Below, piece after piece: positions 1 through 64,000 of a DNA stretch of 64,000 nt. The stretch comes from Candidatus Dormiibacterota bacterium. GTDB lineage: Bacteria; Chloroflexota; Dormibacteria; Aeolococcales; Aeolococcaceae. Location: positions 289,136 through 353,135 of the forward strand of contig CAWBSL010000003.1 of the NCBI GenBank assembly GCA_963791435.1. The letters run 5' to 3'. The notes under the pieces are model-generated. The model searched no databases, was not told where the DNA came from, and was given only the letters and a program-made list of their open reading frames with translations. How positions within the stretch are numbered: the first letter of the stretch is position 1; every line of letters starts with the position of its first letter. Made by a program: the position numbers and the translations under genes.

Positions 1-656
1 TCGGTATCGTTGAAACGGGCAAGGAATTTCATGCGGAGAAACGTCGCGCCGCAGCAACCGGAACGGCAGTCGACCCGAAGTTTCGCACCTGGATTGAATG
101 GGAGGTCACCGCCCGGGCTGCCAGGGAAGCCGGCGACGCCATGTGGACGGCCGACATCGAGCAACGCACGCGGTCGCTTGCGGCCCGTGAAACGGATGCG
201 GTGGACTGGGCGCTCATCTTTCTGGAAGCTGGTCCGAGGTGCTTCAGGGCCGGCTACCTGCGCGAGCGGATCCTGCGCTACCTCGCGAGGATGGTCGACC
301 GCTTGAGTGCCGACCAGAAGAGCCGCCTGCGGCCCGTGGCGCTGACAGCCGTCGATGACCCCTGGCGACCCGCCCTGTACGACGCAGTTGAGAGTGCTCG
401 GCGCATGGGACCGTACGGCCAGAAATTTGCCGCCGCGATGGGTCCGCGCCTGGCGTTTATCAAGCAGCGTCAGCTGCCTTTCGCCCAGAGGCGGGAGTTC
501 AAGTGGTTCTGCCGTCTCGCCGGCAAACTCGATGACCCAGACCTCGTGCATGCGCTCGAAGCTCGTGTGGGATCCGACGACCCCGTCGTGGCTCGTCGTG
601 CCGCGCTCATGCTCGGTGCGATCGCTCAAAAACAGGAACCGACCCCGCAGGCCTAA
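1..656 (+). CDS. hypothetical protein, 5'-partial (reading frame open from window start; ORF track start 141)
   Basis: Frame 3 is open from nt 3 with no stop before 656; no recognisable motifs. The alternative ORF 10..306 is Arg/Pro-rich and looks spurious. Confidence 0.35.
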   Translation, partial: GIVETGKEFHAEKRRAAATGTAVDPKFRTWIEWEVTARAAREAGDAMWTADIEQRTRSLAARETDAVDWALIFLEAGPRCFRAGYLRERILRYLARMVDRLSADQKSRLRPVALTAVDDPWRPALYDAVESARRMGPYGQKFAAAMGPRLAFIKQRQLPFAQRREFKWFCRLAGKLDDPDLVHALEARVGSDDPVVARRAALMLGAIAQKQEPTPQA

Positions 657-888
657 ACCGAGACCTGAAGCAGAGCCGGCCGACCCTCAGCATAACGCCG
701 TGCTCCGATGCACAACTGACACGAGTTACGCCGGCCGCGGCCTCCGTTCCAGGTCGGCCGTGGTGGCGACGGTGGTGTTCTTCGTCTGCTTCCTGGCAGG
801 CATCGCCTGGATCGTCTTCGTCGCGATCAACGTGTTCGGAACCAACTAACGCAGACGTCGGCGGTGGCTCGTCCCGAATCGAGCCGTG

Positions 889-1551
889 CTACTGGCCGAC
901 GCGGCCGTCGATGCGCTCACGAATGAGGTCGGCGTGTCCGCAGTGACGTGCGTATTCCTCGATCATGTGGACGAGGACCTCGCGCAGCTGAATCGTGGTG
1001 CCGTCGGACTGCCGGCCGAGCCTACTGAGATCACCGGTCTCGGCGACAAATCGTTCGGCGAAGGCGACCTCCGTATCCAACGCGCCCCACGCTTCAGCCA
1101 CAACCGCGGGGTCGCCGACGGCACCGGTCCACGCACCTTGCGGATCTTCTTCCGACGAGAACCGCCGCGGCGCGACCTCACCAGCCATCACGCGTCGGAA
1201 CCAGGACCGCTCCACGTCCGCCATGTGGCGGATGAGCCCCAGCAACGACATCGTGGACGGGAGCACCGATCTGGTCGCCATCTGCTCTGGGTCAAGATCC
1301 GCACACTTCATCCGCAGCGTCAATCGGTATGCGCGCAAGTAGTCGATGAGGGTCGTGCGCTCGTCTCCGAGCTCGACGCTGGCAAAGCGAGGATCGTTCC
1401 CCGGATCCATCCACATATCGGGATGGACGGTCGACTCCGTCCACCGCGCGGGAACGGACTCGTCGGAGGGATTCTGTGAAGTCACGCCCGTATCTTCTCT
1501 GAACGTCCCGTGGGAGGAGTCTCTGTGGCGGTGATGCGTGTTGACATTCAA
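889..1551 (-). CDS. DinB/DUF664-family (DinB_2-like) metal-dependent four-helix-bundle protein
   Basis: 220-aa ORF; C-terminal HMIEEYARHCGHADLIRERIDG segment typical of DinB_2/DUF664 proteins. Confidence 0.5.
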   Translation of the reverse strand: MNVNTHHRHRDSSHGTFREDTGVTSQNPSDESVPARWTESTVHPDMWMDPGNDPRFASVELGDERTTLIDYLRAYRLTLRMKCADLDPEQMATRSVLPSTMSLLGLIRHMADVERSWFRRVMAGEVAPRRFSSEEDPQGAWTGAVGDPAVVAEAWGALDTEVAFAERFVAETGDLSRLGRQSDGTTIQLREVLVHMIEEYARHCGHADLIRERIDGRVGQ

Positions 1552-1572
1552 TCCCGACGCTGGAAGATGCGG

Positions 1573-1881
1573 TCAGTCGGCCTTCCGTTGAAGTTGCCAT
1601 GCTGCCTCGAAGGCTTCCTCGATGGCACCGGCGTCGCCATTGGCGAGATCCGCGACGACCATCATGTGCTTGACGTATCGAGTTGGCACGCTGAACGTCT
1701 GTGGAGACCGCCGCAGAAGGGACGCGCGGTCGTCGAAATCAGCGCGAATCACCAAGTGCGTGGGATCCAGTTGCCGCGCCACCAGCCTGCCGTGGTATCG
1801 CCACTCAGAAAGCCCCTTCGGAGCCGTGAAGCGAACACCGACCAATGCTTCGGCAATGCGTGCAACGTCACGCATCTCCAC
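1573..1881 (-). CDS. MmcQ/YjbR-family small protein
   Basis: 102 aa; N-terminal MRDVARIAEALVGV...YHGRLVA pattern resembles MmcQ/YjbR proteins. Family assignment is from memory only. Confidence 0.35.
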   Translation of the reverse strand: MEMRDVARIAEALVGVRFTAPKGLSEWRYHGRLVARQLDPTHLVIRADFDDRASLLRRSPQTFSVPTRYVKHMMVVADLANGDAGAIEEAFEAAWQLQRKAD

Positions 1882-1894
1882 GGATGCTGCCTCC

Positions 1895-2332
1895 TTAGTG
1901 ATTCACGTCCGACGTTGCGTCGAGTTCCACAAGAAGCCGTTGCACCCGTTCGTCGATTTCGTCGCGAATGCGCCGGACGACTGGCAACGGCTTGCCGGCG
2001 GGATCCTCGAGCTCCCAGTCGAGGTAACGCTTCCCCGGATAGAAAGGACAGGCGTCGCCACATCCCATCGTGATGACGACATCCGCCGCTCGCACGGCGT
2101 CGTCGGTCAAGGGCTTGGGGAACTCTTTCGAGATGTCGAGTCCGACTTCGCTCATCGCCTCGACGACCGCCGGATTCAAGCGATCGGCGGGCTCAGATCC
2201 GGCCGACCGGACGCGTACTTTCCCGTTCGCCCTGTGGTCGAGCAACGCGGCCGCCATCTGCGAGCGCCCGGCGTTATGGACACACACGAACAGAACTTCA
2301 GGCACGTCCGTCACAAGCTTGCCCTCCACCAT
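1895..2332 (-). CDS. arsC: arsenate reductase, thioredoxin-coupled LMW-PTP type
   Basis: CVHNAGRSQMA P-loop (CX5R) at the N-terminus, ~145 aa, plus DPxG and GCGD motifs typical of LMW-PTP ArsC. Confidence 0.7.
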   Translation of the reverse strand: MVEGKLVTDVPEVLFVCVHNAGRSQMAAALLDHRANGKVRVRSAGSEPADRLNPAVVEAMSEVGLDISKEFPKPLTDDAVRAADVVITMGCGDACPFYPGKRYLDWELEDPAGKPLPVVRRIRDEIDERVQRLLVELDATSDVNH

Positions 2333-2414
2333 GACCGTTGCTACCAGAGATACCTCGTGGCGAAACCGCAGCGCCGAGGACCGCCAAGCCGATCGACCTT
2401 CGCGATCCTAATCG

Positions 2415-2467
2415 TGCCGGGAGAGGGAGTCGAACCCTCACGAGGTTGTCCTCGGCGGTTTTTGAGA
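2415..2467. repeat. attL: 53-bp direct repeat identical to the 3' end of tRNA-Leu(CAA) at 16555..16607
   Basis: Exact 53/53 match tgccgggagagggagtcgaaccctcacgaggttgtcctcggcggtttttgaga; flanks diverge immediately outside. Confidence 0.85.
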
Positions 2468-2690
2468 GCCCGGTCTGAGCGTTTCCGCGTGTCACCGTGG
2501 GGCGTCGCGTATTCGGCGTCCACGATGGCCGTGACTCCGTGTGCTGCTGCGGTGTGCGGGCTGACGGTCGCGTAGGGGTACGCGTAGGGGTCCTATGCCT
2601 CGGATTCCCAGTATTGGCTCCGCCGCGCACCTCGTCGCCGGAGCGCCGACCACACGCGGGGATATTCGAGTGTTAAGCGTTTCGAGGTCC

Positions 2691-3410
2691 TTATGACGTC
2701 TCTGGTCGGGCGAAGCTATCTCGCGCTTGAATATCAGTCGGCGGCTCCATCCTTCCGTCGCGGATGGCCAGATGGACGTCACATCGGGCATTCACCGCTG
2801 GGTCGTGGGTGGCGACTATTACCGTGGCGCCGGTTCGTGCATGCAGCTCGATGAGGAGCTCGACAATTGTGTCGCCGGTCGCAGAGTCGAGGTTCCCGGT
2901 GGGCTCATCCGCAAGCAGCAACGGTGGACTGACGATGAGCGCCCGCGCAATTGCGACCCGCTGCTGCTCACCACCAGACAGCTCCGACGGCAACGCATCA
3001 CCTCGGTCGCCCAGGCCCACCTGCTCAAGGAGTTCGAGCGCTCGACGCTGCAATGCCTTCCCGGCTTCGTAGGGAAGCAGCGGCGCTGCTACATTGTCAG
3101 CTGCCGTCAATGCGGGCAACAGGTGAAATCGTTGGAACACGAACCCCACCTTGCGCCGGTAGGTGACCAGCTTCCGAGGCGGCAGTTCGTCGAGCTGCGT
3201 CTCTCCCACCCTCAAGGTGCCCGACGTGAGGATGTCCATGCCACCGATCACGTGCAGCAGCGTGGACTTCCCCGATCCCGACGGACCAGTGATCGCCACC
3301 AATGACCCAGCAGCGATGTCGATGTCAACGTGGTCCAGTGCCGTCTGCGACCGCTCGCCGGCAGGATATTCGCGCGCCAGCCCACGTCCGGTGATCGCGA
3401 CGCCCGGCAT
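2691..3410 (-). CDS. ABC transporter ATP-binding protein (MacB/LolD/FtsE-like), island copy
   Basis: Walker A GPSGSGKST, signature LSGGEQQRVAIARAL, Walker B LLLADEPTGNLD; ~90% identical to 39096..39815. Confidence 0.85.
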   Translation of the reverse strand: MPGVAITGRGLAREYPAGERSQTALDHVDIDIAAGSLVAITGPSGSGKSTLLHVIGGMDILTSGTLRVGETQLDELPPRKLVTYRRKVGFVFQRFHLLPALTAADNVAAPLLPYEAGKALQRRALELLEQVGLGDRGDALPSELSGGEQQRVAIARALIVSPPLLLADEPTGNLDSATGDTIVELLIELHARTGATVIVATHDPAVNARCDVHLAIRDGRMEPPTDIQARDSFARPETS

Positions 3411-3413
3411 TGG

Positions 3414-5810
3414 TCAGTCCTCCGCCAGCGCTGCTGCGGGTGCCGTCTGCGATGCCCGCCAGGCAGGAATCATCAGCACCGCACCCACCAGGGCAAGTCC
3501 GATCATTGCGGCCAATATCGCCGAAGGCGCAACCGCTACTGCCGATCCCGTCAAGATTGCCGCGAGCCCAAGCCCAACCGCACCGCCGGCGATAGCACCC
3601 ACCACGCCGACCATCATGCCTTCCGTGAAGGCGAGACGGAAGAGCGTCGCGGGCCGCCATCCCGTGGCTGCCAGCACCGCCTGCTCCCCAGCACGATCGC
3701 GCAGGTTCACCGCAAGCACATCTGCGACGCTGAACGCGCCAAGCAGAAGCGCCAGAACCGCTGCAATCAGGTCCACGCTGCGCACCTGGAGACTCACCAG
3801 GTTGCCCAGTGCAGTCCCAACGACCTGGCCTTGAAATGCCAGTTGCACGGCGAGTAACAGCGCGAACGCCGCGACGCCGATGAACAACCCGAGCGCACCG
3901 GTGATCAAGCGCGAGGGACGGCGCAGCAGATTCGCACGCGCGATCCCAGAGACCTGCCGGACCGCACGGTGACGTCCGCCACCACCCGGCACGGAGTACA
4001 CCGCATCAAGCGGACGGCCGCGCGTCGCCGCATACGCAGGCGCGAGACCGGCAACGCACGCGAGGCCAAGGGCGATCGGCACCACCAGAAGTGCATGCCA
4101 CCAGGGCAGGTCAAGGCGCAGGGCCAGCGCCAGTATTTCGGCTAACGCTGCGCCAATCACACCCGTGACCATACCGACCAGGGCAAGCTCGCCCAGCACG
4201 AGTCCGAAGAGAGCTGCCCGACCCCATCCGAGACACGCCAGCACTCCGAGTTCGGTGCGTCGCGAGCGTACGCTCGCGTAGGCGCCGTTGGCGAGAAACA
4301 GTACGCAGACAACAAGCACGAGCACAAAGAGCACCAGGCTCTTCGCATCAACCGCGTTCAGCACCACGAGTGCTGCGCCCTTGCGCACCCAGCCTTCTGC
4401 CACGGTGAGCGCCGGCTCGCCGCAGCACCCGGCCGGAAGATCGACGTCAATGGTGGTGGGTGACGATCCTGCGGTGATGTCGACCTGCAAACCGGTCGCC
4501 TTCTTGATCGCTGTCGCTACCGCGAGGATGCGAGCGCGATCGATCGGCTCGAAGCCATGCACATTTGCCACTCGGACGCGAATCGCACTGATGGGAGCGG
4601 CGGTGTCCGTGTTGGCGTAGCGGGCGCAAGGTTCGCCGGGAGCGTTCACATAGCAAGAGTTGGAGAGCATCTGTTCAGCCGCTGTCAGGCTCGTGAGCAG
4701 AAGCGGCGGCTGAGCCACGTAGCCGCCTAGGTTCATCGTCGGTCCAAGTGGTCGATTGTCGAGCGCCTTTCTCGACGCGGCATTCGCACCGGTCACAACA
4801 GGCGGGTAGTACGTCTCCAGCGGCACCGCGCTCAGCGGGCTGAACCCGGGCAGCTTGTCCGGATCGAACCGCCCAACCTCATCGAGTCCCACAAAGCCTA
4901 TATGGAGGGTGTTCAGATTGTAGATGTCGTTGCCGCGGTGCAATGTAAGCCCACGGAACTGAGTGTCCTGGTTCCCAGGGGGCGCCAGCGTAAATGGCGG
5001 TTGGCCTGTCGGGTCCGAGTTCCAAATGCTGGCCGGATTACTCGTCGGAACCGCAATCAGTCCATTCGGGCCGGAGCGGTACTCGACCTGTGAGGTCGTC
5101 CAGTAGTTGTCCGACCCGCCGCCCTCGTCGAAGCCGTAGCCCGCGCTTCCACGTCCCGTCGACTGCATGCCGGCAAGGGCGTTCAGCGCGGCTGTGTAGC
5201 CGCTTTGCGCCGAAACGGCTCGCTGGGCCACGCTGGCACCGCCAAGACTTCCCAAGAAAGAACTCACTACGCCAGCGGTGGTGTTGGACAGTGCCGTCGC
5301 CACGTCGACCCCTGGCGGGAGGTTCAGACGCTGGATGCTCGCAGTCAGCGACTGGTCGAGGAACGTGCGCGACGAGGCGATCACGGGAAGGTCATCCTCA
5401 ATGACGTCCCCCGGCGCCTGCTGGGCCGGCGTGATCAGCCCCTGCAACTCAGATAGATACTGTCCCGCCACCAGGGTGTGTTGCAGGCCGACCAGCTTCG
5501 CTTCCTGCACCGGATCGACGGCGGACAGCAGCACGGGAAAGTTGAAAGCGATGGCGACGCCCGGCTGCGGACCCACCCCCAGGTCGGCGCCCGATCCGAC
5601 TGACGGAGTCTTTCCTGAGAAGCATTCGATAGCGCCGCCAACCGCGCTATCGAGTGGGCCGGTTGGCGCGTTTCCAAGCGCGTTTGCACACACCTGTGCC
5701 AGCGTCGCCTGGCCGGGTATCGCTTCGCCGAATGACGCCTCCGGCCCATGCGGCAGTTGGGGGTTGTAGTTGGGAAGCCGCATGAAGGCATCGCTCGGCG
5801 TGTAGTACAC
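3414..5810 (-). CDS. FtsX/MacB-like ABC permease, C-terminal ~800 aa (extracytoplasmic domain plus FtsX TM bundle); N-terminus displaced by frameshifts
   Basis: The C-terminal TM region is ~80% identical to the chromosomal paralog 36294..39092. The reading frame stays open upstream to ~5925 and is homologous there (YVYYTPSDAF vs YVYITRNAMAP). Confidence 0.6.
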   Translation of the reverse strand: MYYTPSDAFMRLPNYNPQLPHGPEASFGEAIPGQATLAQVCANALGNAPTGPLDSAVGGAIECFSGKTPSVGSGADLGVGPQPGVAIAFNFPVLLSAVDPVQEAKLVGLQHTLVAGQYLSELQGLITPAQQAPGDVIEDDLPVIASSRTFLDQSLTASIQRLNLPPGVDVATALSNTTAGVVSSFLGSLGGASVAQRAVSAQSGYTAALNALAGMQSTGRGSAGYGFDEGGGSDNYWTTSQVEYRSGPNGLIAVPTSNPASIWNSDPTGQPPFTLAPPGNQDTQFRGLTLHRGNDIYNLNTLHIGFVGLDEVGRFDPDKLPGFSPLSAVPLETYYPPVVTGANAASRKALDNRPLGPTMNLGGYVAQPPLLLTSLTAAEQMLSNSCYVNAPGEPCARYANTDTAAPISAIRVRVANVHGFEPIDRARILAVATAIKKATGLQVDITAGSSPTTIDVDLPAGCCGEPALTVAEGWVRKGAALVVLNAVDAKSLVLFVLVLVVCVLFLANGAYASVRSRRTELGVLACLGWGRAALFGLVLGELALVGMVTGVIGAALAEILALALRLDLPWWHALLVVPIALGLACVAGLAPAYAATRGRPLDAVYSVPGGGGRHRAVRQVSGIARANLLRRPSRLITGALGLFIGVAAFALLLAVQLAFQGQVVGTALGNLVSLQVRSVDLIAAVLALLLGAFSVADVLAVNLRDRAGEQAVLAATGWRPATLFRLAFTEGMMVGVVGAIAGGAVGLGLAAILTGSAVAVAPSAILAAMIGLALVGAVLMIPAWRASQTAPAAALAED

Positions 5811-6297
5811 GTAGTCGGCACCACCGGGATATACCGAGGCGCCGTTGGCCGCTTTCCAGGAAAGGCTGACTCTGGAAGAGTTGATGCGCGGCTGACGTGA
5901 TCGCCGATCCGATTGGGATCGTCACTGTCGCCGACAGGAACACGTAGCCGATGTTCGCGATCGGTGCGGCCACGGCCACACCCTGGAGCGACTCGATCCG
6001 CTGCCATTGCGCCAAGCTGATTCCGCCGAAGGTATCTGCGAGGTAGTTGTCCCGAACCAAGTTGCTCTGAGTCTCGACAGCGTTGGCCGCACCTTTCGGA
6101 CGTACCAGAATGTCGTAGGCTGGCCGCGCAGCCGCATCGACGGTGCCATGGACCGCCAGTTCACTCGTCGAGGCAGCGGCGGTGAGCAAGGAGAAGCTCA
6201 CCGCCGCGACCACGATGCCTGCTCCCAGAGCGATCGAGCGATCACGGCGCGATCGGACCTGCTGCCCAATCATCCGCCAAAGTCTCCTCGAGACCAT
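5647..6297 (-). pseudogene. N-terminal fragment of the same FtsX-like permease (separate frame); gene 3414..6297 is interrupted by at least two frameshifts near 5990 and 5865
   Basis: MVSRRLWRMIGQQVRSRRDRS...VAVAAPIANIGY aligns to the N-terminus of the intact paralog (MASKGMWRVIGRQVRSRRDRS...VTVAAPIAILGY). Homology then moves to the 5435..6007 frame (RVPVGDSDDPNRIGDH vs RVSVERVTDDGLTRQTDAP, and LPESAFP vs chromosomal LPESVFP), then to the 3414..5810 frame. Confidence 0.5.
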
Positions 6298-6450
6298 GTC
6301 TTTATGATGAACCGGTGGGATATGGAATGACGGTCAACGTGGCGCTGCAACCCACCGACGATCGCTTTCAGTGCATCGGCATAGCATTTTCGATGTATCG
6401 ACTTGGCCCATCAGCTGCTCGACGCGCTTGAGGCGAAACGCAACTGCCGC

Positions 6451-6479
6451 TTGACAGTTGGTCCCCAGAGTGCTACTAC
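6451..6479 (+). promoter_or_regulatory. candidate sigma70-type promoter for the precursor-peptide operon (TTGACA, 17-nt spacer, TACTAC)
   Basis: Consensus -35 hexamer TTGACA at 6451-6456 and a -10-like TACTAC 17 nt downstream, ~30 nt upstream of a GGAGGG RBS and ATG 6512, in a 160-bp divergent intergenic region. Confidence 0.35.
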
Positions 6480-6511
6480 CTCGTCAGGTCAATTCATGGA
6501 GGGCATCGAGC

Positions 6512-6709
6512 ATGGCGCACCTCGTCTCTAAGCTGGCTGACCGAGTCCTCGCTACCGTTTTGCCCGAAAGGAGCGCAGGGGCGCCCTGCATGCCATTCTG
6601 TGTGTGCGTTAAGGACAGTAGCTGTTCCGCCCCGGCTTGTGCAAATCGCTGCATCAACTCTTTCTGCCACACCACGTACATCTGCCACGATGGTTGCACA
6701 ACGTGCTAG
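6512..6709 (+). CDS. Cys-rich RiPP/bacteriocin-like precursor peptide (65 aa: 24-aa leader plus 41-aa core with 10 Cys)
   Basis: MAHLVSKLADRVLATVLPERSAGA / PCMPFCVCVKDSSCSAPACANRCINSFCHTTYICHDGCTTC; GGAGGG RBS 7 nt upstream of the ATG; no Sec-type signal; first gene of a co-directional operon with redox, export and peptidase genes. Confidence 0.6.
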   Translation: MAHLVSKLADRVLATVLPERSAGAPCMPFCVCVKDSSCSAPACANRCINSFCHTTYICHDGCTTC

Positions 6710-7040
6710 TAGACGACGTTCCGGCAGCAAATACTTAAGTAGCAACCGGCATCGCTTTCATTAGGTACAGTCCGGCGCCCTGGCGGATGATGAGTTGCGA
6801 GGTGCCTCGTCTTTCCTCAGTTCCGGTCGGCGTATGACGCGGCCCATGCTCCGCCGCCGCGCGCGCTGCACCTGTGGCATCCGACCACGCTGGAATGGGA
6901 TTGCGAGTTGAAGCACGCATTAGCAGCGCCGCGACTACTTGTGGCTTAGTCGAGCGGGTGAGTGCTTCACACGAAGGCACTGGTAGATACCTGGTACATA
7001 GAATGTCTCCGACAGATAAGAAGCGACGAGCGAGCGAGCG

Positions 7041-7562
7041 ATGCTTCCATATCTGACCATGTCGTGCAGGCTTCTCCTCGGCCTCGTCTTCCTCGTGTCA
7101 GCGGTGACCAAGCTGCGCACTGGCGCGACGCGGCGGGAGTTTGTGCTCTCTGTACGCGCACTTCTGGGCTACGAGCGGGCACTCTCCGTAATCCTTGCTA
7201 CCGCGTCGGTAGCCGCGGAACTTGTGATCGTAGTGCTCCTGACGCTGCCCAGCACCATGGCGTTCGGCTTCGTCACCGCGGCGCTTCTCCTCGTGGCATA
7301 CGCAGTTGTGCTTGGCCGTGCCCTCAAACGCGGTGTTCGGGCGCCGTGCCAGTGTATCGGCTCATCGACGGCCCCGATCCGTGCGTGGCTCATCGCTAGA
7401 AACATCGGCCTAGTCCTGGTCAGCCTCATAGGCCTTGCGGGTATACACTCAGAGCCTCAAATCCAAGTGTCAACCGGTTTGGCAGCGAGCATCGCGATAG
7501 CGATCTTTGGCGTCATCGTCGTCGCTTCCTTCGACGACTTCCTCTACCTTGTCGAGGGTTAG
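7041..7562 (+). CDS. MauE/DoxX-like polytopic membrane protein, putative disulfide-bond-formation (thiol oxidase/quinone-coupled) component
   Basis: 173 aa, ~4 predicted TM helices, CQC motif in a loop; architecture resembles MauE, which is required for disulfide formation in the methylamine dehydrogenase small subunit. Stop/start abut the next gene (7562/7565). Confidence 0.5.
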   Translation: MLPYLTMSCRLLLGLVFLVSAVTKLRTGATRREFVLSVRALLGYERALSVILATASVAAELVIVVLLTLPSTMAFGFVTAALLLVAYAVVLGRALKRGVRAPCQCIGSSTAPIRAWLIARNIGLVLVSLIGLAGIHSEPQIQVSTGLAASIAIAIFGVIVVASFDDFLYLVEG

Positions 7563-7564
7563 CC

Positions 7565-8128
7565 ATGGCAGTCGGAACGCTTGCCCTCGCCGCAATCGCC
7601 GTAGCAGTAAGTCTCTTTAGCCTCTTGCTCAATCTAGGGGTAGTGAGGCGACTCCGCGAATATTCCGCGCACTCCGGGGCATTTCCGGGCTTTGACTCGG
7701 GACCTCGTCCCGGGGCAGTGCTACCCGACTTTACCGCGAATACCACCGTCGGCTCTGCGATTAGCGCGACGGCGTTTGCGAACGGCGATGGGTACATCGC
7801 GTTCCTCTCAGCGTCATGCGAAGCCTGCAAGTCCCAATTCCCACTTCTCGCGCACTACGCTGACGCAGCAAGCATAGATCGGCTCCACTCTCTCGTGGTC
7901 GTGGCGGGTGATCCGAGGGGCGATAGCCTCTACGCGCGCGATGCGACACGCTTTGCGCAGGTTGTCCTCGAAGACGGATCGCTGGTAAGCGCCTTCGATA
8001 TCCGCGGCTTTCCTACACTCGTTGGTGTGCGCGATGGTCGGGTGGTCGTGAGCGCACCCTTAGTCGAGGCGCTCTACCAAACGAACACGAAGCAAGAGAG
8101 TGCCCACGCGGGTTCAGCGCGCTCCTAA
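7565..8128 (+). CDS. membrane-anchored thioredoxin-fold thiol:disulfide oxidoreductase (TlpA/ResA/DsbE-like)
   Basis: N-terminal TM anchor (LALAAIAVAVSLFSLLLNL) followed by a thioredoxin-like domain with a CEAC CxxC active site (FLSASCEACKS). Confidence 0.6.
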   Translation: MAVGTLALAAIAVAVSLFSLLLNLGVVRRLREYSAHSGAFPGFDSGPRPGAVLPDFTANTTVGSAISATAFANGDGYIAFLSASCEACKSQFPLLAHYADAASIDRLHSLVVVAGDPRGDSLYARDATRFAQVVLEDGSLVSAFDIRGFPTLVGVRDGRVVVSAPLVEALYQTNTKQESAHAGSARS

Positions 8129-8153
8129 TCTCGGATCGCGGTTGGCACTGGCG

Positions 8154-9953
8154 ATGAGGCTGTGCTGGACGTCTGCGCCCACATCGATAGCGCTAATGTT
8201 AGCGACCAGCATCGGGCTGGGGTTTGTCCCCGTTGCCTACGCCTTGCTAACGCGGGTAATCATTAACTCATTGGTCGGGCATCAAAGCGTGCCGACCATC
8301 CTCGGAATCGCAGGCCTCGCCATCACGACGGCCGCACTATTGATTTTAGCTCCACTCACTAGTTACGCCGTCGCTGAGTTGAATCGCAAGCTCGAGGTCG
8401 GCATGCAGGGTGACCTGTTTGCTGCGGTAGGACAACTGTATGACCTACGGCTATTGGAGAGCCCGAGATTCCTGGATCGATTGCGTCTCGCCCAGCAGGC
8501 GGGACTGAGTGCGCCGGCCCAGGTAGTTGCAGGTTGCCTGGCGACCGTCCAGAGCGGGGTCACGCTGATTGGCTTCGTAGCTGCGTTGGCGGTACTGGAT
8601 CCGTGGATCGCCGTACTCGTGGTCGGCAGTGGTATTCCGGCGATTGTCGCTGAGCTCCGCCTAGGCACATCACGTGCTGAGATGTATCTGCGCGTTAGCC
8701 CCTTTCGGCGTCGGATTCTTGGCTATATCTCGCTCTTGGTTGACCCGAATGCCGCTCAGGAGGTCCAAGCGTTCGGACTTGGCTCTCTTCTGAGGGAGCG
8801 ACTGCTGCGAGCGATTGATCACGCGACGCGGGCTGAACGTACCCAGGATCGACGTGAGGTACGGACGCGCACAGTGCTGGCATGCATTGCCGCTGCCGCA
8901 AGCGTCGCGAGCCTCAGTTTGGTAGCAGTGGGTGCGCTGCATGGGCAATTTAACGTCGGAGATGTCGCGATCGTGCTCGCGGCGCTTTCCACACTCCAAC
9001 TCAGCCTCTCCGGACTGGTTGCACAATTCGGTCAGATGAGTGGAGCATTGCGAATGCTCGACCACTATCGTGCCGTGATCGCCTCCGCAACGGAAGCGAC
9101 CAGCGGTACGAGCCGAGACGCTGGAAAGGCGCAGGTTGGTATTGGACGGCTGCGCCGCGGCGTGGAGTTGCGTGGCGTCTCTTTTCGGTATGACGAGAGT
9201 CAGCCCTGGGTTCTGCAAGATGTGGATCTGTTCATTCCATTCAACGCATCGTTGGCGCTCGTCGGTCCAAACGGATCCGGTAAGAGCACGATTGTCAAGT
9301 TGCTTTGCCGCTTCTACGATCCCACCCGTGGTGCAGTACTATGGGATGGCGTGGATTTGCGCGAGCTACCCGTCGTCGCTCTGCGTCGCCAAGTCAGTCT
9401 AGTTCTCCAGGATCCGGTTATGTACGATCTCAATGCAAGCGAGAACATTGGCGTTGGGAACGTGGCGTTACTCGCCGATCGAGACGCAATACGCCGAGCT
9501 GCCGATCTGGCCGACATCGACGACGTCCTCGCTCATTTACCTCACGGGTATGACACCCTCCTCAGCCGCCTTTTCTTCGATGATGCGGCTTCGGACGTTG
9601 GAATCGTCCTCTCGGCCGGACAAGCACAACGTTTGGCGATTGCCCGCGCCTTGATGCGCACCGATGCGGACCTGCTCATCATGGACGAGCCAAGCTCGTC
9701 GTTAGATGCCCAGGCGGAGCACCTTCTGCAAGAGCGCCTCAGTCAACTGCGTGGCGGTCGAGCCACGCTCTTGATCTCGCATCGGTTGAGTTCCGTTCGG
9801 GCTGCTGCTCAGATCGTTGTCCTGGACGGTGGCCGGGTCGTGGAAGTGGGTAGCCACCAACAGCTTCTGGAGGTCGGCGGGATGTATGCGGAACTCTTCC
9901 AACTCCAAGCGGCTGGATATGCAGATCTCACCCTGCCCCTCCGATCAAGTTGA
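8154..9953 (+). CDS. ABC exporter, fused 6-TM permease plus ATPase, no C39 peptidase domain; putative peptide exporter
   Basis: Walker A GPNGSGKST, signature LSAGQAQRLAIARAL, Walker B LLIMDEPSSSLD, H-loop ISHRL; N-terminal half hydrophobic. An alternative in-frame start at 8100 overlaps the upstream gene by 29 nt. Confidence 0.8.
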   Translation: MRLCWTSAPTSIALMLATSIGLGFVPVAYALLTRVIINSLVGHQSVPTILGIAGLAITTAALLILAPLTSYAVAELNRKLEVGMQGDLFAAVGQLYDLRLLESPRFLDRLRLAQQAGLSAPAQVVAGCLATVQSGVTLIGFVAALAVLDPWIAVLVVGSGIPAIVAELRLGTSRAEMYLRVSPFRRRILGYISLLVDPNAAQEVQAFGLGSLLRERLLRAIDHATRAERTQDRREVRTRTVLACIAAAASVASLSLVAVGALHGQFNVGDVAIVLAALSTLQLSLSGLVAQFGQMSGALRMLDHYRAVIASATEATSGTSRDAGKAQVGIGRLRRGVELRGVSFRYDESQPWVLQDVDLFIPFNASLALVGPNGSGKSTIVKLLCRFYDPTRGAVLWDGVDLRELPVVALRRQVSLVLQDPVMYDLNASENIGVGNVALLADRDAIRRAADLADIDDVLAHLPHGYDTLLSRLFFDDAASDVGIVLSAGQAQRLAIARALMRTDADLLIMDEPSSSLDAQAEHLLQERLSQLRGGRATLLISHRLSSVRAAAQIVVLDGGRVVEVGSHQQLLEVGGMYAELFQLQAAGYADLTLPLRSS

Positions 9954-9973
9954 GACGCCCACTGACCCGCGCT

Positions 9974-10444
9974 TCAGCGTTGTGCGCCTGTGCTGAGCCG
10001 GCGCACGACAACCCCCGTAATAAGGTCGCTCGCGATCGGACCCCACTGCTTGGAGTCCTGGCTCTCCGGATGATCGCCAACCACTACGATCGACTTTGTC
10101 GGGACGGTTGTGTGAGCAAACGTCGGATGGCCGCATACCACTTCTGATGGCATAGGAGCACCGCTTACTGCAACCAACCGCTTGACCATCCAGTCACCAG
10201 CAGTTGCGCCTGGGGGCAACTGCACCTGCGGTGGCGCTCGCAGGGTGATGATTGAGTTGACCCGGGCGCAGCGCCTGAGTCGGAGTACGAGAAGACGGTC
10301 GCCCGGCTGAAGCGCGGGAGCCATGCTCGATCCCACGACGCGAATCACAATGAATAGTCGCCGGAGCAGCCACCAGGAGAAGAGGAGGACTCCCGAAGTT
10401 CCGAGCCATAGAGTACCGCGGGCTCGGCTTCTGCGTCCCACCAC
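9974..10444 (-). CDS. type I signal peptidase (S26 family, short form)
   Basis: N-terminal TM, catalytic Ser box VVGSSMAP, Lys box WMVKRLVAVSG, box E VVVGDHPESQDSKQWG; 156 aa. Confidence 0.75.
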   Translation of the reverse strand: MVGRRSRARGTLWLGTSGVLLFSWWLLRRLFIVIRVVGSSMAPALQPGDRLLVLRLRRCARVNSIITLRAPPQVQLPPGATAGDWMVKRLVAVSGAPMPSEVVCGHPTFAHTTVPTKSIVVVGDHPESQDSKQWGPIASDLITGVVVRRLSTGAQR

Positions 10445-10558
10445 GTCGCCAGCTTACGTAGAAGGACAGGCTCACGTCTTGTGGTATAGAAACGTAGGTC
10501 TACTGTCTCCAGGCCCTTCGGGTCCGCGATACTGACGCTGCATTTTCGAGCGCGACGA

Positions 10559-13477
10559 CTACCACTGCGCGAGCTCGGGTGACATCCCCTGCCCGCGCTC
10601 GAACTCCAGGTGCGCATCGATCTCGGGGGTGAGCCAACCGGCGACGGCCCTGCCCTCAAGTTGGTCGGACGGCCCGCCATTGGCGTCCTCCGCGTCGATG
10701 CGGTCCACCGCGCGGGCGACAAAGTCGTGCGCGGCACCCTCGGACATGCCTGCCTCACGCAGCCAGGCCTCCGCCTGGTCGTAGACACGCTGAACCACCA
10801 GGCGGTCAATCTCCTCCCCGGCCTCAACCCGGGTCGCCTCCTGGGCCAGCTCGGATCCGCCGAGGATCTCGACCAGGGCGCGCTGTCGATCTGTGGCCAT
10901 CGCCTCGAGGGTGATCCGCTCGGTCGTCTCGTAGCGCTCCGGGTAGTCGAGCGCCAACTCCTTCAATTCGCTGCGGGTCCACGCCTGCACGGTCCGCTCC
11001 TCGGCCGATCGGCTTGTTTCTCTCCAGTGCTCGACGCCGAGCGTGTCCCGCTCCGGCGGCTTGGACACCTCGTAGTAGTGGGTGGCCAGGGTGGCGCGTG
11101 ACATCGCGGTGTACGCCCATTCCCGGGTGGCGCCCTCCGACCCCACCACCAGGGCGATGTCGGCGGTCATCCCCTGCGCCTTGTGCACGGTCAGCGCATA
11201 GCCGCGGTCGATGGCGTCGTAGTGATTGGTGTCGAGGGTCAGCTGGCGCTTGTCGGGACGTTCCAGGGTCAGCGTCTGGTGATCAACATCGACGGCGGTG
11301 ACCACGCCACGGGTACCGTTGCTGACTGCACCGCTGCGCTCGTTGGCGAGACAGATCACCCGGTCGCCCACCTGGTACTCCTTGTCCCCCACGGTGAGCG
11401 CCGGACCGTGGACTCTCCCCTCGGCCACCGACCGGGCGTGGGCCAGTTCGTTGAGGGCGGCCACCTCGTCACGACGCCGGGCGAGGATGACCGTGTCGAG
11501 ACCGCCGGCCTCGAGCCGGGCGTGATCCTCGATCACCTGGACTCGCCGCTCGGCCACTGAGTGGGCGTCATGGATGCGGTCGTAGCGCTCGTACTCGCGG
11601 TACGCCTCGCGCGCCTGACCGTCGCGGAGCAGCTGCAGGGTCGCCCGTTCCCAGTCGTAGTGCTGGCGGATGTTCTCGTGCAGCTCCACCCGGCCGATGT
11701 GATCGCTCAGGGTGCGCATCGGTGCACCCGCTTCGATGGGCTGGAGCTGGAAGGGATCGCCAACCACCACCAGCTTGGCCTCGTCGCGCGCCGCCAGCGA
11801 CACCAGCTCGGCGAGCTGGCGGTCACCGAGCATGCCGGCCTCATCGACCACGAGCACACCGCCGAAGGGCAGGCGCTCGACCTGGAGCTGATGGAGTGTC
11901 GCCGCCACGGTGGTCGAGGCGATGTCCGAGCCCTCCTCGAGGAGCTCGGCAGCGCGTCCTGCCAAAGCACAGCCGACCACCTCGACGCCGGAGGCATCAA
12001 ATGCTTCACGGCAGACCTCGAGCGCGTACGTCTTGCCCACCCCGGCGTCCCCTTCGATCACCAGCACGCCGGCGGGGCTGAGGCAGATCTCCTGGATCAT
12101 GGCCTTCTGGTCCGCGGTGAGCGTCCGACGCGTTGCCATCGCTGCCGCGACGGTGTCGGCGCGGGCCATCCCGACGTCCGCGCCGGCACGCGCTTGAGCA
12201 GACGCCACCATGCCGCGTTCCAGGGCGAGCATCTCCGGCGTGGTGTATCGGAGGTCGTGGCCGGTCTCGGTCCAGCGCAGCAGCGCCTCGGGCTCGGTCT
12301 CGCCCTGGCGCGGCCGGGGTGGCAGAGGCTGGACCGAGTCACGGTCGGCGAGGATCCAGTCGACCGTCAACTCAAGCTGCGCACGGCTCATGCCGAGGGG
12401 TGCGTGCGAGGCGACGGCGCGGATGAGATCGCGGCGCGTGAAGGTCGCCTGCCGGGCGGTGAGCCCGTGCACGCCGAGGATGTCCACCGAGCGCTGCACG
12501 TCGAGACGCCGCGGTTCGAGCGCACCGGGCTCACGCCGGAGCACGGCCTGCACTGTCTCGCCGTCGAGCCCGACGCTCGCGGCGCGCTCGTGCCATCGGG
12601 CGAAGAGATCCTCGGTAGCCGCAACCTCGTGCTTGCCCTCGCGGGTGTCGAGGGTGGCCACCTCGCGCCCGGAGCGTGTGGTGACGTCATACGCGGCCGC
12701 AGCGGCGTCGATCTGCAGCGACCTGCGCGAGAACTCGCGCCGCTGGGCATCCGTGATGCCAACAACCGAGAAGCAGCCCTTGCCGTCGACCACCGTGGAG
12801 ATGCCGAGCTCGCGGACGAGACGGTCGCGCCACTCCGCCTGGACGATGGCTCCGGCCGCCGCGGCGTGCTGGTACAGCGGTTCGCTGTGTAGCTGGCTCC
12901 AGCTCCCGTCGGGCCGCTGCACCCATGTCGGGACAGTGATGTGGGTGTGGAGCTGCGGGTCAACGGTGACGATGCCGGTGGCCGGATCAGTCACCGGGCG
13001 GGCGGTGCGATGCACGAACTCGGGCATGACCAGCTTGGCGCGCACCGCCTCGGTGGTCTTGGTGTCCGGGTTGTACTGGCGCGCCCAGCCGGCGTTGGCC
13101 TGGAGATATTCGGCGGCGGCCTGGACTCCCTCGCCGTGGATGCGCAGGATCATGGACCTGGTGCGCTCGTCACCGAGCGCGTAGAGGATGCTCACATCCT
13201 TGGGCGCTGACACGGTCACGTCGAAGGCGACGACCGTCTGTCTCCGCCAGTGTTTGCCGAGGTCCTCACCGGTGCGTGGATGTGTGCCGGCCAGCACTGC
13301 CGCAAAGTCGATGTCGGTCACCTCGCCGCGCAGACCCAACACTTCCGCACCGGGTCCTCTCCATCGTCCTGGTGACTCACCGCGGGCGGTGTAGTACTCG
13401 AGCTGCTGCTGCGCTACCGCATCGCGCAGATACCGCACCGCCTGCTCGACGCTGGTGAGCTTGCCGATGGAGATCAC
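10559..13477 (-). CDS. MobF-family relaxase/helicase (TrwC/TraA-like), 972 aa
   Basis: N-terminal relaxase domain with His-triad-like LHTHITVP; central RecD-like helicase Walker A LVIEGDAGVGKTY; the C-terminal third is specific to this element. Confidence 0.8.
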   Translation of the reverse strand: MISIGKLTSVEQAVRYLRDAVAQQQLEYYTARGESPGRWRGPGAEVLGLRGEVTDIDFAAVLAGTHPRTGEDLGKHWRRQTVVAFDVTVSAPKDVSILYALGDERTRSMILRIHGEGVQAAAEYLQANAGWARQYNPDTKTTEAVRAKLVMPEFVHRTARPVTDPATGIVTVDPQLHTHITVPTWVQRPDGSWSQLHSEPLYQHAAAAGAIVQAEWRDRLVRELGISTVVDGKGCFSVVGITDAQRREFSRRSLQIDAAAAAYDVTTRSGREVATLDTREGKHEVAATEDLFARWHERAASVGLDGETVQAVLRREPGALEPRRLDVQRSVDILGVHGLTARQATFTRRDLIRAVASHAPLGMSRAQLELTVDWILADRDSVQPLPPRPRQGETEPEALLRWTETGHDLRYTTPEMLALERGMVASAQARAGADVGMARADTVAAAMATRRTLTADQKAMIQEICLSPAGVLVIEGDAGVGKTYALEVCREAFDASGVEVVGCALAGRAAELLEEGSDIASTTVAATLHQLQVERLPFGGVLVVDEAGMLGDRQLAELVSLAARDEAKLVVVGDPFQLQPIEAGAPMRTLSDHIGRVELHENIRQHYDWERATLQLLRDGQAREAYREYERYDRIHDAHSVAERRVQVIEDHARLEAGGLDTVILARRRDEVAALNELAHARSVAEGRVHGPALTVGDKEYQVGDRVICLANERSGAVSNGTRGVVTAVDVDHQTLTLERPDKRQLTLDTNHYDAIDRGYALTVHKAQGMTADIALVVGSEGATREWAYTAMSRATLATHYYEVSKPPERDTLGVEHWRETSRSAEERTVQAWTRSELKELALDYPERYETTERITLEAMATDRQRALVEILGGSELAQEATRVEAGEEIDRLVVQRVYDQAEAWLREAGMSEGAAHDFVARAVDRIDAEDANGGPSDQLEGRAVAGWLTPEIDAHLEFERGQGMSPELAQW

Positions 13478-13870
13478 CGCGAAAACTCGCCCTGCACGAG
13501 CTTCAGCGTAGGGAGAAAACGCCTACGCAGCGCTTACATTCTCGGAACGTTTGATCTGGAAGAAATCAGCGATGCAACTGTGTGCGCTTCAGGGTCGTCG
13601 ATGCGTGTGCGCGAGGCAATGATGGCGGTGAGAACGGACGCGTGAAGCAGATATGCGTTTGTTGAAGGTGAGAGGAGATGGCCGGCAGACGGAGGACCGA
13701 AGTGATGACGAGGAGCACGCGGCGCTGCCGACGCGTCCGATCCCGCAGACTACCCGCCGACGCGGCTGCCCTACTGTCGCGGTGCCAGCAGCGCGGCCCG
13801 AATTCGCGCAGTTACCGACATGCGCGCCACCTGCAAGGCGCAGCTCACCAGCACGAGTGGACGCGGCGTT

Positions 13871-14008
13871 CGCGAATAGCGCGGTGCGCTCGAGCGGCGC
13901 AACGTTCGCGAATAGCGCGACGCTCGCGAAGAGCACGACGCGCGCGAATAGCGCGACGCTCGCGAATAGCGCGACGTTCGTGAATAGCGCGGTGGGCGCG
14001 AACCTCGC
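13871..14008. repeat. tandem iteron array, ~7 copies of an 18-bp unit (CGCGAATAGCGCGACGYT), upstream of the relaxase gene
   Basis: Units start at 13871, 13907, 13925, 13943, 13961, 13979 and 13997 with strict 18-bp phasing; copies degenerate at the edges. The ORFs 13653..14102, 13678..13983 and 13771..14106 are translation artefacts of the repeat. Confidence 0.8.
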
Positions 14009-14558
14009 GAAGTGCGCTGGACGCGCGACGTCTGCGGGAAGCGTGATGTGCGCTGGAATCGCGATGTGCGCGGAATTCGCGCGATCCGCACCATTCGCAT
14101 GATCACGTGGAAGGCGCGAGTGCCGCTAAGTAGCTTTCATCGTAGGAAGCGTGTCAACGTAGTGCGTACGCTCGCCGGGCGGATGCGTCCTGAGCTATCT
14201 GTCAGCCACGTCCTGGAGCCGCGGTGTCAAGGACTCGCGGACTTACCGAGCAGGCTTGCTGGTGTGCTGGTGTGCGGGAAAAGTGTAGGCGCTACGTAAG
14301 CAAATGCATGCCATGCTCGTGCCATGGATATCGCCGACGTGTCGCCGGGTACCGGCTATGTGCGCGGGAAGCCTCGCGCGGATCAGACGAAACTCCCTTG
14401 GGGTGCCGATGAGATGGTGTCGCCTCAAGGCACACAAGGGGCCTACGCTGACAGGGATGCACGAGGCCGACGAGGAACGCCCCCCACGCCAGCGCCATTG
14501 TTCGAGTTCGGCCACGCCGACACCTGTTGACATTCCGCCTGCATCGACACGCGCTCCG

Positions 14559-14720
14559 ATGCTGCTCACCGTTCGCGACCTGGAAGCTGAACTGCAACTC
14601 GGTCGCACACGCACCTACGAGCTGTTGCGCTCGGGCTCCATCCCCGTTATCCGCGTCGGACGCGCACTCCGCGTACCGCGCGATGCGCTGCGCCGCTGGG
14701 TAGACGAGCAGACCGCGTGA
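14559..14720 (+). CDS. xis: excisionase/helix-turn-helix DNA-binding protein (Xis family)
   Basis: 53 aa; MLLTVRDLEAELQLGRTRTYELLRSGSIPVIRVGRALRVPRDALRRWV is a typical MerR-like excisionase HTH; sits upstream of int. The ORF track places it inside a longer ORF starting at 14304. Confidence 0.65.
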   Translation: MLLTVRDLEAELQLGRTRTYELLRSGSIPVIRVGRALRVPRDALRRWVDEQTA

Positions 14721-14738
14721 CCCCGGGTTCGAGCCGCG

Positions 14739-14990
14739 TCAGCTCGCCGGTTGTACCGGTCGCACCGCGTCGTGAAGCCCCTCTGGATCGAGGTCTGCAC
14801 CGTTCGCCCACACCAGCGTGCCCAGCTCTGGATCCACGCTGACCCTGTTGAACTGAGCAATATCACGGAGCGGCTCGAACATCTCGCCCCAGAGCTCGTC
14901 GGCCAGGTCGATGTCGCCGACGACCCCGTCGCTGAACGTGAGCCGGAGCCTGTACTCACCGAGGCGCTCCACGCGCGTGACCTTGACCAT
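14739..14990 (-). CDS. DUF2442-family protein
   Basis: 83 aa; RLRLTFSDGVVGDIDL...ANGADLDPEGL pattern; paired with DUF4160 as is commonly seen. Confidence 0.5.
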   Translation of the reverse strand: MVKVTRVERLGEYRLRLTFSDGVVGDIDLADELWGEMFEPLRDIAQFNRVSVDPELGTLVWANGADLDPEGLHDAVRPVQPAS

Positions 14991-14999
14991 TTCCCAATC

Positions 15000-15269
15000 C
15001 TATGCGAGTGGCTCGATGGACGCCAGCGCCGTGCGCTCGATCACACGTTGCCAGTTGTCTCGCAGCTCCTGCTCGTGCAGGGCCGCCCATTCCATGACAT
15101 GCCCGAGCGCCCTCACCGGTAGCGAACCGTCAAGCACCACCAGCGGCTCGATTCCGATCGACGCTTCATGCTCCCCGTAGGTCGCGTGAAAGTGGGCCGC
15201 ATGGTGTTGCCCGCCGGTCTCCCAGTACATGGTGATGACGATGCCGTAGAAGGCGCTGATCCGCGGCAT
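15000..15269 (-). CDS. DUF4160-family protein
   Basis: 89 aa; MPRISAFYGIVITMYWE...HHAAHFHA motif; immediately upstream of the DUF2442 gene. Confidence 0.5.
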   Translation of the reverse strand: MPRISAFYGIVITMYWETGGQHHAAHFHATYGEHEASIGIEPLVVLDGSLPVRALGHVMEWAALHEQELRDNWQRVIERTALASIEPLA

Positions 15270-15270
15270 G

Positions 15271-16449
15271 TCAGCCCGTGGTGATCAGGCGGGTGAGCCG
15301 GTCGGCCGCGTCGTCGTGCAACTCCTGGAGGACGTCTGCGTACGTGTCGGCCGTGATGCCGATCGTGGAGTGTCCGAGCACAGTGCTGACCACCTTCAGC
15401 TCCGTCCCGCTCGCCAGCATCAGGGTCGCGGCGGCGTGGCGCAAATCGTGGAAGCGACGCACGATCAGGCCGGCTCGGCGAAGGCCGTTCTCGAAGCGAT
15501 GGGTCATCCCCGTCGGCTCCACCGGATGACCGGTGGGGCGCGTGAACACCAGCCCGGCGATCGGCTCGTGCCAGGCCGATCCGATGTGGAGGCGATCCTC
15601 ACGCTGGCGCTGTCGCTGGACTGCGAGCAGGTCGACCAGGGGATCGGGAATCCGCAACGTCCGCCGAGACCGCTTCGTCTTGGGCTCGAGGATTTTGAAG
15701 AGCACCTCCGGGTCGGATCGCTGGTCACGAGGGATGCGGTGCAGAGCGCCGGTGACGCGCAGCACCTTGCGCTCCAGGTCGACGTCGTCCCAGCGCAGTC
15801 CGAGGATCTCGCCCTGACGCATCCCGAGATACAGGGCCGTGCCCACGACCGCCTCGAGCTCGGTATCGCGAAAAGCGTCGAGGATCGCTCGGGCTTCCTC
15901 GGGGCGCACCGAGGCTGCCTTCGTCGCGGACACCTCGAGGGGCTCGGCCAGGGCTGCGGCGTTGCGAGCCACCGTGCCCCATCGCTGAGCGTCAGCTAGG
16001 GCCGAACGGAGCACCGCGCGAGCGTGGTTGACGGTTCGAGGCGCCAGGCCACCGGCGACCGCCTGCCGCATGGCGACGTTCACCTGCTGCGGGGTGAGTT
16101 GCGCCAGCTTGACCCTCCCCAGGAGAGGAATCAACTGGTACTTGATGAGGCTGCGGTACCGCCGCATGGTGGTCGGGCGGATGCTGGTCTGCCCCTCGAT
16201 CCAAGTGGCGAGAAAGTCGCCCACGGTCTGGCGGTCGGAGGCCGGTGCCACCCCGAGAGCGAGCCCGCGGATGGCCGCGTTCATCTTCGCGACCGCGTCG
16301 GCGCGGCTCTTGCCATACAGGCTGCGCCGGACCTGGCGGCCTCTCGCGTCAAAGCCGACCGTTACGCGCGCCTCCCACTGGCCCGGGCGTCGCTCTCGGA
16401 TCGTCCCTTCGCCAAGCCCTCGGCGCCTGCTCGTCACCCCTTCCTCCAA
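15271..16449 (-). CDS. int: site-specific tyrosine recombinase/integrase
   Basis: C-terminal catalytic region HDLRHAAATLMLASG...GHSTIGITADTYADVL (HxxR plus Tyr); N-terminal SAM-like domain; lies ~100 bp from the tRNA-Leu 3' end. Confidence 0.85.
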   Translation of the reverse strand: MEEGVTSRRRGLGEGTIRERRPGQWEARVTVGFDARGRQVRRSLYGKSRADAVAKMNAAIRGLALGVAPASDRQTVGDFLATWIEGQTSIRPTTMRRYRSLIKYQLIPLLGRVKLAQLTPQQVNVAMRQAVAGGLAPRTVNHARAVLRSALADAQRWGTVARNAAALAEPLEVSATKAASVRPEEARAILDAFRDTELEAVVGTALYLGMRQGEILGLRWDDVDLERKVLRVTGALHRIPRDQRSDPEVLFKILEPKTKRSRRTLRIPDPLVDLLAVQRQRQREDRLHIGSAWHEPIAGLVFTRPTGHPVEPTGMTHRFENGLRRAGLIVRRFHDLRHAAATLMLASGTELKVVSTVLGHSTIGITADTYADVLQELHDDAADRLTRLITTG

Positions 16450-16554
16450 ACGTCGGAATCTGTAGGGGTACTGTAGGGGTATTAGCGTCCTGACGTCAAC
16501 GGGCGGCTGGCTTCCGAGGCGCGCGAAATCCAGGATTTGTATTCAAAATCGGCC

Positions 16555-16607
16555 TGCCGGGAGAGGGAGTCGAACCCTCACGAGGTTGTCCTCGGCGGTT
16601 TTTGAGA
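16555..16607. repeat. attR: 53-bp direct repeat copy lying within tRNA-Leu(CAA)
   Basis: Identical to 2415..2467. Confidence 0.85.
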
Positions 16608-16637
16608 CCGCTGCGTCTACCATTCCGCCACCCCGGC
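16555..16637 (-). tRNA. tRNA-Leu (anticodon CAA), type II with long variable arm
   Basis: Reverse complement reads GCCGGGGTGGCGGAATGGTAGACGCAGCGGTCTCAAAACCGCCGAGGACAACCTCGTGAGGGTTCGACTCCCTCTCCCGGCA; cloverleaf with 7-bp acceptor stem including one G-U pair, CUCAAAA anticodon loop, long variable arm. Confidence 0.85.
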
Positions 16638-16702
16638 CAGATGGACAGCGTACCGGCTCTCATCGGGAACCGGAGCGCCAGTCTGCGCGTACTCTCAATT
16701 GC

Positions 16703-17278
16703 ATGGACGACGAGGCGCTCCTCGAGCGGGCACGCCGCGGTGACCGCGATGCCTTTGCAGCAATTGTCACTCGCCACCAGGATGAGCTCTACACGATGGC
16801 ACTCAGGATTCTCGGGACACCGGCCGACGCCGCTGACGTCGTCCAGGAGACGTTCCTTCGCGCGTACGTCAGGATCCCGGTCCTTCGGGGACAGACCATC
16901 CGGGCGTGGCTCTTCCGGGTCGCGATCAACTGCAGTCATGACGTTCAGCGCCGCTCGATCCGCAAGCCCGCGGATCCGCTCGAGGATTCCGAGGGCAACA
17001 TCGTCGAGCTGCCGGATCCGGCACTCGGTCCCGAGGCGAGCGCCCTGGCGCGGGAGCGCGTTGCCGCGGTCCGTGAAGCGCTGCTCACACTCCATCCGGA
17101 CTTCCGAGCCGTGGTGGTCCTCCGCGACGTCAACGACCTCAGCTACGAGGAGATGTCCACCACGCTCCGCATCCCGATCGGCACCGTGAAGTCTCGGCTC
17201 AACCGCTCCCGATCGATGCTGGCCAAGGCGCTGCGCGGAACCGCTGCGGCTCCGGGTTTTGCGGAGGAGCGCGCATGA
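16703..17278 (+). CDS. ECF-type RNA polymerase sigma factor (sigma-70 regions 2 and 4)
   Basis: MDDEALLERARRGDRDAFAAIV...ETFLRAY (region 2) and VVVLRDVNDLSYEEMSTTLRIPIGTVKSRL (region 4). The ORF-track start 16586 would overlap the tRNA, so the internal ATG is preferred. Confidence 0.8.
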   Translation: MDDEALLERARRGDRDAFAAIVTRHQDELYTMALRILGTPADAADVVQETFLRAYVRIPVLRGQTIRAWLFRVAINCSHDVQRRSIRKPADPLEDSEGNIVELPDPALGPEASALARERVAAVREALLTLHPDFRAVVVLRDVNDLSYEEMSTTLRIPIGTVKSRLNRSRSMLAKALRGTAAAPGFAEERA

Positions 17279-18222
17279 GCCCCCGCCACCTCGACGACCT
17301 CTTTTCCGCCGCCTATGAGAATGAGCTCGGACCGGCGGAGCAGACGCGGTTCGAGACACATATGCAGGCGTGCGAGCCCTGCGCTTCGGCGTTTGAGGAG
17401 TTCAAGGCCGGCATCGCGGCCCTTCGCGAATTGCCGCAGGCGCGGATGCCGCACGCCGTCCATCTCCCGTCGACGCCCCCAGTCGCTGAGCGCGTTTCGC
17501 GACCGACGATCGGCTTGAGCTGGTTCAACCTCGGGTTGCTTCGCCGTTTCCCCGCAACCGCCGTCGCCGGGGCGGTGGCAATCGTTCTCGTCATCGTCGC
17601 CCTCCGCGTCGGCAGCAATGGCACCCTCGGCCCGGCCTCGAATCCCGCCAGCCGCTCTGCCGCCAGCGGGGCAGTGGCGGCCCAGGCCCACGGCACCCCC
17701 ACCACGGCCTCGTGCACTCAGCCAGTGCTCATCACGGGCTCAACGCCACCCATCAACTTTGCGGAGGAGACGCAGGCGGATGACCCCAAAGAGCCGGCCC
17801 TCCGGGTTGTGCTCGCAGCGCCAATGCAGGTCGTCACCGCCGGAGCGACGGTCAGCCTGTATGCGCAGCTCTCGGTACCCGCAACGTCCCTTGCGAACCC
17901 CGCATCGGCGACCTCAACGCCCCCTGCCCGCGCCCTGCTTCCCTGCGTTTCCCTTGCCGTCGGGAGCAGCAGCAGCGAGCCTTTGTTCGCCCTCGCACCA
18001 ACCGGCGGCGCAGGAATCGCCGCTCCGGTGCCCGACTACAATCCCGGGGCTCCGGGAAGCAGCGCATATCAGTCGGCTGCGACAGGTCCCATGTACAGCT
18101 TCAAGGTCCCGACCGGCCTTCCCCCGGGTACCGAGATCCGGATCACAGCCACGGTCCCGGCCGGTTTCGCTGCTTCGGGGAGCCCGCCGCTGACGGCGGA
18201 ATTGACGCTCACCGTCGGCTGA
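17275..18222 (+). CDS. anti-sigma factor, zinc-finger (ZAS-like) N-terminus, single TM, extracytoplasmic C-terminal domain
   Basis: HMQACEPC motif near the N-terminus, TM segment AVAGAVAIVLVIVAL, 4-nt overlap with the sigma factor gene. Confidence 0.65.
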   Translation: MSPRHLDDLFSAAYENELGPAEQTRFETHMQACEPCASAFEEFKAGIAALRELPQARMPHAVHLPSTPPVAERVSRPTIGLSWFNLGLLRRFPATAVAGAVAIVLVIVALRVGSNGTLGPASNPASRSAASGAVAAQAHGTPTTASCTQPVLITGSTPPINFAEETQADDPKEPALRVVLAAPMQVVTAGATVSLYAQLSVPATSLANPASATSTPPARALLPCVSLAVGSSSSEPLFALAPTGGAGIAAPVPDYNPGAPGSSAYQSAATGPMYSFKVPTGLPPGTEIRITATVPAGFAASGSPPLTAELTLTVG

Positions 18223-18273
18223 GCCACTGGACGCGCGGTCAGCCGCGTCCCTCCTTGACTAGACTTTGAGGCG

Positions 18274-19842
18274 ATGCACCGCCGCCTGGTGTGCCTCGTA
18301 GTGGCGCTGCTGGTCTCCGGCTGCAGCTTCGCGGGGCTCGGCCCACCCCCCAACTACGGCTACGTCGTGATCACCGCTGGAGGCGTCGGCCTCCGTTCCG
18401 GCTCCTCCGACGTGCCCCCGAACCTCGATCTCCGGCTCCACGCCACGGGCGCGCCGCTGCAGGCATCGGACGTGACCGCGACCCTGGACGGGAACGCCTT
18501 GACCCTCGCGACCCAGGATCAGGACCTGCTCGCCACGGTCAAGCCCTTGCCACTCTCCTCCGCGCATCGCCTGTCGGTCGCCGTGGCGGGGATGAGCACC
18601 CAGTACATCAAGTTCACGGTCATCCCGCCGACCGCGGCGATGCTCGCGGCACACATCGACCCGGTCAGCGGGCTGGTGGTTGACGCCGTCTTCGACGACG
18701 CACCAGATCAGACTGCCATCGCCGCCGCACTTCCCGGCGCCACGATCACGTGGATCGATGGGATGCATGCCCGGGTGACGTGGCATGGGAGCCCACCTGC
18801 CTCGATCTCGCTGCCGGCGACCATCGGCACCGCCGGCGAGTCTCACCTGGACCCGGGTCTCACGCTCTCGCTGGTCGGCATCGTGAAGCACACGGTTCGC
18901 CGGGTCACCGTGCCCGCAGCACCCAACGTCGCCGGCATCCCGATCGACGCCTTCGTGATCAACACCTCCGCCTCGAACTCGTCGCTGGCCTTCCACCTCG
19001 GCGCCGTGGCCGAGGTGACGCCGACAGGCTGGCAGGCGCAGGCAAACGGCTCGCTCCTGGGCACGCCTGACCAGTCGGCGGTGAATCGCGCCGCCGCCGC
19101 CGGCCTGCCGATCTGGCCCTCGCTCGCCAACGACTCGACCAATCCGAACGCCACCGATCAGCTGCTCAACAACCCGAGCGCGGTCAACACCCTGGTGAAC
19201 GAGATGGTGTCGGCGATCCGCTACGACGGCTACAAGGGCATCAACCTGGACTTCGAGGGAATGCTTGGCACCGACAAGGCTCCCTTCACGGCGTTCGTCC
19301 AGCAACTCGCCACGGCGGTCCACGCGCGCGGTGCCAAGCTGATCGTCGACGTGGTGCCCCACGACTTCGCCGGGGTGAATCCGTACTCCGCCGCCTATGA
19401 CATCGCAGCGATCGGCAAGGTGGCCGACTACGTCGACCTCATGGCCTATGACGAGCACGGCGACGGCGGGACGCCCGGTCCTGTGGCGGGTCTGGACTGG
19501 GACAACGCGGTGCTCCAGGCGACATTGCCCGATCTCAATCCGGCGCACGTCCTCCTGGGCGTTCCCCTGTACGGCCGCGCGTGGGGAACCCTCGGTGGCG
19601 CCGCGGCGTACTCGAACGTCCTGTACAACGCGCTCTCGATTCCCGGTGCTCGGGTCGACTACGACTTCACGACGCAGACCCCGTTCATCGTCTCGCCGAA
19701 CAGCTCCCTGACCACGTACTTCGATGACGCGGACAGCCTGGCGCGAAAGATCGAGCTGGTGAAGACCTACGGTCTGGCGGGCATCGCTGCGTGGCGTCTC
19801 GGCTTCGAGGACCCGGGATTCTGGTCGCTCTTCAAGGCCTGA
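18274..19842 (+). CDS. lipoprotein with C-terminal glycoside hydrolase family 18-like domain
   Basis: Lipobox LLVSGCS; YKGINLDFEGM (DxxDxDxE-like GH18 catalytic motif) and GLAGIAAWRLGFED C-terminus. Confidence 0.6.
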   Translation: MHRRLVCLVVALLVSGCSFAGLGPPPNYGYVVITAGGVGLRSGSSDVPPNLDLRLHATGAPLQASDVTATLDGNALTLATQDQDLLATVKPLPLSSAHRLSVAVAGMSTQYIKFTVIPPTAAMLAAHIDPVSGLVVDAVFDDAPDQTAIAAALPGATITWIDGMHARVTWHGSPPASISLPATIGTAGESHLDPGLTLSLVGIVKHTVRRVTVPAAPNVAGIPIDAFVINTSASNSSLAFHLGAVAEVTPTGWQAQANGSLLGTPDQSAVNRAAAAGLPIWPSLANDSTNPNATDQLLNNPSAVNTLVNEMVSAIRYDGYKGINLDFEGMLGTDKAPFTAFVQQLATAVHARGAKLIVDVVPHDFAGVNPYSAAYDIAAIGKVADYVDLMAYDEHGDGGTPGPVAGLDWDNAVLQATLPDLNPAHVLLGVPLYGRAWGTLGGAAAYSNVLYNALSIPGARVDYDFTTQTPFIVSPNSSLTTYFDDADSLARKIELVKTYGLAGIAAWRLGFEDPGFWSLFKA

Positions 19843-19849
19843 GGTCGGA

Positions 19850-20420
19850 CTAGCTCTCGGAGGCGCCGGTCCCGAGGTCAGGAAGGTTGAGCGTGTTCAC
19901 CCAGTCGCGAATCTTCGCCAGACGCTCCTCACTCTCCGGGTCTGCCTCGCTGAGCTCGCCGTCCTTGTCCGCCTCGGGGAGGACGCCTGCCTTGTCGAGC
20001 ACCTCGTCGGCGACGAAGATGCCCGCCCCCACGCGCACCGCGACCGCGATGGCATCCGAGGGCCGCGAGTTCGATCTCCAGACGGCGACCGTCCACCTGC
20101 GCGAGGATTCGCGCGTAGAAGACCTCATTGCTGAGCGATGTCACCACGATCCGCTCGACGGTCACCTCGACCGCGCTGAGCAGGTTGGCGAGCAGGTCGT
20201 GCGTGATCGGTCGCTCGGGAGTGATCCCGGTGATCTTCAGCGCGATCGCGTTGGCCTCGTTGATGCCGATCCAGATGGGGAGGTAGCGATCCGCCGTCTT
20301 CTCCTTGAGGATGACGACGTGCTGGCCGGTCGGCATGTGCACCCTGATGCTGTCAACGGTCATCTCCACCATGTCGGCCATGGATCGATCATAACCCCGG
20401 ACGTGCGCCACCGAGGACAT
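19850..20420 (-). CDS. bifunctional nuclease (DUF151/BFN) family protein, interrupted by a frameshift near 20080
   Basis: N-terminal part in the 19929..20927 frame (MSSVAHVRG...FYARILAQVDGRRLEI); C-terminal part in the 19850..20128 frame (SNSRPSDAIAVAVRVGAGIFVADEVLDKAGVL). Confidence 0.5.
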
Positions 20421-20448
20421 ACCCGCCACGTCGCTACCATGGTTCGCT

Positions 20449-23197
20449 GTGGCTCGCGAGACCCTGCTGCTGGTGGACGGGCACAACCTCGTGTATCGCG
20501 CCTTCCACGCGATGCCGGCGTTGAGCAACAGCCGTGGCGAGATGACCAACGCCGCGTACGGCTTCACGTCCATGCTCTTCAAGGCGCTCAACGACACGAC
20601 GCCGACGTATGCGATCGCGGCTTTCGACCTCGCTGGACCGACGTTTCGCCACGAGCAAGTCGCCGAGTACAAAGCGCAGCGAGTGCGCGCGCCTGACGAG
20701 CTGCGCGCGCAATTTCCCTGGGCTCGCGAGGTGGTCCTGGCGCTCGGCATCCCGATCGTCGAGGTGCCGAGATACGAAGCCGACGATGTCATCGGCACGC
20801 TCGCGCAGAAGGGTGAGGCCGCGGGGCTCGACGTCATCATCCTGACCGGCGACCTCGACGTGCTCCAACTGGTCACCGAACACATCCGCGTGTTCGCGAG
20901 CCGTCGCGGCATCAGCGACACGATCATCTACGACATCGACAAGGTCCGTGAGCGCTACGGATTCGAACCACCGCTCGTCGTCGATTTCAAGGCGCTGCAA
21001 GGGGATCCCAGCGACAACATCCCCGGCGTTCCCGGGATTGGCGAGAAGACGGCGATGTCGCTCGTGCAGCAGTACGGGCCGCTCGAGAATGTGCTTGACG
21101 CTGTGCCGACGATGCCGCCCGGCCGCGTGCAGCGCGCGCTGGAAAGCCATATGGAGCAGGCGCGGTTGAGCAAGTGGACCGCGACGATCAAGGTCGACCT
21201 CGACATCGACCTGCCGCTGGAAGATGCGCGGCTGTTCCACTACGACGAGAACGAGGTGCGCGAACTGTTCGACCGCCTCGAGTTCCGGAGCCTGTTGCCG
21301 CGGCTGCCTGGCCGCAAGGTGGAAGAGGACGTCGCGCCTGGGCCGATGGTCGGCGAGCCCGCGGCGCCTCCGGGTGAGTTGCAGATACCGGCAACGGAAG
21401 TTGAGATCATCATCGACTCGCGCCAGGCCGACGATGCGATGGAGCGCGTTCGCAATGCCGGTGCGATGTCCATGCGGACGGTTGTCGACGGCAGCCCGCG
21501 AACCGGTGATCTCATCGGTGTCGCGTTCGCTCCGAAAGGTGAGGACACCGCGTACTACATGCCGGTGTGGCATGCCGGAACTCGAGCGCAACGCGGACCC
21601 CGCGGCCGTCGCTGCGCTGGAAGCGCTCCTCGTCGACAGCGCCATTGCAAAGCGCGGCTATGACCTGAAGCGCGAGCTGCTGGCATGGCGGCGGCGCGGC
21701 ATTGCCATCCAGGGCCTGCAGTTCGACGCAATGCTCGCAGCGTACTTGACCAACTCGCGACTCAAGGTCCCCACCCTTCCCGTGCTCGCGCATGACCTTG
21801 CTGCGCTGAGCGTCGAGGCCGAGGAAACGCTGCTCGGGAGCGGGCGCTCGAAACGAGGCATCGCCGACGTCCCCATCGAGGAAGCCGCCGCGTACTTCGG
21901 AGTCTGGGTCGGTCTCATCGATCCAGTTGGTGACGTGCTCGTGCGCGACATGGAGCGAGCCAATGCGACGCGGCTCCACGACACGATGGAACTGCCGCTG
22001 GTGCCGATCCTTGCAGCCATGGAGGTCGAGGGCGTCGCGGTGAACTGCGATCTGCTCGGGACGATCAGCACGGAGATGTTCACGCGGATCGGCGAGATCG
22101 AAGCCGAGGTGCAGGAGGTCGCCGGGTACACGTTCAACCCTGGGAGCACGCAGCAGCTCGGCCGTTTTCTCTACGACGACCTCGGGCTTGCGAGCGGGCG
22201 CAAGACGAAGACCGGTCGGAGCACGGACGCCGACACGCTCGAGGCCCTGCGCGACGAGCATCCCGTGGTCGAGCGCATCCTCGAATGGCGGCAGCTCACC
22301 AAGCTGAAGAGCACCTATGTTGATGCGCTGCCCCTGCTGTGCACCGCAGATTCGCGCGTGCACACCTCGTTCAACCAGGCCGTCGCCACCACGGGCCGTC
22401 TTTCGTCATCGGACCCGAACCTGCAGAACATCCCGGTGCGCACGCAGTGGGGCCAGCGGATCCGTCGCGCGTTCCATGCCGACACCGGCCAGTGCCTCGT
22501 CAGCGCGGACTATTCGCAGGTGGAACTGCGGGTGCTCGCACACGTCACCGGTGAGCAGGAGCTCATCGACGCGTTCCAGCGCGGCGAGGACATTCACCGG
22601 CGCACCGCGGCGGAGGTCTACGGCGTCGCCCCCGAGAACGTGACTCCGGACATGCGGCGCATCGCCAAAGTCGTCAACTTCGGCGTTGTCTATGGGCTCA
22701 GTGACTTCGGGCTCGCTCGCGACACGGGCATGAGCCGCGAGGACGCGCACACCTTCATTGACACCTACTTCCGCAACTTCCCGGCAGTCACGGCGTATCT
22801 GGAGGGCGTGCGCAACCACGCGCGAGAGTACGGGTGGGTGGAGACGTTCATCGGGCGGCGCCGCTATATCGCGGACATCCGCGCGGCCAACCGGCAGCTC
22901 CGCTTTGCCGCGGAGCGCATGGCGGTGAACATGCCAATCCAGGGTGGCGCCGCCGACATCATGAAGCAGGCGATGATCCTCGTCGACGAGGCGCTCCGCG
23001 AATCGGGATTGCGAAGCCGGATCCTCCTCCAGGTGCACGACGAGCTGCTCCTCGAAGCGCCGGTTGGCGAGGTGGACGAGCTCGTGCTTCTGCTGCGTGA
23101 CCGGATGGGCGCCGCCGAGGCACTCAAGGTCCCCCTGGACGTTGACGTCAAGATTGGCGATAACTGGGGGGATATGACGCCCATCACGAGGAACTGA
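20449..23197 (+). CDS. polA: DNA polymerase I (5'-3' exonuclease, 3'-5' exo-like and polymerase domains), single frameshift near 21575
   Basis: N-terminal MARETLLLVDGHNLVYRAF...GDPSDNIPGVPGIGEKTA; the polymerase domain continues in the 21224..23197 frame (…YGLSDFGLAR…QVHDELLLE). The break lies at acatgccggtgtggcatgccggaactc. Confidence 0.8.
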
Positions 23198-23198
23198 G

Positions 23199-24023
23199 GT
23201 GCCGGAGCTACCGGAGGTGGAGACGGTCGCGCGGGATCTTCGGGGTGCGATCACAGGGCGGCGTATCGAGCATGTGACCGTCGACCGGCCGGACGTGGTC
23301 CGCTACCCAGATGGTCGGATGCTTCCGGCGCTGCTCACCGGACAGTCCTTCGAGGCGGTCGAGCGTCGCGGTAAATACCTCCTCCTCGGTCTCGACTCCG
23401 GCGACGAGTTGATGGTGCATCTCGGCATGACCGGGCACCTTCTGGTGACCGATGCGGATGCACCGGTCGCGAAGCACACGCACATCCGCGCTGTGCTGGA
23501 CGACGGGCGCGAGCTTCGCTTCGACGACGCGCGCCGGTTCGGGCGCGTCGCCTACGGGTCGCGCGATGCACTGTCCGAGACGCGAGTGCTGCCACGTCTC
23601 GGGGTCGAGCCGTTGTCCGACGATTTCTCGCAGGAGCGGCTCGACGCGGTGCTGCGCACGACGACGCGGACGGTGAAGGCGGCGCTGCTTGATCAGAAGG
23701 GAGTCGCCGGCCTCGGCAACATCTACATCGACGAGGCGTGCTTCCTCGCGGGAGTCCGTCCGACGCAACGGTGCAATCGGCTCACGCGCAAGCAACGAGC
23801 GGCGCTGCTCGAGGCGATCCGTCACGTGCTCTCCGCGGCAGTTGCCAACCGGGGGAGCAGCGTCGACGATTATCGGGATGTGTGGAACGCCCGCGGCAGC
23901 AACCAGGAGCGCCTCCTGGTGTATGGACGCGGCGGGCAGCCGTGCTTCACCTGCGGGCGGCCTTTGAACCATACGGTCACCGCAGGACGGACCACCGTGT
24001 ACTGCGCGAAATGTCAACGATGA
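23199..24023 (+). CDS. mutM: formamidopyrimidine-DNA glycosylase
   Basis: N-terminal MPELPEVETV (catalytic Pro2/Glu3); C-terminal zinc finger CFTCGRP...CAKCQ. Confidence 0.85.
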   Translation: MPELPEVETVARDLRGAITGRRIEHVTVDRPDVVRYPDGRMLPALLTGQSFEAVERRGKYLLLGLDSGDELMVHLGMTGHLLVTDADAPVAKHTHIRAVLDDGRELRFDDARRFGRVAYGSRDALSETRVLPRLGVEPLSDDFSQERLDAVLRTTTRTVKAALLDQKGVAGLGNIYIDEACFLAGVRPTQRCNRLTRKQRAALLEAIRHVLSAAVANRGSSVDDYRDVWNARGSNQERLLVYGRGGQPCFTCGRPLNHTVTAGRTTVYCAKCQR

Positions 24024-25063
24024 CGCGCGTCACCATCGCCAGTTACGACGACGATCCGCCGCTCGGCGGCCAGGGCGTTGTCGTCCACGGCATGCGGGCA
24101 GCACTGCAGCGGCGCGGCGTGCAGGTCCACACGATCTCCGGACGTGGTGAGCATGCGATCGCGTTCGCGCGTCGCACGGGACGCGCACCGCTCGACTTCT
24201 CGATGCAGCTCAACCGCTACCCGCAGATCCTGCTGCGCGCGGCCCCGGACGTGATCCACGCGCAGGGTGGCCCTGGCGGCGTCCTGCTCTGGAAGAAGCT
24301 CGGCGCACCGCTCGTGTACACGGCGCATCACACCTACCGGCAGGCTCACCGGCGCGGCTCGCTGAAGCGGATGCTCAACGGTGTCGAGGCCCGCTCCTAC
24401 CGCGGCGCGGCAATCGTGCTTCCGGTCTCGCGCTCCACCGCGAACGCGCTCCTCGAAATGCGGATTCCGGCGTCGCGCATCGAGGTCGTGTCGAACGGCG
24501 TCGACGCGGTGGATCTCCCCGGGGTCGAGCACGAGGATGGGCGCGTGCTCTTCGTGAGCCGGATGGAGCGCGAGAAGGGCGCACTCGATGCGATCTCGCT
24601 GCTCCGTGCGCTCACCGAGGCCAGTCCGCAGGTGCAGGGGGTCATGGTCGGGGGCGGCAGCCTCGCTGCGGAAGTCGAGCGGGCTGCCGATGCGAGCGGC
24701 GGGAGAATCGAGTACCTCGGAGCGCTCGATCGCACGGCGTTGAACCGCGAGTACGCTCGTGCGGCGGTCGTGGTGATGCCGTCTCGCTTCGAGGGTCTCG
24801 GCATGGTCGCCCTCGAGGCTCAGGCCGCCGGGACCCCGGTCGCCGGTTTCGACGTCGATGGGCTCCGCGACGCGGTCGGTGTCGGCGGAGTGCTCGCGCC
24901 GGCCGGTGATCTGCCGGCCCTCAGCGCGGCCGTCGAAGGCCTCCTTCAGGACCCCGCACGTCGCAAGGAGTTGGGCGCTCGAGGGCGCCAGGTCGTGCTC
25001 GCGGAGCATTCGTGGGACGCGATTGGCGCGCGTCTCGAGGAGATCTACCGCTCGCTTATCTGA
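24011..25063 (+). CDS. glycosyltransferase family 4 (GT4)
   Basis: C-terminal EGLGMVALEAQAAGTPV (E-x7-E-like GT4 motif); the start overlaps the mutM stop. Confidence 0.65.
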   Translation: MSTMTRVTIASYDDDPPLGGQGVVVHGMRAALQRRGVQVHTISGRGEHAIAFARRTGRAPLDFSMQLNRYPQILLRAAPDVIHAQGGPGGVLLWKKLGAPLVYTAHHTYRQAHRRGSLKRMLNGVEARSYRGAAIVLPVSRSTANALLEMRIPASRIEVVSNGVDAVDLPGVEHEDGRVLFVSRMEREKGALDAISLLRALTEASPQVQGVMVGGGSLAAEVERAADASGGRIEYLGALDRTALNREYARAAVVVMPSRFEGLGMVALEAQAAGTPVAGFDVDGLRDAVGVGGVLAPAGDLPALSAAVEGLLQDPARRKELGARGRQVVLAEHSWDAIGARLEEIYRSLI

Positions 25064-25104
25064 CGCGGATTCGGTGGGAGTCGCGCACGGACTAAACTCG
25101 ATGT

Positions 25105-27139
25105 GTGGCCGCTCTCGAGTTGCTCGCGCCCTTTGCACCTGCCGGTGACCAGCCCGATGCCATCCGCGCGCTCAATCGCGGACTGGTGGAGGGTCAGCGC
25201 GAGCAGATCCTCCTCGGCGTGACCGGGTCCGGCAAGACTTTCACCATCGCCAACGTCATCGCGGAACAACAGCGCCCGACCTTGGTGCTCTCGCCGAACA
25301 AGACGCTTGCTGCGCAACTCTGGGCGGAGTTCCGCGAGTTCTTTCCCAAGAACGCCGTCGAGTATTTCGTCTCGTACTACGACTTCTATCAGCCCGAGGC
25401 CTACATCCCGCGCACCGACACGTACATCGAGAAGGACTCGTCGCGGAACGATGAGATCGACCGGTTGCGCAACAGTGCAACTCGCGCGCTGCTGACACGC
25501 CGCGACGTCGTGGTGGTGGCGTCCATCTCCTGCATCTACGGCATCGGCTCGCCGGAGAACTACCTCGGCGAATCGATCACCGTGAAGAAGGGGGAGTCGT
25601 GGCGGCGCGACATCCTGCTGCGCAAGCTCTCGGACCTCCAGTACGCGCGCAACGACATGGATTTCGGGCGCACGCGGTTCCGGGTCCGCGGTGACGTCGT
25701 GGACGTCCAGCCGGCGTACGAGGAGATCGCGACACGCATCGAGTTCATGGGCGACACCATCGAGTTCGATCAAGGACTTCGACGCGCTGACAGGCGAGAT
25801 CCTGACCATGCGCGACGAGCTGACGGTGTTCCCCGCGACGCACTACGTCACCCCGCAGGAGCAGTTGAACCGTGCGCTCGTCAGCATCGAGGCGGAGCTC
25901 GAGGACCGGGTGAAACTGCTCGAAACGCGCGGGCGGTTGCTCGAGGCGCAACGCCTCCGCCAGCGCACCAACTTCGACATGGAGATGATGCGCGAGACCG
26001 GCACGTGCGCCGGGATCGAGAACTACTCGCGCCACCTGAGCAGCCGTTCGGAAGGCGAGCGTCCGCACTGCCTGCTCGACTTCCTGCCCGACGACGCGCT
26101 GCTCATCGTCGATGAGTCACATGTCGCAGTACCCCAGATCGACGGCATGAACAAGGGGGATCGCGCCCGCAAGATTCCCTTGGTGGAGTATGGGTTTCGG
26201 CTGCCGTCGGCGCTCGACAACCGGCCGCTCACGTTCGCGGAATGGGACTCGATGATCGGCCAGATCATCTACGTCAGCGCGACACCGGGCCCGTACGAGC
26301 AGGAGCACGCCACCCAGGTCGTGGAGCAGATCATCCGGCCGACCGGACTCGTCGATCCCACCATCGAGGTGAAGGCGTCACACGGGCAGATCGACGACCT
26401 CATCGCCCAGCTGCACAAGCGCATCGAGCGTCATGAGCGCTGTCTCATCACGACGCTGACCAAGAAGATGGCCGAGGACCTCACCGACTATCTGCGCGAG
26501 GCAGGCATCAAGGTTCGTTACCTGCACAGCGATATCGACACGCTCGAGCGAGTCGAGATCATCCGCGACCTCCGCCTCGGAGTCTTCGATGTGCTGGTGG
26601 GAATCAACCTGCTCCGTGAAGGCCTCGACCTTCCCGAGGTGTCGTTCATCGGCATCCTCGACGCCGACAAAGAGGGGTACCTTCGCGGCTACCGCTCCCT
26701 GATTCAGACCGTCGGGCGCGCCGCTCGCAACCTGTTCGGGCACGTCGTGATGTACGCGGACCGAACGTCGGACGCGATGGAGAAGACGATCGCCGAGACC
26801 GACCGCCGGCGCGCGATCCAGGTGGCATACAACGTCGAGCACGACATCACGCCGCTCTCGATCGTCAAGGCCGTGTACCAGATGGAATCGCATCGCGACC
26901 AGCAGTCGCTCCGCGCGGCGGCGTTCCAGGAGGCGTCCGGCCTGCCGCCGGACGAGGTGCTGCGCCTTGCGAAGGACGTGGAGAAGGAGATGCTCCGCGC
27001 CGCGCGGGACCTCGAATTCGAGCGCGCGGCTGAGCTGCGCGACCGCCTGGTGGAACTGCGCCGCCGCATGGAGGGCGTGGAGGAGCCGGAGCCGCAGCAG
27101 ACCCATCGCGGCAGGGGGCGGCCGGTCCACTCGCGTTAG
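25105..27139 (+). CDS. uvrB: excinuclease ABC subunit B, frameshift near 25768 (extra T in gagttcg)
   Basis: Walker [10 protein letters not shown]; helicase motifs; C-terminal UVR domain [15 protein letters not shown]; N- and C-terminal parts are in the 25105 and 25691 frames. Confidence 0.8.
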
Positions 27140-27514
27140 CTCCGATGCACCCGTGCCAAGGCGGTCGTTTGGTCGGGTGTATGGTGGTCGGGCGAGGTTA
27201 TTGCCTGGTGAAATCCGAACGAACGGGGTGGTTGAACTCGGCTGGGAACGTCTCAGCCCTTCTTCTCCGTGGCAGACCAGAGCCCGAGCCGGGAGTCGTG
27301 GTCGCTGGGTGGCCTCGCCGCGGGTGCGATTCCCGAAGCCGTCCGCTCCAGTCACGGGTACCAGGCACAACTGCCTTCTGACGCTCACGACGTGCCGCGA
27401 GAGGCGCGCCCCGGAGACTTCTTTCGCACTTGAGGGTCCGGACGCGGGCAGAACGGAACGACCAGCGATGAGGGCTTGACGGGGCGTACATCTGTTCGGT
27501 AGGATGCGTCGCCC

Positions 27515-28883
27515 ATGGCCACCGACTTGCAACGCGCCACGCCCCGCCTGCACTACGTGTGTGGCGAGTGCGGGGCCGAGGCGCCGAAGTGGCAGGGGCG
27601 CTGCCCGGCGTGTGAGGCCTGGAACAGCCTGAGCGAGGACGTTGTTCGCGTCTCCGGCCGTCGGCGCGGCGGGCCGTACCTCCGCTGCGATCACCACGGC
27701 CTTGACGGCTGTGATGGCTGTCGGGCCACGAGTGCAGCCGACCGGATCCTGCGAAATTGACCGCGTCCTGGGAGGCGGGATCGTTCCCGGCAGCGTCGTG
27801 CTGCTCGGTGGTGACCCTGGCATCGGGAAGTCCACCATCGCGCTGCAGGTGTCGAACAGCTGCGGCGATGAGGTGTCACCGGCGCTGTATTGCACCGGTG
27901 AGGAGTCGCTTGAGCAGCTTGCCCTACGCGCTCGGCGGCTTGGGTGCACCGGTGCCAGGGTTCGCCTGCTTGCGGAGTCCGATGTGGACACCGTGATCGC
28001 CACGATCGAAGCAGAGCGCCCCTCCCTGGTCGTAATCAACTCCGTCCAGACGCTCCGCGACGCCGGCACGCCGGGCCCACCCGGGAGCGTCTCCCAGGTT
28101 CGAGCCGCTGTCCTGCGCATGAGCGACGCGGCCAAGAGCACCGGGGTGCCCGTGCTGCTCGTGGGGCACGTCACCAAGGAGGGAGCCATCGCGGGGCCGC
28201 GCACCCTGGAGCACATGGTCGACGTGGTGCTCTACCTCGAGGGCGAGCGCCTCGGCGAGCACCGCATGCTCCGCGGCATCAAGAACCGCTTCGGCGCGAC
28301 CGGAGAGGTGGGCCTCCTGAGCATGGAGCACGACGGGATGCGCGACCTGCCGGCATCGAGCAGGGGGATGCTCGACGCGGCGTCGCTCGGCGAGTCGGGC
28401 AGCGTGCTCACGATCACCTGCGACGGGCTCAGGCCGATGGCGGTGGAGGTGCAGGCTCTGGCCCTCCCCACGCCCTTCGAGTTACCGAGAAGGACGGTCT
28501 CCGGGTTCGATCTCAACCGCTTGCATCTCCTGCTTGCGGTGATCGCCAAGCGCACCGCCATCCCGATGCCAAAGCTCGACGTGTTCGTCAACGTCGCCGG
28601 TGGGCTGCGGCTCGCCGACCCCGGCACCGACCTCGCCGTGGCACTTGCAATCGCCGGGTCGATGCGCAGCAAGTCGATCTCGCGGCACTGCGCCGTGATC
28701 GGCGAAGTGGGCCTCGGGGGCGAGGTCCGCCGCGTGTCGCGGACCGAGGTGCGGCTGGCCGAAGCGGTCGCCGTCGGGATGGAGGCCGTGATCCTGCCCG
28801 AGAGCTATCGCGGGGACGTTCCCGGCAGCCTCCGCTGTCATCGAGTCTCCAACTTGATCGGGGCGGTTGCACTACTCGGGTGA
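27515..28883 (+). CDS. radA: DNA repair protein RadA/Sms, frameshift between ~27650 and 27730
   Basis: N-terminal zinc finger YVCGECGAEAPKWQGRCPACEAW; RecA-like Walker A GGDPGIGKST; KNRFG motif; Lon-protease-like C-terminus. Confidence 0.8.
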
Positions 28884-28936
28884 CCGTCGTGTCGCGCCGC
28901 ATTTCGGCGCGGAGATCGTGTGGTTCAATCGCCGAG

Positions 28937-30097
28937 ATGCACCCGCATGCCGATCGAACGATCCGTCGGGCCCGAAATCTCTCTCGGATCATCGGGGCCG
29001 GAGTCGGCTTCGTCTTCGGCGTGCTCTACGGCGTCTTCATCCTCTCCGGCACCCCCGGGGTGCTGACCCAGAACACCACCATCGCGGGAGCAGCTCTGCT
29101 CGCGGCCGGCGCCGCCGGGGCGGCCTCACTCGCGCTCGCGGCACCGCTCCTCACCGTCGAGCCGTATCTCTGGCTCGAGCGCACCCTCGAGGAGGCCCCC
29201 GCGGGTCAGATCATCGGGGCGATGATCGGGCTGATCGCCGCGCTGCTGATCGCGACGATGCTGGCCGTCCTCCTGAACCCGTTGCCGTATGGCCTCGGCG
29301 TCCTGCTCTCCCTCAGCATGGCGACGGTCCTCGTCTACGTGGGCGTTCGCACCGGGAGCCGCCGCCGTGACGCCCTCGGGGTGTTCTTCGGCAGATCAGC
29401 CGCTACCGATGAGATCGACATCGACGAAGCGCTCGCGCCGATCGACGGCCAGCCGGTGGTCGTCGACACGAGCGTGCTCATCGACGGACGTATCGTCGAC
29501 GTCGTCGCCGCGGGGTTCGTGCCCGGTCGTCTCCTGATCCCGGGCTTCGTGCTCGAGGAGCTCCAGCGCGTCGCCGATTCCGCGGACCCCTTCCGACGTC
29601 AGAAGGGCCGCCGGGGGCTCGGCGTCGTCGACGCTCTCCAGAAGTCGGAAGACGTCGTTGTCGAGCTGGTCGATCTCGACTTCCCGGGGACACCCGAAGT
29701 GGATGCCCGGCTGGTCAAGCTCGCTCGGGCGCGCGGCGCGTCGCTGATGACTCAGGACTACAACCTCAATCGTCTCGCCCAGATCGAAGGCGTCCGGGTG
29801 CTCAACCTGAACGACCTCGCCAACGCGGTCAAGCCGATCGTCGGCGCCGGCGAGAGCATGGCGATCACCATCGTCAAGGAAGGCAAGGAGCCCCACCAGG
29901 GCGTCGGCTACTTCGAGGACGGCACCATGGTGGTTGTGGAGAACGGCCGGGAGCACGTCGACGAGACGGTCACCGTTACTGTGACCACCGTGCTCCAGAC
30001 AACCGCCGGCCGGATGATCTTCGCAACGATCGCCGCGGACGATTCGACCAAGCCTCGGGTGCTGCGGCCGGTTCGCGCCAAGGTCGCGCAGCGCTGA
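28937..30097 (+). CDS. PIN/TRAM-domain membrane protein (YacL-like)
   Basis: N-terminal TM helices, central PIN domain (VVVDTSVLIDGRI...), C-terminal TRAM-like beta domain; conserved position between radA and ispD. Confidence 0.65.
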   Translation: MHPHADRTIRRARNLSRIIGAGVGFVFGVLYGVFILSGTPGVLTQNTTIAGAALLAAGAAGAASLALAAPLLTVEPYLWLERTLEEAPAGQIIGAMIGLIAALLIATMLAVLLNPLPYGLGVLLSLSMATVLVYVGVRTGSRRRDALGVFFGRSAATDEIDIDEALAPIDGQPVVVDTSVLIDGRIVDVVAAGFVPGRLLIPGFVLEELQRVADSADPFRRQKGRRGLGVVDALQKSEDVVVELVDLDFPGTPEVDARLVKLARARGASLMTQDYNLNRLAQIEGVRVLNLNDLANAVKPIVGAGESMAITIVKEGKEPHQGVGYFEDGTMVVVENGREHVDETVTVTVTTVLQTTAGRMIFATIAADDSTKPRVLRPVRAKVAQR

Positions 30098-30768
30098 CCA
30101 GCGCCCTGATCGTCCCCGCCTTCGGCCACGGGATACGGGCGGGGGAGGACAAGCTCTGGGCGGTCGTCGCCGGGAGGCCGGTCTTCGCGATCACCATCGA
30201 ATCCATCGCCGCCGCCGGGTGCTACGACCTCATCGCCATCGCCGCGCCTGTCGCGCGCTGGGAGCAGATTCGGGGCATCGCCGCCAAGCACGGGCTTCCG
30301 AACGTCGTGCTCCTCGAGGGCGGCGAACGCCGTCAGGACAGCGTCGCCGCCGCGATCGATCGCTGCGAGGGGCACGCCTGGATCTCGGTGCACGACGCTG
30401 CGCGTCCGCTCACCCCAGCCGAGGTGTTCCGGGCGGTCCTGGATGCAGCGCGCGCTGATGGAGCGGCAATCGCCGGGGTACCCTGCGTGGACACGGTGAA
30501 GCAGGTGCAACAGGGCCGGGTTGCGGCCACCCTCGATCGTTCCTCGATCATCGCGGCGCAGACACCCCAGTCGTTCGGCGCCGATCTTCTGCGCCGCGCA
30601 CACCTGAACGCCGCGACCCGGGGGATCACGGCCGGAGACGATGCCGCGCTCGTCGAGGCGATCGGCGAGCCGGTCACGGTGGTGGCCGGAGACCCGCGCA
30701 ACTTCAAAGTCACGTTTCCGCAGGACCTCGTCCTGCTCCGATCGCTACTCGAGGAGGAGGTCCGATGA
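30094..30768 (+). CDS. ispD: 2-C-methyl-D-erythritol 4-phosphate cytidylyltransferase; no canonical start codon in frame (N-terminal frameshift or non-standard start)
   Basis: ALIVPAFGHGIRAGEDKLW...VLLEGGERRQDSV...AAQTPQSF is IspD-like; the first ATG/GTG/TTG in this frame is at 30307, inside the N-terminal domain. Confidence 0.55.
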   Translation: MTSALIVPAFGHGIRAGEDKLWAVVAGRPVFAITIESIAAAGCYDLIAIAAPVARWEQIRGIAAKHGLPNVVLLEGGERRQDSVAAAIDRCEGHAWISVHDAARPLTPAEVFRAVLDAARADGAAIAGVPCVDTVKQVQQGRVAATLDRSSIIAAQTPQSFGADLLRRAHLNAATRGITAGDDAALVEAIGEPVTVVAGDPRNFKVTFPQDLVLLRSLLEEEVR

Positions 30769-31240
30769 CCCCGCGAATCGGTCACGGCATCGATGCCCAC
30801 CGCTTCATCCCTGGACGCCGCCTGATGCTCGGCGGAGTCCTCGTCCCCTACCACCGAGGCCTGCTGGGGCACTCGGACGGCGATGCGGTCGTGCACGCGC
30901 TCGTCGACGCCATCCTCGGCGCGTCGGGCCTGGGCGATATGGGCCGGCACTTTCCCTCGCACGATCCGCAGTGGAAGGACACCTCGGGCTGCGAGTTCCT
31001 GAACGTCGTCGCCGAGAAGCTTCGTGCAGAGGGGTGGCGTGTCGCCAGCGCGCATGTGATCGCGATCGCCGAGGAACCACGCCTCTCGTCCCACCTCGGC
31101 GAGATGGCCGAGGCGATGTCAGAGGCGCTCGGCCTCGAGCCCGGAACGCTCGCGGTTGGCGCGACCACCACCGACGGCATGGGATTCGCGGGACGCGGAG
31201 AGGGAATCGCCGCCTCGGCGACGGTGCTGCTGGAGCACGT

Positions 31241-31244
<4 letters not shown>
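30765..31244 (+). CDS. ispF: 2-C-methyl-D-erythritol 2,4-cyclodiphosphate synthase
   Basis: IGHGIDAHRF...LGHSDGDAVVHAL...GLGDMGRHFP motifs. Confidence 0.85.
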
Positions 31245-32680
<1,436 letters not shown>

Positions 32681-32684
32681 ACCG

Positions 32685-33419
32685 GTGGACATCCTCTACG
32701 GGCGCAACCCGGTGCTGGAAGCGCTGCGCGCGGGCAGATCCGCACGCAAGATCGTGGTTGCGAGTGCGATCCGTCCCGAGGCACGCCTGACCGAGATCCT
32801 CGAGCACGCAGAGGCACGCGACATCCTCATCGAGGAGGTGTCGCGCCAGCGGCTTGACGACATCGCGCACACCGAGCATCACCAGGGCGTGGCCGGATAT
32901 TTCCATGCGCGTGCGGCGCTGACGATCCACGACCTGCTCGATCAGACGCGAGCGCCGGCGCTGCTCGTGGTGCTCGACGGCATCCAGGATCCGCAGAACG
33001 TCGGCGCCATCGCGCGCAGCGCGGAGGCTTGTGGCGCCGACGGCATCGTCGTCCCGCGCCACCACGCGGCACCGCTGACAGCCGCGGCCGTCAAGGCGTC
33101 CGCCGGCGCCACCGAGCACCTGCCGATGGTGACCGTGCCCAACCTCTCCCAGGCGCTCGAGGTCATCGGCAACGCAGGGATCTGGCGCGTCGGCCTCGAC
33201 GCCGACGCAGACGATCGCTACGACTCGGTGGACCTTGCTGGATCTGTGGCGATCGTCGTCGGCGCCGAGGGCGCGGGCATGCGCCGCCTCACCCGCGAGC
33301 ACTGCGATGTGCTCGTCTCGATACCGATGATGGGCCACGTTGCGTCGCTGAATGCCGGCGCTGCCGCAGCGGTGCTGCTCTTCGAAGTGCAACGCCAGCG
33401 CGGTTTTGCACCGCGCTGA
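32685..33419 (+). CDS. rlmB: 23S rRNA (guanosine-2'-O)-methyltransferase, SpoU/TrmH family (RlmB-like)
   Basis: LYGRNPVLEAL N-terminus; SpoU motifs LDGIQDPQNVGAIARSA and SLNAGAAAAVLLFE. Confidence 0.7.
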   Translation: MDILYGRNPVLEALRAGRSARKIVVASAIRPEARLTEILEHAEARDILIEEVSRQRLDDIAHTEHHQGVAGYFHARAALTIHDLLDQTRAPALLVVLDGIQDPQNVGAIARSAEACGADGIVVPRHHAAPLTAAAVKASAGATEHLPMVTVPNLSQALEVIGNAGIWRVGLDADADDRYDSVDLAGSVAIVVGAEGAGMRRLTREHCDVLVSIPMMGHVASLNAGAAAAVLLFEVQRQRGFAPR

Positions 33420-33439
33420 CACGAGGAATTGCACGCGCG

Positions 33440-33973
33440 ATGCAGGCGCTCATCGTTGACGGCTACAACATCATCCATGCGTGGCCGGCGTTGCACACGA
33501 CGCTGCGCGAGCGCGGACTCGAGGATGCGCGCCGCCAGCTGGTGAGCGCGCTCAGCGAGTACGCGGCGCAGACCGGGATCGCGGTCACCGTCGTCTTCGA
33601 TGCGCACTCGCGTCCGGGGGCGATTCCGTCCACGGAACAGTTCGACGGGGTGACCGTGCTCTTCGGATCCAAGCGGGCGAGCGCGGACCATGTCATCGAA
33701 CGTGCGGCGTACAAAGCAGCACAACGGGGCGAGGGCGCGGACGTGGTGGTGGCTACAGACGATCGCCTGGAGCGCGACGTGGTCGGTGCGATGGGCGTTG
33801 CGACGATGGGTGCGCGGGCGCTCGAGGCCGAGGTGGCCCGCGTGGCCGGCAGCGTCGACACCGAGACCCGCCGGATGCGGGACGACAGCCGCCGGAACAG
33901 CCGGCTCGAGGACGGGCTCGACCCGGAGATCCGGCGCCGCCTCGAACGGATCCGGCGCGGCGAGGATCGGTGA
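33440..33973 (+). CDS. NYN-domain protein (YacP/Rae1-like putative RNase)
   Basis: LIVDGYNIIHAWP N-terminus typical of the YacP NYN family; conserved position after rlmB. Confidence 0.6.
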   Translation: MQALIVDGYNIIHAWPALHTTLRERGLEDARRQLVSALSEYAAQTGIAVTVVFDAHSRPGAIPSTEQFDGVTVLFGSKRASADHVIERAAYKAAQRGEGADVVVATDDRLERDVVGAMGVATMGARALEAEVARVAGSVDTETRRMRDDSRRNSRLEDGLDPEIRRRLERIRRGEDR

Positions 33974-34055
33974 AGGCTGATCCCGCGACGACGTCCGGTA
34001 CGCTAGCGGCCATGGGCGGGTACGCAATTGGCTGACGCGCCCCCGCCGCGTTGTC

Positions 34056-35282
34056 GTGACCGGCATGGGGGCGGTGTCGCCGGTGGGCAACAGCGTCGCC
34101 GAAAGCTGGGAGTCGCTCCGCGCCGGGCGTGGCGGTGTCGCGCCGATCACCCATTTCGACGCGTCGAAGCTCCCGGTGCGCATCGCGGGCGAGGTCAAGG
34201 GCTTCGACGCGGCCGCGATCTTCGGCACGAAAGAGGCGCGCCGTGGCACGCCGCACGTCCATTACGCGATGGCCGCCGCGCGCGAGGCGGTGCTCAACTC
34301 CGGCCTCGACATCGCGGCGGAAACGGCGGACGTCGGTGTCCTGATCGCTTCCGGGATCGGCGGCCTCGAGGTCATCGAGCGGACGACGCGCGTCCTCGAT
34401 GCGGAGGGCGCCCGACGGGTGTCCCCGTTCGCGGCGGCGATGGCGCTCGTCGACATGGCGCCGGGCATGGTGTCCATCGACCTCGGCGCCCGCGGTCCGA
34501 ACATGGCGGTGGTGAGCGCCTGCGCCTCCGGTGCCGACGCCATCGGCCAGGCCGCCAACTGGGTGCGGAACGGCGACGCCGTGGCAGTGCTCGCCGGCGG
34601 TACCGAGGCCGGGATCACCTCCACCGGGATCGCGATGTTCGCAGCCGCTCGGGCCCTCTCGGCGCGCAACAACGATCCGGCACATGCGTCGCGACCCTTC
34701 GATCGGGACCGCGATGGATTCGTGGCTGCCGAAGGATCAGCGGTGCTCGTGCTTGAGGAGCGAGAGCACGCGCTTGCGAGAGGCGCGACGATTTACGGGG
34801 AATTGGTCGGATACGCGGCGGCCGCCGACGCGTATCACATCACTGCTCCGGAACCGAGCGGTGAGGGTGCCATCCGCTGCGTGCGCCGCGCGCTGGAGCG
34901 TGCCGGCGTGGGAGTTGAAGACATCCAGTACATCAACGCTCACGGCACCGGAACGCCGCTCAACGACCTGGCGGAGACGCGCGCGATCAAGGCGGTGTTC
35001 GGCGAGTCGGCGTACACGGTGCCGATCTCCTCGACGAAATCGATGACGGGGCACATGCTCGGGGCGGCCGAAGTCTTCGAGGCGATGGTGACGATCCTCG
35101 CGATGCGCGACGGCTTCCTGCCCCCGACGATCAATCTCGAGCACCCCGATCCCGAGTGCGACCTCGACTACGTCCCGAATGTCGGCCGCGCGGTCGAGGC
35201 GCGGCTCGCGATGACGACGTCGTTCGGGTTCGGCGGCCACAACGCGTGCCTGGTGTTCGCAGGCGGACCACAGCCGGCGTGA
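34056..35282 (+). CDS. fabF: 3-oxoacyl-ACP synthase II
   Basis: VVVTGMGAVSPVGN; active-site Cys in VVSACASGADAI; catalytic His motifs INAHGTGT and TKSMTGHMLG; FGFGGHNA C-terminus. Confidence 0.85.
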   Translation: MTGMGAVSPVGNSVAESWESLRAGRGGVAPITHFDASKLPVRIAGEVKGFDAAAIFGTKEARRGTPHVHYAMAAAREAVLNSGLDIAAETADVGVLIASGIGGLEVIERTTRVLDAEGARRVSPFAAAMALVDMAPGMVSIDLGARGPNMAVVSACASGADAIGQAANWVRNGDAVAVLAGGTEAGITSTGIAMFAAARALSARNNDPAHASRPFDRDRDGFVAAEGSAVLVLEEREHALARGATIYGELVGYAAAADAYHITAPEPSGEGAIRCVRRALERAGVGVEDIQYINAHGTGTPLNDLAETRAIKAVFGESAYTVPISSTKSMTGHMLGAAEVFEAMVTILAMRDGFLPPTINLEHPDPECDLDYVPNVGRAVEARLAMTTSFGFGGHNACLVFAGGPQPA

Positions 35283-35306
35283 GGAGAGCAAGCACGCCCT
35301 AGCCGG

Positions 35307-36023
35307 TCAGTCGGGGCTCACCACCCGATCGAGCGCGGCCTTGATGATCCCGTAGCACTCGCAGGACACCAACTCCAGACCGTCGCGATCGACGATGGTG
35401 ACCCGTCCCCGGTGATACCGGATCAGCCCCGCCGACTGCAGGAGACCGGCCGAGAGCGTCACTGTGGCGCGTCGCGAGCCGAGCATCTGACCCAGGAATT
35501 CGTGCGTGATCGGGAAGGTATCGGTGCCCACCCGGTCGTGGCTCATGAGCAGCCACCGGCTCAACCGCTCCTCGTTGGAGTGGAGGCGGTTGCACGCGGC
35601 CGCCTGGGAGATCTGCCCGAAGAGGGCTTGCACATACTTCTGCACGAGCGCTCGAAACGCGGGCATCCGCTCGAGGCTCCTGATGAACTCGGTGGCCTCC
35701 ATGCGCAGCGTGCGTCCCGCCACCTGCGAGATCGCTCGTACCGCCAGGGATCCGCCCGGCACGAGCGGCACACCGACGATGCCTTCGTTCCCGATCGTGG
35801 CCACCTCGACGATATTGCCGTCAGCCAGAGGCGTGACCAGGGAGATGACCCCGTCCACCGGGAAGTGGACATGCGTGATCGGCTGACCAGGATCGAAGAT
35901 GACCGTCTTGACGCTGAGATGCCCCTGCCGAAGATGCTGCATCAGCGTCTCGCGCTCCGCGTGTGGCAGCGCCTCAAGCAGGTGGTTCCCTGCCGGCGCG
36001 CCCAAGGTGGCTCCCTTTGGCAT
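35307..36023 (-). CDS. Crp/Fnr-family transcriptional regulator
   Basis: cNMP-binding-like beta-barrel region plus C-terminal HTH (RATVTLSAGLLQSAGLIRYHRGRVTI). Confidence 0.75.
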   Translation of the reverse strand: MPKGATLGAPAGNHLLEALPHAERETLMQHLRQGHLSVKTVIFDPGQPITHVHFPVDGVISLVTPLADGNIVEVATIGNEGIVGVPLVPGGSLAVRAISQVAGRTLRMEATEFIRSLERMPAFRALVQKYVQALFGQISQAAACNRLHSNEERLSRWLLMSHDRVGTDTFPITHEFLGQMLGSRRATVTLSAGLLQSAGLIRYHRGRVTIVDRDGLELVSCECYGIIKAALDRVVSPD

Positions 36024-36143
36024 CGGTTCCTCACGAGGTTATCGCAGTCCCCCCGATCGCGGCAACTCGGATTCGACCCCGCGCCTGCCTGGCAGTTGGG
36101 TGAGGTTGTCCCGTGCGAGTCCCGTGGGAGAATCGCACCGCCG

Positions 36144-36215
36144 GCCGATGTAGCTCAGGGGTAGAGCAACCGCCTTGTAAGCGGTTGGTCGGGAGTTCGA
36201 ATCTCCCCATCGGCT
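36144..36215 (+). tRNA. tRNA-Thr (anticodon TGT)
   Basis: GCCGATGTAGCTCAGGGGTAGAGCAACCGCCTTGTAAGCGGTTGGTCGGGAGTTCGAATCTCCCCATCGGCT; anticodon loop CUUGUAA. Confidence 0.8.
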
Positions 36216-36293
36216 CCGCGACCTTCTGCATGACGCTTCTCATCCGATTGGGGGATGTCTGCCGGCGAGGAACGAGAAGTCATGATCCCGGCC

Positions 36294-39092
36294 ATGGCCT
36301 CGAAGGGAATGTGGCGGGTGATCGGACGGCAGGTGCGCTCCCGGCGCGACCGGTCGCTCGCGCTTGGTGCCGGGATCCTGGTCGCCTCCGTCAGCTTCTC
36401 CCTGCTGACTGCGGATGTCGCCACCAGCCAGCTGGAAGTGACCAGTACCGTCGCGGCCAACTACGTGAACTCCGCCTACCAGATCCTCGTTCGCCCTAAG
36501 GGCTCGCGGACCACGTTGGAGACCAGCCAGGGCGTGGTGCGTCCAGGGGCGATCTCTGGGATCGGGGGCGGCATCACGCTCGCGCAATGGCAGCAAGTGC
36601 TGCACACCCAGGGCGTGACGGTTGCCGCTCCGATTGCCATACTCGGCTACGCCCTGCCAGAGAGCGTGTTTCCCATCGATCTCACGACCTACTTGGGCAG
36701 CGCTCAGCGGGCAATCTTCCGAGTTAGCGTTGAGCGGGTCACCGACGACGGGCTCACTCGTCAAACGGATGCGCCGGTCTACGTCTACATCACTCGAAAC
36801 GCCATGGCGCCGGAGCCAAACCAGGGCAATACCCTCCTCGCCGTTGCTGCCGAGGAAGTCGTGAGCCCGGGGAACGACCACCCGGTATGCGCCGAGGACC
36901 TGGCCAGTACCGGCCCATTCGACCAGGCGGACCGGGGCGGCATCGCAGCACTAGGCGACGTCGACTGCTGGTCGCTGCAAAATGGCTTGCAACTACCTGG
37001 GGAAGCGAGCTTTGCGCCGTTTACTCGCGGCCATGCCGGCGCGCTGGTGCCGACATTCCTGCCGTTCGTCATCGCCGCCATCGACCCTGTCCAGGAGGCA
37101 AAGCTCGACGGTCTCAACAGCGCGGTGATATCCGGCCGTTACCTGAGGACCACCGACGTGCCGTCCTATCCGGTAGCGGCATTCTCCGGATTCGCGTCAG
37201 TGCCGGTGCTTGCGTCAAGCCAACCGTACGCGGATGAAGGCATCGCGGCGAACGTCCAGCAACTTCCGGCGTCTGCTGCGCAGCGCATGGCCCAGGGAAG
37301 CCCATTGTTGGGCAGCGACCTTGCCGCGTTCCTCGCCGCGCAACCGGGCACCAGCCTGAAGACCGTGGATATCACGCCGCAACAGGAGCAGAACGCACTC
37401 CTGGCCGCACTCACCGGGCCGACCGCGGGGTCACCGGATATCGCGGCGTACTGGTCGGTGGGCCCGACCACGTATCAGGTTCGCGCTGACGGCACGCTGG
37501 TTCCGAACCAGGTCAGCAATGGCATCGACGCTTGGAAGGCAGGAACGTTCGGCACCTACCTTCAGGCGCCGCTGAGCGCCGAGGATGCCCAGTTCCGCAC
37601 TCTCACCGAGCATCCGAGCCCGCAGAACCTGCAGGCCAATCAGCTCGAAGCCTTGCTGCACTCGGTCGGTGTCTTCAACCCCGCCAAGTTGCCGGGGTTC
37701 GACAGTACTGTGAACAACGCCCTCGAGATCTTCCGAGCCCCTGGACTCGAACCTGCGGACGCACGCACGGCCGCGTTGCTGCACGGGCAGCAGCTCCTGC
37801 CGAATGGAAACCTCGGCGGCTATGTAACCCAACCGCCACTCATGCTCACCGACCTCGCCTCGCTTCCCGCATTCGAGGGAGGTCACTACTTGCCCAACGC
37901 CCAAGCAGCTCCGATCAGCGCCATCCGGATCCGGGTGTCCGGTGTCACCGGCATCGATCCACTCAGTCGCGAACGCGTCCGCCTCGCCGCCCAAAAGATC
38001 CAGAAGGAGACTGGATTGGACGTGGACATCACCGCCGGATCGTCGCCGTCGCCAAGGACGATCGCTCTTCCCGCCGGCCACTTCGGGCGTCCTGCTCTTG
38101 AGCTCACCGAGCCGTGGGTGAAGAAGGGCGTCGCGCTGGCCATCATCCAAGGTCTGGACCAGAAGAGCCTCACGCTCTTTGTTCTGGTGCTCGTCGTCTG
38201 CATTCTCTTTCTTGCCAACGGAGCGTATGCCAGCGTGCGGTCCAGGCGGACCGAGCTCGGTGTGCTTTCATGTTTGGGTTGGGGTCGAGCTGCGGTGTTC
38301 CAACTCATCATCGGTGAGCTGGCACTCGTTGGCCTGACGGCAGGAGTCGTCGGTGCTGCGGTCGCGGAATTCCTCGCGTTCTCGCTGCGACTACAACTCC
38401 CATGGTGGCATGCGCTGCTGGTCATACCGATTGCGCTGATACTTGCGTGCGTCGCCGGGTTGGCACCCGCCTGGGCCGCGACCCGGGGCCGCCCACTCGA
38501 CGCTGTGTACCCGGTCACCGCCCGTGGTGGTGGGCGCCGTTCGATTCGAGGTGTGTCCGGCGTTGCGCTTGCCAACAGTTTTCGGCGCCCAGCGCGGATC
38601 GTCAGCGGAGCTTTCGGCTTGTTGATCGGCGTGGCCGCATTCGCAGCGCTGCTCGCGGTGCAATTGGTCTTTCAGGGCCAGATCGCCGGCAGCGTGCTCG
38701 GCGACCTGGTGAGTGTGCAGGTCCGCGGCGTCGACCTCGTCGCCGCGGTGTTGGCACTCCTGCTCGGTGCCTTCAGCGTCGCCGACGTCCTGGCGGTCAA
38801 TCTTCGCGATCGCGCCGGAGAGCAGGCGGTACTCGCTGCAACCGGCTGGCAACCGAAGACCTTGTTCCGTCTCGCGTTCACCGAGGGGATGGTCGTTGGA
38901 GTCGTCGGAGTGATCGCCGGAGGCGCAATCGGCGTTGGCCTTGCAGCCTTACTCGCGGGCTCCATTCTGGCGGTCCTCCCCGCCGTACTCCTTGCAGCGC
39001 TGATCAGTCTTGCCTTGGTGGCGGCGGTCGTCATGTTGCCGTCGTGGCAGGCCGCGCGAACGCCACCAGCTGCGGCGCTGGCGGAGGATTAG
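36294..39092 (+). CDS. FtsX/MacB-like ABC permease with large extracytoplasmic domain (intact chromosomal paralog of the island copy)
   Basis: The N-terminus MASKGMWRVIGRQVRSRRDRS aligns to the island MVSRRLWRMIGQQVRSRRDRS; C-terminal FtsX TM bundle; the ORF track starts at 36255. Confidence 0.75.
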   Translation: MASKGMWRVIGRQVRSRRDRSLALGAGILVASVSFSLLTADVATSQLEVTSTVAANYVNSAYQILVRPKGSRTTLETSQGVVRPGAISGIGGGITLAQWQQVLHTQGVTVAAPIAILGYALPESVFPIDLTTYLGSAQRAIFRVSVERVTDDGLTRQTDAPVYVYITRNAMAPEPNQGNTLLAVAAEEVVSPGNDHPVCAEDLASTGPFDQADRGGIAALGDVDCWSLQNGLQLPGEASFAPFTRGHAGALVPTFLPFVIAAIDPVQEAKLDGLNSAVISGRYLRTTDVPSYPVAAFSGFASVPVLASSQPYADEGIAANVQQLPASAAQRMAQGSPLLGSDLAAFLAAQPGTSLKTVDITPQQEQNALLAALTGPTAGSPDIAAYWSVGPTTYQVRADGTLVPNQVSNGIDAWKAGTFGTYLQAPLSAEDAQFRTLTEHPSPQNLQANQLEALLHSVGVFNPAKLPGFDSTVNNALEIFRAPGLEPADARTAALLHGQQLLPNGNLGGYVTQPPLMLTDLASLPAFEGGHYLPNAQAAPISAIRIRVSGVTGIDPLSRERVRLAAQKIQKETGLDVDITAGSSPSPRTIALPAGHFGRPALELTEPWVKKGVALAIIQGLDQKSLTLFVLVLVVCILFLANGAYASVRSRRTELGVLSCLGWGRAAVFQLIIGELALVGLTAGVVGAAVAEFLAFSLRLQLPWWHALLVIPIALILACVAGLAPAWAATRGRPLDAVYPVTARGGGRRSIRGVSGVALANSFRRPARIVSGAFGLLIGVAAFAALLAVQLVFQGQIAGSVLGDLVSVQVRGVDLVAAVLALLLGAFSVADVLAVNLRDRAGEQAVLAATGWQPKTLFRLAFTEGMVVGVVGVIAGGAIGVGLAALLAGSILAVLPAVLLAALISLALVAAVVMLPSWQAARTPPAAALAED

Positions 39093-39095
39093 CCG

Positions 39096-39815
39096 ATGCC
39101 GGGCGTCGCCATCACTGGTCGAGGACTGACTCGCGAGTATCCCGCTGGCGAGCGCTCGCAAACAGCATTGGATCACGTCGACATTGACGTCGCCGCTGGA
39201 TCGCTGGTCGCGATCACCGGTCCCTCGGGATCAGGGAAATCCACCCTGCTGCACGTCATCGGTGGGATGGACATCCTCACCTCGGGCACCTTGCGGGTGG
39301 GGGATACGCAACTCGACGAACTGCCGCCGCGGAGACTGGTCACCTATCGGCGCAAGGTGGGATTCGTGTTCCAACGGTTTCACTTGCTGCCCGCGTTGAC
39401 GGCAGCTGACAATGTCGCAGCGCCGCTGCTTCCTTACGAGGCCGGGAAAGCATTGCAGCGTCGAGCGCGTGAACTCCTTGAGCAGGTTGGCCTAGGCGAC
39501 CGCGGTGACGCGCTGCCGTCGGAGTTGTCCGGAGGTGAGCAGCAGCGGGTAGCAATTGCGCGGGCGTTGATCGTCAACCCGCCGCTGCTCCTCGCCGACG
39601 AGCCGACCGGCAACCTGGACTCCGTGACTGGTGCGACCATTTTCGATCTGCTGATCGACCTCCATTCCCGCACTGGCGCCACCCTCGTGGTGGCCACGCA
39701 CGATCCCGCGATTGATGCTCGCTGCGACCGCCACATGGCAATTCGAGATGGAAGGATGGAGCCACCGCCGGCCGAAAGCTCAGCCCGTAGCTTCGAGCGC
39801 CCGGCTACGGCGTGA
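39096..39815 (+). CDS. ABC transporter ATP-binding protein (chromosomal paralog of 2691..3410)
   Basis: Walker A, signature and Walker B motifs; ~90% aa identity to the island copy. Confidence 0.85.
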   Translation: MPGVAITGRGLTREYPAGERSQTALDHVDIDVAAGSLVAITGPSGSGKSTLLHVIGGMDILTSGTLRVGDTQLDELPPRRLVTYRRKVGFVFQRFHLLPALTAADNVAAPLLPYEAGKALQRRARELLEQVGLGDRGDALPSELSGGEQQRVAIARALIVNPPLLLADEPTGNLDSVTGATIFDLLIDLHSRTGATLVVATHDPAIDARCDRHMAIRDGRMEPPPAESSARSFERPATA

Positions 39816-39975
39816 TGTGCGTTTTTACCGGCTGACGTGACGGTGACGGGCTGAGAGATCAGACGAAGCCGGCATCGTCTGCGTTGGTGACCTGGAGCGA
39901 CGTCGAACGCGGCTGACCGCCGAATGGTGTGTCAGGCTGATCCGCCGTGGAGCCGACCGTTCCTGGCCATCGAGG

Positions 39976-40575
39976 TTGGGTTTTCAACCGTGCGGTGTCT
40001 ATATGGGGGTGATGCAGGTCAGCGTCGAACCCGCGGTCTACCCCACGAAGCCGAAACCGGCGGTCGTCGTCCCCGACCCCGACGAGCGCGTCGCCGCCCT
40101 TTACATCGCGCACTACCAGCAGCTTGTCGGCCTCGCGACCATGCTGAGCGGAGGCCGCGCCGCGGGCGAGGAGATCGCGCAGGAGGCCTTCGTGACCGCT
40201 CTCCAGCACGAGCGGCGATCGCCCGGGTACCTCATAGATCCAGTGTGGCCGTGGCTGCGGATCACGGCTGTCCGGCTCGCAGGTCGGAACCGTCAGCGCT
40301 TGCTGCGTGAGGAACTGCTCTATCGGTTGCCCGGCGTCAATGCGGATACGTCGGGAGCTTGGGACGTCGAGACGCTCGATCTCATTCGGGCCTTGCGCCG
40401 GCTGCCGCCGAGGATGCGGCTGTGCGTGATCCTGAGTCATGTCGAGGATCAGAGCACCGCGTCGATCGCCGCAATGCTCGGGTGTTCGACCCAGAACATC
40501 GATGCCCAGCTGCGGAAGGGACGAGCGCGTCTTCGTACGCTGCTCGGCGAGCGCTACATCGAGAACGAGGACTAG
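39976..40575 (+). CDS. ECF-type RNA polymerase sigma factor
   Basis: Region 2 (EEIAQEAFVTAL) and region 4 (VILSHVEDQSTASIAAMLGCSTQNIDAQLRKGRARL). Confidence 0.7.
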   Translation: MGFQPCGVYMGVMQVSVEPAVYPTKPKPAVVVPDPDERVAALYIAHYQQLVGLATMLSGGRAAGEEIAQEAFVTALQHERRSPGYLIDPVWPWLRITAVRLAGRNRQRLLREELLYRLPGVNADTSGAWDVETLDLIRALRRLPPRMRLCVILSHVEDQSTASIAAMLGCSTQNIDAQLRKGRARLRTLLGERYIENED

Positions 40576-40583
40576 GTTCTGCC

Positions 40584-41623
40584 ATGACGGACCACATCGA
40601 CATGCTCACGTACCACTTGAAGCGAGCCACCGCTCAAGTTGCTGCAACGACGCCGCTCGCTCCGAAATTTGCCCCTTCGGTTGTTCGACACCAGGTCGCG
40701 GCGGGGCATCGAGCGACGCGCCGCAAGCTCCTTCGTTCGCGGATCGCGGTCGCATCTCTGCTCGTGACGGCCGTGGTGCTCGTCTCCGGCACGGTTTATG
40801 CCGGAATGACACTGCTTGAGTCGCAGACGCAAACCGATGCGGGCGCCGCCGCAGTCTCTCACCAGAACCTTGGGGTCGTTCTCGATCTCTCACAGACGCG
40901 CGACGGAGTGAGATTCACCCTGCTACGTGGTTACGCCGACATCAACCGGGTGATGATCACGTATCAGGTGCAACCGGTCCGTGCTGGAATCCTGTTCGCC
41001 GGTTTCGCGACGCCAACCGGCGAGCCGTCAGTCGCGGATTCGTTCGGGCAGGTGCTGCGTGGGTATGACGCTTCCTTTCAAACAGATCCGCAGACCGATG
41101 AGTCAGTCGGGATCGTCGTCTATGACGCCTCGTCGGCAACCGTGGATGTCAAGCAACTCTCCCTGAAAGTCGCTATCCCTGGGCTGCGAGTGCAGAGCCA
41201 GAGCGGAGCAACGCTTGTTGGACCGTTCGCGTTCGATTTCACGGTCCCTGTGTCATCGGGTCAAATGATCGTGCTCGGCAAGACCGTCGTCGTCCGCGGC
41301 GTCGAGGTGACCGTCGGCAGGGTGGTGGCGACGCCATCGGAGACCCGTGTCTACCTCCGGTCCGCCACTGTGCTCGGAGCGTCGACCCATATGTCTCCGC
41401 TTACATCACGGGCCAGGGCTACGACTCAAGAACGGGGACGATCACAACCCCCGCAGAGCTTGTCGACATGGGGTCGACGTTTCGGGAGCCGGATGGGGAA
41501 GAGGTCATCACGTTCAATCACACGCTCTTTGGGAAACGGGGCAAATTCACCTTGACCATTGCCAGCATCGGCGCCGACACAAGGGTCGTCGGGCCCTGGG
41601 TGTTCGACTTCGTCGTTCCGTAG
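40584..41623 (+). CDS. putative anti-sigma factor / membrane protein with repeated extracytoplasmic beta domain, frameshift near 41390
   Basis: Single TM (IAVASLLVTAVVLVSG); two similar repeats ending VGPFAFDFTVP and VGPWVFDFVVP, the second in a different frame (ends 41623). Confidence 0.5.
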
Positions 41624-41949
41624 CCCAGGGAGAGCACGTGGGCACTGGCAGGTCCTACGGGTCTCCTCAAAACTGCCCATAGACTTCGATCGCCGCAAAC
41701 GCTAAGCTGGTGTCCTGAGCACCTTTTAGGGGGATAGGGGATGAAGGTACTGCTCTCGCCGGCTGATCAGAAGTCGCGCCCGGCAGTGGCTGGCGGATGT
41801 GCACGAGGATCTCGACTTGATCCGGTATCCAACGCGCCTTCAACTGCTCCGCGCAGTGGACGAAGCAGCGCGCCGGGCGGAAAGTCTCGCGCGCCTCGAA
41901 TACGCGTTGGAGCGCCTGCCCTAGCGCCTCACCGCGCGCCGCTACCTGG

Positions 41950-42481
41950 TCAGATGCCGGCACCCAGCATCGCCATCGGGTTTGCGCCGGTTGTCGCGTC
42001 GACGAACGTCACGAAGTTGCAGCCGCTGGTGTCGTTGACACCGGGCCCGGAGCTCGGTCGGCCTTCCGGGCCCATCATCTGGCAATTGACGCCGTCCCAA
42101 CTGATCGCCCAAACCAGTAGCCGGTCGATGCCCATACCGGAATCGCTGAGGACGCCGAGTTCGATCGAGGTCGGCTGTCCCGTTCCACAGGAGACGTCAG
42201 ATCCCGGTTGCGAGCACAACGCGATGGCTTCAGACGGAGTGAGTTTTGGAGTGACAGTCCCGGGCGGGTCGAGGTTGTGGCCCCAAAGCCCGGGTAGCTC
42301 ACGCTGCGAATCACGGATCGCCTAAGCGTCGACGCCTCAGTTCTCGATGACCGGGCAGCGACATGCGAGGCTGACAGCTCCGCGTTGCCCGTCGCGAGAT
42401 GGGCGATGTTCGGCTCCGCAGGATGTCACTGCGACGACGGACGCAACGAGCGCGATTGTCAATGTCACACCGAGACGAACC
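41950..42481 (-). CDS. putative small lipoprotein, frame-disrupted
   Basis: A GTG-start lipoprotein signal VTLTIALVASVVAVTSCGA at ~42481 runs into a stop, while a secreted-looking C-terminal segment continues in the 41950..42219 frame. Low confidence. Confidence 0.25.
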
Positions 42482-42632
42482 CAGCTGGACGACGGAGTTC
42501 TGTTCGTGTGCGTTGGACCTCACTAAGGCGATTGCCAGGATCGGCTTCCAGTTCACGAAGCGTAGCTCAACCCATTGACACGCGCCGTGTCGCTCTGGTT
42601 TCAGCTGATGAGGCGTCTGTTCGCCGTGGACG

Positions 42633-43498
42633 TCAGGGGTTGTGGTCATTGAAGTTGATGCAGAGGTTGGGATTCGGCGGCGCTGCCACGAACAACGTGT
42701 CGCCAAATGCACACACGGTTTCGGACGCGTTGAGAACCTCGACGATCTTTCCGTCGTAATCGCCGGTGCAGCTGGCGAAGGAGATGGAGGAACTCGTCGG
42801 CGTCCCGTCGATGCAGGTGCCTGCGACGAAGGTCTCGGCGACAGTCCCCTGCGGAACGTTGGCGCTGTTGTTGTTCTGATTGGTGTAGATCCAGATACCA
42901 GCCACCAGTGCGATGGCGAGGACCGGCATGACGACTCGCATGACCTGTGCCCTGCGTCCCATGGGCGTCCCGCGGAATGGGGGAGGCGTTGTCGGCATCG
43001 GTGGCGGGCCGACGGGAGGCGGGCTGACCACCTGCACGCCACCGATGCCGTCGCTCGCGGGCGTTCCCGCTTGGGCCAGAAGTGGCGGCGGCTCGCTGCA
43101 ACGGCAGGCGACGGCGCACCGCTCTCGCGGAGACGGCGCATGTACTCATCGCCGCTGATCGCATTGGTGGTGTACAGGATGGCGAGCTGATTCAGCGATT
43201 TTGCCCATTGCAGCTCGGTGCCGGAGAGGTTGACGCCACGGTTGCACACCGGGCAGATAAGCATGTGCTGGCGCTCGTAAGGGATGACCGGGATGAAGAA
43301 GAGCGTCAGCCAGCGGCGCACCTGGACGAGGTAGAACCAGTTCGAGTTGCTGCAGTTCCGGCACCACTGAAAGAGAACCGGTCCCGCGTGGTGGAACGTG
43401 CGCCGCCCCCAGCCGAAGATGACCACAATTCGCCTCCCGGGCCCATCGTGCAGAGACTTCGCGCCAGACGCGGATGCGCGGTTGTTCCTCGCGGTCAC
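42633..43498 (-). CDS. zinc-ribbon domain protein with Pro-rich linker, single TM and small extracytoplasmic domain; probable frameshift near 43050-43100
   Basis: N-terminus FFIPVIPYERQHMLICPVCNRG (zinc-ribbon-like) in the 42311..43498 frame; Pro-rich PPPVGPPPMPTTPPP, TM VVMPVLAIALVAGIWIY and a Cys-containing domain in the 42633..43037 frame. Confidence 0.4.
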
Positions 43499-43596
43499 CG
43501 TATCGGGCAGCTCAACGTTCCCCGTGGTCCGTCGGATACTGGTTACAGTTTCGGGGCACTCGCGTCGCGCGAGGAATCGATGTTTTGGAGGGTCAC

Positions 43597-44265
43597 ATGG
43601 ACGCGGGGTTGGTCGACCAGGTCATTGAGGTCGCGCAGCGCGTGGTGGCGAGCGGAGCCATCTCGGCCAATGGGCACGGCAACGTGAGTCTTCGCGTACC
43701 TGGCGAAGACGAGATCTACTTCACGGCAGGGCCGTCACTCCGCAACCACGCCGCGGGTGCGGTCGTACGCATCGGCCTGGACGGCGGGCTCCGGGAAGGC
43801 GAGCTCCCGCCGATCCAGGGAGCTGTGGTTGCGATGCACACCGCGATGTACGCGGACAGCAGTGATGTCGGCTGTGTCATCCACACGCATTCCACCTACG
43901 CGACGGCGTTTGCGGCCGCGCATCGGCCGATCGGCTGCTGGATCGAGGCGCTGGCGATGTTCGGGCTGCCCACGGGCGTGCCCGTTGCCGCCTACGGCCC
44001 GCGTGGGTCTGAGCAGTCCGTTGCGAACATCCGGTCGGCGATCACTCCAGGAGTGCCGGCCGTGCTCCTTGCCAACCACGGTGTCCTGGTGTTCCACCGG
44101 ACGCCGGACCTGGCGATCCTCGTCGGCGGTATCGTGGAGGAGGCCGCTCAGGCGGGAATCCTCAGTGCCGGCATCGGCGGTCCCGTCGAGATCCCCGCAG
44201 AGCTCCGCGCTGCAGCGCTACAGCGCGCGATGACCTTCGAGGCGCAGGGGACCGTTCGCGTCTGA
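43597..44265 (+). CDS. class II aldolase/adducin-family protein
   Basis: ANGHGNVSLR and HTHSTYATAFAAA motifs typical of fuculose-phosphate aldolase-like class II aldolases. Confidence 0.65.
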   Translation: MDAGLVDQVIEVAQRVVASGAISANGHGNVSLRVPGEDEIYFTAGPSLRNHAAGAVVRIGLDGGLREGELPPIQGAVVAMHTAMYADSSDVGCVIHTHSTYATAFAAAHRPIGCWIEALAMFGLPTGVPVAAYGPRGSEQSVANIRSAITPGVPAVLLANHGVLVFHRTPDLAILVGGIVEEAAQAGILSAGIGGPVEIPAELRAAALQRAMTFEAQGTVRV

Positions 44266-44446
44266 CTTTCAGGATCCCGCTACACGTGGCGGTGAAGGTG
44301 CCGTCGGTACCTGCGCACCGCGAGGAGAACGACCCAGACGATCGCGGCGAGAATCAGAAGGCCGAACAGCAGCGGGATGATATGGACGGTGATGCCGGTC
44401 ATGGGATCTAGATGGTAGTCCGATCACGCGGCCTCCACAGGAAAGT

Positions 44447-45300
44447 TCATCCTGCAGCAACGGGTTCCTCGGGATCGGTGTCACCGACAATCCATCCCGC
44501 TGCGGCGAGATCGGCGATCTTGTGCGCGAAACCGTCGTCCTCGACGCTCGGCAACACCTCGGTGGCCGCGTTCATCACCGCGGCGTCGGCCGAGCCGACC
44601 GAGTAGCTCCGGCCGGTCATCCGGAACATCGCGAGATCGTTCGGCATGTCGCCGAAGCTGATCGCCGACGCCGGCGCGATGCCGAGCGCGGCAAGAGCGC
44701 GGCGCGTTCCCGTTCCCTTGTCGACGCCCTCCGCGGTCACGTCGAGCACGGTCGATCTCCCGACGTGGCTCAGTGCTGCGGAATCAGCGCCGGACGCCAC
44801 CAGGGCCGCGATGCGAGCGAGATCGCCGTCCCGGTGCCGGACCGCCATCGTGCAGCACGGCGTCGCCGCGAGCTCAGCAGCTTCGATGACGATGCGCGTC
44901 GGCCCATGCGGTTGCGTCGGGCTGAGGCGGTAGTACTCGCCGGTCATCCGCCACAAGTCGCCGTCGTAGCTGGCAACACCGGCGCCCGCACCCATTGCGA
45001 TCTCGACGACGCGGCGGATCTCGGTCGCCGCCATCTCATCCATCCACGTTCGCGCTTTCTCCTGGGACGACCAGCCGATGGCGCCCGAGCAGCACACGGA
45101 CATCGTGGTCCGCTGCGCGAGCGCCTGGAAGTGCTCGAGACCCTGGGGGTTCGCGCCGTCGCGATGACGAACGCGATGCCTGAGGCCCGGACGAGGTCCA
45201 GCGCCTCCAGCGTGGCGGCCGAGATGGAGAAATCCGAGCGGACCACCGTCCCATCGAGGTCGGTGACAACTGCCTCGATGTTCACCTCGGCCAGCATCAT
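44447..45300 (-). CDS. HAD-superfamily hydrolase (Cof-like), frameshift near 45150
   Basis: N-terminal DLDGTVV motif (44944..45330 frame) and C-terminal GDMPNDLAMF motif (44447..45409 frame). Confidence 0.55.
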
Positions 45301-45629
45301 GGCTGACCGGCCCCGAACCGAGTGGGTCACGACGGGCTACTCGCCGCGACCCACTCGTGTCAGCAGAGGTCGAGGGCCGCGGTGCCGACGCGGAGGTGTG
45401 CTTGCGCACGAACCCGAGCGTCGATCAGGTGCGCCGAGCGGCCGTACAGGAAGACTTCCTCGGCAGCGGCGAGTGCCTCCACCTGGGTCGGCTGGATGCG
45501 GTTGCGGGTCGAAGCCTCGACCATGTCGCGCGATCGCTCGCGAGCGAGCTCCAGGAGCGCCTTCGAGTTCATCATGGATCAGATCGTACAAGGCAATAAG
45601 GACAGAATCCGTCCTATATACTACCAGCG

Positions 45630-46622
45630 ATGGATGTCTCTCTCAGCCGCCTGCTCAGCCTTCTCGAGCTCCTTCAGGTGTACCGCCAGCTCACTGCCGA
45701 GGAGATGGCGAGCCGGCTCGAGGTGAGCCCCCGGACGGTGCGTCGATACATCGCCGGGCTCCAGGACATGGGCATCCCGGTGGAGACCGAGCGCGGCCCC
45801 GCGGGCGGATACCGGCTCCGGCGCGGCTTCAAGCTCCCTCCGCTGATGCTCAGCAACGAGGAGGCGCTGGTCGTGATCATCGGCCTCCTCGCAGCGCAGC
45901 GCCTCGGGCTGAACGCATCAGGGACGGCAGTAGAGGGAGCGCTCGCCAAGCTCGACCGGCTGCTGCCAGAGGCGCAACGCGCCGAGGTCCAGTCCATGCA
46001 GGATTTCGTCAGCCTCGGGCTGTCACCGGTCGCTCGAGATCACGCCGATGCCGAGACGATCCTCCGCCTCAGCACCGCTGCGCGCGATCGGACCGGGGTT
46101 CGTCTCACCTACAGGTCCGGTGCCGGTGAGGTGACCGAACGTGTCGTGGATCCATACGGAATCGCGTTCCAGAGCGGTCATTGGTACCTCGTCAGCTGGG
46201 ACCACTTCCGCAGCGCGATGCGGACGTTCCGCCTGGACCGGATGGTGGCGACTGAGGCGACGTCCGAGACCTTCGAACGTCCGGAGGACTTCGATGCGGT
46301 TGCCTATGTTCGACAGGCGATCGGCCAGGCCGTGTACGGCACCCGGTGCGAGGTGCTGCTCGCGCTCACTCCCGAGCAGGCGGCGCGGCGCGTCTCGCCG
46401 ACCGACGGCACGCTCGAACCGGCCGAGGGCGGCACCGTGCTGCGTTTCAGCGCGGACGACCTTGACTGGGCTGCTTCGTACCTCGCGAGCCTCGAGTGCG
46501 ATCTGGTGGTGCTGCGGCCGACGGAGCTCCGCACCTCTCTGCGGATGATCGCGAGGCGGTTGCAGGCAGCGGGGCGCAGGCGGCGACCACCGGCGAAAGC
46601 CGAATCGCACGGCTCGTCGTAA
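45630..46622 (+). CDS. WYL-domain transcriptional regulator (HTH-WYL-WCX)
   Basis: N-terminal HTH (RLLSLLELLQVYRQLTAEEMASRLEVSPRTVRRYIAGL) and WYL region YGIAFQSGHWYLVSWDHFRSAMRTFRLDRM. Confidence 0.75.
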   Translation: MDVSLSRLLSLLELLQVYRQLTAEEMASRLEVSPRTVRRYIAGLQDMGIPVETERGPAGGYRLRRGFKLPPLMLSNEEALVVIIGLLAAQRLGLNASGTAVEGALAKLDRLLPEAQRAEVQSMQDFVSLGLSPVARDHADAETILRLSTAARDRTGVRLTYRSGAGEVTERVVDPYGIAFQSGHWYLVSWDHFRSAMRTFRLDRMVATEATSETFERPEDFDAVAYVRQAIGQAVYGTRCEVLLALTPEQAARRVSPTDGTLEPAEGGTVLRFSADDLDWAASYLASLECDLVVLRPTELRTSLRMIARRLQAAGRRRRPPAKAESHGSS

Positions 46623-46840
46623 GGCAGCCGCTACACGCCCGTCACACGAGTGGAGGGTGTCCCGCAACGTCGCGCGACCAAACTCAAGCCATGACCTTGT
46701 CCGCCGTCGCCGTGCACCCATCCGCGCAATCCACCGCGCCGTGCCGATGAGGCTGGTCAACGCGCTGAAGGACGATCTTTCGGAGGCGGATCTCGCGGTG
46801 TTCGGGGTCGAGGATCGCGAGGAGATGGCCATGCTCGCGG

Positions 46841-47323
46841 GTGTCGAGTTGTCCGAGTCGAAGTCTTGCCGCGCTCCCTGATCGCCAGGCGTTTCTGGCC
46901 GAGGCGACGCGCCACGTCGCGCATTCCCGTCGCAGCAAGCACCCACTCTGCCTGGCGCTCGTGGCGTTCGATCACGGCACGACCGGTGAGGGCGCCGAGG
47001 GGCACGCCGCCGAGGAGAAGTTCCTCCGCGATGCAACCGTGCGGTGGCGCGACATTCTCCGCACCGAAGACCTCATGGGGCGTTGGGGCGAGGACGAGTT
47101 CGCGATCATCCTCGTCAACTGCACCACGGTCAGCGCTGTTCACCTGTGCTGGCGTCTCCGCGAAGCAACCCCGAAGGGGCATTCGTTTTCGGCCGGCCTC
47201 GTGTCCTATCAGGGGACGGAGACCATCGACGACCTCGTGGAACGGGCCGGCGACTGCCTCGAGCAGGCGTCCGCCAAGGGACGGGATCGGACCGTCGCCG
47301 AGGGCCTCGTCGACCTCGACTGA
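46841..47323 (+). CDS. GGDEF-domain protein with degenerate active-site motif (RWGEDEF); N-terminal boundary uncertain (may begin near 46657 in another frame)
   Basis: LALVAFDH...RWGEDEFAIIL matches the GGDEF core, with the second Gly replaced. Confidence 0.45.
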   Translation: MSSCPSRSLAALPDRQAFLAEATRHVAHSRRSKHPLCLALVAFDHGTTGEGAEGHAAEEKFLRDATVRWRDILRTEDLMGRWGEDEFAIILVNCTTVSAVHLCWRLREATPKGHSFSAGLVSYQGTETIDDLVERAGDCLEQASAKGRDRTVAEGLVDLD

Positions 47324-47601
47324 CTGTCCCGCGAGGGACGGAATGCGGTCCTCACGGATTTTTTGCTACGTCGTTTCAGTGCGTCCGCGCTGAAAAAAAG
47401 TTCTTGACTGGAACCCGGATTCGTGGTATGTTTGTTGTCACGTTCTGATCGTCGGGGTGAAAACCCGTCCGGCTTGATCGAACCGCACGAGCTTCGTAAG
47501 TCTTTTCGAACGCTCGCTTTGCGGCGTGCTCCGCGCGGCGATCGCCCATACTGCGAAATCCCGCCGCTGCACGAATGCGGTAATCAGCCAAGAGTGAGCA
47601 C

Positions 47602-47841
47602 ATGACCGATTCGCACCCGCCCGAAGATCCGCCAGAGCACGAGAAGAGCCGGCTGCATCGCTTCGAGGACGCCGTCCACGACCGTTTTGTCGCCGCCGAG
47701 GTAGCGGCTGAGGAGGCGGCGGGATTCGGTTCGCTCACGGCGGCTCGAGAGGCCGCCGAGGCCGCCGTAAATCCGGACCACGAACTCGGTGGCGATGACG
47801 AGCCGGAGGCTGAACCGGCCTCCGAACAGCCCAAGGAATAG
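47602..47841 (+). CDS. small acidic hypothetical protein
   Basis: 79 aa, Glu/Ala-rich; the ORF follows a non-coding leader; no known motifs. Confidence 0.3.
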   Translation: MTDSHPPEDPPEHEKSRLHRFEDAVHDRFVAAEVAAEEAAGFGSLTAAREAAEAAVNPDHELGGDDEPEAEPASEQPKE

Positions 47842-47854
47842 GTCACCGCGTCCC

Positions 47855-48700
47855 ATGTGGTGGGACGAGCGTCAGCCGGGCGGGAGGATCCGGTCGCTCA
47901 TCTTCATGGGCCACCCGGGTCCATCGATCCTGGTCACCGTCGTGCTGGTGGCGATCGTCGGACTCGCCGGCAGAGGTATTCCGGACGGGCTCCGCATCCT
48001 GCAGCTGGTGGGGGCGATGCTGCCGGTGCAGCTCTGCATCGGCGTCATCAATGACGTCGTCGATTTCCCCGCGGACGCTGTGACAAAGCGGCACAAGCCC
48101 TTGGTTCGCGGTGTCGTCTCGCCGTACGCGGCGGCGATCGTCGGCCTGCTGCTCGCGGTGATCGGCCTCGCGGCGGCGGCAACGATCAACCCCCCGACAC
48201 TCGGGTTCGACGCGCTGGCACTCGGCGCCGGCCTCTCCTACGACCTGGGATTGCGCCGCACGCCACTGTCGTGGGTGCCGTGGTGGGGCGGTATGGCGGT
48301 GCTCCCGCTCGAGGGATACGCGTCGGTGGGCTCGATCCCCTCGCGGCTCCTCGTGCTGATTCCGCTCTCCGGCCTCATCGCGCTCGGACTGCATTTCGCG
48401 AATGCACTCCCGGACATCGATGGTGATCGGCTCGCCGGTCGCCGCAGCCTCCCAGTCCTCTTCGGCGTGAAAGGCTCTCAGCTCGCCGGTCCTCTGTTCC
48501 TGGCTGCAGCCGGAGTGCTGGCCGTGGCTCTTGCCGGCCCGCTGGAACAGGCCGGGCTCGTGTTCATTGCAGGCGTCGCCGTGTTCGTGATCGGCCTCCT
48601 CGCAGTGATAGCAACGCGCTCGCGCACGCCGTTCCCCGTGCTCGCCGTGGCGACGGCGTTCTTCGCACTCGCGTGGCTGGCGTCATTGCCGCGGACCTGA
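47855..48700 (+). CDS. UbiA-family prenyltransferase
   Basis: INDVVDFPAD (NDxxDxxxD) and DIDGDRLAG second Asp-rich motif; multiple TM helices. Confidence 0.7.
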   Translation: MWWDERQPGGRIRSLIFMGHPGPSILVTVVLVAIVGLAGRGIPDGLRILQLVGAMLPVQLCIGVINDVVDFPADAVTKRHKPLVRGVVSPYAAAIVGLLLAVIGLAAAATINPPTLGFDALALGAGLSYDLGLRRTPLSWVPWWGGMAVLPLEGYASVGSIPSRLLVLIPLSGLIALGLHFANALPDIDGDRLAGRRSLPVLFGVKGSQLAGPLFLAAAGVLAVALAGPLEQAGLVFIAGVAVFVIGLLAVIATRSRTPFPVLAVATAFFALAWLASLPRT

Positions 48701-48749
48701 TCCTGCGCGTATGACGCCACGGGTCGCTGCCCGCGGATATTGCGGCCGG

Positions 48750-49253
48750 CTAGAACCGGTGGGTCGTGTGTGTGAACGTCCCTTTGCCGAAGGCCATCAC
48801 CTTCGTAGGTGGCACGGCGAAGACCTCAGGGTCGCCGCCGTCGGGATCGTAAAAGCGGCCGTCGCGAACCTGGTATTGCCAACGCCCGTCCCATTTATGG
48901 GTCCACGCTTCAGCCAGGCGGGAGAGCATGACGTCGTCTGTGACGGCCGCAGCGTCCCCTTCGACCATCACGTCGAGGCCATCGGCCCAAGAGTTGCATC
49001 CTGTTGTCAAGACGACGTGATTGTTGGCACGCAGGTTCAAGGCCTTCTGCTCGGTCCCACCGGTGCAGAAGTACAGGATGTCGTCGAGCCACACGGCGAC
49101 CAGGGGCGTGACATGCGGTCTGCCGTCAGCTCGCACCGTGGTGATCCAGAACAACTCCGCGGCTTCCAAAGTTTGCTGCGTCTCGCTCCACGAAGTGGCC
49201 GTCGTGTCTGGCTGGCTGAAACGCGTATCAATGCGGGTGACCGGGTCACTCAT
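48750..49253 (-). CDS. pyridoxamine 5'-phosphate oxidase-family (PPOX/F420-dependent-like) protein
   Basis: AELFWITTVRADGRPHVTPLVAVWLDDILYFCTG split-barrel pattern. Confidence 0.55.
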   Translation of the reverse strand: MSDPVTRIDTRFSQPDTTATSWSETQQTLEAAELFWITTVRADGRPHVTPLVAVWLDDILYFCTGGTEQKALNLRANNHVVLTTGCNSWADGLDVMVEGDAAAVTDDVMLSRLAEAWTHKWDGRWQYQVRDGRFYDPDGGDPEVFAVPPTKVMAFGKGTFTHTTHRF

Positions 49254-49478
49254 GTCGTGTTTGCCTCCAGGACCCAGGGACCGACACCGAGTGTCGGAGA
49301 TGCCGAATCGTACCGCCGCGAACGCGTGTTCGAGCGGCGGTCGTGATTGTGGACTGATGGGGATCACCCGTCGCCTAGACTACGGGCGTGGCAACCGAAT
49401 TCTCGAGTGCTGGCGCTGGCACCGTTTTCGTACTGGCGTTGGTAGACGGGAGCGTTGGTTTCCGAAAGCCCTGATCCA

Positions 49479-49553
49479 GCCCAAGTAGCTCAGTGGTAGA
49501 GCAACGCCTTGGTAAGGCGTAGGCCGTGAGTTCAATCCTCACCTTGGGCTCCA
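49479..49553 (+). tRNA. tRNA-Thr (anticodon GGT)
   Basis: GCCCAAGTAGCTCAGTGGTAGAGCAACGCCTTGGTAAGGCGTAGGCCGTGAGTTCAATCCTCACCTTGGGCTCCA, CCA encoded. Confidence 0.8.
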
Positions 49554-49610
49554 TGCGCCCGACGCCCGCCGTATCTCACCGCGTCCTTGTCACGAGCGCC
49601 ACAGGGGCGA

Positions 49611-50390
49611 ATGGCAGGGGACGAGACGGATACTGTTTGCATGTTGATCCAGGCCTGCGTCAACGGATCCCGGCTCTCCGCCGAACACCCGCGGTTGCCG
49701 GTCACCCCGGAGCAGATAGCGCGTGACACTGCAACGCTGCAACGTGCGGGCGCCGGGTGCCTCCACGTCCATCCGAGACGCGCCGACGGGATGGAGTCGC
49801 TCGCCGCCGCCGACGTCGGCGCGGTGCTGCAGGCAGTTCGCGAAACATGTCCGGGGATCCCGGTGAGTGTGAGCACCGCTGCGTGGATCGAGCCGGATCT
49901 GCGCAACCGCTTGTCGAAGCTGGAATCGTGGTCGGTGCTCCCTGACTTTGCATCGGTGAATCTCAGCGAAGGCGGCGCCCTCGCGGTCATCGATCTGCTC
50001 AACGAGCGTGGCGTCGGCGTCGAGGCCGGCGTGTGGAACATCGACGACGCTCGCGTCCTGCTCGACAACGGGTTGGACGATGCGTGTGCGCGCGTTCTCG
50101 TTGAAGTGGAAGGCGAATCCGACCCCGAAGCTGCGGTGCGTCTCGCCGCAGCCATCGACTTCATCCTCGACGACGGGCTCTCGCAGGCGCCGCGACTCCA
50201 TCACGGAGGCGGACTCGCCACCTGGACTGTGCTCGCGGCCGCAATCGACAAGGGACACGACGTGCGCATCGGCCTGGAGGACACGCTCGTCCTCGGCAAC
50301 GGCCGGGCGGCGACGGACAACGCCGAGTTGGTGGCCGCCGTCGGCGCGATGGCTGTGGCGTGCCGCCGCGCGCTCGAAACCATCCCCTAG
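49611..50390 (+). CDS. 3-keto-5-aminohexanoate cleavage enzyme family (BKACE/DUF849)
   Basis: IQACVNGSRLSAEHPRLPVTPEQIA N-terminus typical of BKACE TIM-barrel proteins; the exact start is uncertain (ORF track 49587). Confidence 0.55.
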   Translation: MAGDETDTVCMLIQACVNGSRLSAEHPRLPVTPEQIARDTATLQRAGAGCLHVHPRRADGMESLAAADVGAVLQAVRETCPGIPVSVSTAAWIEPDLRNRLSKLESWSVLPDFASVNLSEGGALAVIDLLNERGVGVEAGVWNIDDARVLLDNGLDDACARVLVEVEGESDPEAAVRLAAAIDFILDDGLSQAPRLHHGGGLATWTVLAAAIDKGHDVRIGLEDTLVLGNGRAATDNAELVAAVGAMAVACRRALETIP

Positions 50391-50536
50391 CGATTCCGAC
50401 AGCGCCCGCATTGGGAACGCCGCGAGGCGCACGAACCGCGTTGATCCGAGCCCGGACGCAGGCATTGCGGGCGGAACCAGCAGATAGTCAAGCAACAACT
50501 TGACTATGCGCATGTGGTGCTCGTATACTCAAGCAC

Positions 50537-50932
50537 ATGCTTAACCAAGCGGTCGATCTTGACCGTATCTTCCAGGCTCTGGCCGACCCGGGGCGGCGGC
50601 TCATGGTGATGCGCCTGAGCGACGGACCGGCCTCGGTGACGCAGCTTGCCGAGCCACTGGCGATCTCCCTGGCAGCCGTCGTACAACACGTCCAGGTTCT
50701 GGAAGCGAGCGGCCTCGTCCAGTCGCAAAAGGTCGGGCGGACGAGGACCTGCAGCATCAACCCCGTCGCGCTGCGTTCGGCCGAGGGCTGGATCGCTGAG
50801 CGGCGGAGTCTCTGGGAGCGCCGGCTCGACCGCCTCGGCGACTTTCTCGATGGCCAGCGCGGTACCGCAGCACCGAACCCGATACCGAGACACGTCAACA
50901 AAAAATCAACACCGAGGAGACGGCATGACTGA
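50537..50932 (+). CDS. ArsR/SmtB-family transcriptional regulator
   Basis: IFQALADPGRRLMVMRL...VTQLAEPLAISLAAVVQHVQVLEASGLV winged HTH. Confidence 0.8.
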   Translation: MLNQAVDLDRIFQALADPGRRLMVMRLSDGPASVTQLAEPLAISLAAVVQHVQVLEASGLVQSQKVGRTRTCSINPVALRSAEGWIAERRSLWERRLDRLGDFLDGQRGTAAPNPIPRHVNKKSTPRRRHD

Positions 50933-51398
50933 CAGTTCCATGACCCACGCGACCTTTGCCATCGAGCGCACCTACCCGGCGAGCGCGTCCGCGGTGTTCG
51001 CGGCATGGGCGGATGAGAAGGCTCGCATCGTCTGGCGAGACGACCCGGACTTCAAGTCGGACGGCACCGACTACCAGCTCGACTTCAGCATCGGCGGCCA
51101 CGAGCGATTTGGCGGCATCACGCCCGACGGGTCGCCCTATCGATATGACGGCGTGATCCACGACATCGTGCCGGACCAGCGGATCGTGTACAGCTACGAG
51201 ATGTATTCCGGCGAGCGGCGCATGTCGGTCTCGCTCTCTACCGTTGAGCTCGCGGCGCACCAGGATGGGACGACGCTGATGTACACCGAGCAAGGCGTGT
51301 TCCTCGATGGTATCGACAAGCCCGAGGACCGAGAGGAGGGCACCGCATGGCTTCTCGACAACCTTGGCAAATACCTGATGGCTCCCGCCCCGGCGTGA
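50925..51398 (+). CDS. SRPBCC/AHSA1-domain protein (activator of Hsp90 ATPase homolog-like)
   Basis: Classic ArsR-AHSA1 gene pair; 8-nt overlap with arsR. Confidence 0.6.
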   Translation: MTDSSMTHATFAIERTYPASASAVFAAWADEKARIVWRDDPDFKSDGTDYQLDFSIGGHERFGGITPDGSPYRYDGVIHDIVPDQRIVYSYEMYSGERRMSVSLSTVELAAHQDGTTLMYTEQGVFLDGIDKPEDREEGTAWLLDNLGKYLMAPAPA

Positions 51399-51533
51399 TC
51401 ACGTCGGGCGCTTGATCGGCGCCTCGTGGCGTATGGGCGCTCCGGTGGTATCAGCCCCCCGGGCCAGCGGCCGTTGGCTGCCATTGGCCCGGGGGTTCCG
51501 CGGTCCCGGGTGACGATCGGCGACAATTAACAG

Positions 51534-52571
51534 GTGACCGACTCCACGAATTACGCCGCAGCGGACGACCGCTACGCGTCGATGACCTACCGGCGCTGCG
51601 GGCGTAGCGGTCTCATGCTTCCGGCGGTCTCGTTGGGTCTGTGGCAGAACTTCGGCGACGGTCGCTCGATTGACAGCCAGCGCGCCATCCTGCGGCGCGC
51701 GTTCGACCTCGGGATCACGCATTTCGATCTCGCGAATAACTACGGTCCTCCCTACGGAAGCGCCGAGTCGAATTTCGGCCGAGTGTTGAGCACGGACTTC
51801 CGGACGCATCGCGACGAGCTGGTGATTTCGACCAAGGCCGGATGGGATATGTGGCCTGGCCCGTATGGCGATCTCGGCTCGCGCAAGTACCTGCTCGCAA
51901 GCCTGGATCAGAGTCTGCGCCGCCTCGGCGTCGACTACGTCGACATCTTCTATCACCATCGCTTCGATCCCAACACGCCGCTCGAGGAATCGCTCGGCGC
52001 GCTGCATTCCGCTGTGCAGCAGGGCAAGGCGCTGTACGTCGGCATCTCCTCGTATTCCGACCGGCGAACCGCCGAAGCAATCGCCATCCTTCGTTCGCTC
52101 GGGACGCCGCTGATCATCCATCAGCCTTCCTACTCGATGCTCAATCGCTGGATCGAGAAGGGACTGCTTGATGTCCTCGGCGCCGAGGGTGTCGGCTGCA
52201 TCGCGTTCTCGCCGCTCGCCCAGGGGCTGCTGACGAGCCGCTACCTGCATGGGATTCCCGAGGGCTCGCGCGCCCAGCAGGCCTCCTCGCTCAGCAGGGA
52301 GATGCTCAGCGACGCCAACCTCAATCACGTGCGCGCGCTGACCGCCATCGCGGAACGGCGCGGCCAGAGCCTTGCGCAGATGGCGCTCGCGTGGGCACTG
52401 CGCGATCCGCGTGTCACCGCAGTGCTCCTCGGCGCGAGCAGCGTCGCTCAGCTCGAGGAGAACCTTGGGGCGCTTGAACATCTCGACTTCTCCGCCGCGG
52501 AGCTCGCCGAGATCGATCAGCACGCCGTCGACAGCGGTATCGACCTGTGGCGAGGTCCCGCAAGCAGCTGA
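51534..52571 (+). CDS. aldo/keto reductase (YghZ/L-glyceraldehyde-3-phosphate reductase-like)
   Basis: GITHFDLANNYG and IFYHHRFDPNTPLEESL motifs; 345 aa. Confidence 0.8.
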   Translation: MTDSTNYAAADDRYASMTYRRCGRSGLMLPAVSLGLWQNFGDGRSIDSQRAILRRAFDLGITHFDLANNYGPPYGSAESNFGRVLSTDFRTHRDELVISTKAGWDMWPGPYGDLGSRKYLLASLDQSLRRLGVDYVDIFYHHRFDPNTPLEESLGALHSAVQQGKALYVGISSYSDRRTAEAIAILRSLGTPLIIHQPSYSMLNRWIEKGLLDVLGAEGVGCIAFSPLAQGLLTSRYLHGIPEGSRAQQASSLSREMLSDANLNHVRALTAIAERRGQSLAQMALAWALRDPRVTAVLLGASSVAQLEENLGALEHLDFSAAELAEIDQHAVDSGIDLWRGPASS

Positions 52572-52632
52572 TTTCAGGCGCGTTCTGACGCGACGCGTCG
52601 GGGCCTTGCGACCTTGCTACCGTTGACCCCGG

Positions 52633-54093
52633 ATGGAACCGGCCCGACGCTCCTGGCTGGTGGGGGCCATTGCCCTCGGCGCGTTCGTCGGCATGCTCGA
52701 CGCCACGATCGTCGCGGTTGCGCTCGATCCGATGACGCATCACTTCGCGCTGCCCCTGGCGTCCGGTCAGGAGGTCATCGCGATCTACCTCGTCGTGGTC
52801 ATGGCGACCTTGCCGACGATCGGCCGGGTGTCCGATCGGTTCGGACGGAGAAGGGCGTACGTCGGCGGGTTCGTTCTCTTCGGGGTCGGGTCGGTTGTCG
52901 CTGCCACCGCGCCGTCCTTCGCGCTCCTGCTTGTCGGGAGGATGGTCCAGGCGGTCGGTGGGGGAGTGTTGATGGCCGGCAGCCTCGCGCTCATCGCCGA
53001 GCATGTCCCGCGGCGCAGGACGGGCCGGTCGGTGGCCGTGATGGTCACCACGCAGGCAATCGCCGGCCTGATCGGCCCACCGCTCGGCGGCGTCCTGGTG
53101 GCGATCGGTGGCTGGCAGGCGGTCTTCTGGGCGGGACTGCCGCTCGCGGCGATCGGCATCGTGCTGACCATCACCGCGGTGCCGGCGAGCACCGCTCACC
53201 GCGACAGCAGCATCGACATCCCTGGCGCGGTGCTGCTTTCGGCGATCTTCCTCGGGGTCGGGGCGGGCATCTCGTCACTCGCCGCCCCGGTCTTCGGCCA
53301 GATTCCGGCCATCGCGTGGTTCTCGGTGGCCTGGATCGCGCTGCTGCTGCTGTTCCCGGCTGAGATGATCGCGCGCCGGCCGTTGGTGGACCGGCGGCTC
53401 TTCCGGCAGCCGCGTTTCATGTCCGCCACCATTGCGACGCTTCTCAGCACCGGGACACTCATGTCCTGCTTCGCGATCCTTCCCTTCTGGCTCGAACAGG
53501 CCCACGGGGTCACTCCCGTTGTGGCAGGGCTCGCTTTCCTGCCGATCGGTTTTGGGGTCGGTGCCACGTCGCGCGCGGGGGGCCGGCTCGGAGACGCAAG
53601 CCGGACCGGCCTCGTGACCACGGCCGGCATGTGCATGGCGGCGGTGGGGTTCATCCTCGCGGGCCTTGCCACGCACCACGTCGTCTGGCCGCTGCTCCTG
53701 GTGGGGCTCTTCCTGGTCGGATGCGGCAATGGCTTCTTCTCGTCGCCGAACACGTCGGCAGCCATCCGCCTCGCCCCGCGCGACGCGCTCGGCGGGGCGG
53801 CAGCGCTCCTCTCGGCAGCCCGGAACGCAGGAGTGATCACCGGTCTCGGGATCACCGGCGCCATCTACACGGCGGCAGGCTCCGCGAACGCCGATGGCGC
53901 GGCGGCGACGATATTCTGGGGCGCGGCCGTGATCTGCCTGGTCGTCGCCGCAATCGCCGTGGTCACGTACCGCCCCGTATCGGAGGCTGCGGGGTCGCAA
54001 GCTCCTGAGGCGGCTCTCGAGGGGCGCTCCGTAGGCGCCCGGCTGACCACGGCGGCGGCGGGCGACCCGTCCGGCGTGAAGGTCGCCGACTGA
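52633..54093 (+). CDS. MFS transporter (DHA2/EmrB-like, ~14 TM)
   Basis: RVSDRFGRRRAY MFS motif A; highly hydrophobic 486 aa. Confidence 0.75.
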   Translation: MEPARRSWLVGAIALGAFVGMLDATIVAVALDPMTHHFALPLASGQEVIAIYLVVVMATLPTIGRVSDRFGRRRAYVGGFVLFGVGSVVAATAPSFALLLVGRMVQAVGGGVLMAGSLALIAEHVPRRRTGRSVAVMVTTQAIAGLIGPPLGGVLVAIGGWQAVFWAGLPLAAIGIVLTITAVPASTAHRDSSIDIPGAVLLSAIFLGVGAGISSLAAPVFGQIPAIAWFSVAWIALLLLFPAEMIARRPLVDRRLFRQPRFMSATIATLLSTGTLMSCFAILPFWLEQAHGVTPVVAGLAFLPIGFGVGATSRAGGRLGDASRTGLVTTAGMCMAAVGFILAGLATHHVVWPLLLVGLFLVGCGNGFFSSPNTSAAIRLAPRDALGGAAALLSAARNAGVITGLGITGAIYTAAGSANADGAAATIFWGAAVICLVVAAIAVVTYRPVSEAAGSQAPEAALEGRSVGARLTTAAAGDPSGVKVAD

Positions 54094-54206
54094 CGGACGT
54101 ATCCGTGCTCGAGATCGGGGATGACCCGGCCGGGCCGATTTGGCCAGACTCCCGCGGCTGCTAGGATGTGCGGCCGAGACAGGGAGCTAGAGCGGGAGGC
54201 GAACTG

Positions 54207-55124
54207 ATGAAGAAATTCGTATTGGCGATCCTCGCCGTCGTGGTCGCGGGAAGCACCGGAGGCGCTCCTGCGCATGCCGCCACGACCCCTGGCACGTGCT
54301 TCGCGTACCTCGCGGCAGGATCACCGAGCACGATCCTGGCGCACGCCAAGGTCCTCGCGAAGTCGCCCTGCGAAGGCATCTCATGGATTTTCTCCTGGCG
54401 TGAGCTCGAGCCGTCCCAGGGGAAATACAACTGGGTCAACGTGGACGACGCGCTCGCCGCATCGGGCTCCAAGCCTGTGATCCTCCGAGTGGTCGGAGGT
54501 GACAGCGCTCCATCGTGGCTCCCTCGAGCGGACGGTATCGTGGCGCCGAATCCCCAGGGCGGGAGCTCGTGGATGCCGATCCCGTGGAATGCCAACTTCC
54601 TCGCCACATGGAAGACGTTCATCAACGCGTTCGGCGCGCGCTACAACGCCAATGCACACATCGCCATCATCGAGGGCGGCGGTGACGGTCCGCAGGGCGA
54701 GGCGCATCTCACAGGGACCTATGCACTCTGGCACGGGGTCGGCTACTCCGAGCCGACGTATGTCGGCGCGATCACGACAGAGATCGCCGACTTCAAAGCT
54801 GCGTTCCCCAGTCGCAAGGTGAGCTTTGCGGGGGCAACGGCACCCACCGGCGCACCGTCGACGCCGAGTTTGGAGCAGGGGTTTCTCGGTGCGTGCGAGC
54901 AGGCGCGAATCGTCGTGCAGAACAACGGCCTGACCGGGCACTCCTACGGACGGATCAATCAGAACGTGATCGAGTTCGGCTACCAGACTGCCAGCGCTCT
55001 CGGAACAGGGCTGGGGGCCGCCTTGCGACTGGCGACTCAGCTCGGCGCCTCCTTCGTCGAGGTCTACTACAGCGACGCGACCAACCCGGCCGACTACGCT
55101 GCGATCAGGGCGTACCAATCCTGA
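54207..55124 (+). CDS. secreted TIM-barrel glycoside hydrolase-like protein
   Basis: Signal peptide MKKFVLAILAVVVAGSTGGAPAHA; WRELEPSQGKYNW motif as in GH5/GH42-type barrels; GGGAGG RBS. Confidence 0.5.
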   Translation: MKKFVLAILAVVVAGSTGGAPAHAATTPGTCFAYLAAGSPSTILAHAKVLAKSPCEGISWIFSWRELEPSQGKYNWVNVDDALAASGSKPVILRVVGGDSAPSWLPRADGIVAPNPQGGSSWMPIPWNANFLATWKTFINAFGARYNANAHIAIIEGGGDGPQGEAHLTGTYALWHGVGYSEPTYVGAITTEIADFKAAFPSRKVSFAGATAPTGAPSTPSLEQGFLGACEQARIVVQNNGLTGHSYGRINQNVIEFGYQTASALGTGLGAALRLATQLGASFVEVYYSDATNPADYAAIRAYQS

Positions 55125-55534
55125 TGTCCGCCTCCAATCCGTTGCCGGAGACTGCCGATATGCCAAGCCCGGAGGTCGATCAGTACCTGGAAGCCCTCGA
55201 CGAACCGAAACGGACCACGCTTCGCCAGCTGCGCGACACCATCAACAGCGTGATTCCCGACGCTGAAGAGTGCATCTCCTACGCCATGCCGGCCTTCCGG
55301 GTCCAGGGCAAGGTCGTCGCCGGATTCGCCGCGTTCACGCATCACCTGAGCTACCTGCCGCACAGCGGATCGGTGCTCGCCCAGCTCCCGAACGAGCTCG
55401 CCGCGTACCGGCAGACCAAGGGTGCCCTGCAATTCCCCGTTGACACGCCGCTCCCCCGCGATCTCGTCGAAAAACTCATCGACGTGCGTCTGCGACAGGC
55501 GTTCGGTGCCGGCCTGGAACAGCGAGCCACGTAG
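55124..55534 (+). CDS. DUF1801 (YdhG-like) domain protein
   Basis: SYAMPAFRVQGKVVAGFAAFTHHLSY pattern typical of DUF1801. Confidence 0.55.
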   Translation: MSASNPLPETADMPSPEVDQYLEALDEPKRTTLRQLRDTINSVIPDAEECISYAMPAFRVQGKVVAGFAAFTHHLSYLPHSGSVLAQLPNELAAYRQTKGALQFPVDTPLPRDLVEKLIDVRLRQAFGAGLEQRAT

Positions 55535-55575
55535 GATTCGTCAGCTCCTGTGGACGGTGATCCAGGCATGATTCA

Positions 55576-57045
55576 ATGCCCGGAATGACGGGCGTGCTTT
55601 CTGCCGAGGCAATCGGTGCACCGACGCAGTTGCTGATTGCCGGCACCTGGGTGGACGCCTCCGATCACCTGACGTTCGAGGTCGACGATCCGGCGACGGG
55701 CGAGGTCATCGCCGAGGTCGCCAACGGGTCGGTGGAGGATGGCCTCGCGGCCGTGGCGGCGGCGTCCCAGGCGCTTCCCGGCTGGGCGGCGACCGCCCCG
55801 CGCCAACGCGCCGAGCTGCTCCGGCGCACGTTCGAGCTCATGACCCAGCGCGCCGAGGACTTCGCGCGACTGATCGTCAGGGAGAACGGCAAGGCGCTTT
55901 CCGACGCCCGCGGCGAGGTGGCGTACGCGGCAGAGTTCTTCCGCTGGTTCGCCGAGGAAGCCGTGCGTGCCGAGGGGCATATCCAGACCGCCCCTGCCGG
56001 GACCAACCGGATCCTCGTGCTGCGCCAACCGATCGGCGTCAGCGTCCTCATCACTCCGTGGAACTTCCCGGCAGCGATGGCAACTCGCAAGATCGGCCCC
56101 GCGCTGGCCGCGGGTTGCACCGTCATCCTCAAGCCGGCTTCGGACACCCCGCTCACGGCCCTCGCGATGGGAGCACTCCTCACCGAGGCCGGCGTTCCCG
56201 CAGGGGTCGTCAACGTGCTGCCGTCGCGCCGCTCCGGGCCGGTGATCAGCGCGATGCTGCACGACCCACGGGTGCGGAAGCTCTCGTTCACCGGGTCAAC
56301 CGAGGTGGGCCGCGGTCTCCTCAAGGACGCGGCCGACTGTGTCGTGAACTGCTCAATGGAACTCGGTGGCAATGCCCCGTTCGTCGTCTTCGACGATGCC
56401 GACCTGGAGAGCGCAGTCGCCGGCGCCATGATCGCGAAGATGCGCAATGGCGGCGAGGCATGCACGTCCGCAAACCGGTTCCTCGTGCAGCGCGGCATCG
56501 CGGAGGCATTCAGCAACCGGCTCGCGCAGACCATGGGAGCGCTTCGCGTCGGCCCAGGCCTTGCCGAAGGCACCCAACTCGGCCCGCTCATCAACGCGGC
56601 CGGTCGCGACAAGGTGATGTCCCTGGTCACGAGCGCCGTCCAGGACGGAGCGCGTCTCGCGGTCGGCGGTACGGTGCCCGACGGTCCGGGGTTCTTCTAT
56701 CCGGCCACGGTCCTGGTCGACGTCCCGGTTGATTCCGGGATTCTTCGCGAGGAGATTTTCGGACCGGTCGCCCCCGTGGTCGTCTTCGACACCGAGGACG
56801 AAGCCGTGCGCCTCGCCAACGACACCGAATACGGTCTTGTGGCCTACGTCTACACCGGCGATCTGCAGCGTGGGCTGCGCTTCAGCGAGGCACTCGAATC
56901 GGGCATGGTGGGACTCAACCGTCCGATCGTTTCCGACCCGGCGGCGCCTTTCGGCGGTGTCAAGCAAAGTGGTCTCGGCCGTGAGGGCGGGCACGACGGC
57001 CTCCTCGAGTTCATGGAGAGCAAGTACATCGCCGTCAGCTGGTGA
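55576..57045 (+). CDS. NAD(P)-dependent aldehyde dehydrogenase (succinate-semialdehyde dehydrogenase-like)
   Basis: Catalytic ELGGNAP and GEACTSANR (Cys) motifs; FTGSTEVG. Confidence 0.85.
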   Translation: MPGMTGVLSAEAIGAPTQLLIAGTWVDASDHLTFEVDDPATGEVIAEVANGSVEDGLAAVAAASQALPGWAATAPRQRAELLRRTFELMTQRAEDFARLIVRENGKALSDARGEVAYAAEFFRWFAEEAVRAEGHIQTAPAGTNRILVLRQPIGVSVLITPWNFPAAMATRKIGPALAAGCTVILKPASDTPLTALAMGALLTEAGVPAGVVNVLPSRRSGPVISAMLHDPRVRKLSFTGSTEVGRGLLKDAADCVVNCSMELGGNAPFVVFDDADLESAVAGAMIAKMRNGGEACTSANRFLVQRGIAEAFSNRLAQTMGALRVGPGLAEGTQLGPLINAAGRDKVMSLVTSAVQDGARLAVGGTVPDGPGFFYPATVLVDVPVDSGILREEIFGPVAPVVVFDTEDEAVRLANDTEYGLVAYVYTGDLQRGLRFSEALESGMVGLNRPIVSDPAAPFGGVKQSGLGREGGHDGLLEFMESKYIAVSW

Positions 57046-57088
57046 CCACGCGGCGCCAGGCCGCGTCGACTCGTTTCGTGGAGGATAG

Positions 57089-57633
57089 GTGTTGTTCGAG
57101 AAAGTGTTGGTAGCGATCGATGGATCGCCGTACACGGAGTCCGCGCTCGCCGCAGCGGGAGGCCTCGCCGCCAAGGCCGGGTGCGCGATGGAGGTCGTGC
57201 ACGTCCATGAGCACGAACTCGGCCCCGTCCAGGGCGGGCACGGCGCCCGACCTCGAGGGTGGCGATGAAGCTCAGGCACTCGTCGACGGCGCAGTCGCTC
57301 GAACTCAAGGCAGAGGGGGCGACCGTCACCGGACGGCTGCTGCACGCGCAGACGAGAGACGTCGCGCGAGTGATCATGGAGGCCGCCGACGACGGCGGGG
57401 CGGACATGATCATCGTCGGTCGCCGTGGACTGTCCAGCTTCACCGCGATGCTCGTCGGCAGCGTGTCCAACAAGCTGATCCACGTTGCGCGAGTGCCTGT
57501 CATGGTCGCGCACTGGGCGGACGTGAATGACAAGGCGGAGACGGGAGCCGTCGGGTCACGCCGCAGTGCTGAGCTGGAGAACGACAGGCTGACCGGGGAT
57601 ATCCTCGAACACGGCCCGCCGATGACCTTTTGA
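57089..57633 (+). CDS. universal stress protein (UspA family), frameshift near 57240
   Basis: N-terminus VLFEKVLVAIDGS with GGAGGA RBS; C-terminus ADMIIVGRRGLSSFTAMLVGSVSNKLIHVARVPVMV in the 57259 frame. Confidence 0.55.
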
Positions 57634-57713
57634 GGACGTGACGTTGTCGCTCCGAGCGCCATTTGCACGGAACATCGGATGTAGACTGGGGTGGTCTAGA
57701 AAGGAACCCCCAG

Positions 57714-57905
57714 ATGGCCTGGATTTGGTGGCAGCAGCGTCGTGCAGATCACGCTGAGTGCCGAGCGATCACGAGGTATCTGCAGCAGCGAGACGCGTCC
57801 CTCGTGCTGTCAGAGTTGGTCGTGGAAGCACGGCGTGAGGCGGATGCCCGACTGCGTCTCGATGCGGCGCTCCAGGCGGAACAGCGCGAGACTGAGATTC
57901 GCTAG
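57714..57905 (+). CDS. small hypothetical protein (63 aa)
   Basis: AAGGAA RBS 6 nt upstream of the ATG; no recognisable domain. Confidence 0.3.
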   Translation: MAWIWWQQRRADHAECRAITRYLQQRDASLVLSELVVEARREADARLRLDAALQAEQRETEIR

Positions 57906-58624
57906 CGGAGCGCGGCGCGCTCGGTGCGAAACCGATCGACGGCCATGAAAATGCTCTCGTCGAGCCACTGATAGAAGCGCTTCCGCTTCTCGTCGTCCGT
58001 TGCCATGTCGCCGTCATCGGATCGGCGGACGATCCAGGGCGGGACCCCATCTGCGATCACGCCACTTCCGACATGAACGCGCACGAGTGAGTCGTTCTCT
58101 TCGAGCACCTGGATGGTGACCTTGAGGATGAGCCCGGTGTGATCGACGAGACGCCAGCTCTGCTCCCAGCGGGCGTTGCGATTGAAATCGCGAACGACGC
58201 GCACGGTGTCGTCGGCGATGATGCTCTCTCCGCGGCCTGCGGAAGCTGCGAGGAGTCGCCGGACATTCGCATCGAGATCTCGCGCAATCCAGTTCACCAG
58301 CGAGGGTGCTCGGTTGTCGAGGTCGGGCAGACCGCTGCCCGGTGTCGTCTGCGAGCCCACAGCGCGGACCACCCCGGCATGACGCCGGCAGTAGAAGGCG
58401 TGATCGATGGAGACGCCGTGTTCCGAGCAGTAGGCGGCCTGACATGCCCGGCCGCGCCCATCGTGATACCCGCACAGCGCCGCGTTGTCGCTCGTGCAGC
58501 CGGTCAGCGAGCAGGGGATCCCCGAGCTCGATACGGGACCGGTCGCGGCATTGGCAGCGGGCGTGGACGCGTTTGCGTTCCGGGTGCGCCGGAAGAACTG
58601 GCTCATCGCTGTAATGAAACGCAT
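57902..58624 (-). CDS. hypothetical protein with Cys/His-rich N-terminal region
   Basis: 240 aa; CSLTGC...CGYHDGRGRACQAAYCSEHG...FYCRRH suggests a metal-binding segment. Confidence 0.4.
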   Translation of the reverse strand: MRFITAMSQFFRRTRNANASTPAANAATGPVSSSGIPCSLTGCTSDNAALCGYHDGRGRACQAAYCSEHGVSIDHAFYCRRHAGVVRAVGSQTTPGSGLPDLDNRAPSLVNWIARDLDANVRRLLAASAGRGESIIADDTVRVVRDFNRNARWEQSWRLVDHTGLILKVTIQVLEENDSLVRVHVGSGVIADGVPPWIVRRSDDGDMATDDEKRKRFYQWLDESIFMAVDRFRTERAALR

Positions 58625-58746
58625 GCGCGGGCGCTGAATGCCGGCATATCGGACGCCTCGCTGAAACCGTGTTACACGCCGGTCACCAGAAGCCCTGGTT
58701 TCGGTTTGTAGTCCGAACAGCGCCGGGTAGGGGGCGCGGCGCAGAC

Positions 58747-59445
58747 CTATCTCGGGAACTGATCGCCGTCGCGCAGCGCGAGCCGCTCGCGGCCGCGACG
58801 GATGTCCACCACACCACTGCCGAACACGCGCCACATCGCTCCATCGGTTGCAACGGCGGTGTTCTCGGAGACGCCGATGAATTGGACGGTTCCGGGGAGG
58901 CGGCGCGGAGCGAGGTCGCGCAGCCAGCGGATCCACCAACCCGAGAGGGCGTCCCAGTGCACGCCGAGCGCGCTCGACGGGAGCAGCCCGAGCCCGCTCG
59001 AGAAGGGAAAGCGCATTGCCGTGGCACCGGTGATCATCGCGCCCGCGCTGCATCCGGCGAACACGCCGCCTCGTGCGACAAGCCGCTGGACCGCATCCCA
59101 AATGGGCGTTCCGATGATCGACTGCGCGAGGTACTTCGGGCTGCCGCCGCTGAAGAACACCATGCTTGCCGCATCGAGCGCAGCCGCCGACCTGGTGTCA
59201 CGTGCGTCGACACGATTGCGCACGGGAAGCGCGGTCGCTGTGATGCCAAGCGACGCGTAATGGGCGAGTCCCATCGCGTTCCATCGCTCGAAGACGGCAT
59301 CGCCCTCGCGTCCGCACGCAGTGGCGAGGATCGCAACCGAACCGTCGCCGGCGGCGCCGGAGAGCGCAAAGCGCTCAGCGCCGGCAGACCACGGTTCGAA
59401 CTCGCCCGAGCCAAGGAGGAGGAACCTGCCGAGTTCGCTCGTCAT
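58747..59445 (-). CDS. peptidase S51 family (cyanophycinase/dipeptidase E-like)
   Basis: MVFFSGGSPKYL and GCSAGAMI (nucleophile Ser) motifs. Confidence 0.6.
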   Translation of the reverse strand: MTSELGRFLLLGSGEFEPWSAGAERFALSGAAGDGSVAILATACGREGDAVFERWNAMGLAHYASLGITATALPVRNRVDARDTRSAAALDAASMVFFSGGSPKYLAQSIIGTPIWDAVQRLVARGGVFAGCSAGAMITGATAMRFPFSSGLGLLPSSALGVHWDALSGWWIRWLRDLAPRRLPGTVQFIGVSENTAVATDGAMWRVFGSGVVDIRRGRERLALRDGDQFPR

Positions 59446-60699
59446 CTAGCGCGCATCCTGGACTATCGGCATGCTTCGCTGATATGACGCTTCGTGCGCC
59501 ACGCGATTCGCCGAGGAATCGTCGGGTGCGCGAAGCAGGTCGAACATGACCAGTGCCATGGCTGCGCCTACCACGACCGACGCGATGACGCTCTCCGCGG
59601 CTCCCGCCGCACTGAACGGCGACGCCGTCGCCGCCATCGCGATGAAGACATCGATGGTGAGCAGGAGTGGGACGACCGCGCGCCAGTTGAGCGCGGTACC
59701 AGGGCGCGCGAGCCACCAGAGAACGGCAAACAGATAAGGCTCGAAAAAGTAATACGGGAAGACGGATTTCGCGAAGAGCGGCACGCAGCACGACGCGACC
59801 GTGACCAGTCCGATCAATCCCGCGTGCGTGGTGCCGGCGAACGGCCTGCGCAACAGTGTGCTTGCCACCAGGACAGTCGCCACAGCGGCGCCCAGGTACA
59901 CATCGCCCGATCGCACGATGCCTGCCCACGATGCACCTCTCGCGACGATCCAGAACGAACCACCGCTGATCGGGAGGCTTGCTCGGTAGGTGAGGAGCGC
60001 GTGTGTGACTGCGGGCGCGTTGGCCTGAACGAACGGTGTGATGCCAGCGGCGATCGTGAGCAGAGTCGCGATGACGATCGTCGCTGCCGCGCGAAGCCTT
60101 CGACCGGCAACATCGACCAGCACCAACGGGATCACGCAGAATCCGGCGATCGTGCGGGCGAGGATGGCACCGCCGAATGCAACACCGGACAGCGCGTTCT
60201 GACCACGGAGCGAGCAGCCAACGGCAAAGAGCACAAGACATAACTCGACGGGCTGTTCGATGTGACCGTAGTCGAGAATCGCGATCCAGAGCGCCGGTGC
60301 AAGCAGCACCGTCGCCGCGACGGCGAGCGGCCATTGTGTGTTGCCGCGTGCCGCTGCGACGAAGCGAACCGTCTGGTACGCGAGGAGCAGCACGAACAGT
60401 GAGGCGACCGCCCCACTGAGCGCCGCGCGCCCGGTGAGGCTCCCGGACCATCCAAGCGCATTGGCGAGCGCGGCCATCGGCACGAGCGGGAGCAACCCAA
60501 GCGGCCCGTTGTCGTTCTGGTTGAGCGCATGGGTGTACGTTGCGTAGACGAGCAGGGGGTGCCCGCCGACGATGATCTCCGCCTCCGGCCAGAGATACAG
60601 ATCGAGATCGGACGGGGTCGTCTTCAAGACCAGCGGCGCGACCACCGACGCGGCAACGTAGAGCACCCCGAGTCCCGCAGTCAGGGCCCGGCTGGTCAT
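59446..60699 (-). CDS. polytopic membrane protein, GT87/DUF2029-like putative glycosyltransferase
   Basis: ~10-12 TM helices; resembles DUF2029 mannosyltransferase-like proteins (from memory). Confidence 0.45.
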   Translation of the reverse strand: MTSRALTAGLGVLYVAASVVAPLVLKTTPSDLDLYLWPEAEIIVGGHPLLVYATYTHALNQNDNGPLGLLPLVPMAALANALGWSGSLTGRAALSGAVASLFVLLLAYQTVRFVAAARGNTQWPLAVAATVLLAPALWIAILDYGHIEQPVELCLVLFAVGCSLRGQNALSGVAFGGAILARTIAGFCVIPLVLVDVAGRRLRAAATIVIATLLTIAAGITPFVQANAPAVTHALLTYRASLPISGGSFWIVARGASWAGIVRSGDVYLGAAVATVLVASTLLRRPFAGTTHAGLIGLVTVASCCVPLFAKSVFPYYFFEPYLFAVLWWLARPGTALNWRAVVPLLLTIDVFIAMAATASPFSAAGAAESVIASVVVGAAMALVMFDLLRAPDDSSANRVAHEASYQRSMPIVQDAR

Positions 60700-60747
60700 C
60701 GGAGCATTCTGACCGCCGCCGGAGGTGATTCCTCACCATGGGACCCG

Positions 60748-61898
60748 ATGCAGCGCACCGCGGCTCGGCCACACGGTTCCCCGATAACTCCGGTTGTCGT
60801 CTGTGCGCCCAACGCATTCAAGGGAACGCTCAGTGCGCAGGCTGCCGCGGCCGCGATGGCACGCGGGGTTCGCGATGCGGGCGCGATCGCAGTCGAGGTG
60901 CCGGTGGCGGACGGCGGTGACGGCACCCTGGACGTGCTCCTCGCGGCGCTCGGAGCTCGCGCACGCGTGAGCCGCCATCGAGTGACCGGCCCGACCGGCG
61001 GCGGTCTGATCGCGCGTCTCGGATGGCTCGCCCGAGACGAGGCGGTGGTCGAACTCGCCGACGCTTCCGGGCTGCGTCGCGTCGACAGCGCACACCTCGA
61101 CGCGCTCCACGCGACGTCTCGTGGGACCGGCGAGCTCTTGCGGATCGCGGTGGACGCCGGCGCTCGCAGGATCGTGGTGGGTGTCGGCGGGAGTGCCTGC
61201 ACCGACGGAGGTGCCGGACTGCTCTTGGCGCTGGGCGCGCGGCTCACCAACTCCCATGGAGGCGAGATCGGTCCGGGTGGTGCAGGCCTCGGGGCGCTCA
61301 CGGCGATCGACCTGTCACCCGCTGTGCGGCTGCTCTCTGCGTGCTCGATCGAGGTGGCCTGCGACATTCGAGGTCCGCTTCTCGGCCCAACCGGAGCCGC
61401 CCGGATGTTCGCGCCGCAGAAGGGCGCACGCCCGAAGGACGTGGAGCGCCTCGAGCGGGCGCTGGCGCGATTCGCGGCGCTCGCATCCCCCCCGGCACCG
61501 GCGACGTGGCGGCACTGCCCGGAGCCGGAGCGGCTGGAGGCTGCGGATTCGGCCTCGCGCTGCTCGGAGCACAGTTGACCTCGGGCGCCGCATTAGTCTG
61601 CGACCTGGTCGACCTCGATGCTGCTCTCCGCGGCGCTGCCGCCGTGATCACCGGTGAGGGGCGGTTGGATCAGCAGACGCGGGAAGGCAAGGCGCCCGCC
61701 GAGGTCGCCGCTCGAGCGCTGCGCTTCGGAATTCCGTGTATCGCCATCGCCGGGACGGTGGCGGATCCGTCATCGACCGGGTTTCCCGCCACGCTCTCGC
61801 TCGCGACCATGGACCCCACGGTGGACCCGAAGCGACACCCGAAAGCACTCCTGCGTCGCGCCGCGCGTCAGGCCGTCGCCGGCCTCAGCTCCTACTGA
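60748..61898 (+). CDS. glxK: glycerate kinase (GlxK/GarK family), frameshift in the C7 homopolymer at ~61477-61483
   Basis: VVCAPNAFKGTLSA, ADGGDGT and VGVGGSACTDGGAGLL motifs; the C-terminal GFGLALLGAQL...ITGEGRLDQQTREGK continues in the 61023..61898 frame. Confidence 0.7.
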
Positions 61899-62680
61899 CG
61901 GCGAAGGTTCATCGTCCGGATCCACGCCAGGCTTGACGCGGTGTCGAGCAGCGGGCGATATTCAAGCCCCACAAAACCGTCGTATCCAAGGTGATCGAGC
62001 TCGTTGAGAAACGCCTCGATCGGCTGCGCGCCGGTTCCCGGCTCGTGGCGGCCGGGCGCATCGGCGATCTGGACGTGCGCGATGAGCGGCAGGTAGGTCC
62101 GGAGGCACTGGATCGCATCTTCACCGGCCATGGCCGCGTGGTACTGGTCGAGCTGGAGGCGCACGTTGGGATGATTCACGGTCTCCACGAGCGCGGCGGC
62201 GACGGCCACCGTCCCTGCCCAGTACCCCGGGATGTCGACATTGTTGATGGCCTCGACCATCAGCGTGATGCCCGCCTCCTGAGCGAGCGGCGCTGCACGG
62301 TTGAGATTGGCGATCGCCGTCTCGCGCGCCTGCTCGTTCGTGACGTCCGCCGGTGGCACGCCCGCAAGCGTGTTGAGCCGCGTCGTACCAATCCGCGTCG
62401 CGAGCGCGATGGCCTCTCGGACGCCGTCCTGGAACTCCTGCTCGCGGCCCGGCAGGGTGAGCAGTCCGCGTTCGCCGCCAGCCCAATCTCCGGGGAAGGG
62501 GTCGAAATCGACCATCTCAAGATCGAGGGTCTCGAGTGTGGCCGCCAGGCGATGGGCGTCAAGCTCGTGTGGAAAGAGCATCTCGACGTGCGCGAACCCG
62601 ACCGCCGCGGCGGCATCGAATCGCTGAAAGGGCGCGAGGTCCTGCCACAGCATCGAGAGGTTGGCGGCGAATCGAGGCAT
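61892..62680 (-). CDS. hyi: hydroxypyruvate isomerase (xylose-isomerase-like TIM barrel)
   Basis: MPRFAANLSMLWQDLAPFQRFDAAAAVGFAHVEMLFP is a typical Hyi N-terminus. Confidence 0.75.
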   Translation of the reverse strand: MPRFAANLSMLWQDLAPFQRFDAAAAVGFAHVEMLFPHELDAHRLAATLETLDLEMVDFDPFPGDWAGGERGLLTLPGREQEFQDGVREAIALATRIGTTRLNTLAGVPPADVTNEQARETAIANLNRAAPLAQEAGITLMVEAINNVDIPGYWAGTVAVAAALVETVNHPNVRLQLDQYHAAMAGEDAIQCLRTYLPLIAHVQIADAPGRHEPGTGAQPIEAFLNELDHLGYDGFVGLEYRPLLDTASSLAWIRTMNLRRQ

Positions 62681-62681
62681 G

Positions 62682-63572
62682 TCAGGCGCCCGGATTCTTG
62701 CCGGCGGGCCCGTCGGCTTCGCGATCCCAGAATTTCACGAGCGCCGACATGTCCTCGCCTGCCCAGCCGCGTGCCTTCGCCTCGAGATAGCACTGCTCCA
62801 CGAGACCGCCGAGCAACAGCGGCACGCCTGCGCCGGCCGCCTCCGAGTGGATGATCGAGAGGTCCTTGGCGATCAGACCGACCGGGGTTGCCGGACTGAA
62901 GTCTCGAGCCACGTAGCGCGGCAGGTTGCGCAGGAGCATCGCGGAGCTCCCAAAGGAGGTGCCGATGACGTCCTGCACGGTCGCGAGGTCTGCGCCGAGT
63001 GCCACGGCGAACGCCGCCCCCTCGGATGCCGCGAGTGTGTGCACGGCGACGAGGTACTGGTTGACGAGCTTGATCGCCTGCCCGGCACCCACGGGCCCGC
63101 ACAGCCGGATTTTGGCGCCGAATGCCTCGAAGACCGGCAGCGCGCGTTGGAACGTCGCCTCGTCACCACCGACCATCACGGTCAGGGTTCCAGCCTCGGC
63201 ACCTGCCGGGCCGCCCGAGACGGGTGCGTCCAGGAACGCGGCGTCGTGGGAGGCGAGCGCAGCGGCGCAATGCCGGTTCAAGGCGGGGCTGACCGTCGAA
63301 TGATCTGCATAGATCTGGCCCGCCTCGGCGACCTCCGTCATCTCGGCGTAGACCGCGCGAACAGTGTCCTCGGTTGGAAGTGCGGTCAGGATGCAGTCCG
63401 AGCCGGCGGCGAGCTCGCGTGGGGACGGTCGCACCGTCGCTCCCTTGTCCCGCAACGCCAACACGGCGGCGTTCTCGGACCGGTTGCAGATGGCGACCTC
63501 ATGGCCGGCGGCGATGAGACGCTCAGCGATCGGCCGCCCCATCTTGCCGATGCCGACGACGCCGACCTTCAT
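62682..63572 (-). CDS. 2-hydroxy-3-oxopropionate (tartronate semialdehyde) reductase / 3-hydroxyisobutyrate dehydrogenase family
   Basis: GVVGIGKMGRPIAERL Rossmann motif; DAPVSGG; paired with hyi and glxK. Confidence 0.75.
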   Translation of the reverse strand: MKVGVVGIGKMGRPIAERLIAAGHEVAICNRSENAAVLALRDKGATVRPSPRELAAGSDCILTALPTEDTVRAVYAEMTEVAEAGQIYADHSTVSPALNRHCAAALASHDAAFLDAPVSGGPAGAEAGTLTVMVGGDEATFQRALPVFEAFGAKIRLCGPVGAGQAIKLVNQYLVAVHTLAASEGAAFAVALGADLATVQDVIGTSFGSSAMLLRNLPRYVARDFSPATPVGLIAKDLSIIHSEAAGAGVPLLLGGLVEQCYLEAKARGWAGEDMSALVKFWDREADGPAGKNPGA

Positions 63573-63727
63573 GCGAACGCGCGACCTCTGGCGTGCACCA
63601 CGAGCGGATTATTCCGTGTCCACCCCAGGTGACGCGTCGTCCGACTCCAGCCGCGTGGTCTCCGGACGCGCCGCGTCGGAGGGATGCGACCATCGCACCG
63701 AGCGAATCCAGTCAGAGGAGGCCCGAA

Positions 63728-64000
63728 GTGAGCGTCGCCGTCGACCCCGTTCAGAATCCCCAGGCGTATCAGACGATGCTCATCGACCTGGTAGGTGACG
63801 ACGATCCGGCAGTCGTGCAGGAGTCGACTTCGCATGCCCTCCGGGAGGCCGTCGCCGCAGCGGGTGTCCATCTCCGCACCAGGCCGGCTCAGGGCGAATG
63901 GTCGGTGCTCGAGCTGCTCGGGCACATGCTCGATGCCGAGATCATCTCGTCAGCGCGATACCGCTGGGTGATCTCTGAAGAACAGCCCCCACTCGTGCCC
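63728..64000 (+). CDS. DinB-family protein, 3'-partial (continues beyond window)
   Basis: GAGGAGG RBS then GTG; LELLGHMLDAEI motif. Confidence 0.4.
   Translation, partial: MSVAVDPVQNPQAYQTMLIDLVGDDDPAVVQESTSHALREAVAAAGVHLRTRPAQGEWSVLELLGHMLDAEIISSARYRWVISEEQPPLVP

Follow-up and report, generated by a model that had tools for sequence, protein, structure and literature searches.

A 14.1-kb tRNA-Leu(CAA) island of Candidatus Dormibacterota, probably a canonical integrative mobilizable element with a MobF relaxase

Within the 64,000-nucleotide stretch of a Candidatus Dormibacterota genome that was analysed here (the window), an island of 14,140 bp is inserted in a tRNA-Leu(CAA) gene. We regard it, with a probability of roughly 75%, as a canonical integrative mobilizable element (IME) that is proposed to be mobilised in trans. 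By gene content, 'integrative mobilizable element' is the correct label, since a relaxase and an integrase are present and coupling and type IV secretion genes are absent. The island provides a clean, recently mobile example of such an element from an uncultured soil phylum.

The island is bracketed by direct repeats at 2415-2467 and 16555-16607 that are identical at 53 of 53 positions, with the match stopping right beyond both coordinates. An exact duplication of a 53-mer cannot have arisen by chance. The preliminary description had already reported this duplication of a tRNA 3' end, and had named membership in a widespread chromosomal repeat family as the finding that would speak against an element. 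A search of the 64-kb window returned these two copies and no third, so that a dispersed repeat family is excluded. The tRNA-Leu(CAA) gene lies at 16555..16637 on the minus strand (ARAGORN; Rfam tRNA, 55.8 bits), and its 3' 53 nt (16555-16607) constitute attR; the distal copy of this 3' part at 2415..2467, also on the minus strand, is attL. The repeat covers the tRNA from the anticodon loop (TCTCAAAAA...) through the 3' end, and because the element brings its own copy of this portion, the tRNA gene stays intact. Insertion in tRNA-Leu(CAA) is site-specific. At the two tRNA-Thr genes of the window, a kind of target used by related elements, neither repeats nor element genes were found.

An unoccupied site is known from a closely related strain. 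The evidence consists of one 3.2-kb short-read contig (L004), which joins window positions 16827..16555 straight to 2467..1. The join is made by one 53-bp copy and leaves the tRNA intact; it falls in the 53-bp sequence seen as attL in the window. The flanks are 99.8% identical to those of the window, and the strain has private SNPs. Comparison with a related genome lacking the insertion had been proposed as a check and was positive: a precise empty site in a strain with 99.8% identity in the flanks makes the insertion a real presence/absence polymorphism. The site is filled in L001-L003 and L005-L010. A mis-join over the 53-bp repeat is conceivable for L004, and the private SNPs speak against it. 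The attP junction of the circular form was sought in JGI metagenome contigs by two scans for the left end, core and right end, first with degenerate positions and then with gaps. Neither scan found it; the source samples are in ENA/Logan, which makes this a weak negative. Contigs L008, L009 and L010 all end within the 53-bp repeat, as expected of assembly-graph branching, and their ends are uninformative on the circle.

The integration module lies next to attR. The gene for a 392-aa tyrosine integrase (15271-16449, minus strand; Pfam Phage_integrase E=1e-21, Phage_int_SAM_3 E=6e-9) is intact, adjoins attR, and its product matches solved integrases. The protein has an N-terminal SAM-like domain, the R...HxxR...Y residues and the catalytic-type motifs GMRQGE, HDLRHAAA and LGHS...DTYADV, and the integrase found at the same tRNA in four other species is 96% identical. 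An excisionase-family HTH protein of 53 aa is encoded at 14559..14720 on the plus strand (Pfam HTH_17 E=7.5e-10; NCBIfam 'excise' 32.3 bits, cut-off 28.8) and also matches the PHROG family 'excisionase and transcriptional regulator'. A longer Xis of 138 aa was rejected because the frame of its N-terminal extension differs at other loci; xis is accordingly taken as the C-terminal 53 aa of the long ORF. All of the core genes listed in the preliminary description (int, xis, the DUF4160/DUF2442 pair and a MobF relaxase) are present, with only the extent of xis needing refinement to 14559-14720(+).

Both ends of the element carry arm-type repeats. The left end (2468..2690), taken as the P' arm of attP, contains two such repeats, GTAGGGGTA/GTAGGGGTC, at 2572-2592, and approximately 190 nt of this end are conserved in L013, L033 and L044, which have the same type of integrase. 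Two further copies of GTAGGGGTA at 16462..16481 (plus strand) lie between the start of int and the core, and form the P arm. Pairs of GTAGGGGT are confined to both ends of elements with this integrase type and are absent from elements with other integrases. Integration of the circle would involve binding of the integrase to the anticodon-loop core as well as to the paired GTAGGGGTA arm sites at each end, and excision would be carried out by the integrase together with the 53-aa Xis.

Packed right behind int is a gene for a DUF4160 protein (15000..15269, minus strand; Pfam E=4e-20), a putative DhiT-like toxin, followed by one for a DUF2442 protein (14739..14990, minus strand; Pfam E=1e-12), a putative DhiA-like antitoxin. 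Adjacent DUF4160 and DUF2442 genes are the arrangement that defines dhiTA, and this pair is listed among the type II toxin-antitoxin systems (PMC8198452). In Thermus, better plasmid persistence was ascribed by the authors to a tandem ORF pair of the DUF4160/DUF2442 kind (PMC12724237). As a putative toxin-antitoxin module co-transcribed with int, the pair would stabilise the element. The likeness to dhiTA extends to the domain pair, its order and the adjacency of two small genes; it differs in that the pair is here fused into the integrase operon.

The element encodes a 972-aa relaxase fused to an SF1B helicase (10559..13477, minus strand; Pfam TrwC E=9e-68, NCBIfam MobF 208 bits against a cut-off of 100), with C-terminal helicase domains matching AAA_30 (E=4e-52), UvrD_C_2 and SH3_13 in Pfam. 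When aligned with the relaxase domains of known structure from pCU1 TraI, TrwC and F TraI, it retains the catalytic features, namely the Tyr pair and the motifs SAPK and HxxxxxDPQLHTH. The segments EYY (residues 27-29), DVTVSAPK and HRTAR...DPQLHTH line up with pCU1 TraI and agree with TrwC. The protein belongs to MOBF by its TrwC-type N-terminal domain with a Tyr pair and a His-triad metal site and by its SF1B (RecD-like) helicase. For the relaxase and for the host's ECF sigma factor, exact look-ups returned no record.

Immediately upstream of the relaxase gene lies a conserved block of non-coding sequence (13478..13600, minus strand), a candidate oriT and/or promoter; such a block precedes the relaxase in all family members, distant subfamilies included. 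The block, which includes GTAAGCG-N5-GTAGGCG and a 7-bp inverted repeat (GCGTAGG/CCTACGC), is near-invariant in 15 family members irrespective of integrase type; its core motif persists even before relaxases of 48-69% identity. The folding energy of the block is no better than that of shuffled sequence, and its function is inferred for this reason. The hairpin of the candidate oriT is weak and is not conserved in distant subfamilies. Transfer would begin with nicking by the MobF relaxase-helicase at an oriT in this block, just upstream of its own gene. In the divergent intergenic region between relaxase and xis lies an array (13862..14075) of approximately 12 degenerate 18-bp units (CGCGACGYTCGCGAATAG) with TTCGCGAA palindromes, and arrays with an 18-bp period occur at the same place in other family members. 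The array is stop-free in several frames per locus; a coding role was considered and rejected because no frame is consistent across loci, and the array is treated as non-coding.

The absence of a coupling protein and of a type IV secretion system, as described earlier, was borne out by all searches. Pfam, NCBIfam and PHROGs gave no coupling protein, VirB4, FtsK/TraB or Rep gene within the element. Its 14.1 kb are fully accounted for by other genes, leaving neither the secretion system nor the coupling protein of an integrative and conjugative element (ICE), and no scanned ORF matched FtsK_SpoIIIE or Rep, as an actinomycete-type element (AICE) would. Elsewhere in the window, the ten largest ORFs have housekeeping or transport functions. 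We infer mobilisation in trans, in which a conjugative element resident in the same cell would supply the coupling protein and type IV secretion system by which the relaxase-bound single strand leaves. The type of helper is suggested by two metagenome contigs (L050 and L051), where relaxases 45-46% identical to this one adjoin a VirD4-type coupling protein, a VirB4-like ATPase, a CHAP/SLT hydrolase and a TrbL-like protein; the first three of these point to the kind of partner. Queries taken from these contigs (T4CP, VirB4-like, hydrolase and TrbL) were run by tblastn against the window and 49 related loci, together 692 kb, and gave no hit. In approximately 30 contexts examined, relatives down to 48% relaxase identity are all islands with no secretion genes nearby, so the family has never been seen together with a helper. 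No conjugative element for Dormibacterota is reported in the searchable literature.

Relaxases 86-97% identical to this one are found in 25 further Dormibacterota loci, with one more at 63%. The family comprises 26 loci in Dormibacterota MAGs, in islands of 7.9-15.3 kb with tRNA-derived repeats of 38-62 bp, and its target genes are tRNA-Leu, Ser, Ala and Thr. The family is large and modular, a single type of relaxase being found with various tyrosine integrases and various cargo, and the relaxase copies cluster neither by genome nor by integrase type. At four-fold degenerate sites the element genes are 66-85% identical, versus 33-64% for four host flanking genes. The lower synonymous divergence of the element genes indicates transfer between species. 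The host ECF sigma factor is 88-95% identical between loci. One host ORF (19929-20927) matches the level of the element genes in synonymous-site identity, which runs against the transfer argument. No published description of Dormibacterota mobile elements or of this island family was found in the searchable literature.

The remainder of the element is cargo. A 65-aa Cys-rich precursor peptide is encoded at 6512..6709 (plus strand) behind a GGAGGG ribosome-binding site and was called by gene callers; a leader ending in AGA is followed by a core with 10 Cys. Cleavage after AGA would release a peptide of about 4.3 kDa, a value calculated for the core of 41 residues, and the product would have five disulfides. 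Word-based homolog searches for the peptide and for MauE were nearly empty, and an exhaustive search of 1.8 billion representatives gave two peptide homologs, both adjoining MauE. The three peptides share the leader M..LV..AD..L...LP...A.A, with Ala-x-Ala directly before the core, and then have variable Cys-rich cores. Downstream on the plus strand are genes for a MauE-family membrane protein (7041..7562; Pfam MauE E=7e-22), a membrane-anchored, MauD-like thioredoxin-fold protein with the CxxC motif SCEAC (7565..8128; weak matches to AhpC-TSA, E=0.007, and MauD, E=5e-5, with orthologs in L041 and L044 that also match AhpC-TSA/Redoxin) and a fused permease-ATPase ABC exporter (8100..9953; Pfam ABC_tran). 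The exporter has approximately 585-617 aa, its start codon being uncertain, and gives full-length NCBIfam matches to MsbA-, HlyB- and bacteriocin-exporter-type models, all below cut-off. An S26 signal-peptidase-I-type protease follows on the minus strand (9974..10444; Pfam Peptidase_S26 E=9e-12; NCBIfam sigpep_I_bact 49.6 bits, cut-off 47).

On the left side of the peptide gene, the minus strand encodes an FtsX/MacB-type permease (3414..6297; Pfam FtsX; 952 aa if intact) and its partner, a 239-aa ABC transporter ATPase (2691..3410; Pfam ABC_tran E=1e-33) that shares 88% identity with a paralog on the chromosome (39096-39815). The cargo noted in the preliminary description is present, with the qualification that in the window assembly a 1-nt insertion at 5873 splits the permease gene into 3414-5810 and 5647-6297; in L002, L006 and L008 the gene is unbroken (952 aa). 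Relative to its chromosomal paralog, the permease has conserved transmembrane regions and a diverged large extracytoplasmic domain. Synteny of the cassette is conserved in L044 and L041. With its conserved leader, variable core and synteny with export and processing genes, the cargo appears to fit a leader-peptide bacteriocin/RiPP-like cluster, and we consider it a candidate antimicrobial-peptide gene set. Its products would make, export, trim and oxidatively fold a disulfide-rich peptide, and the FtsX/ABC transporter would give self-protection, judging from gene content and the diverged extracytoplasmic domain. The cassette is compact and testable, and is a candidate for encoding a new secreted, disulfide-rich peptide together with its own leader peptidase and a folding pair of MauE and thioredoxin type.

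Other readings of the island were weighed against a mobilizable element. The relaxase-helicase could act mainly as a rolling-circle replication initiator that retains the excised circle, intercellular spread being non-conjugative or rare; in ICEBs1 the relaxase keeps the excised circle from loss. This is consistent with the relaxase having its own helicase, with the iteron-like 18-bp array near its gene, with the possible coexistence of several copies in a single genome and with the lack of secretion genes beside any island whose relaxase is at least 48% identical. The MobF family is a conjugative one, however, the closest relatives outside the island clade are found in conjugative modules, and the lower synonymous divergence of the element genes across species requires an efficient intercellular route, all of which makes this reading unlikely. 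Replication and mobilisation by the relaxase are compatible, and neither excludes the other. We judge it still less probable that the island is fixed, or is the decayed remnant of a larger conjugative element that has lost mobility. The FtsX frameshift, the relative L033 with an internally deleted relaxase and imperfect repeats, and the negative circle scans would agree with decay. Against this, the repeats are perfect and int, xis and the relaxase are intact; three other assemblies of the same element lack the frameshift, the empty site is known in a strain with 99.8%-identical flanks, and approximately 30 loci are alike in size and architecture with not one secretion-gene remnant among them.

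A self-transmissible element, with an unrecognised minimal transfer apparatus among its own genes such as the ABC exporter, the FtsX permease or the S26 peptidase, seems very improbable. S26 peptidases do act in some conjugation systems, the protein has a weak TraF_Ti match (E=0.0014) and no helper is known; but it matches signal peptidase I and the Ni-SOD maturation protease more strongly, and together with the Cys-rich peptide these genes make up a conserved cassette of their own (L044 and L041), which most family members, with their unrelated cargo, lack. Hardly credible is a prophage remnant or phage satellite: although the integrase and Xis match phage families, and DUF4160 and DUF2442 match PHROG families of unknown function, there was no match to a capsid, terminase, portal, primase or repressor, the remaining PHROG matches are helicase families for the relaxase C-terminus only, and the element has a MobF relaxase. 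A broader proposition is that islands equipped with just an integrase and a MobF relaxase-helicase of this type are the dominant conjugation-type element of Dormibacterota and spread between species without a canonical type IV secretion helper; we think this quite doubtful. Such spread might use an unknown export route, or relaxase-driven replication with another uptake path.

Read as mobilizable elements, the islands appear to carry toxins (RHS, Fic), candidate defence genes, transporters and the candidate antimicrobial-peptide cassette between Dormibacterota species. The defined att sites, arm sites and candidate oriT are possible genetic tools for a phylum that has none.

Among known systems, NBU1 and NBU2 of Bacteroides have a tyrosine integrase, insert in tRNA 3' ends and are mobilised by a co-resident conjugative element (PMC5704250). 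They resemble the present element in having one relaxase and lacking both a coupling protein and mating-pore genes, and NBU1 also shares the tRNA-Leu target and is listed with a toxin-antitoxin module (PMC5704250). They differ in their MobP relaxases without helicase domain and their Bacteroidota hosts, whereas the relaxase-helicase found here is MobF. That protein is built like TrwC (R388), TraI (F, pCU1) and the MobF relaxases of actinobacterial plasmids, with a TrwC-type domain (Tyr pair, His triad) followed by an SF1B helicase, at an identity of at most 31% to the best plasmid matches. Plasmid MobF relaxases belong mostly to conjugative plasmids (4020 of the 5000 best-scoring records), in contrast to the small chromosomal island described here. 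The modules on L050 and L051 share the relaxase family and are unlike the island in that transfer genes adjoin the relaxase.

AICEs such as pSAM2 and SLP1 transfer double-stranded DNA by an FtsK-like TraB, replicate through Rep and have no relaxase. The present element, in contrast, has a relaxase and neither TraB nor Rep. AICEs are otherwise small (9-25 kb), reside in tRNA genes of high-GC Terrabacteria and have a tyrosine integrase and Xis (PMC10201445, for part of this description). For the cargo, the nearest parallels are decRiPPter candidates from Streptomyces, in which a MauE homolog (with MauD in one family) stands beside a small predicted precursor without the context of a methylamine dehydrogenase (PMC7794033). 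These candidates are in turn uncharacterised, and the cassette differs from them in also having an ABC exporter, S26 peptidase and divergent FtsX/ABC pair. A 2017 review stated that MobF or MobH is used by no known canonical IME (PMC5704250), and the MobF canonical IMEs fill this gap.

The tRNA-Leu(CAA) gene was placed at 16555-16637 on the minus strand by ARAGORN, with Rfam in agreement (55.8 bits). A repeat finder and direct reading both showed that positions 2415-2467 match 16555-16607 at 53 of 53 bases, with the match stopping at either edge, and a 14-mer scan found no third copy in the 64-kb window. In the tRNA sense the repeat begins in the anticodon loop (TCTCAAAAACC...) and ends at the final tRNA base; the spacing, start to start, is 14,140 bp. 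The exact duplication of the tRNA 3' end claimed in the preliminary description was therefore borne out. To collect relatives of the locus, the low-molecular-weight phosphatase encoded in the flank (1895-2332) was looked up by exact protein match. Three of the four contigs recovered carry the island, and the fourth, L004 (run SRR28023582), lacks it. There, window sequence 16827..16555 runs straight into 2467..1 with a single 53-bp copy at the junction, so that the contig reads as a full tRNA-Leu followed by the left flank. This empty-site evidence is one 3.2-kb short-read contig, for which a mis-join is unlikely since its two SNPs are absent from all island-bearing haplotypes and mark a separate strain. 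A related genome without the insertion thus supports the earlier proposal. No circular junction of the excised island was found in JGI metagenome contigs; short contigs that run out in the island break off within the 53-bp repeat and are uninformative on the circular form.

Nearest the tRNA, on the minus strand, lies the gene for a 392-aa tyrosine integrase (Phage_integrase, E=1e-21, plus a SAM-like N-domain), followed inward by tightly packed genes for a DUF4160 and then a DUF2442 protein on the same strand. In Thermus, improved plasmid persistence was credited by the authors to a tandem ORF pair with the same domain types (PMC12724237). Convergent with these genes is one for a 53-aa excisionase-family HTH_17 protein (14559-14720), whose score exceeds the cut-off of the NCBIfam 'excise' model; a longer enclosing ORF was rejected as the xis gene because its frame is not kept in other loci. 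The minus strand also encodes a 972-aa MobF relaxase-helicase, recognized by a TrwC domain (E=9e-68), the NCBIfam MobF model (208 bits, cut-off 100) and an SF1B helicase. In an alignment of its N-terminal domain with the solved relaxase domains of pCU1 TraI, TrwC and F TraI, the tyrosine pair, SAPK motif and histidine triad are retained.

No island ORF matched coupling protein, VirB4, FtsK/TraB, Rep or phage structural families. Outside the island, the window's ten largest ORFs are housekeeping or transport genes (Pol I, UvrB, RadA-like ATPase, CysRS, ketoacyl synthase and others). Two metagenome contigs, L050 and L051, carry relaxases 45-46% identical to that of the island, adjoined by a VirD4-type coupling protein, a VirB4-like ATPase, a CHAP/SLT hydrolase and a TrbL-like protein. 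Used as tblastn queries, these transfer proteins matched neither the window nor any of the 49 other loci (692 kb in total). Since this test is able to detect transfer genes where they exist, we label the element an integrative mobilizable element (IME) and not an ICE. The preliminary description had named int, xis, the DUF4160/DUF2442 pair and the MobF relaxase, all of which are present by Pfam/NCBIfam-type domain matches, and had noted that coupling protein and T4SS are missing from the island, which the domain and tblastn searches upheld. Its observation is confirmed and its interpretation as an IME is supported.

The attachment sites show further structure. Copies of the arm-type repeat GTAGGGGTA come in two pairs: one at 16462-16481, in the stretch from the int start to the core, and the other at 2572-2592, some 105 bp in from the left end. 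Every element with the island's integrase type has these pairs at both positions, and elements carrying other integrases lack them; a left-end stretch of about 190 nt is also conserved among elements of this type. This arrangement is that of a lambda-type attP with arm sites. The left end recurs in contig L044, where it runs into non-tRNA sequence immediately after TCTCAAAAA; this one contig end suggests that strand exchange may take place within the anticodon loop and that integration at secondary sites may be possible. The same contig (1-300 and 7950-10443) carries the peptide cassette described below on the conserved left end, then an RHS C-terminal fragment where a relaxase would be expected, an arrangement that suggests either integration at a secondary site or two elements combined into one composite. 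At a tRNA-Leu(TAA) in L022 (4174-10000), the int-DUF4160-DUF2442-xis module occurs twice in tandem ahead of a single relaxase. The modules are separated by a poly-T/poly-A tract with no att copy in between; the doubling might reflect accretion in tandem or an artefact of long-read assembly.

The xis-relaxase intergenic region measures 1.08 kb. The approximately 110 nt immediately upstream of the relaxase start are almost invariant in 15 family members regardless of integrase, and a motif within the region, GTAAGCG-N4/5-GTAGGCG, is retained upstream of relaxases only 48-69% identical. The block has a 7-bp inverted repeat, which is weak and lost in distant relatives, and it folds no more stably than shuffled sequence. 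We propose the block as a candidate oriT and/or relaxase promoter. Further upstream, at 13862-14075, about 12 degenerate 18-bp units containing TTCGCGAA palindromes form an array. Arrays of the same period with TTCGCGAA-like palindromes lie 300-450 nt upstream of the relaxase gene in seven other loci (L012, L013, L015, L018, L020, L022 and L033), and no consistent reading frame runs through them. The array might be a binding site for a regulator acting on the divergent xis and relaxase promoters, or might serve as iterons.

A scan with the relaxase, using one genome per species, returned 26 loci, 25 at 86-97% identity and one at 63%. Candidatus Dormibacterota MAGs from palsa, SPRUCE and Danish soils account for nearly all (24), and several of these MAGs hold multiple copies. 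Integration sites differ: tRNA-Leu(CAA) in L013, L015, L018 and L033 (integrase 96% identical, with the DUF4160/DUF2442/xis module), tRNA-Leu(TAA) in L022 (the island's integrase type), tRNA-Ser(TGA) in five loci (integrase 49% identical), tRNA-Ala(CGC) in four (Xer-like integrase) and tRNA-Thr(GGT) in two (other tyrosine integrases). Where sequence suffices, the tRNA 3' part (38-62 bp) is found duplicated at the far end of these elements, giving sizes of 7.9-15.3 kb. Cargo is also varied: L012 (13037-19819) encodes a 2260-aa RHS/FG-GAP/TIG toxin and an adjacent Fic protein, L032 an RHS fragment, L018 (14295-18344) a 1349-aa DUF4011-helicase protein with a REase_MTES_1575 domain that is possibly a defence gene, L011 WcbI and GH5-like genes, and L028 and L020 ABC transporters. 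Relaxase subfamilies 69% and 48% identical likewise occur in small integrase-plus-relaxase islands. The L033 copy (10001-11672), a decaying example of the island's element type, has imperfect repeats and a relaxase from which residues ~189-608 are missing. Relaxases 82-93% identical (L019, L027 and protein P0065) were found on short contigs binned as Acidimicrobiales or Solirubrobacteraceae (Actinomycetota), reflecting either mis-binning of a repeated element or cross-phylum transfer.

Transfer between species was assessed at four-fold degenerate sites of identical codons, comparing the window with L013, L015, L033 and L018. Identity was 71-73% for the relaxase, 72-85% for the integrase and 66-83% for DUF4160 plus DUF2442, and 33-64% for the host ECF sigma factor, anti-sigma factor, GH18 and Pol I genes. 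One outlier, the host ORF at 19929-20927 (minus strand), is as high as the element genes (70-74%), perhaps through a wrong gene call or unusual constraint on its codons. Across 22 copies of a 1.2-kb relaxase segment, the identity matrix is star-like (89-98%), with no clustering by genome or integrase type, which fits module shuffling and cross-species spread. Over relaxase residues 500-900, the copies of some long-read MAGs (L014, L020, L022 and L031) are nearer to all other copies than those are to one another. Such consensus-like copies at the star centre may be multi-copy repeats collapsed in assembly.

The remaining 8 kb of the island are cargo, with a G+C of 0.59-0.61, lower than that of the relaxase region (0.68-0.71). 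The plus strand encodes a 65-aa peptide (6512-6709, with a GGAGGG site upstream), MauE (7041-7562), a membrane-anchored thioredoxin-fold protein with SCEAC (7565-8128) and an ABC exporter (8100-9953). On the minus strand are an S26 signal-peptidase-type protease (9974-10444), an FtsX permease divergent from the peptide gene (3414-6297) and an ABC ATPase (2691-3410). In an exhaustive profile-free search the peptide had just two relatives. Both adjoin MauE and thioredoxin-like genes, and L044 holds the complete cassette in unchanged order. All three peptides share the leader M..LV..AD..L...LP...A.A, in which Ala-x-Ala abuts a variable core with 8-10 Cys. Every step of the pathway is one we infer: the precursor would be exported and would lose its leader to the dedicated S26 peptidase, cutting behind Ala-x-Ala; the disulfides would be the work of MauE and the thioredoxin-like protein, and the FtsX/ABC transporter would protect the producer. 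This last step is supported by a chromosomal FtsX/ABC paralog pair (36255-39815, beside tRNA-Thr(TGT) at 36144-36217): the ATPase is 88% identical, and the permease, 50% identical overall, conserves its transmembrane parts with a strongly diverged large extracytoplasmic domain. A 1-base insertion at 5873 splits the FtsX gene into two ORFs in this assembly only, the 952-aa protein being intact in three other assemblies of the same element, and the peptide gene of L008, another copy of the element, has a 1-base deletion at window position 6600. Both are probably long-read indel errors, genuine gene inactivation being a possible alternative.

Candidate RiPP clusters containing MauE/MauD have been predicted in Streptomyces and are uncharacterised (PMC7794033). 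Our literature searches turned up no publication about Dormibacterota mobile elements, and the closest plasmid relaxases are at most 31% identical to that of the island. Among elements described so far, the functionally closest are canonical IMEs, for example NBU1. That element has a tyrosine integrase, inserts at a tRNA-Leu 3' end, encodes a single relaxase together with a toxin-antitoxin module, and is mobilised by CTnDOT (PMC5704250). Like NBU1, the island has a tyrosine integrase, a tRNA-Leu 3' end as its site and a single relaxase; its DUF4160/DUF2442 pair is a putative toxin-antitoxin module. According to a 2017 review, the relaxases of the canonical IMEs then known were MobP, MobQ, MobV or MobC, with no example of MobF or MobH. 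Large automated catalogues later than that review probably include MobF cases, and we therefore claim no new kind of element. The element is a fresh representative of a kind already known, and the copy in the window a well-defined exemplar; what it adds is its host phylum, modularity at the level of the family, and its cargo.

Follow-up and report, generated by a model that had tools for sequence, protein, structure and literature searches.

An FtsX-type ABC transporter module beside a cysteine-rich peptide operon on a tRNA-Leu island of Candidatus Dormibacterota, and its divergent chromosomal paralogue

Layout of the island and of the chromosomal locus

The window, that is, the whole stretch of 64,000 nucleotides of Candidatus Dormibacterota DNA analysed here, holds two modules of an FtsX-type permease gene and an ATPase gene. 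Their coordinates and strands (Table 1) agree with the earlier note, which had described them as inverted and about 30 kb apart. The placement of the window in Dormibacterota follows from named homologues and sister contigs rather than from a marker gene in the window. Module A is cargo in a 14.2-kb element between perfect 53-bp direct repeats and is divergent in orientation from the neighbouring peptide operon. In other assemblies its permease is annotated with a start at about 6273 and a length of 952 aa, and the exact protein sequence of its ATPase is present on six contigs. For module B, a start at 36282, as in P0001, gives a permease of 936 aa. A search for an att-like repeat downstream of module B and tRNA-Thr(TGT) found none. 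The Zn-ribbon protein at the right end of the chromosomal locus is 91-94% identical in L017 and L075. In the peptide operon, a (TG)n tract lies within the precursor gene at about 6596-6605, and the longest open reading frame of the type-I ABC exporter begins at 8100.

Table 1. Positions of the genes and sequence features of the island and the chromosomal locus within the window
Feature	Position	Strand	Remark
attL, left island end	2415-2467	.	perfect 53-bp copy of the tRNA-Leu(CAA) 3' part
Module A ATPase	2691-3410	-	239 aa, MacB/LolD/FtsE-type ABC ATPase
Low-divergence ATPase patch, island side	2940-3296	-	357 nt
Module A permease	3414-6297	-	duplicated FtsX type; 960 aa without the extra base
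Single extra base	5873	-	cause of the permease A frameshift
Cys-rich precursor peptide	6512-6709	+	65 aa, 11 Cys
MauE-like membrane protein	7041-7562	+	PF07291, E 7e-22
Thioredoxin-fold MauD-like protein	7565-8128	+	weak AhpC-TSA and MauD matches; synteny conserved
Type-I ABC exporter, permease and ATPase fused	8196-9953	+	585 aa in the sister-contig annotation
S26 (signal-peptidase-I-like) peptidase	9974-10444	-	PF10502, E 9e-12
TrwC/TraI-type relaxase-helicase	10559-13477	-	972 aa; TrwC 229 bits
18-nt tandem-repeat array	13862-14075	.	between relaxase and excisionase-type gene
Excisionase-type HTH	14556-14720	+	HTH_17
DUF2442 + DUF4160 small gene pair	14739-15269	-	
Tyrosine integrase	15271-16449	-	beside tRNA-Leu
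tRNA-Leu(CAA)	16555-16637	-	3' 53 nt (16555-16607) = attR
Crp/Fnr-type regulator	35307-36023	-	left marker of the chromosomal permease-cassette locus
tRNA-Thr(TGT)	36144-36217	+	just upstream of module B
Module B permease	36255-39092	+	945-aa ORF; intact
Module B ATPase	39096-39815	+	239 aa
Low-divergence ATPase patch, chromosomal counterpart	39210-39566	+	within the module B ATPase
ECF sigma factor	39976-40575	+	downstream of module B
DUF4179 anti-sigma-like protein	40359-41555	+	downstream of module B
Zn-ribbon protein	42311-43498	-	right marker of the chromosomal cassette locus

The repeats together with the integrase, the HTH protein and the relaxase confirm that the island is real and that module A lies inside its att boundaries. 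As predicted from these genes, the island is an integrative mobilisable element in tRNA-Leu; a Pfam scan of its larger open reading frames revealed no T4SS or transfer apparatus family. A sibling island, L014, is 88% identical in the integrase-side region and contains two A-type permeases and an ATPase with the identical att directly after it, and in L072 and L001 related relaxase or coupling-protein genes are found near other family members. Contigs L006 and L007 stop inside att, for which the repeat alone suffices as an explanation.

Transporter family and divergence of the two modules

Both modules encode a type VII ABC transporter of the MacB/FtsX superfamily. Permease A matched FtsX (PF02687) with 67.5 bits and permease B with 69.2 bits (Pfam gathering cut-off 25.5), each with two FtsX stretches, and both ATPases matched ABC_tran. 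The best NCBIfam matches of the ATPases were LolD, FtsE and MacB, with E-values of 1e-59 to 1e-62 but below the equivalog cut-offs in every case; all NCBIfam scores were far under the curated cut-offs. The AlphaFold model of permease B (mean pLDDT 85.5) has eight long helices and a beta-rich outer domain, with a helix at residues 22-62 followed by the beta-rich domain (63-616), helices at 617-734 and a second four-helix unit at 770-926. It contains the 4-TM unit with an extracytoplasmic domain (about 555 aa) between TM1 and TM2, and only the first of the two fused FtsX units carries this domain, which matched no Pfam family, MacB_PCD included. Foldseek comparison of the model with the PDB gave Spr0694-0695 (5xu1), YbbAP, LolCDE, MacB, YtrEF, HrtBA, FtsEX and BceAB as top matches, with a probability of 1.00 and E-values of 2e-5 to 2e-3 for 5xu1, 9ge6, 9rld, 5gko, 5nik and 9o9x. 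The low TM-scores of these matches can be attributed to the large extra domain.

Assignment to MacB proper was rejected because the ATPase is a separate gene and the permease reached 24.9 bits against the NF007826 cut-off of 966. Pfam scans of the neighbours of either module found neither a membrane-fusion (MacA/HlyD) partner nor an adjoining two-component system. The ADOP duplicated permease (TIGR03434) was rejected likewise, since 622 bits are required and 27.6 and 19.1 were reached. In BceB, which has ten TM helices and works with the BceRS two-component system, the outer domain separates TM7 from TM8; the BceAB type was rejected on the eight helices, on a domain placed between TM1 and TM2 instead, and on the Crp, tRNA and ECF sigma/anti-sigma neighbours.

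The earlier note had regarded the modules as near-duplicates, and its protein estimates are close to those measured here: the ATPases, put at about 90%, are 88.3% identical, and the TM regions of the permeases, put at about 80%, are 76% identical over TM2-8, with the extracytoplasmic middle diverged, as claimed, to 34%. Overall, the permeases are about 50% identical in protein. The nucleotide comparison, however, does not bear out a near-duplicate. Only 1873 nt were aligned by blastn, at 73% identity, and the 5' 1.7 kb remained unaligned. Between the ATPase genes, DNA identity is 81% overall and 59% when only third codon positions are counted, and the 4-fold degenerate sites of the permeases are 27-31% identical, with 31% expected by chance. 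This low identity speaks for ancient paralogy and against recent duplication. The longest exact match between the modules is 20 nt, which makes a 30-kb inversion by homologous recombination unlikely, and the realistic substrate for it that the earlier note implied finds no support. That module A is a recent inverted near-duplicate, the pair driving a 30-kb inversion or capture of the element, is therefore very improbable. The inverted orientation, the like gene order and the ATPase identity would be expected from such an origin, but the nucleotide divergence already largely refutes it, and the island ATPase is 84-89% identical to every Dormibacterota ATPase of the same family that was retrieved. 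The ATPase similarity is thus not specific to the A/B pair and no sign of recency.

The permeases, moreover, come from different clades. Homologues form two groups, one with identities of 67-81% for permease A and of about 50% for permease B, and one with the reverse. Judged by these sequences, the A-type and B-type permeases are two old paralogue clades, present in multiple copies in Candidatus Dormibacterota and also in Actinomycetota. Tandem permeases with one common ATPase are found in L008, L010, L015, L017 and L028, an arrangement that also argues against a recent near-duplicate. At the chromosomal locus between the Crp and Zn-ribbon genes, relatives have varying combinations of A-type and B-type permeases with one common ATPase; in the window this locus has a B-type permease and its ATPase only.

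One segment of the ATPase genes departs from this general divergence. Within a 357-nt patch, the two copies differ by 10.1%, as compared to 24.8% outside it and to about 20% inside it for control pairs. The observed value was reached in none of 300 permutations, and the A/B pair of the window was the top outlier among 66 ATPase pairs. At 90% identity, the patch indicates that sequence was exchanged between the loci at least once, which is a point in favour of the near-duplicate reading. It looks like an old gene-conversion tract from the chromosomal lineage to the island copy and would be the sole trace of past recombination between the modules. The direction is apparent from two B-type orthologues only, to which the island copy has an identity of 0.90 within the patch and which share 0.92 with each other; one of them, L081, has indels of its own. 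Together with the A-type permeases at the relatives' chromosomal locus, the converted-looking patch upholds the evolutionary tie to that locus proposed earlier.

The frameshift in the island permease

The earlier note had reported at least two frameshifts in permease A, near 5990 and 5865. A single extra base at 5873, in the minus-strand context CTCTTCC[A]GAGTC, suffices to explain the interruption, and nothing in the third frame near 5990 is homologous to the permease family. Deletion of this base from the sequence gives a protein of 960 aa that matches intact homologues over the whole length, with 80-81% identity. The base is found in the window and in L003, and it is missing from L004, L005, L006 and L007.

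In the window, the coding sequences of polA, uvrB and radA are each spread over two frames, so that a Nanopore consensus error at 5873 is plausible, and 94 single-base indels separate the window from a sister assembly over 22.8 kb. The sister contigs are Microflora Danica MAGs, which derive from Nanopore sequencing (PMC12313526). On the other side, the base lies outside a homopolymer and is common to two different assemblies, the window and L003/L091, and may therefore represent a genuine variant that inactivates the permease in one sub-population. Both features would also suit a true pseudogene, decaying as the chromosomal module makes the island copy redundant. We consider this somewhat unlikely, since there is one lesion only, the rest of the 960 codons are open and align over their full length with intact homologues, and the insertion is missing from four assemblies that differ from the module at 0-2 positions and in which a 952-aa gene is called; the frame splits in the three other genes and the high frequency of single-base indels point the same way. 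A single 1-nt insertion that is missing from most assemblies does not amount to decay into a pseudogene, and we attribute the frameshift either to a consensus error or to a recent variant.

The peptide operon, the role of module A and comparison with known systems

The leader of the precursor peptide carries the motif LADRVLxxVLP, and an AxA site lies ahead of the first Cys. The genes for the precursor, the MauE-like and MauD-like proteins, the S26 peptidase and the ABC exporter recur with an FtsX module in eight other loci, L012, L019, L032, L047, L061, L067 and L071 being among those with the ensemble. Cultured actinomycetes that have it are Kitasatospora phosalacinea, two Microbispora and Streptomyces sp. 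NBC_00727. The gene order is shuffled and protein identity is 37-75% in these distant taxa, and every cluster has a dedicated type-I ABC exporter. The precursor can be generalised to a leader hxx[LVM]AD[RQ]hhxxhhP, an AxA cleavage site and a core of 6-12 Cys. Its leader motif is confined to loci that also hold the accessory genes; all remaining loci compared, about 80, have neither gene set nor motif. Only 8 of about 78 representative loci have the peptide operon beside the FtsX module, and the closest homologues of permease A (P0045, 81%; P0029, 80%; P0046, 75%) are without it, so that module and peptide are not generally coupled.

The earlier note had proposed that module A acts in producer immunity or efflux. 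The association with the Cys-rich operon on which this was based has held up, being conserved in the eight other loci, and the ensemble makes such a role reasonable; the role itself is still read from the gene neighbourhood only, and immunity appears most likely. In such a scheme, the precursor would cross the membrane through the type-I ABC exporter, the S26 peptidase would cleave after the conserved AxA site, and the MauE and MauD-like proteins would make the disulfides. The FtsX module would then protect the producer itself by clearing the peptide off the membrane's outer face, and module B, as the chromosomal paralogue, would deal with envelope stress or detoxification and differ in outer-domain specificity.

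The FtsX module could also serve secretion instead of protection, as part of a secretion or maturation route, releasing the oxidised peptide at the outer face of the membrane or expelling it through an outer layer; MacAB-TolC of E. coli does this for the disulfide-bonded enterotoxin STII. The substrates of MacB-type pumps have already left the cytoplasm. A secretion role would agree with the fold matches and with the presence, in two phyla, of the module together with genes for an exporter, a peptidase and oxidoreductases. It is nevertheless unlikely, given the dedicated exporter already present in every cluster, the lack of a membrane-fusion or outer-membrane partner beside either module and the existence of close module homologues without any peptide operon. 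Rather improbable, too, is that module and peptide operon are unrelated neighbouring cargo, the module being a general envelope or antimicrobial-detoxification transporter often carried by mobile elements of the phylum. The sibling island L014, with two permeases and an ATPase but without peptide operon, the relaxase or coupling-protein genes near the family members in L072 and L001, and the many family loci without peptide genes, which are the majority, are in line with independent cargo. Chance, however, is hard to invoke for an adjacency that recurs in shuffled gene order in distant taxa and for a leader motif restricted to loci with the accessory genes.

In summary, the best explanation, to which we give a probability of about 0.65, combines two old paralogues, one of them carried as island cargo, immunity provided by module A, a conversion patch in the ATPase genes and a single-base frameshift. 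Overall, this is ordinary paralogy next to a moderately interesting, uncharacterised peptide cluster. More tentatively, and at somewhat less than even odds, the ensemble may be an uncharacterised bacteriocin-like system of two phyla that makes a disulfide-rich peptide with an FtsX pump for dedicated immunity, located in Dormibacterota on mobilisable tRNA-Leu islands that trade sequence with a chromosomal cassette locus of variable content. If so, such islands repeatedly carry FtsX/ABC cassettes in this phylum.

Candidate RiPP families of Streptomyces predicted by decRiPPter have small precursor genes beside mauE and, in one family, also mauD (PMC7794033); these families lie outside a methylamine dehydrogenase context, and peptide modification or disulfide formation was proposed for them (PMC7794033). 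The likeness to the island cluster is one of gene content; the decRiPPter families are predictions without a product, and the main text of the paper makes no mention of S26 or FtsX (PMC7794033). With integrative mobilisable elements in tRNA genes, the island has in common the integrase at the tRNA 3' end, the att duplication, the excisionase-type HTH and the relaxase; it differs in its Dormibacterota host and in its cargo of a peptide cluster and an FtsX/ABC module, and its mobility is a prediction. With MacB, LolCDE, FtsEX, HrtBA, YtrEF and YbbAP, the transporters share the FtsX 4-TM unit, the domain between TM1 and TM2, the MacB/LolD/FtsE-like ATPase and the fold, whereas the fusion of two FtsX units into one 8-TM chain, with the ATPase as a separate protein, sets them apart from these type VII members.

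In lantibiotic clusters, LanFEG is the immunity transporter, with permeases of the ABC-2 type. The island cluster may be likened to these in having two transporters, a dedicated exporter and a second ABC system that would guard the producer membrane; as the permeases here are of the FtsX type, this is a functional analogy only. FtsX transporters for peptide resistance are represented in Firmicutes by the BceAB, Spr0694-0695 and SalXY type. Common to them and to the modules described here are an FtsX permease and an ATPase linked to antimicrobial peptides, with 5xu1 as the top structural match, and, for module A, the position beside a bacteriocin-like operon.

Relationship of the two modules

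The FtsX permease/ATPase module of the island (module A) and its chromosomal counterpart (module B) lie in inverted orientation with about 30 kb between them (Table), as the earlier note had described. Its further description of the two as near-duplicates was not borne out. In a window with 66% G+C, only 1873 nt of the modules could be aligned by blastn, at 73% identity, and the 4-fold degenerate sites of the permeases were 27–31% identical, which is chance level (31% expected from base composition). Overall identity of the permeases was about 50%, with 76% in the membrane part TM2–8 and 34% in the middle of the outer domain. The ATPases shared 88.3% identity in protein, 81% in DNA and 59% at third codon positions. 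All family ATPases retrieved from related genomes were 84–89% identical to the island ATPase; the likeness of the A and B ATPases is therefore not special to this pair and is no sign of recent duplication. On these sequence comparisons modules A and B are quite ordinary old paralogues, one copy of which resides on a mobile element, precisely the outcome that the note had set against its own proposal. The longest exact match between them is 20 nt, and the result is mostly corrective in that the pair poses no recombination hazard.

At third codon positions, the ATPase genes of modules A and B had an identity of about 0.8 in codons 51–160 and of 0.35–0.53 on both flanks. Among 66 family ATPase pairs compared, the window pair was the top outlier in this segment and average elsewhere. 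A two-rate scan placed the limits of the patch at gene positions 115–471 (island 2940–3296, chromosome 39210–39566), with a divergence of 10.1% inside and 24.8% outside; control pairs diverged by about 20% inside, and none of 300 codon permutations matched the observed value. Within the patch, the island copy agreed at 0.90 with its B-type counterparts in the window and in the related locus L081, which agreed with each other at 0.92, whereas on the flanks it was far from both. We read the patch, from the few sequences at hand, as the trace of an old gene conversion in which the chromosomal lineage was the donor and the island copy the recipient.

Reading frame of permease A

Permease A had been credited with at least two frameshifts, near 5990 and 5865. 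In a tblastn search with permease B, a single frame change sufficed, and three-frame translation placed it where HQLFQ ends in one frame and VSLSWK continues in the next. Removal of one base at 5873 gave 960 codons with a lone terminal stop, and this repaired permease aligned end to end with intact homologues. The second frameshift disappeared on inspection: the middle-frame ORF at 5435–6007 has no similarity to the permease family, and the only difference near 5990 is a single mismatch against the sister contig L003.

The exact island ATPase is present on six public contigs, and module A differed by 0–2 mismatches in 3.6 kb across the compared assemblies. At the frameshift site, L004 (a 3.0-Mb contig), L005, L006 and L007 (from Logan assemblies of public sequencing runs) read CTCTTCCGAGTC, and in L004–L006, which span the whole gene, the annotated permease has 952 aa. 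The CTCTTCCAGAGTC of the window is common to L003 alone among the compared contigs, and a truncated 798-aa product with a GTG start is recorded from just two contigs. A consensus error at 5873 is plausible, since the sister MAGs are Nanopore-based and the window is rich in indels and split genes. That the extra base is a real variant of one sub-population is also possible, because the insertion is common to two assemblies and lies outside any homopolymer. Whichever its origin, the compared sequences indicate that most of the population has an intact gene. The extra base adjoins GAGTC, a GANTC site, so that a systematic error at this methylation motif could be a candidate explanation.

Housekeeping genes of the window are likewise split between frames (Table), and comparison of positions 26286–49086 (22.8 kb) with the sister contig L002 gave 104 gaps, 94 of them single-base. 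In so indel-rich an assembly any frameshift is to be distrusted. The sister contigs are Microflora Danica MAGs (L011 and L018, for instance, are both the 482,030-bp contig_1700), a project based on deep Nanopore sequencing (PMC12313526), and frameshifts in such a Nanopore-derived genome should not be taken as gene decay. Split genes also occur in other contigs of the same ENA assembly series: the call for a T4SS coupling protein is broken into two pieces in L001 (3344–4665) and that for the relaxase into three in L003 (161–2642), consistent with indel errors across the series. Separately, positions 28000–34000 (radA end, ispDF, cysS, rlmB) differ from L002 by about 10% mismatches, with 0–2% on the flanks; the stretch is either a set of core genes that has recombined or varies between strains, or a consensus built at low coverage.

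Features of the window and precursor genes of related loci (~, approximate)
Feature	Position	Strand	Remark
Module A ATPase	2691-3410	-	ABC_tran match
Module A permease	3414-6297	-	over two reading frames; two Pfam FtsX domains
Precursor gene	6512-6709
MauE-like	7041-7562
Thioredoxin-fold, MauD-like	7565-8128
Type-I ABC exporter	8196-9953
S26 peptidase	9974-10444	-
TrwC relaxase	10559-13477
18-nt repeat array	13862-14075		between relaxase and excisionase-type gene; ~11 copies, consensus CGCGACGCTCGCGAATAG
HTH_17 excisionase-type gene	14556-14720
DUF2442/DUF4160 pair			between excisionase-type gene and integrase
Tyrosine integrase	15271-16449
polA	20449-21663 / 21224-23197		split
uvrB	25105-26115 / 25691-27139		split inside interaction domain
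radA	27515-27760 / 27642-28883		split
ispD	30219-30768		N-terminus missing; counted among frame-split genes
Module B permease	36255-39092	+	two Pfam FtsX domains
Module B ATPase	39096-39815	+	ABC_tran match
Precursor, L012	6181-6369
Precursor, L019	~9618-9791		Dormibacterota
Precursor, L032	~13567-13797		Actinomycetota MAG
Precursor, L047	~6153-6437		Kitasatospora phosalacinea
Precursor, L061 and L067	~9265-9441		Microbispora
Precursor, L071	~9748		Streptomyces sp. NBC_00727

The island and the chromosomal cassette locus

The island is bounded by a perfect 53-bp direct repeat (att) at 2415–2467 and 16555–16607, the 3' part of tRNA-Leu(CAA). Module A comes first between the repeats, followed by the other island genes in the order of the Table, and by this gene content the island is a 14.2-kb integrative mobilisable element. 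The 18-nt array may be a set of binding sites or oriT-related. Beyond the left repeat lie LMWPc and a mycothiol-S-transferase-like gene, with lgt and dnaE farther out in sister contigs. Contigs ending in att were rejected as evidence of excision, as the repeat by itself breaks assemblies. The relaxase region (10600–13400) differs by 4–5% from L003 and L004, whereas the cargo (2.4–10.5 kb) is nearly identical, which points either to modules being swapped between related islands or to poor polishing of this stretch.

A sibling tRNA-Leu island, 88% identical in the integrase-side region, was found in L014 (MFD04434.bin.2.142 contig_37494, 1–13777). Its cargo consists of two A-type permeases, one ATPase and a Kelch-like protein, with an identical 53-bp att directly after the ATPase; neither a peptide operon nor a recognisable relaxase was found in this island. 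In L072, a relaxase 88–93% identical to that of the window lies near a distant member of the family, and in L001 a coupling protein adjoins the closest A-type homologue. Together, these contexts show that such elements repeatedly carry FtsX/ABC cassettes, which are a common mobile cargo in this little-known soil phylum.

With permease B as query, 132 relatives were found. Set against repaired permease A, these separate into one set with 67–81% identity to A and about 50% identity to B, and another with the converse pattern; the terms A-type and B-type denote these pairwise identities. Tandem permeases with one common ATPase are frequent: a B-type plus an A-type permease (L008), two A-type permeases followed by the ATPase (L015, L017, L028), or two A-type permeases on a contig that stops 78 bp into the next gene (L010). 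The module B locus is syntenic with L017, L028 and L075 (Crp regulator 89%, Zn-ribbon protein 91–94% identical), and these three carry A-type permeases at that site. A-type permeases are thus not island-specific, and by synteny the chromosomal Crp–Zn-ribbon site behaves as a cassette-like variable locus. Across this locus in the window (35307–43498), L017, L028, L075 and L008, permease number and type vary and the ATPase is always one. Module B adjoins an ECF sigma/anti-sigma pair and is probably a paralogue on the chromosome whose specificity differs. That it might itself be island-borne was considered in view of the neighbouring tRNA-Thr and rejected, as a search over 14 kb revealed no att-like repeat.

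Transporter family, peptide cluster and proposed role

The AlphaFold model of permease B (mean pLDDT 85.5, pTM 0.74) shows an N-terminal helix, TM1 extended as a stalk, a beta-rich domain (residues 63–616) and TM2–4, followed by a second four-helix unit with almost no outer loop. Foldseek against the PDB returned MacB-superfamily transporters only, with pneumococcal Spr0694-0695 on top, followed by YbbAP, LolCDE, MacB, YtrEF, HrtBA, FtsEX and BceAB. In NCBIfam, no model reached its cut-off for, or named, either permease or the precursor peptide. By domains, predicted topology and modelled fold, modules A and B are transporters of the type VII ABC superfamily. Defining features of MacB proper, BceAB-type transporters and the ADOP family were looked for and are absent, which sets the modules apart from these three groups.

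Functional information on module A comes from its gene neighbourhood. In L012, whose permease is 75% identical to A, the whole arrangement is repeated, including a homologous precursor. Searches by tblastn with the proteins of the window and by leader motif recovered the cluster, with shuffled gene order, in the further carriers of the Table; the motif had no match at any other locus searched. The leader hxx[LVM]AD[RQ]hhxxhhP is common to all precursors, and in most of them AxA, the site classically recognised by S26 signal peptidases, directly precedes the first cysteine. The family is always accompanied by a MauE and/or thioredoxin-like gene, an S26 peptidase, an ABC exporter and an FtsX module. 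In the precursor gene of the window, a (TG)n tract at 6596–6605 varies by 1–2 nt between assemblies, being in frame in the window and L004 and out of frame in L003, L005 and L006; this is either dinucleotide-repeat sequencing error or a slipped-strand switch that turns the peptide on and off. L012 also encodes, upstream of the cluster (1–825), the C-terminal part of an RHS/YD-repeat protein that has a RARYYDPTTGQFMSRDP motif and a variable tail and may be a polymorphic toxin.

In the proposed scheme, the precursor would be exported by the type-I exporter, its leader removed by the S26 peptidase, disulfides made by MauE and the MauD-like protein, and the producer protected by the FtsX module, a role we infer by analogy with the second transporters of other bacteriocin clusters. 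The closest homologues of permease A stand without a peptide operon, so that the module family is broader than an immunity role. The earlier note was partly right in its observation and partly supported in its interpretation: its recombination claim and the notion of decay fell, and the immunity idea gained comparative support from the recurring peptide-cluster ensemble. The cluster itself is uncharacterised and points toward a testable system, a useful by-product of the analysis: it occurs in cultured actinomycetes (Kitasatospora phosalacinea NBRC 14627, Microbispora spp. and Streptomyces sp. NBC_00727), so that experiments could address both what it produces and what the FtsX pump does. In the literature on MauE and cysteine-rich peptides, the one relevant report was that of decRiPPter, which predicted uncharacterised mauE/mauD candidate RiPP families in Streptomyces (PMC7794033); the peptide cluster resembles these families, a likeness rather than an established identity.

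What the first reader, a model, noticed from the sequence alone, without database searches (positions are those of the whole stretch)
6451..10444. Mobile-element-borne operon: 10-Cys precursor peptide with dedicated MauE-like oxidase, TlpA-like thioredoxin, ABC exporter and signal peptidase
Five co-oriented or adjacent genes encode a leader-bearing, extremely cysteine-dense 65-aa peptide, a MauE/DoxX-like membrane protein, an anchored CxxC thioredoxin, a C39-less ABC exporter and a short type I signal peptidase. MauE is the factor needed for disulfide formation in the methylamine dehydrogenase small subunit. There are no radical-SAM, lanthipeptide, thiopeptide or lasso genes here. This combination reads as a self-contained secretion and oxidative-folding pathway for a 5-disulfide cystine-knot-like peptide, possibly a bacteriocin, that I do not recognise as a described RiPP or bacteriocin class. 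An alternative is a secreted metal-binding, metallothionein-like peptide.
Basis: partly seen in the sequence, partly recalled or inferred. Interest (0 to 1): 0.85.

Follow-up and report, generated by a model that had tools for sequence, protein, structure and literature searches.

The report
Mobile cassette for a disulfide-rich secreted peptide
A 14-kb mobile element in an uncultured actinobacterium carries a conserved five-gene cassette that most likely exports, trims and disulfide-folds a 41-residue, 10-cysteine peptide; the same kind of cluster was flagged by a genome-mining study in 2020, and I found no report that its product has been characterised.

Summary
Window 6512-6709 encodes a 65-aa precursor with a 24-aa leader and a 41-aa core holding 10 Cys. 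It is followed by a MauE protein with a CXC motif, a membrane-anchored CxxC thioredoxin, an ABC exporter without a C39 domain, and a convergent S26 signal peptidase.

The same five genes recur in at least nine other actinobacterial loci: Streptomyces chromosomes and plasmids, Kitasatospora, Amycolatopsis, Streptosporangium and metagenomes. All 13 distinct precursors share a 24-28-aa leader (24 aa in most) ending in an invariant A-x-A. None has a Cys in the leader, and every core has an even Cys count (6, 8 or 10).

The best reading is a leader-guided secreted peptide. The S26 peptidase removes the leader, and a MauE/thioredoxin pair working like DsbB/DsbA forms the disulfides.

The cluster is cargo of a 14.2-kb integrative mobilizable element in tRNA-Leu. 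That cargo also includes a MacB/BceAB-like ABC pair, possibly for immunity.

It is not unrecognised. decRiPPter (2020) listed homologous Streptomyces precursors as "MauE" candidate RiPP families. I found no report of a characterised product. The peptide's function, fold, export route and membrane topology remain inferred.

The parts
2415..2467 (.). Left att repeat of the integrated element: a 53-bp exact copy of the 3' part of tRNA-Leu.
   Evidence: Exact direct repeat with 16555-16607.
2691..3410 (-). ABC ATPase, 239 aa, of a MacB/BceAB-like transporter. Putative immunity or accessory transport.
   Evidence: PF00005 at 117 bits. It is 87% identical to the ATPase that flanks the peptide gene in L010.
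3414..6297 (-). FtsX-type permease, about 960 aa with two FtsX domains. In the window it is split by one extra T at 5873.
   Evidence: PF02687. It is 75% identical to the 950-aa L010 protein, in two reading frames that switch at 5872/5873. L001 lacks this T, and deleting it restores a 960-aa ORF. The window also has indels in polA and uvrB, so this is probably an assembly error.
6451..6479 (+). Candidate promoter: -35 TTGACA (6451-6456), a 17-nt spacer ending in TGC, and -10 TACTAC (6474-6479).
   Evidence: The -35 hexamer and the TGn motif are conserved with L010 in an otherwise divergent intergenic region. The consensus scanner did not call it.
6512..6583 (+). Leader of the precursor, 24 aa: MAHLVSKLADRVLATVLPERSAGA. 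It is an amphipathic helix followed by P-x3-A-x-A.
   Evidence: A22 and A24 are invariant across the aligned precursors, and P18 is present in most. The leader holds no Cys, and its longest uncharged run is 7 residues.
6584..6709 (+). Core peptide, 41 aa with 10 Cys, plus the stop codon: PCMPFCVCVKDSSCSAPACANRCINSFCHTTYICHDGCTTC.
   Evidence: Predicted monoisotopic mass is 4390.71 Da reduced and 4380.63 Da with 5 disulfides.
7041..7562 (+). MauE-family membrane protein, 173 aa with 5 predicted TM segments. The C103-Q-C105 motif lies in the loop after TM3. Putative quinone-linked disulfide generator, analogous to DsbB.
   Evidence: PF07291 at 78.5 bits. CXC, K24 and E60 are invariant in 8 homologs. 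The function of the CXC site comes from the preprint.
7565..8128 (+). Membrane-anchored thioredoxin-fold protein, 187 aa, with C85-E-A-C88 and a cis-Pro loop. MauD/TlpA/ResA-like.
   Evidence: Its start lies 3 nt after the MauE stop.
8100..9953 (+). Half-size ABC exporter, 617 aa (TMD + NBD), with no C39 peptidase domain. Its start overlaps the thioredoxin gene by 29 nt.
   Evidence: Best family hits are MsbA/HlyB/NHLM-type, all far below their cut-offs, and there is no C39 hit. It is 70% identical to the L010 homolog from residue 9 onward.
9974..10444 (-). Short S26 type I signal peptidase, 156 aa. Ser40 sits in GSSMAP, Lys88 in VKR, and a GDxxxSxDS box is present. Putative leader peptidase.
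   Evidence: TIGR02227 at 49.6 against a cut-off of 47; PF10502. The motifs are invariant in 6 homologs.
10559..13477 (-). MobF/TrwC relaxase-helicase of the element.
   Evidence: NF041492 MobF at 208 bits against a cut-off of 100; PF08751 at 229 bits.
13862..14077 (.). Array of about 12 copies of an 18-bp iteron. Its role is unknown (oriT, regulator or replication sites).
14304..14720 (+). Xis-like HTH_17 protein.
   Evidence: PF12728 at 39 bits.
15271..16449 (-). Tyrosine integrase.
   Evidence: PF00589 at 77.9 bits.
16555..16637 (-). tRNA-Leu(CAA). Positions 16555-16607 are the right att repeat.
   Evidence: ARAGORN, Rfam tRNA at 55.8 bits, and the repeat.

Best explanation
The locus makes a small secreted, disulfide-locked peptide.

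1. The 65-aa precursor is translated with a 24-aa amphipathic leader.
2. The cassette's own ABC exporter, which has no protease domain, moves the peptide across the membrane (inferred).
3. The membrane-anchored S26 peptidase cuts after the invariant A-x-A (...SAGA|PC), releasing a 41-aa core (inferred from motif and co-occurrence).
4. The anchored CxxC thioredoxin oxidises the ten cysteines to five disulfides. The MauE protein re-oxidises the thioredoxin through its CXC loop and passes the electrons to a quinone, as DsbB/DsbA or MauE/MauD do (inferred by homology).
5. The adjacent MacB/BceAB-like ABC pair probably protects the producer.

The product is most likely an antagonistic, bacteriocin-like peptide, but that is the weakest step. 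The whole cassette is cargo of a 14.2-kb integrative mobilizable element inserted in tRNA-Leu.
For: - **Gene identities:**
- **Conserved cassette.** Peptide-MauE-Trx-ABC-S26 recurs in Streptosporangium, metagenome loci L007 and L010, Amycolatopsis, Kitasatospora and Streptomyces chromosomes, and Streptomyces plasmids.
- **Gene order varies.** It is inverted in Streptosporangium, and the S26 gene is convergent in the window and L010. Linkage is therefore functional and not only inherited.
- **Leader.** It is conserved, almost always 24 aa, with A at -3 and -1 invariant. That is the specificity of signal peptidase I (established -3/-1 rule).
- **Core.** It is hypervariable. The peptide is the least conserved gene between the window and L010: 43% identity against 53-87% for the others.
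- **Cysteines.** All 13 distinct precursors have an even core Cys count (6, 8 or 10) and none in the leader.
- **Catalytic motifs are invariant:** MauE CXC, Trx CxxC with cis-Pro, and the S26 Ser/Lys boxes.
- **MauE function.** MauE replaces DsbB in E. coli and needs its CXC motif (preprint).
- **Precedent.** DoxX + thioredoxin pairs are assigned to disulfide formation in class I lasso peptide clusters (PMC7168211).
- **Accessory transporter.** A MacB-like ATPase + FtsX pair lies beside the cassette in 3 loci: the window, L010 and L012.
- **Operon signals.** The MauE, Trx and ABC genes abut or overlap (3-nt gap, 29-nt overlap), and the candidate promoter and RBS are conserved with L010.
Against: - Nothing here is experimental for this locus or its family.
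- The AlphaFold model of the precursor is low-confidence (pLDDT 53), so the fold and disulfide map are unknown.
- The thioredoxin's nearest solved relatives (Etrx1, ResA) are mostly reductases.
- A crude positive-inside count puts the Trx domain and the MauE CXC loop on the cytoplasmic side, which conflicts with extracytoplasmic folding.
- The leader ends like a Sec signal peptide, so Sec export cannot be excluded.
- The cores are near-neutral (net charge -2 to +1), unlike typical cationic antimicrobial peptides.
- The FtsX gene is frameshifted in the window, although this is probably an assembly error.
Confidence: 0.62

Rival explanations
1. Sec-dependent secretion. The leader is a short Sec signal peptide, and the S26 enzyme is simply a dedicated signal peptidase. 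The ABC protein is not the exporter of the peptide. It might confer immunity, or export a thiol redox buffer as CydDC does.
For: - The leader has the layout of a Sec signal: an n-region with K/R, a short hydrophobic stretch, then P-x3-A-x-A.
- S26 enzymes normally act on Sec substrates.
- The ABC protein also hits the CydC and CydD models at about 165 bits.
Against: - The hydrophobic stretch is interrupted by D/E/R/K in nearly all members. The longest uncharged run is typically 6-8 residues, which is short for actinobacterial Sec signals (my own knowledge).
- The ABC gene is present in all eight loci whose sequence extends beyond the Trx gene, and it overlaps or abuts the Trx gene.
- The CydC/D scores are lower than the MsbA/HlyB-type scores, and all are far below their cut-offs.
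Confidence: 0.18
2. Maturation on the cytoplasmic face. The thioredoxin domain, the MauE CXC loop and possibly the S26 domain face the cytoplasm. The peptide is oxidised and trimmed inside the cell, then exported folded by the ABC transporter.
For: - In all 8 Trx homologs, the N-flank of the TM has no K/R and the C-flank has +3/-1.
- In the MauE homologs, loop 1 and, where the crude TM segmentation resolves it, the CXC-bearing loop carry most of the K/R. The other loops carry almost none.
- Most S26 homologs lack N-terminal positive charges.
- The S26 protein also matches the Ni-SOD maturation protease model at 39.7 bits. Its substrate is cytoplasmic (my own knowledge).
Against: - MauE proteins complement a dsbB deletion, so their CXC loop must reach the periplasm.
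- The K/R residues next to the CXC motif may be functional and not topogenic.
- The nearest solved thioredoxin relatives are all extracytoplasmic.
- The charge count is crude and was not made with a trained predictor.
Confidence: 0.1
3. Reduced-thiol product. The MauE/thioredoxin pair keeps the exported cysteines reduced or shuffles them, and the peptide acts as a secreted metal-binding, metallothionein- or chalkophore-like molecule.
For: - TlpA/ResA/Etrx relatives are reductases.
- The preprint cites an earlier study that proposed MauE as a reductase.
- The window-type cores contain 2-3 His.
Against: - An even Cys count in 13 of 13 precursors is what pairing predicts and is not required for metal binding.
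- Half of the cores have no His.
- No metal transporter or metal regulator was found in any of the loci.
- MauE has been shown experimentally to act as an oxidase.
Confidence: 0.07
4. The small ORF is a chance ORF, and the MauE/Trx/ABC/S26 genes serve another substrate, such as a cytochrome or methylamine dehydrogenase.
For: No Pfam, NCBIfam or PDB family matches the peptide.
Against: - The ORF keeps the same position, the same leader and a good RBS in at least 10 loci.
- No mauA/mauB/mauG or ccs/ccd genes were found in the element or in the related loci.
Confidence: 0.01

Closest known systems
decRiPPter 'MauE' candidate RiPP families (Kloosterman et al. 2020, PMC7794033)
   Same: A mauE homolog, in one family with a mauD homolog as well, lies next to a precursor with at least 8 Cys. 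The three Streptomyces precursors in their S2 table share the window's leader (..L..R.L...[LV]P...A.A). A profile built on the window peptide retrieves them.
   Different: They were treated as three separate candidate families and only in Streptomyces. Their paper does not mention the S26 peptidase, a thioredoxin, or the shared A-x-A leader, and it does not characterise a product. The window copy belongs to a different core subfamily (C-x-P-[FY]-C..., 10 Cys). It sits in an uncultured actinobacterium, on an integrative mobilizable element, with a MacB-like ABC pair.
Methylamine dehydrogenase maturation (MauE/MauD) and the MauE oxidative-folding pathway (bioRxiv 10.64898/2026.03.05.709764)
   Same: A MauE membrane protein with a CXC site is paired with a membrane-anchored CxxC thioredoxin. 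The client is cysteine-dense: the MADH small subunit has six disulfides.
   Different: There are no mauA/B/G genes here. The thioredoxin fails the MauD equivalog cut-off (22.8 against 188.6 bits). The client is a 41-aa leader-bearing peptide with its own exporter and leader peptidase.
Class I lasso peptide clusters (humidimycin/siamycin: HumE DoxX + HumF thioredoxin; PMC7168211)
   Same: An actinobacterial peptide gene cluster carries its own DoxX/MauE-superfamily membrane protein and thioredoxin, assigned to disulfide formation, plus ABC transport.
   Different: There is no lasso cyclase, B protein or RRE. The count is 3-5 disulfides, not two, and the leader is removed by an S26 peptidase.
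Sublancin 168 operon on prophage SPbeta (sunA-sunT-bdbA-sunS-bdbB) - from my own knowledge, not checked here
   Same: It is a mobile-element-borne bacteriocin operon that encodes its own thioredoxin-like (BdbA) and membrane (BdbB) thiol-disulfide oxidoreductases and an ABC exporter.
   Different: BdbB is DsbB-like, not MauE. SunT carries a C39 protease and cuts a double-glycine leader. Sublancin is S-glycosylated and has two disulfides.
Nisin-type export logic (NisT + NisP) - from my own knowledge
   Same: An ABC exporter without a protease domain is paired with a separate membrane-anchored extracellular leader peptidase.
   Different: NisP is a subtilisin-like protease, and the substrate is a lanthipeptide with thioether rings, not disulfides.
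Defensin-like bacteriocins of Actinomycetota (actifensins, PMC6989792; title and abstract only)
   Same: They are small cysteine-stabilised ribosomal peptides from Actinomycetota with highly variable cores.
   Different: There is no detectable sequence relationship. I did not check whether actifensin loci carry MauE, Trx or S26 genes.

Membership tests
MauE family (PF07291), DsbB-like disulfide generator | Match to PF07291 above the gathering score | tested here: met
   78.5 bits against a cut-off of 27.
MauE family (PF07291), DsbB-like disulfide generator | CXC active-site motif in the loop between TM3 and TM4 | tested here: met
   C103-Q-C105 follows TM3 and is invariant in 8 cassette homologs. 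The requirement for the motif comes from the preprint.
MauE family (PF07291), DsbB-like disulfide generator | CXC loop on the extracytoplasmic side, and oxidase activity (dsbB complementation) | tested here: inconclusive
   A crude charge count favours a cytoplasmic loop. Activity cannot be tested with these tools.
MauD / TlpA-ResA-type anchored thioredoxin | Thioredoxin fold with CxxC and a cis-Pro loop, plus an N-terminal membrane anchor | tested here: met
   C85-x-x-C88 and P150 are invariant. The profile matches Etrx1 at 2e-13 and ResA at 5e-12. One N-terminal TM segment is predicted.
MauD / TlpA-ResA-type anchored thioredoxin | NCBIfam MauD equivalog score (TIGR02661) | tested here: not met
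   22.8 bits against a cut-off of 188.6. It is MauD-like in its pairing and its anchor, but it is not a MauD equivalog.
Type I signal peptidase (S26) | Family score plus the Ser/Lys dyad boxes | tested here: met
   TIGR02227 at 49.6 against 47 and PF10502 at 45.7 against 22.9. G-S-S40-M-A-P, V-K88-R and GDxxxSxDS are invariant in 6 homologs.
Type I signal peptidase (S26) | Cognate substrate with small residues at -3 and -1 | tested here: met
   A22 and A24 are invariant across the aligned precursors and are followed directly by the Cys-rich core. Actual cleavage was not tested.
Bacteriocin/AMS-type ABC exporter with C39 peptidase | N-terminal C39 domain, a double-glycine leader, and the TIGR01193 cut-off | tested here: not met
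   There is no C39 hit. TIGR01193 scores 168 against 524. The leader ends A-x-A, not GG.
decRiPPter MauE candidate RiPP families | A mauE homolog adjacent to a precursor with at least 8 Cys that is homologous to the listed precursors | tested here: met
   P0012 equals the strain 2112.3 precursor. P0010 and P0011 differ by 1 and 2 residues from the CS081A and T7A precursors.
Methylamine dehydrogenase (mau) or cytochrome c maturation clusters | Structural or partner genes nearby (mauA/B/G; ccdA, ccsA/B, ccm) | tested here: not met
   None was found among the element's genes scanned with Pfam/NCBIfam, nor in the gene tables of the related loci. The rest of the window was only partly annotated.
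Known RiPP classes (lanthi-, sacti-, lasso, thiopeptide/YcaO) | A class-defining enzyme in the cluster | tested here: not met
   No LanB/C/M, radical SAM, lasso B/C or YcaO hit was found in the element or in related loci.
Integrative mobilizable element | Direct repeats at a tRNA, an integrase and a relaxase, and no own mating-pore genes | tested here: met
   The 53-bp repeats, tRNA-Leu, the tyrosine integrase, HTH_17 and the MobF relaxase are all present. No T4SS or FtsK/TraB-like gene was found among the scanned ORFs between the repeats. The small ORFs at 13.5-14.3 kb were not scanned. Excision and transfer were not tested.

The most novel reading that the evidence does not exclude
The cassette defines an uncharacterised class of actinobacterial natural products: leader-guided mini-proteins of 33-49 residues locked by 3-5 disulfides. 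The class markers would be a dedicated S26 leader peptidase, a protease-less ABC exporter and a MauE/MauD-like oxidase pair. These would be the first small-peptide clients of the newly described MauE oxidative-folding pathway, and they spread on plasmids and integrative elements. In the most unusual version, which I put at about 0.1 on its own, the charge bias is real and the disulfides are made on the cytoplasmic face before export.
Probability: 0.5. Interest if true: 0.75.

Novelty: new variant of a known kind. Interest (0 to 1): 0.6.

Why it matters
If the model holds, the cassette is a compact, portable five-gene module that secretes and correctly folds a very cysteine-dense peptide in high-GC Gram-positive bacteria.

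- **A scaffold family.** It would give a natural family of hypervariable disulfide-rich scaffolds, with at least five core subfamilies seen here, to screen for antibiotic or other activity.
- **A client for MauE.** It would supply a defined physiological client for the MauE pathway, whose general role in disulfide formation was proposed only in 2026.
- **A leader-removal route for genome mining.** It would supply an S26 peptidase cutting at A-x-A, which I did not find reported for such clusters.
- **A tool for biotechnology.** A self-contained oxidative-folding and export cassette could help produce knottin-like peptides in actinomycetes.

Tried and rejected
- **Word-indexed homolog search with the single peptide** found only an identical copy and a frameshifted copy. 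Exhaustive phmmer added two true relatives and one spurious eukaryotic sushi-repeat protein, which I rejected as a Cys-rich repeat match.
- **Genome-contig scan with close MauE homologs** gave a single locus. The metagenome-contig scan gave none.
- **AlphaFold2 of the precursor with an 11-sequence alignment** gave pLDDT 53 and pTM 0.28. I judged it unusable, so I ran no fold search.
- **Pfam, NCBIfam and PDB profile searches with the peptide family** found nothing meaningful.
- **The 81-aa minus-strand ORF at 6735-6980**, called by gene finders in L001 and L002, I take as spurious. The 6710-7040 spacer is not conserved with L010, and no gene is called there.
- **The 64-aa ORF upstream of the L010 peptide** has no counterpart in the window.
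- **Rfam** found nothing in the cluster beyond the tRNA.
- **The consensus promoter/terminator scan** found no more sites than shuffled sequence gives.
- **Megablast of 24 kb against plasmids** found no related plasmid.
- **A real pseudogene reading of the FtsX frameshift** was considered and set aside, because the same window has indels in polA and uvrB.
- **Source organism.** The polA ORF had no exact match in the collection. Near-identical ENA and Logan metagenome contigs exist, but none carries a taxon name.

Full report

Yes. ORF listing and family scans confirm all five genes at the stated coordinates.

- **Precursor, 6512-6709 (+).** It encodes MAHLVSKLADRVLATVLPERSAGAPCMPFCVCVKDSSCSAPACANRCINSFCHTTYICHDGCTTC, and GGAGGG lies 8 nt before the ATG. 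The last 41 residues hold 10 Cys. No other 41-residue stretch in any frame of the 64-kb window reaches that density: the next best has 8, in Arg-rich off-frame sequence, and the background Cys fraction is 2.9%.
- **MauE, 7041-7562.** PF07291 scores 78.5 bits against a cut-off of 27.
- **Thioredoxin, 7565-8128.** This is an N-terminally anchored CxxC protein.
- **ABC exporter, 8100-9953.** This is a fused ABC exporter without a C39 domain.
- **S26 peptidase, 9974-10444 (-).** TIGR02227 scores 49.6 against a cut-off of 47.

MauE, the thioredoxin and the ABC gene are tightly packed (a 3-nt gap and a 29-nt overlap), so they form an operon. The S26 gene is convergent.

**2. Is it a functional unit? 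Evidence from other loci**

The single peptide has almost no database relatives, but the few that exist opened up the family.

- **Streptosporangium sp. NPDC002524.** A genome scan with MauE found the same five genes in a different order, including a 63-aa ORF with 8 Cys.
- **Metagenome loci.** Two peptide relatives from the exhaustive search lie in metagenome contigs with the order peptide-MauE-Trx-ABC(-S26).
- **Named genomes.** A profile of seven precursors then retrieved members from Streptomyces, Kitasatospora and Amycolatopsis. Their loci all read peptide-MauE-Trx-ABC-S26 on one strand.
- **Plasmids.** Two Streptomyces plasmids carry the cassette next to an integrase or IS elements.

The genes flanking the cassette differ from locus to locus, so the five genes are the conserved module.

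**3. What the family comparison shows**

- **Leader.** It is almost always 24 aa. It is an amphipathic helix (hydrophobic residues at i, i+1, i+4, i+5 and so on), then usually a Pro, then A-x-A. A22 and A24 are invariant, and the Cys-rich part starts within 0-7 residues, usually 0-2.
- **Core.** It is hypervariable and falls into at least five subfamilies. Within each subfamily the Cys positions are kept. Between the window and L010 the peptide is the most diverged gene, at 43% identity. The others are S26 53%, MauE 58%, Trx 68%, ABC 70%, FtsX 75% and ATPase 87%.
- **Cys parity.** All 13 distinct precursors have an even number of core Cys (6, 8 or 10) and none in the leader. Complete pairing into disulfides predicts this. 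Metal binding or thioether chemistry does not require it.
- **Catalytic motifs.** These are invariant in the cassette enzymes: MauE R-G-x4-C-x-C-x-G plus K24 and E60; Trx F-x-S-x2-C-x2-C and a cis-Pro; S26 G-x-S-M-x-P, K-R and G-D-x4-S-x-D-S.

**4. Mechanism**

A 2026 preprint shows that two MauE proteins replace DsbB in E. coli and need their CXC motif. It proposes quinone coupling and a thioredoxin-fold partner such as MauD or DsbA.

The thioredoxin here is of the TlpA/ResA/Etrx/DsbF type by profile search. Its only NCBIfam hit is a weak one to MauD that includes the membrane anchor.

A-x-A at -3/-1 is the classical recognition site of signal peptidase I, and an S26 gene is present in every locus whose sequence extends far enough to show it.

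The model that follows is leader-guided export, S26 cleavage after A24, and oxidation of ten Cys by Trx, which MauE then recycles.

- **What the sequences show:** gene identities, motif conservation, gene linkage, the leader and core architecture, and Cys parity.
- **What is inferred:** the export route, the cleavage site, the redox direction, the number of disulfides and the biological activity.

**5. Open points**

- **Export route.** The leader looks like a weak Sec signal. Its hydrophobic stretch is usually only 6-8 uncharged residues and is interrupted by charges. I favour the ABC exporter, by analogy with protease-less LanT exporters paired with separate leader peptidases (my own knowledge), but Sec is not excluded.
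- **Topology.** A crude count of K/R around the predicted TM segments puts the Trx domain and the MauE CXC loop inside the cell in every homolog where the segmentation resolves them. This contradicts the periplasmic loop implied by dsbB complementation. I could not resolve this conflict.
- **Fold.** AlphaFold2 gave pLDDT 53, so 'cystine knot' is untested.
- **Function.** Three observations point to an antagonistic peptide with self-protection. First, a MacB/BceAB-like ABC pair lies beside the cassette in three loci. Second, SARP, AraC or XRE regulators lie beside it in others. Third, the core evolves fast. All of this is circumstantial, and the cores are near-neutral, not cationic.

**6. Context in the window**

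Exact 53-bp direct repeats at 2415-2467 and 16555-16607, the second being the 3' part of tRNA-Leu(CAA), bound a 14.2-kb element. From left to right it carries:

- the ABC ATPase and the FtsX permease;
- the five-gene cassette;
- a MobF relaxase;
- an 18-bp iteron array;
- an Xis-like HTH protein;
- a DUF2442/DUF4160 pair;
- a tyrosine integrase.

No mating-pore genes were found among the ORFs I scanned, so it is an integrative mobilizable element. The cargo has lower GC3 (0.63-0.73) than the integrase and relaxase (0.85), which suggests a different origin.

The host is an actinobacterium. A mycothiol S-transferase gene lies just outside the element. Near-identical contigs come from ENA and Logan metagenomes.

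**7. Sequence quality**

The FtsX gene is split in the window by an extra T at 5873. A 99.9%-identical contig lacks this base, and removing it restores a 960-aa ORF.

Relative to another 99.86%-identical contig, the window also has single-base insertions that split polA and uvrB. I therefore treat the FtsX frameshift as a probable assembly error. A frameshifted copy of the peptide gene in an ENA assembly (P0002) may have the same cause, though I did not check that.

**8. Comparison with what is known, and novelty**

decRiPPter (PMC7794033) listed three Streptomyces 'MauE' candidate RiPP families, with precursors of at least 8 Cys. It reasoned that MauE and MauD might modify them. Those precursors are homologous to the window peptide.

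That paper does not mention the S26 peptidase, a thioredoxin or the common leader, and it characterised none of these candidates. Further full-text searches found no follow-up. RefSeq labels the peptides 'hypothetical protein'.

Experimentally known systems each share one part of the logic:

- MADH maturation by MauE/MauD;
- class I lasso peptide clusters with a DoxX + thioredoxin pair (PMC7168211);
- the sublancin operon with BdbA/BdbB, and nisin NisT/NisP (both from my own knowledge).

No described system that I found combines all the parts.

I rate the locus a new variant of a known kind. It is a disulfide-stabilised ribosomal peptide with dedicated thiol-disulfide oxidoreductases. The family has already been flagged computationally, and I found no experimental study of it.

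**9. Verdict**

- The main mechanism has confidence of about 0.6.
- Interest is 0.6.

Noticed in passing
window ~21577 and ~25767 (also 5873): Single-base insertions relative to a 99.86%-identical ENA contig (L018) split polA (915 aa in L018, a 657-aa ORF in the window) and uvrB (677 aa against 482 aa). The window sequence therefore carries indel errors at roughly one per 4-5 kb, and any frameshift in it should be read with caution.
   Followed up: partly
window 36255-39815, next to tRNA-Thr 36144-36217: This is an intact chromosomal paralog of the element's MacB/BceAB-like pair. The permease is 945 aa and 50% identical, with a conserved C-terminal membrane half. The ATPase is 88% identical. 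An ECF sigma factor (39976-40575) and a DUF4179 anti-sigma-like protein follow. It could be an orphan immunity or sensing module for related peptides.
   Followed up: partly
window 13862-14077: An array of about 12 tandem 18-bp iterons (consensus CGCGACGCTCGCGAATAG) lies between the relaxase and the Xis-like gene of the element. Its role is unknown (oriT, replication or regulator sites).
   Followed up: no
L001 (Logan ERR10755935), equivalent to window 4210 and 6069: A 99.9%-identical copy of the element has a different 1-nt insertion and a CAG-to-TAG change in the same FtsX permease gene. These could be independent real inactivations or assembly errors, and I could not tell which.
   Followed up: partly
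L023 (S. atratus plasmid NZ_CP108285) and L024 (Streptomyces sp. NBC_00376 plasmid NZ_CP107962): The same cassette occurs on Streptomyces plasmids next to an integrase or between ISAs1 and IS3 transposases. The precursors have 6 and 8 Cys. Mobility of the cassette therefore recurs across loci.
   Followed up: partly
window 14739-15269 (-): A DUF2442/DUF4160 gene pair sits beside the integrase. I did not examine what it does.
   Followed up: no
window 7565-7660 and homologs: The conserved motif LGVV[RK]RLR lies directly after the thioredoxin's membrane anchor, and there are no positive charges before the anchor, in all 8 homologs. NCBI's MauD model aligns across this region as well.
   Followed up: partly
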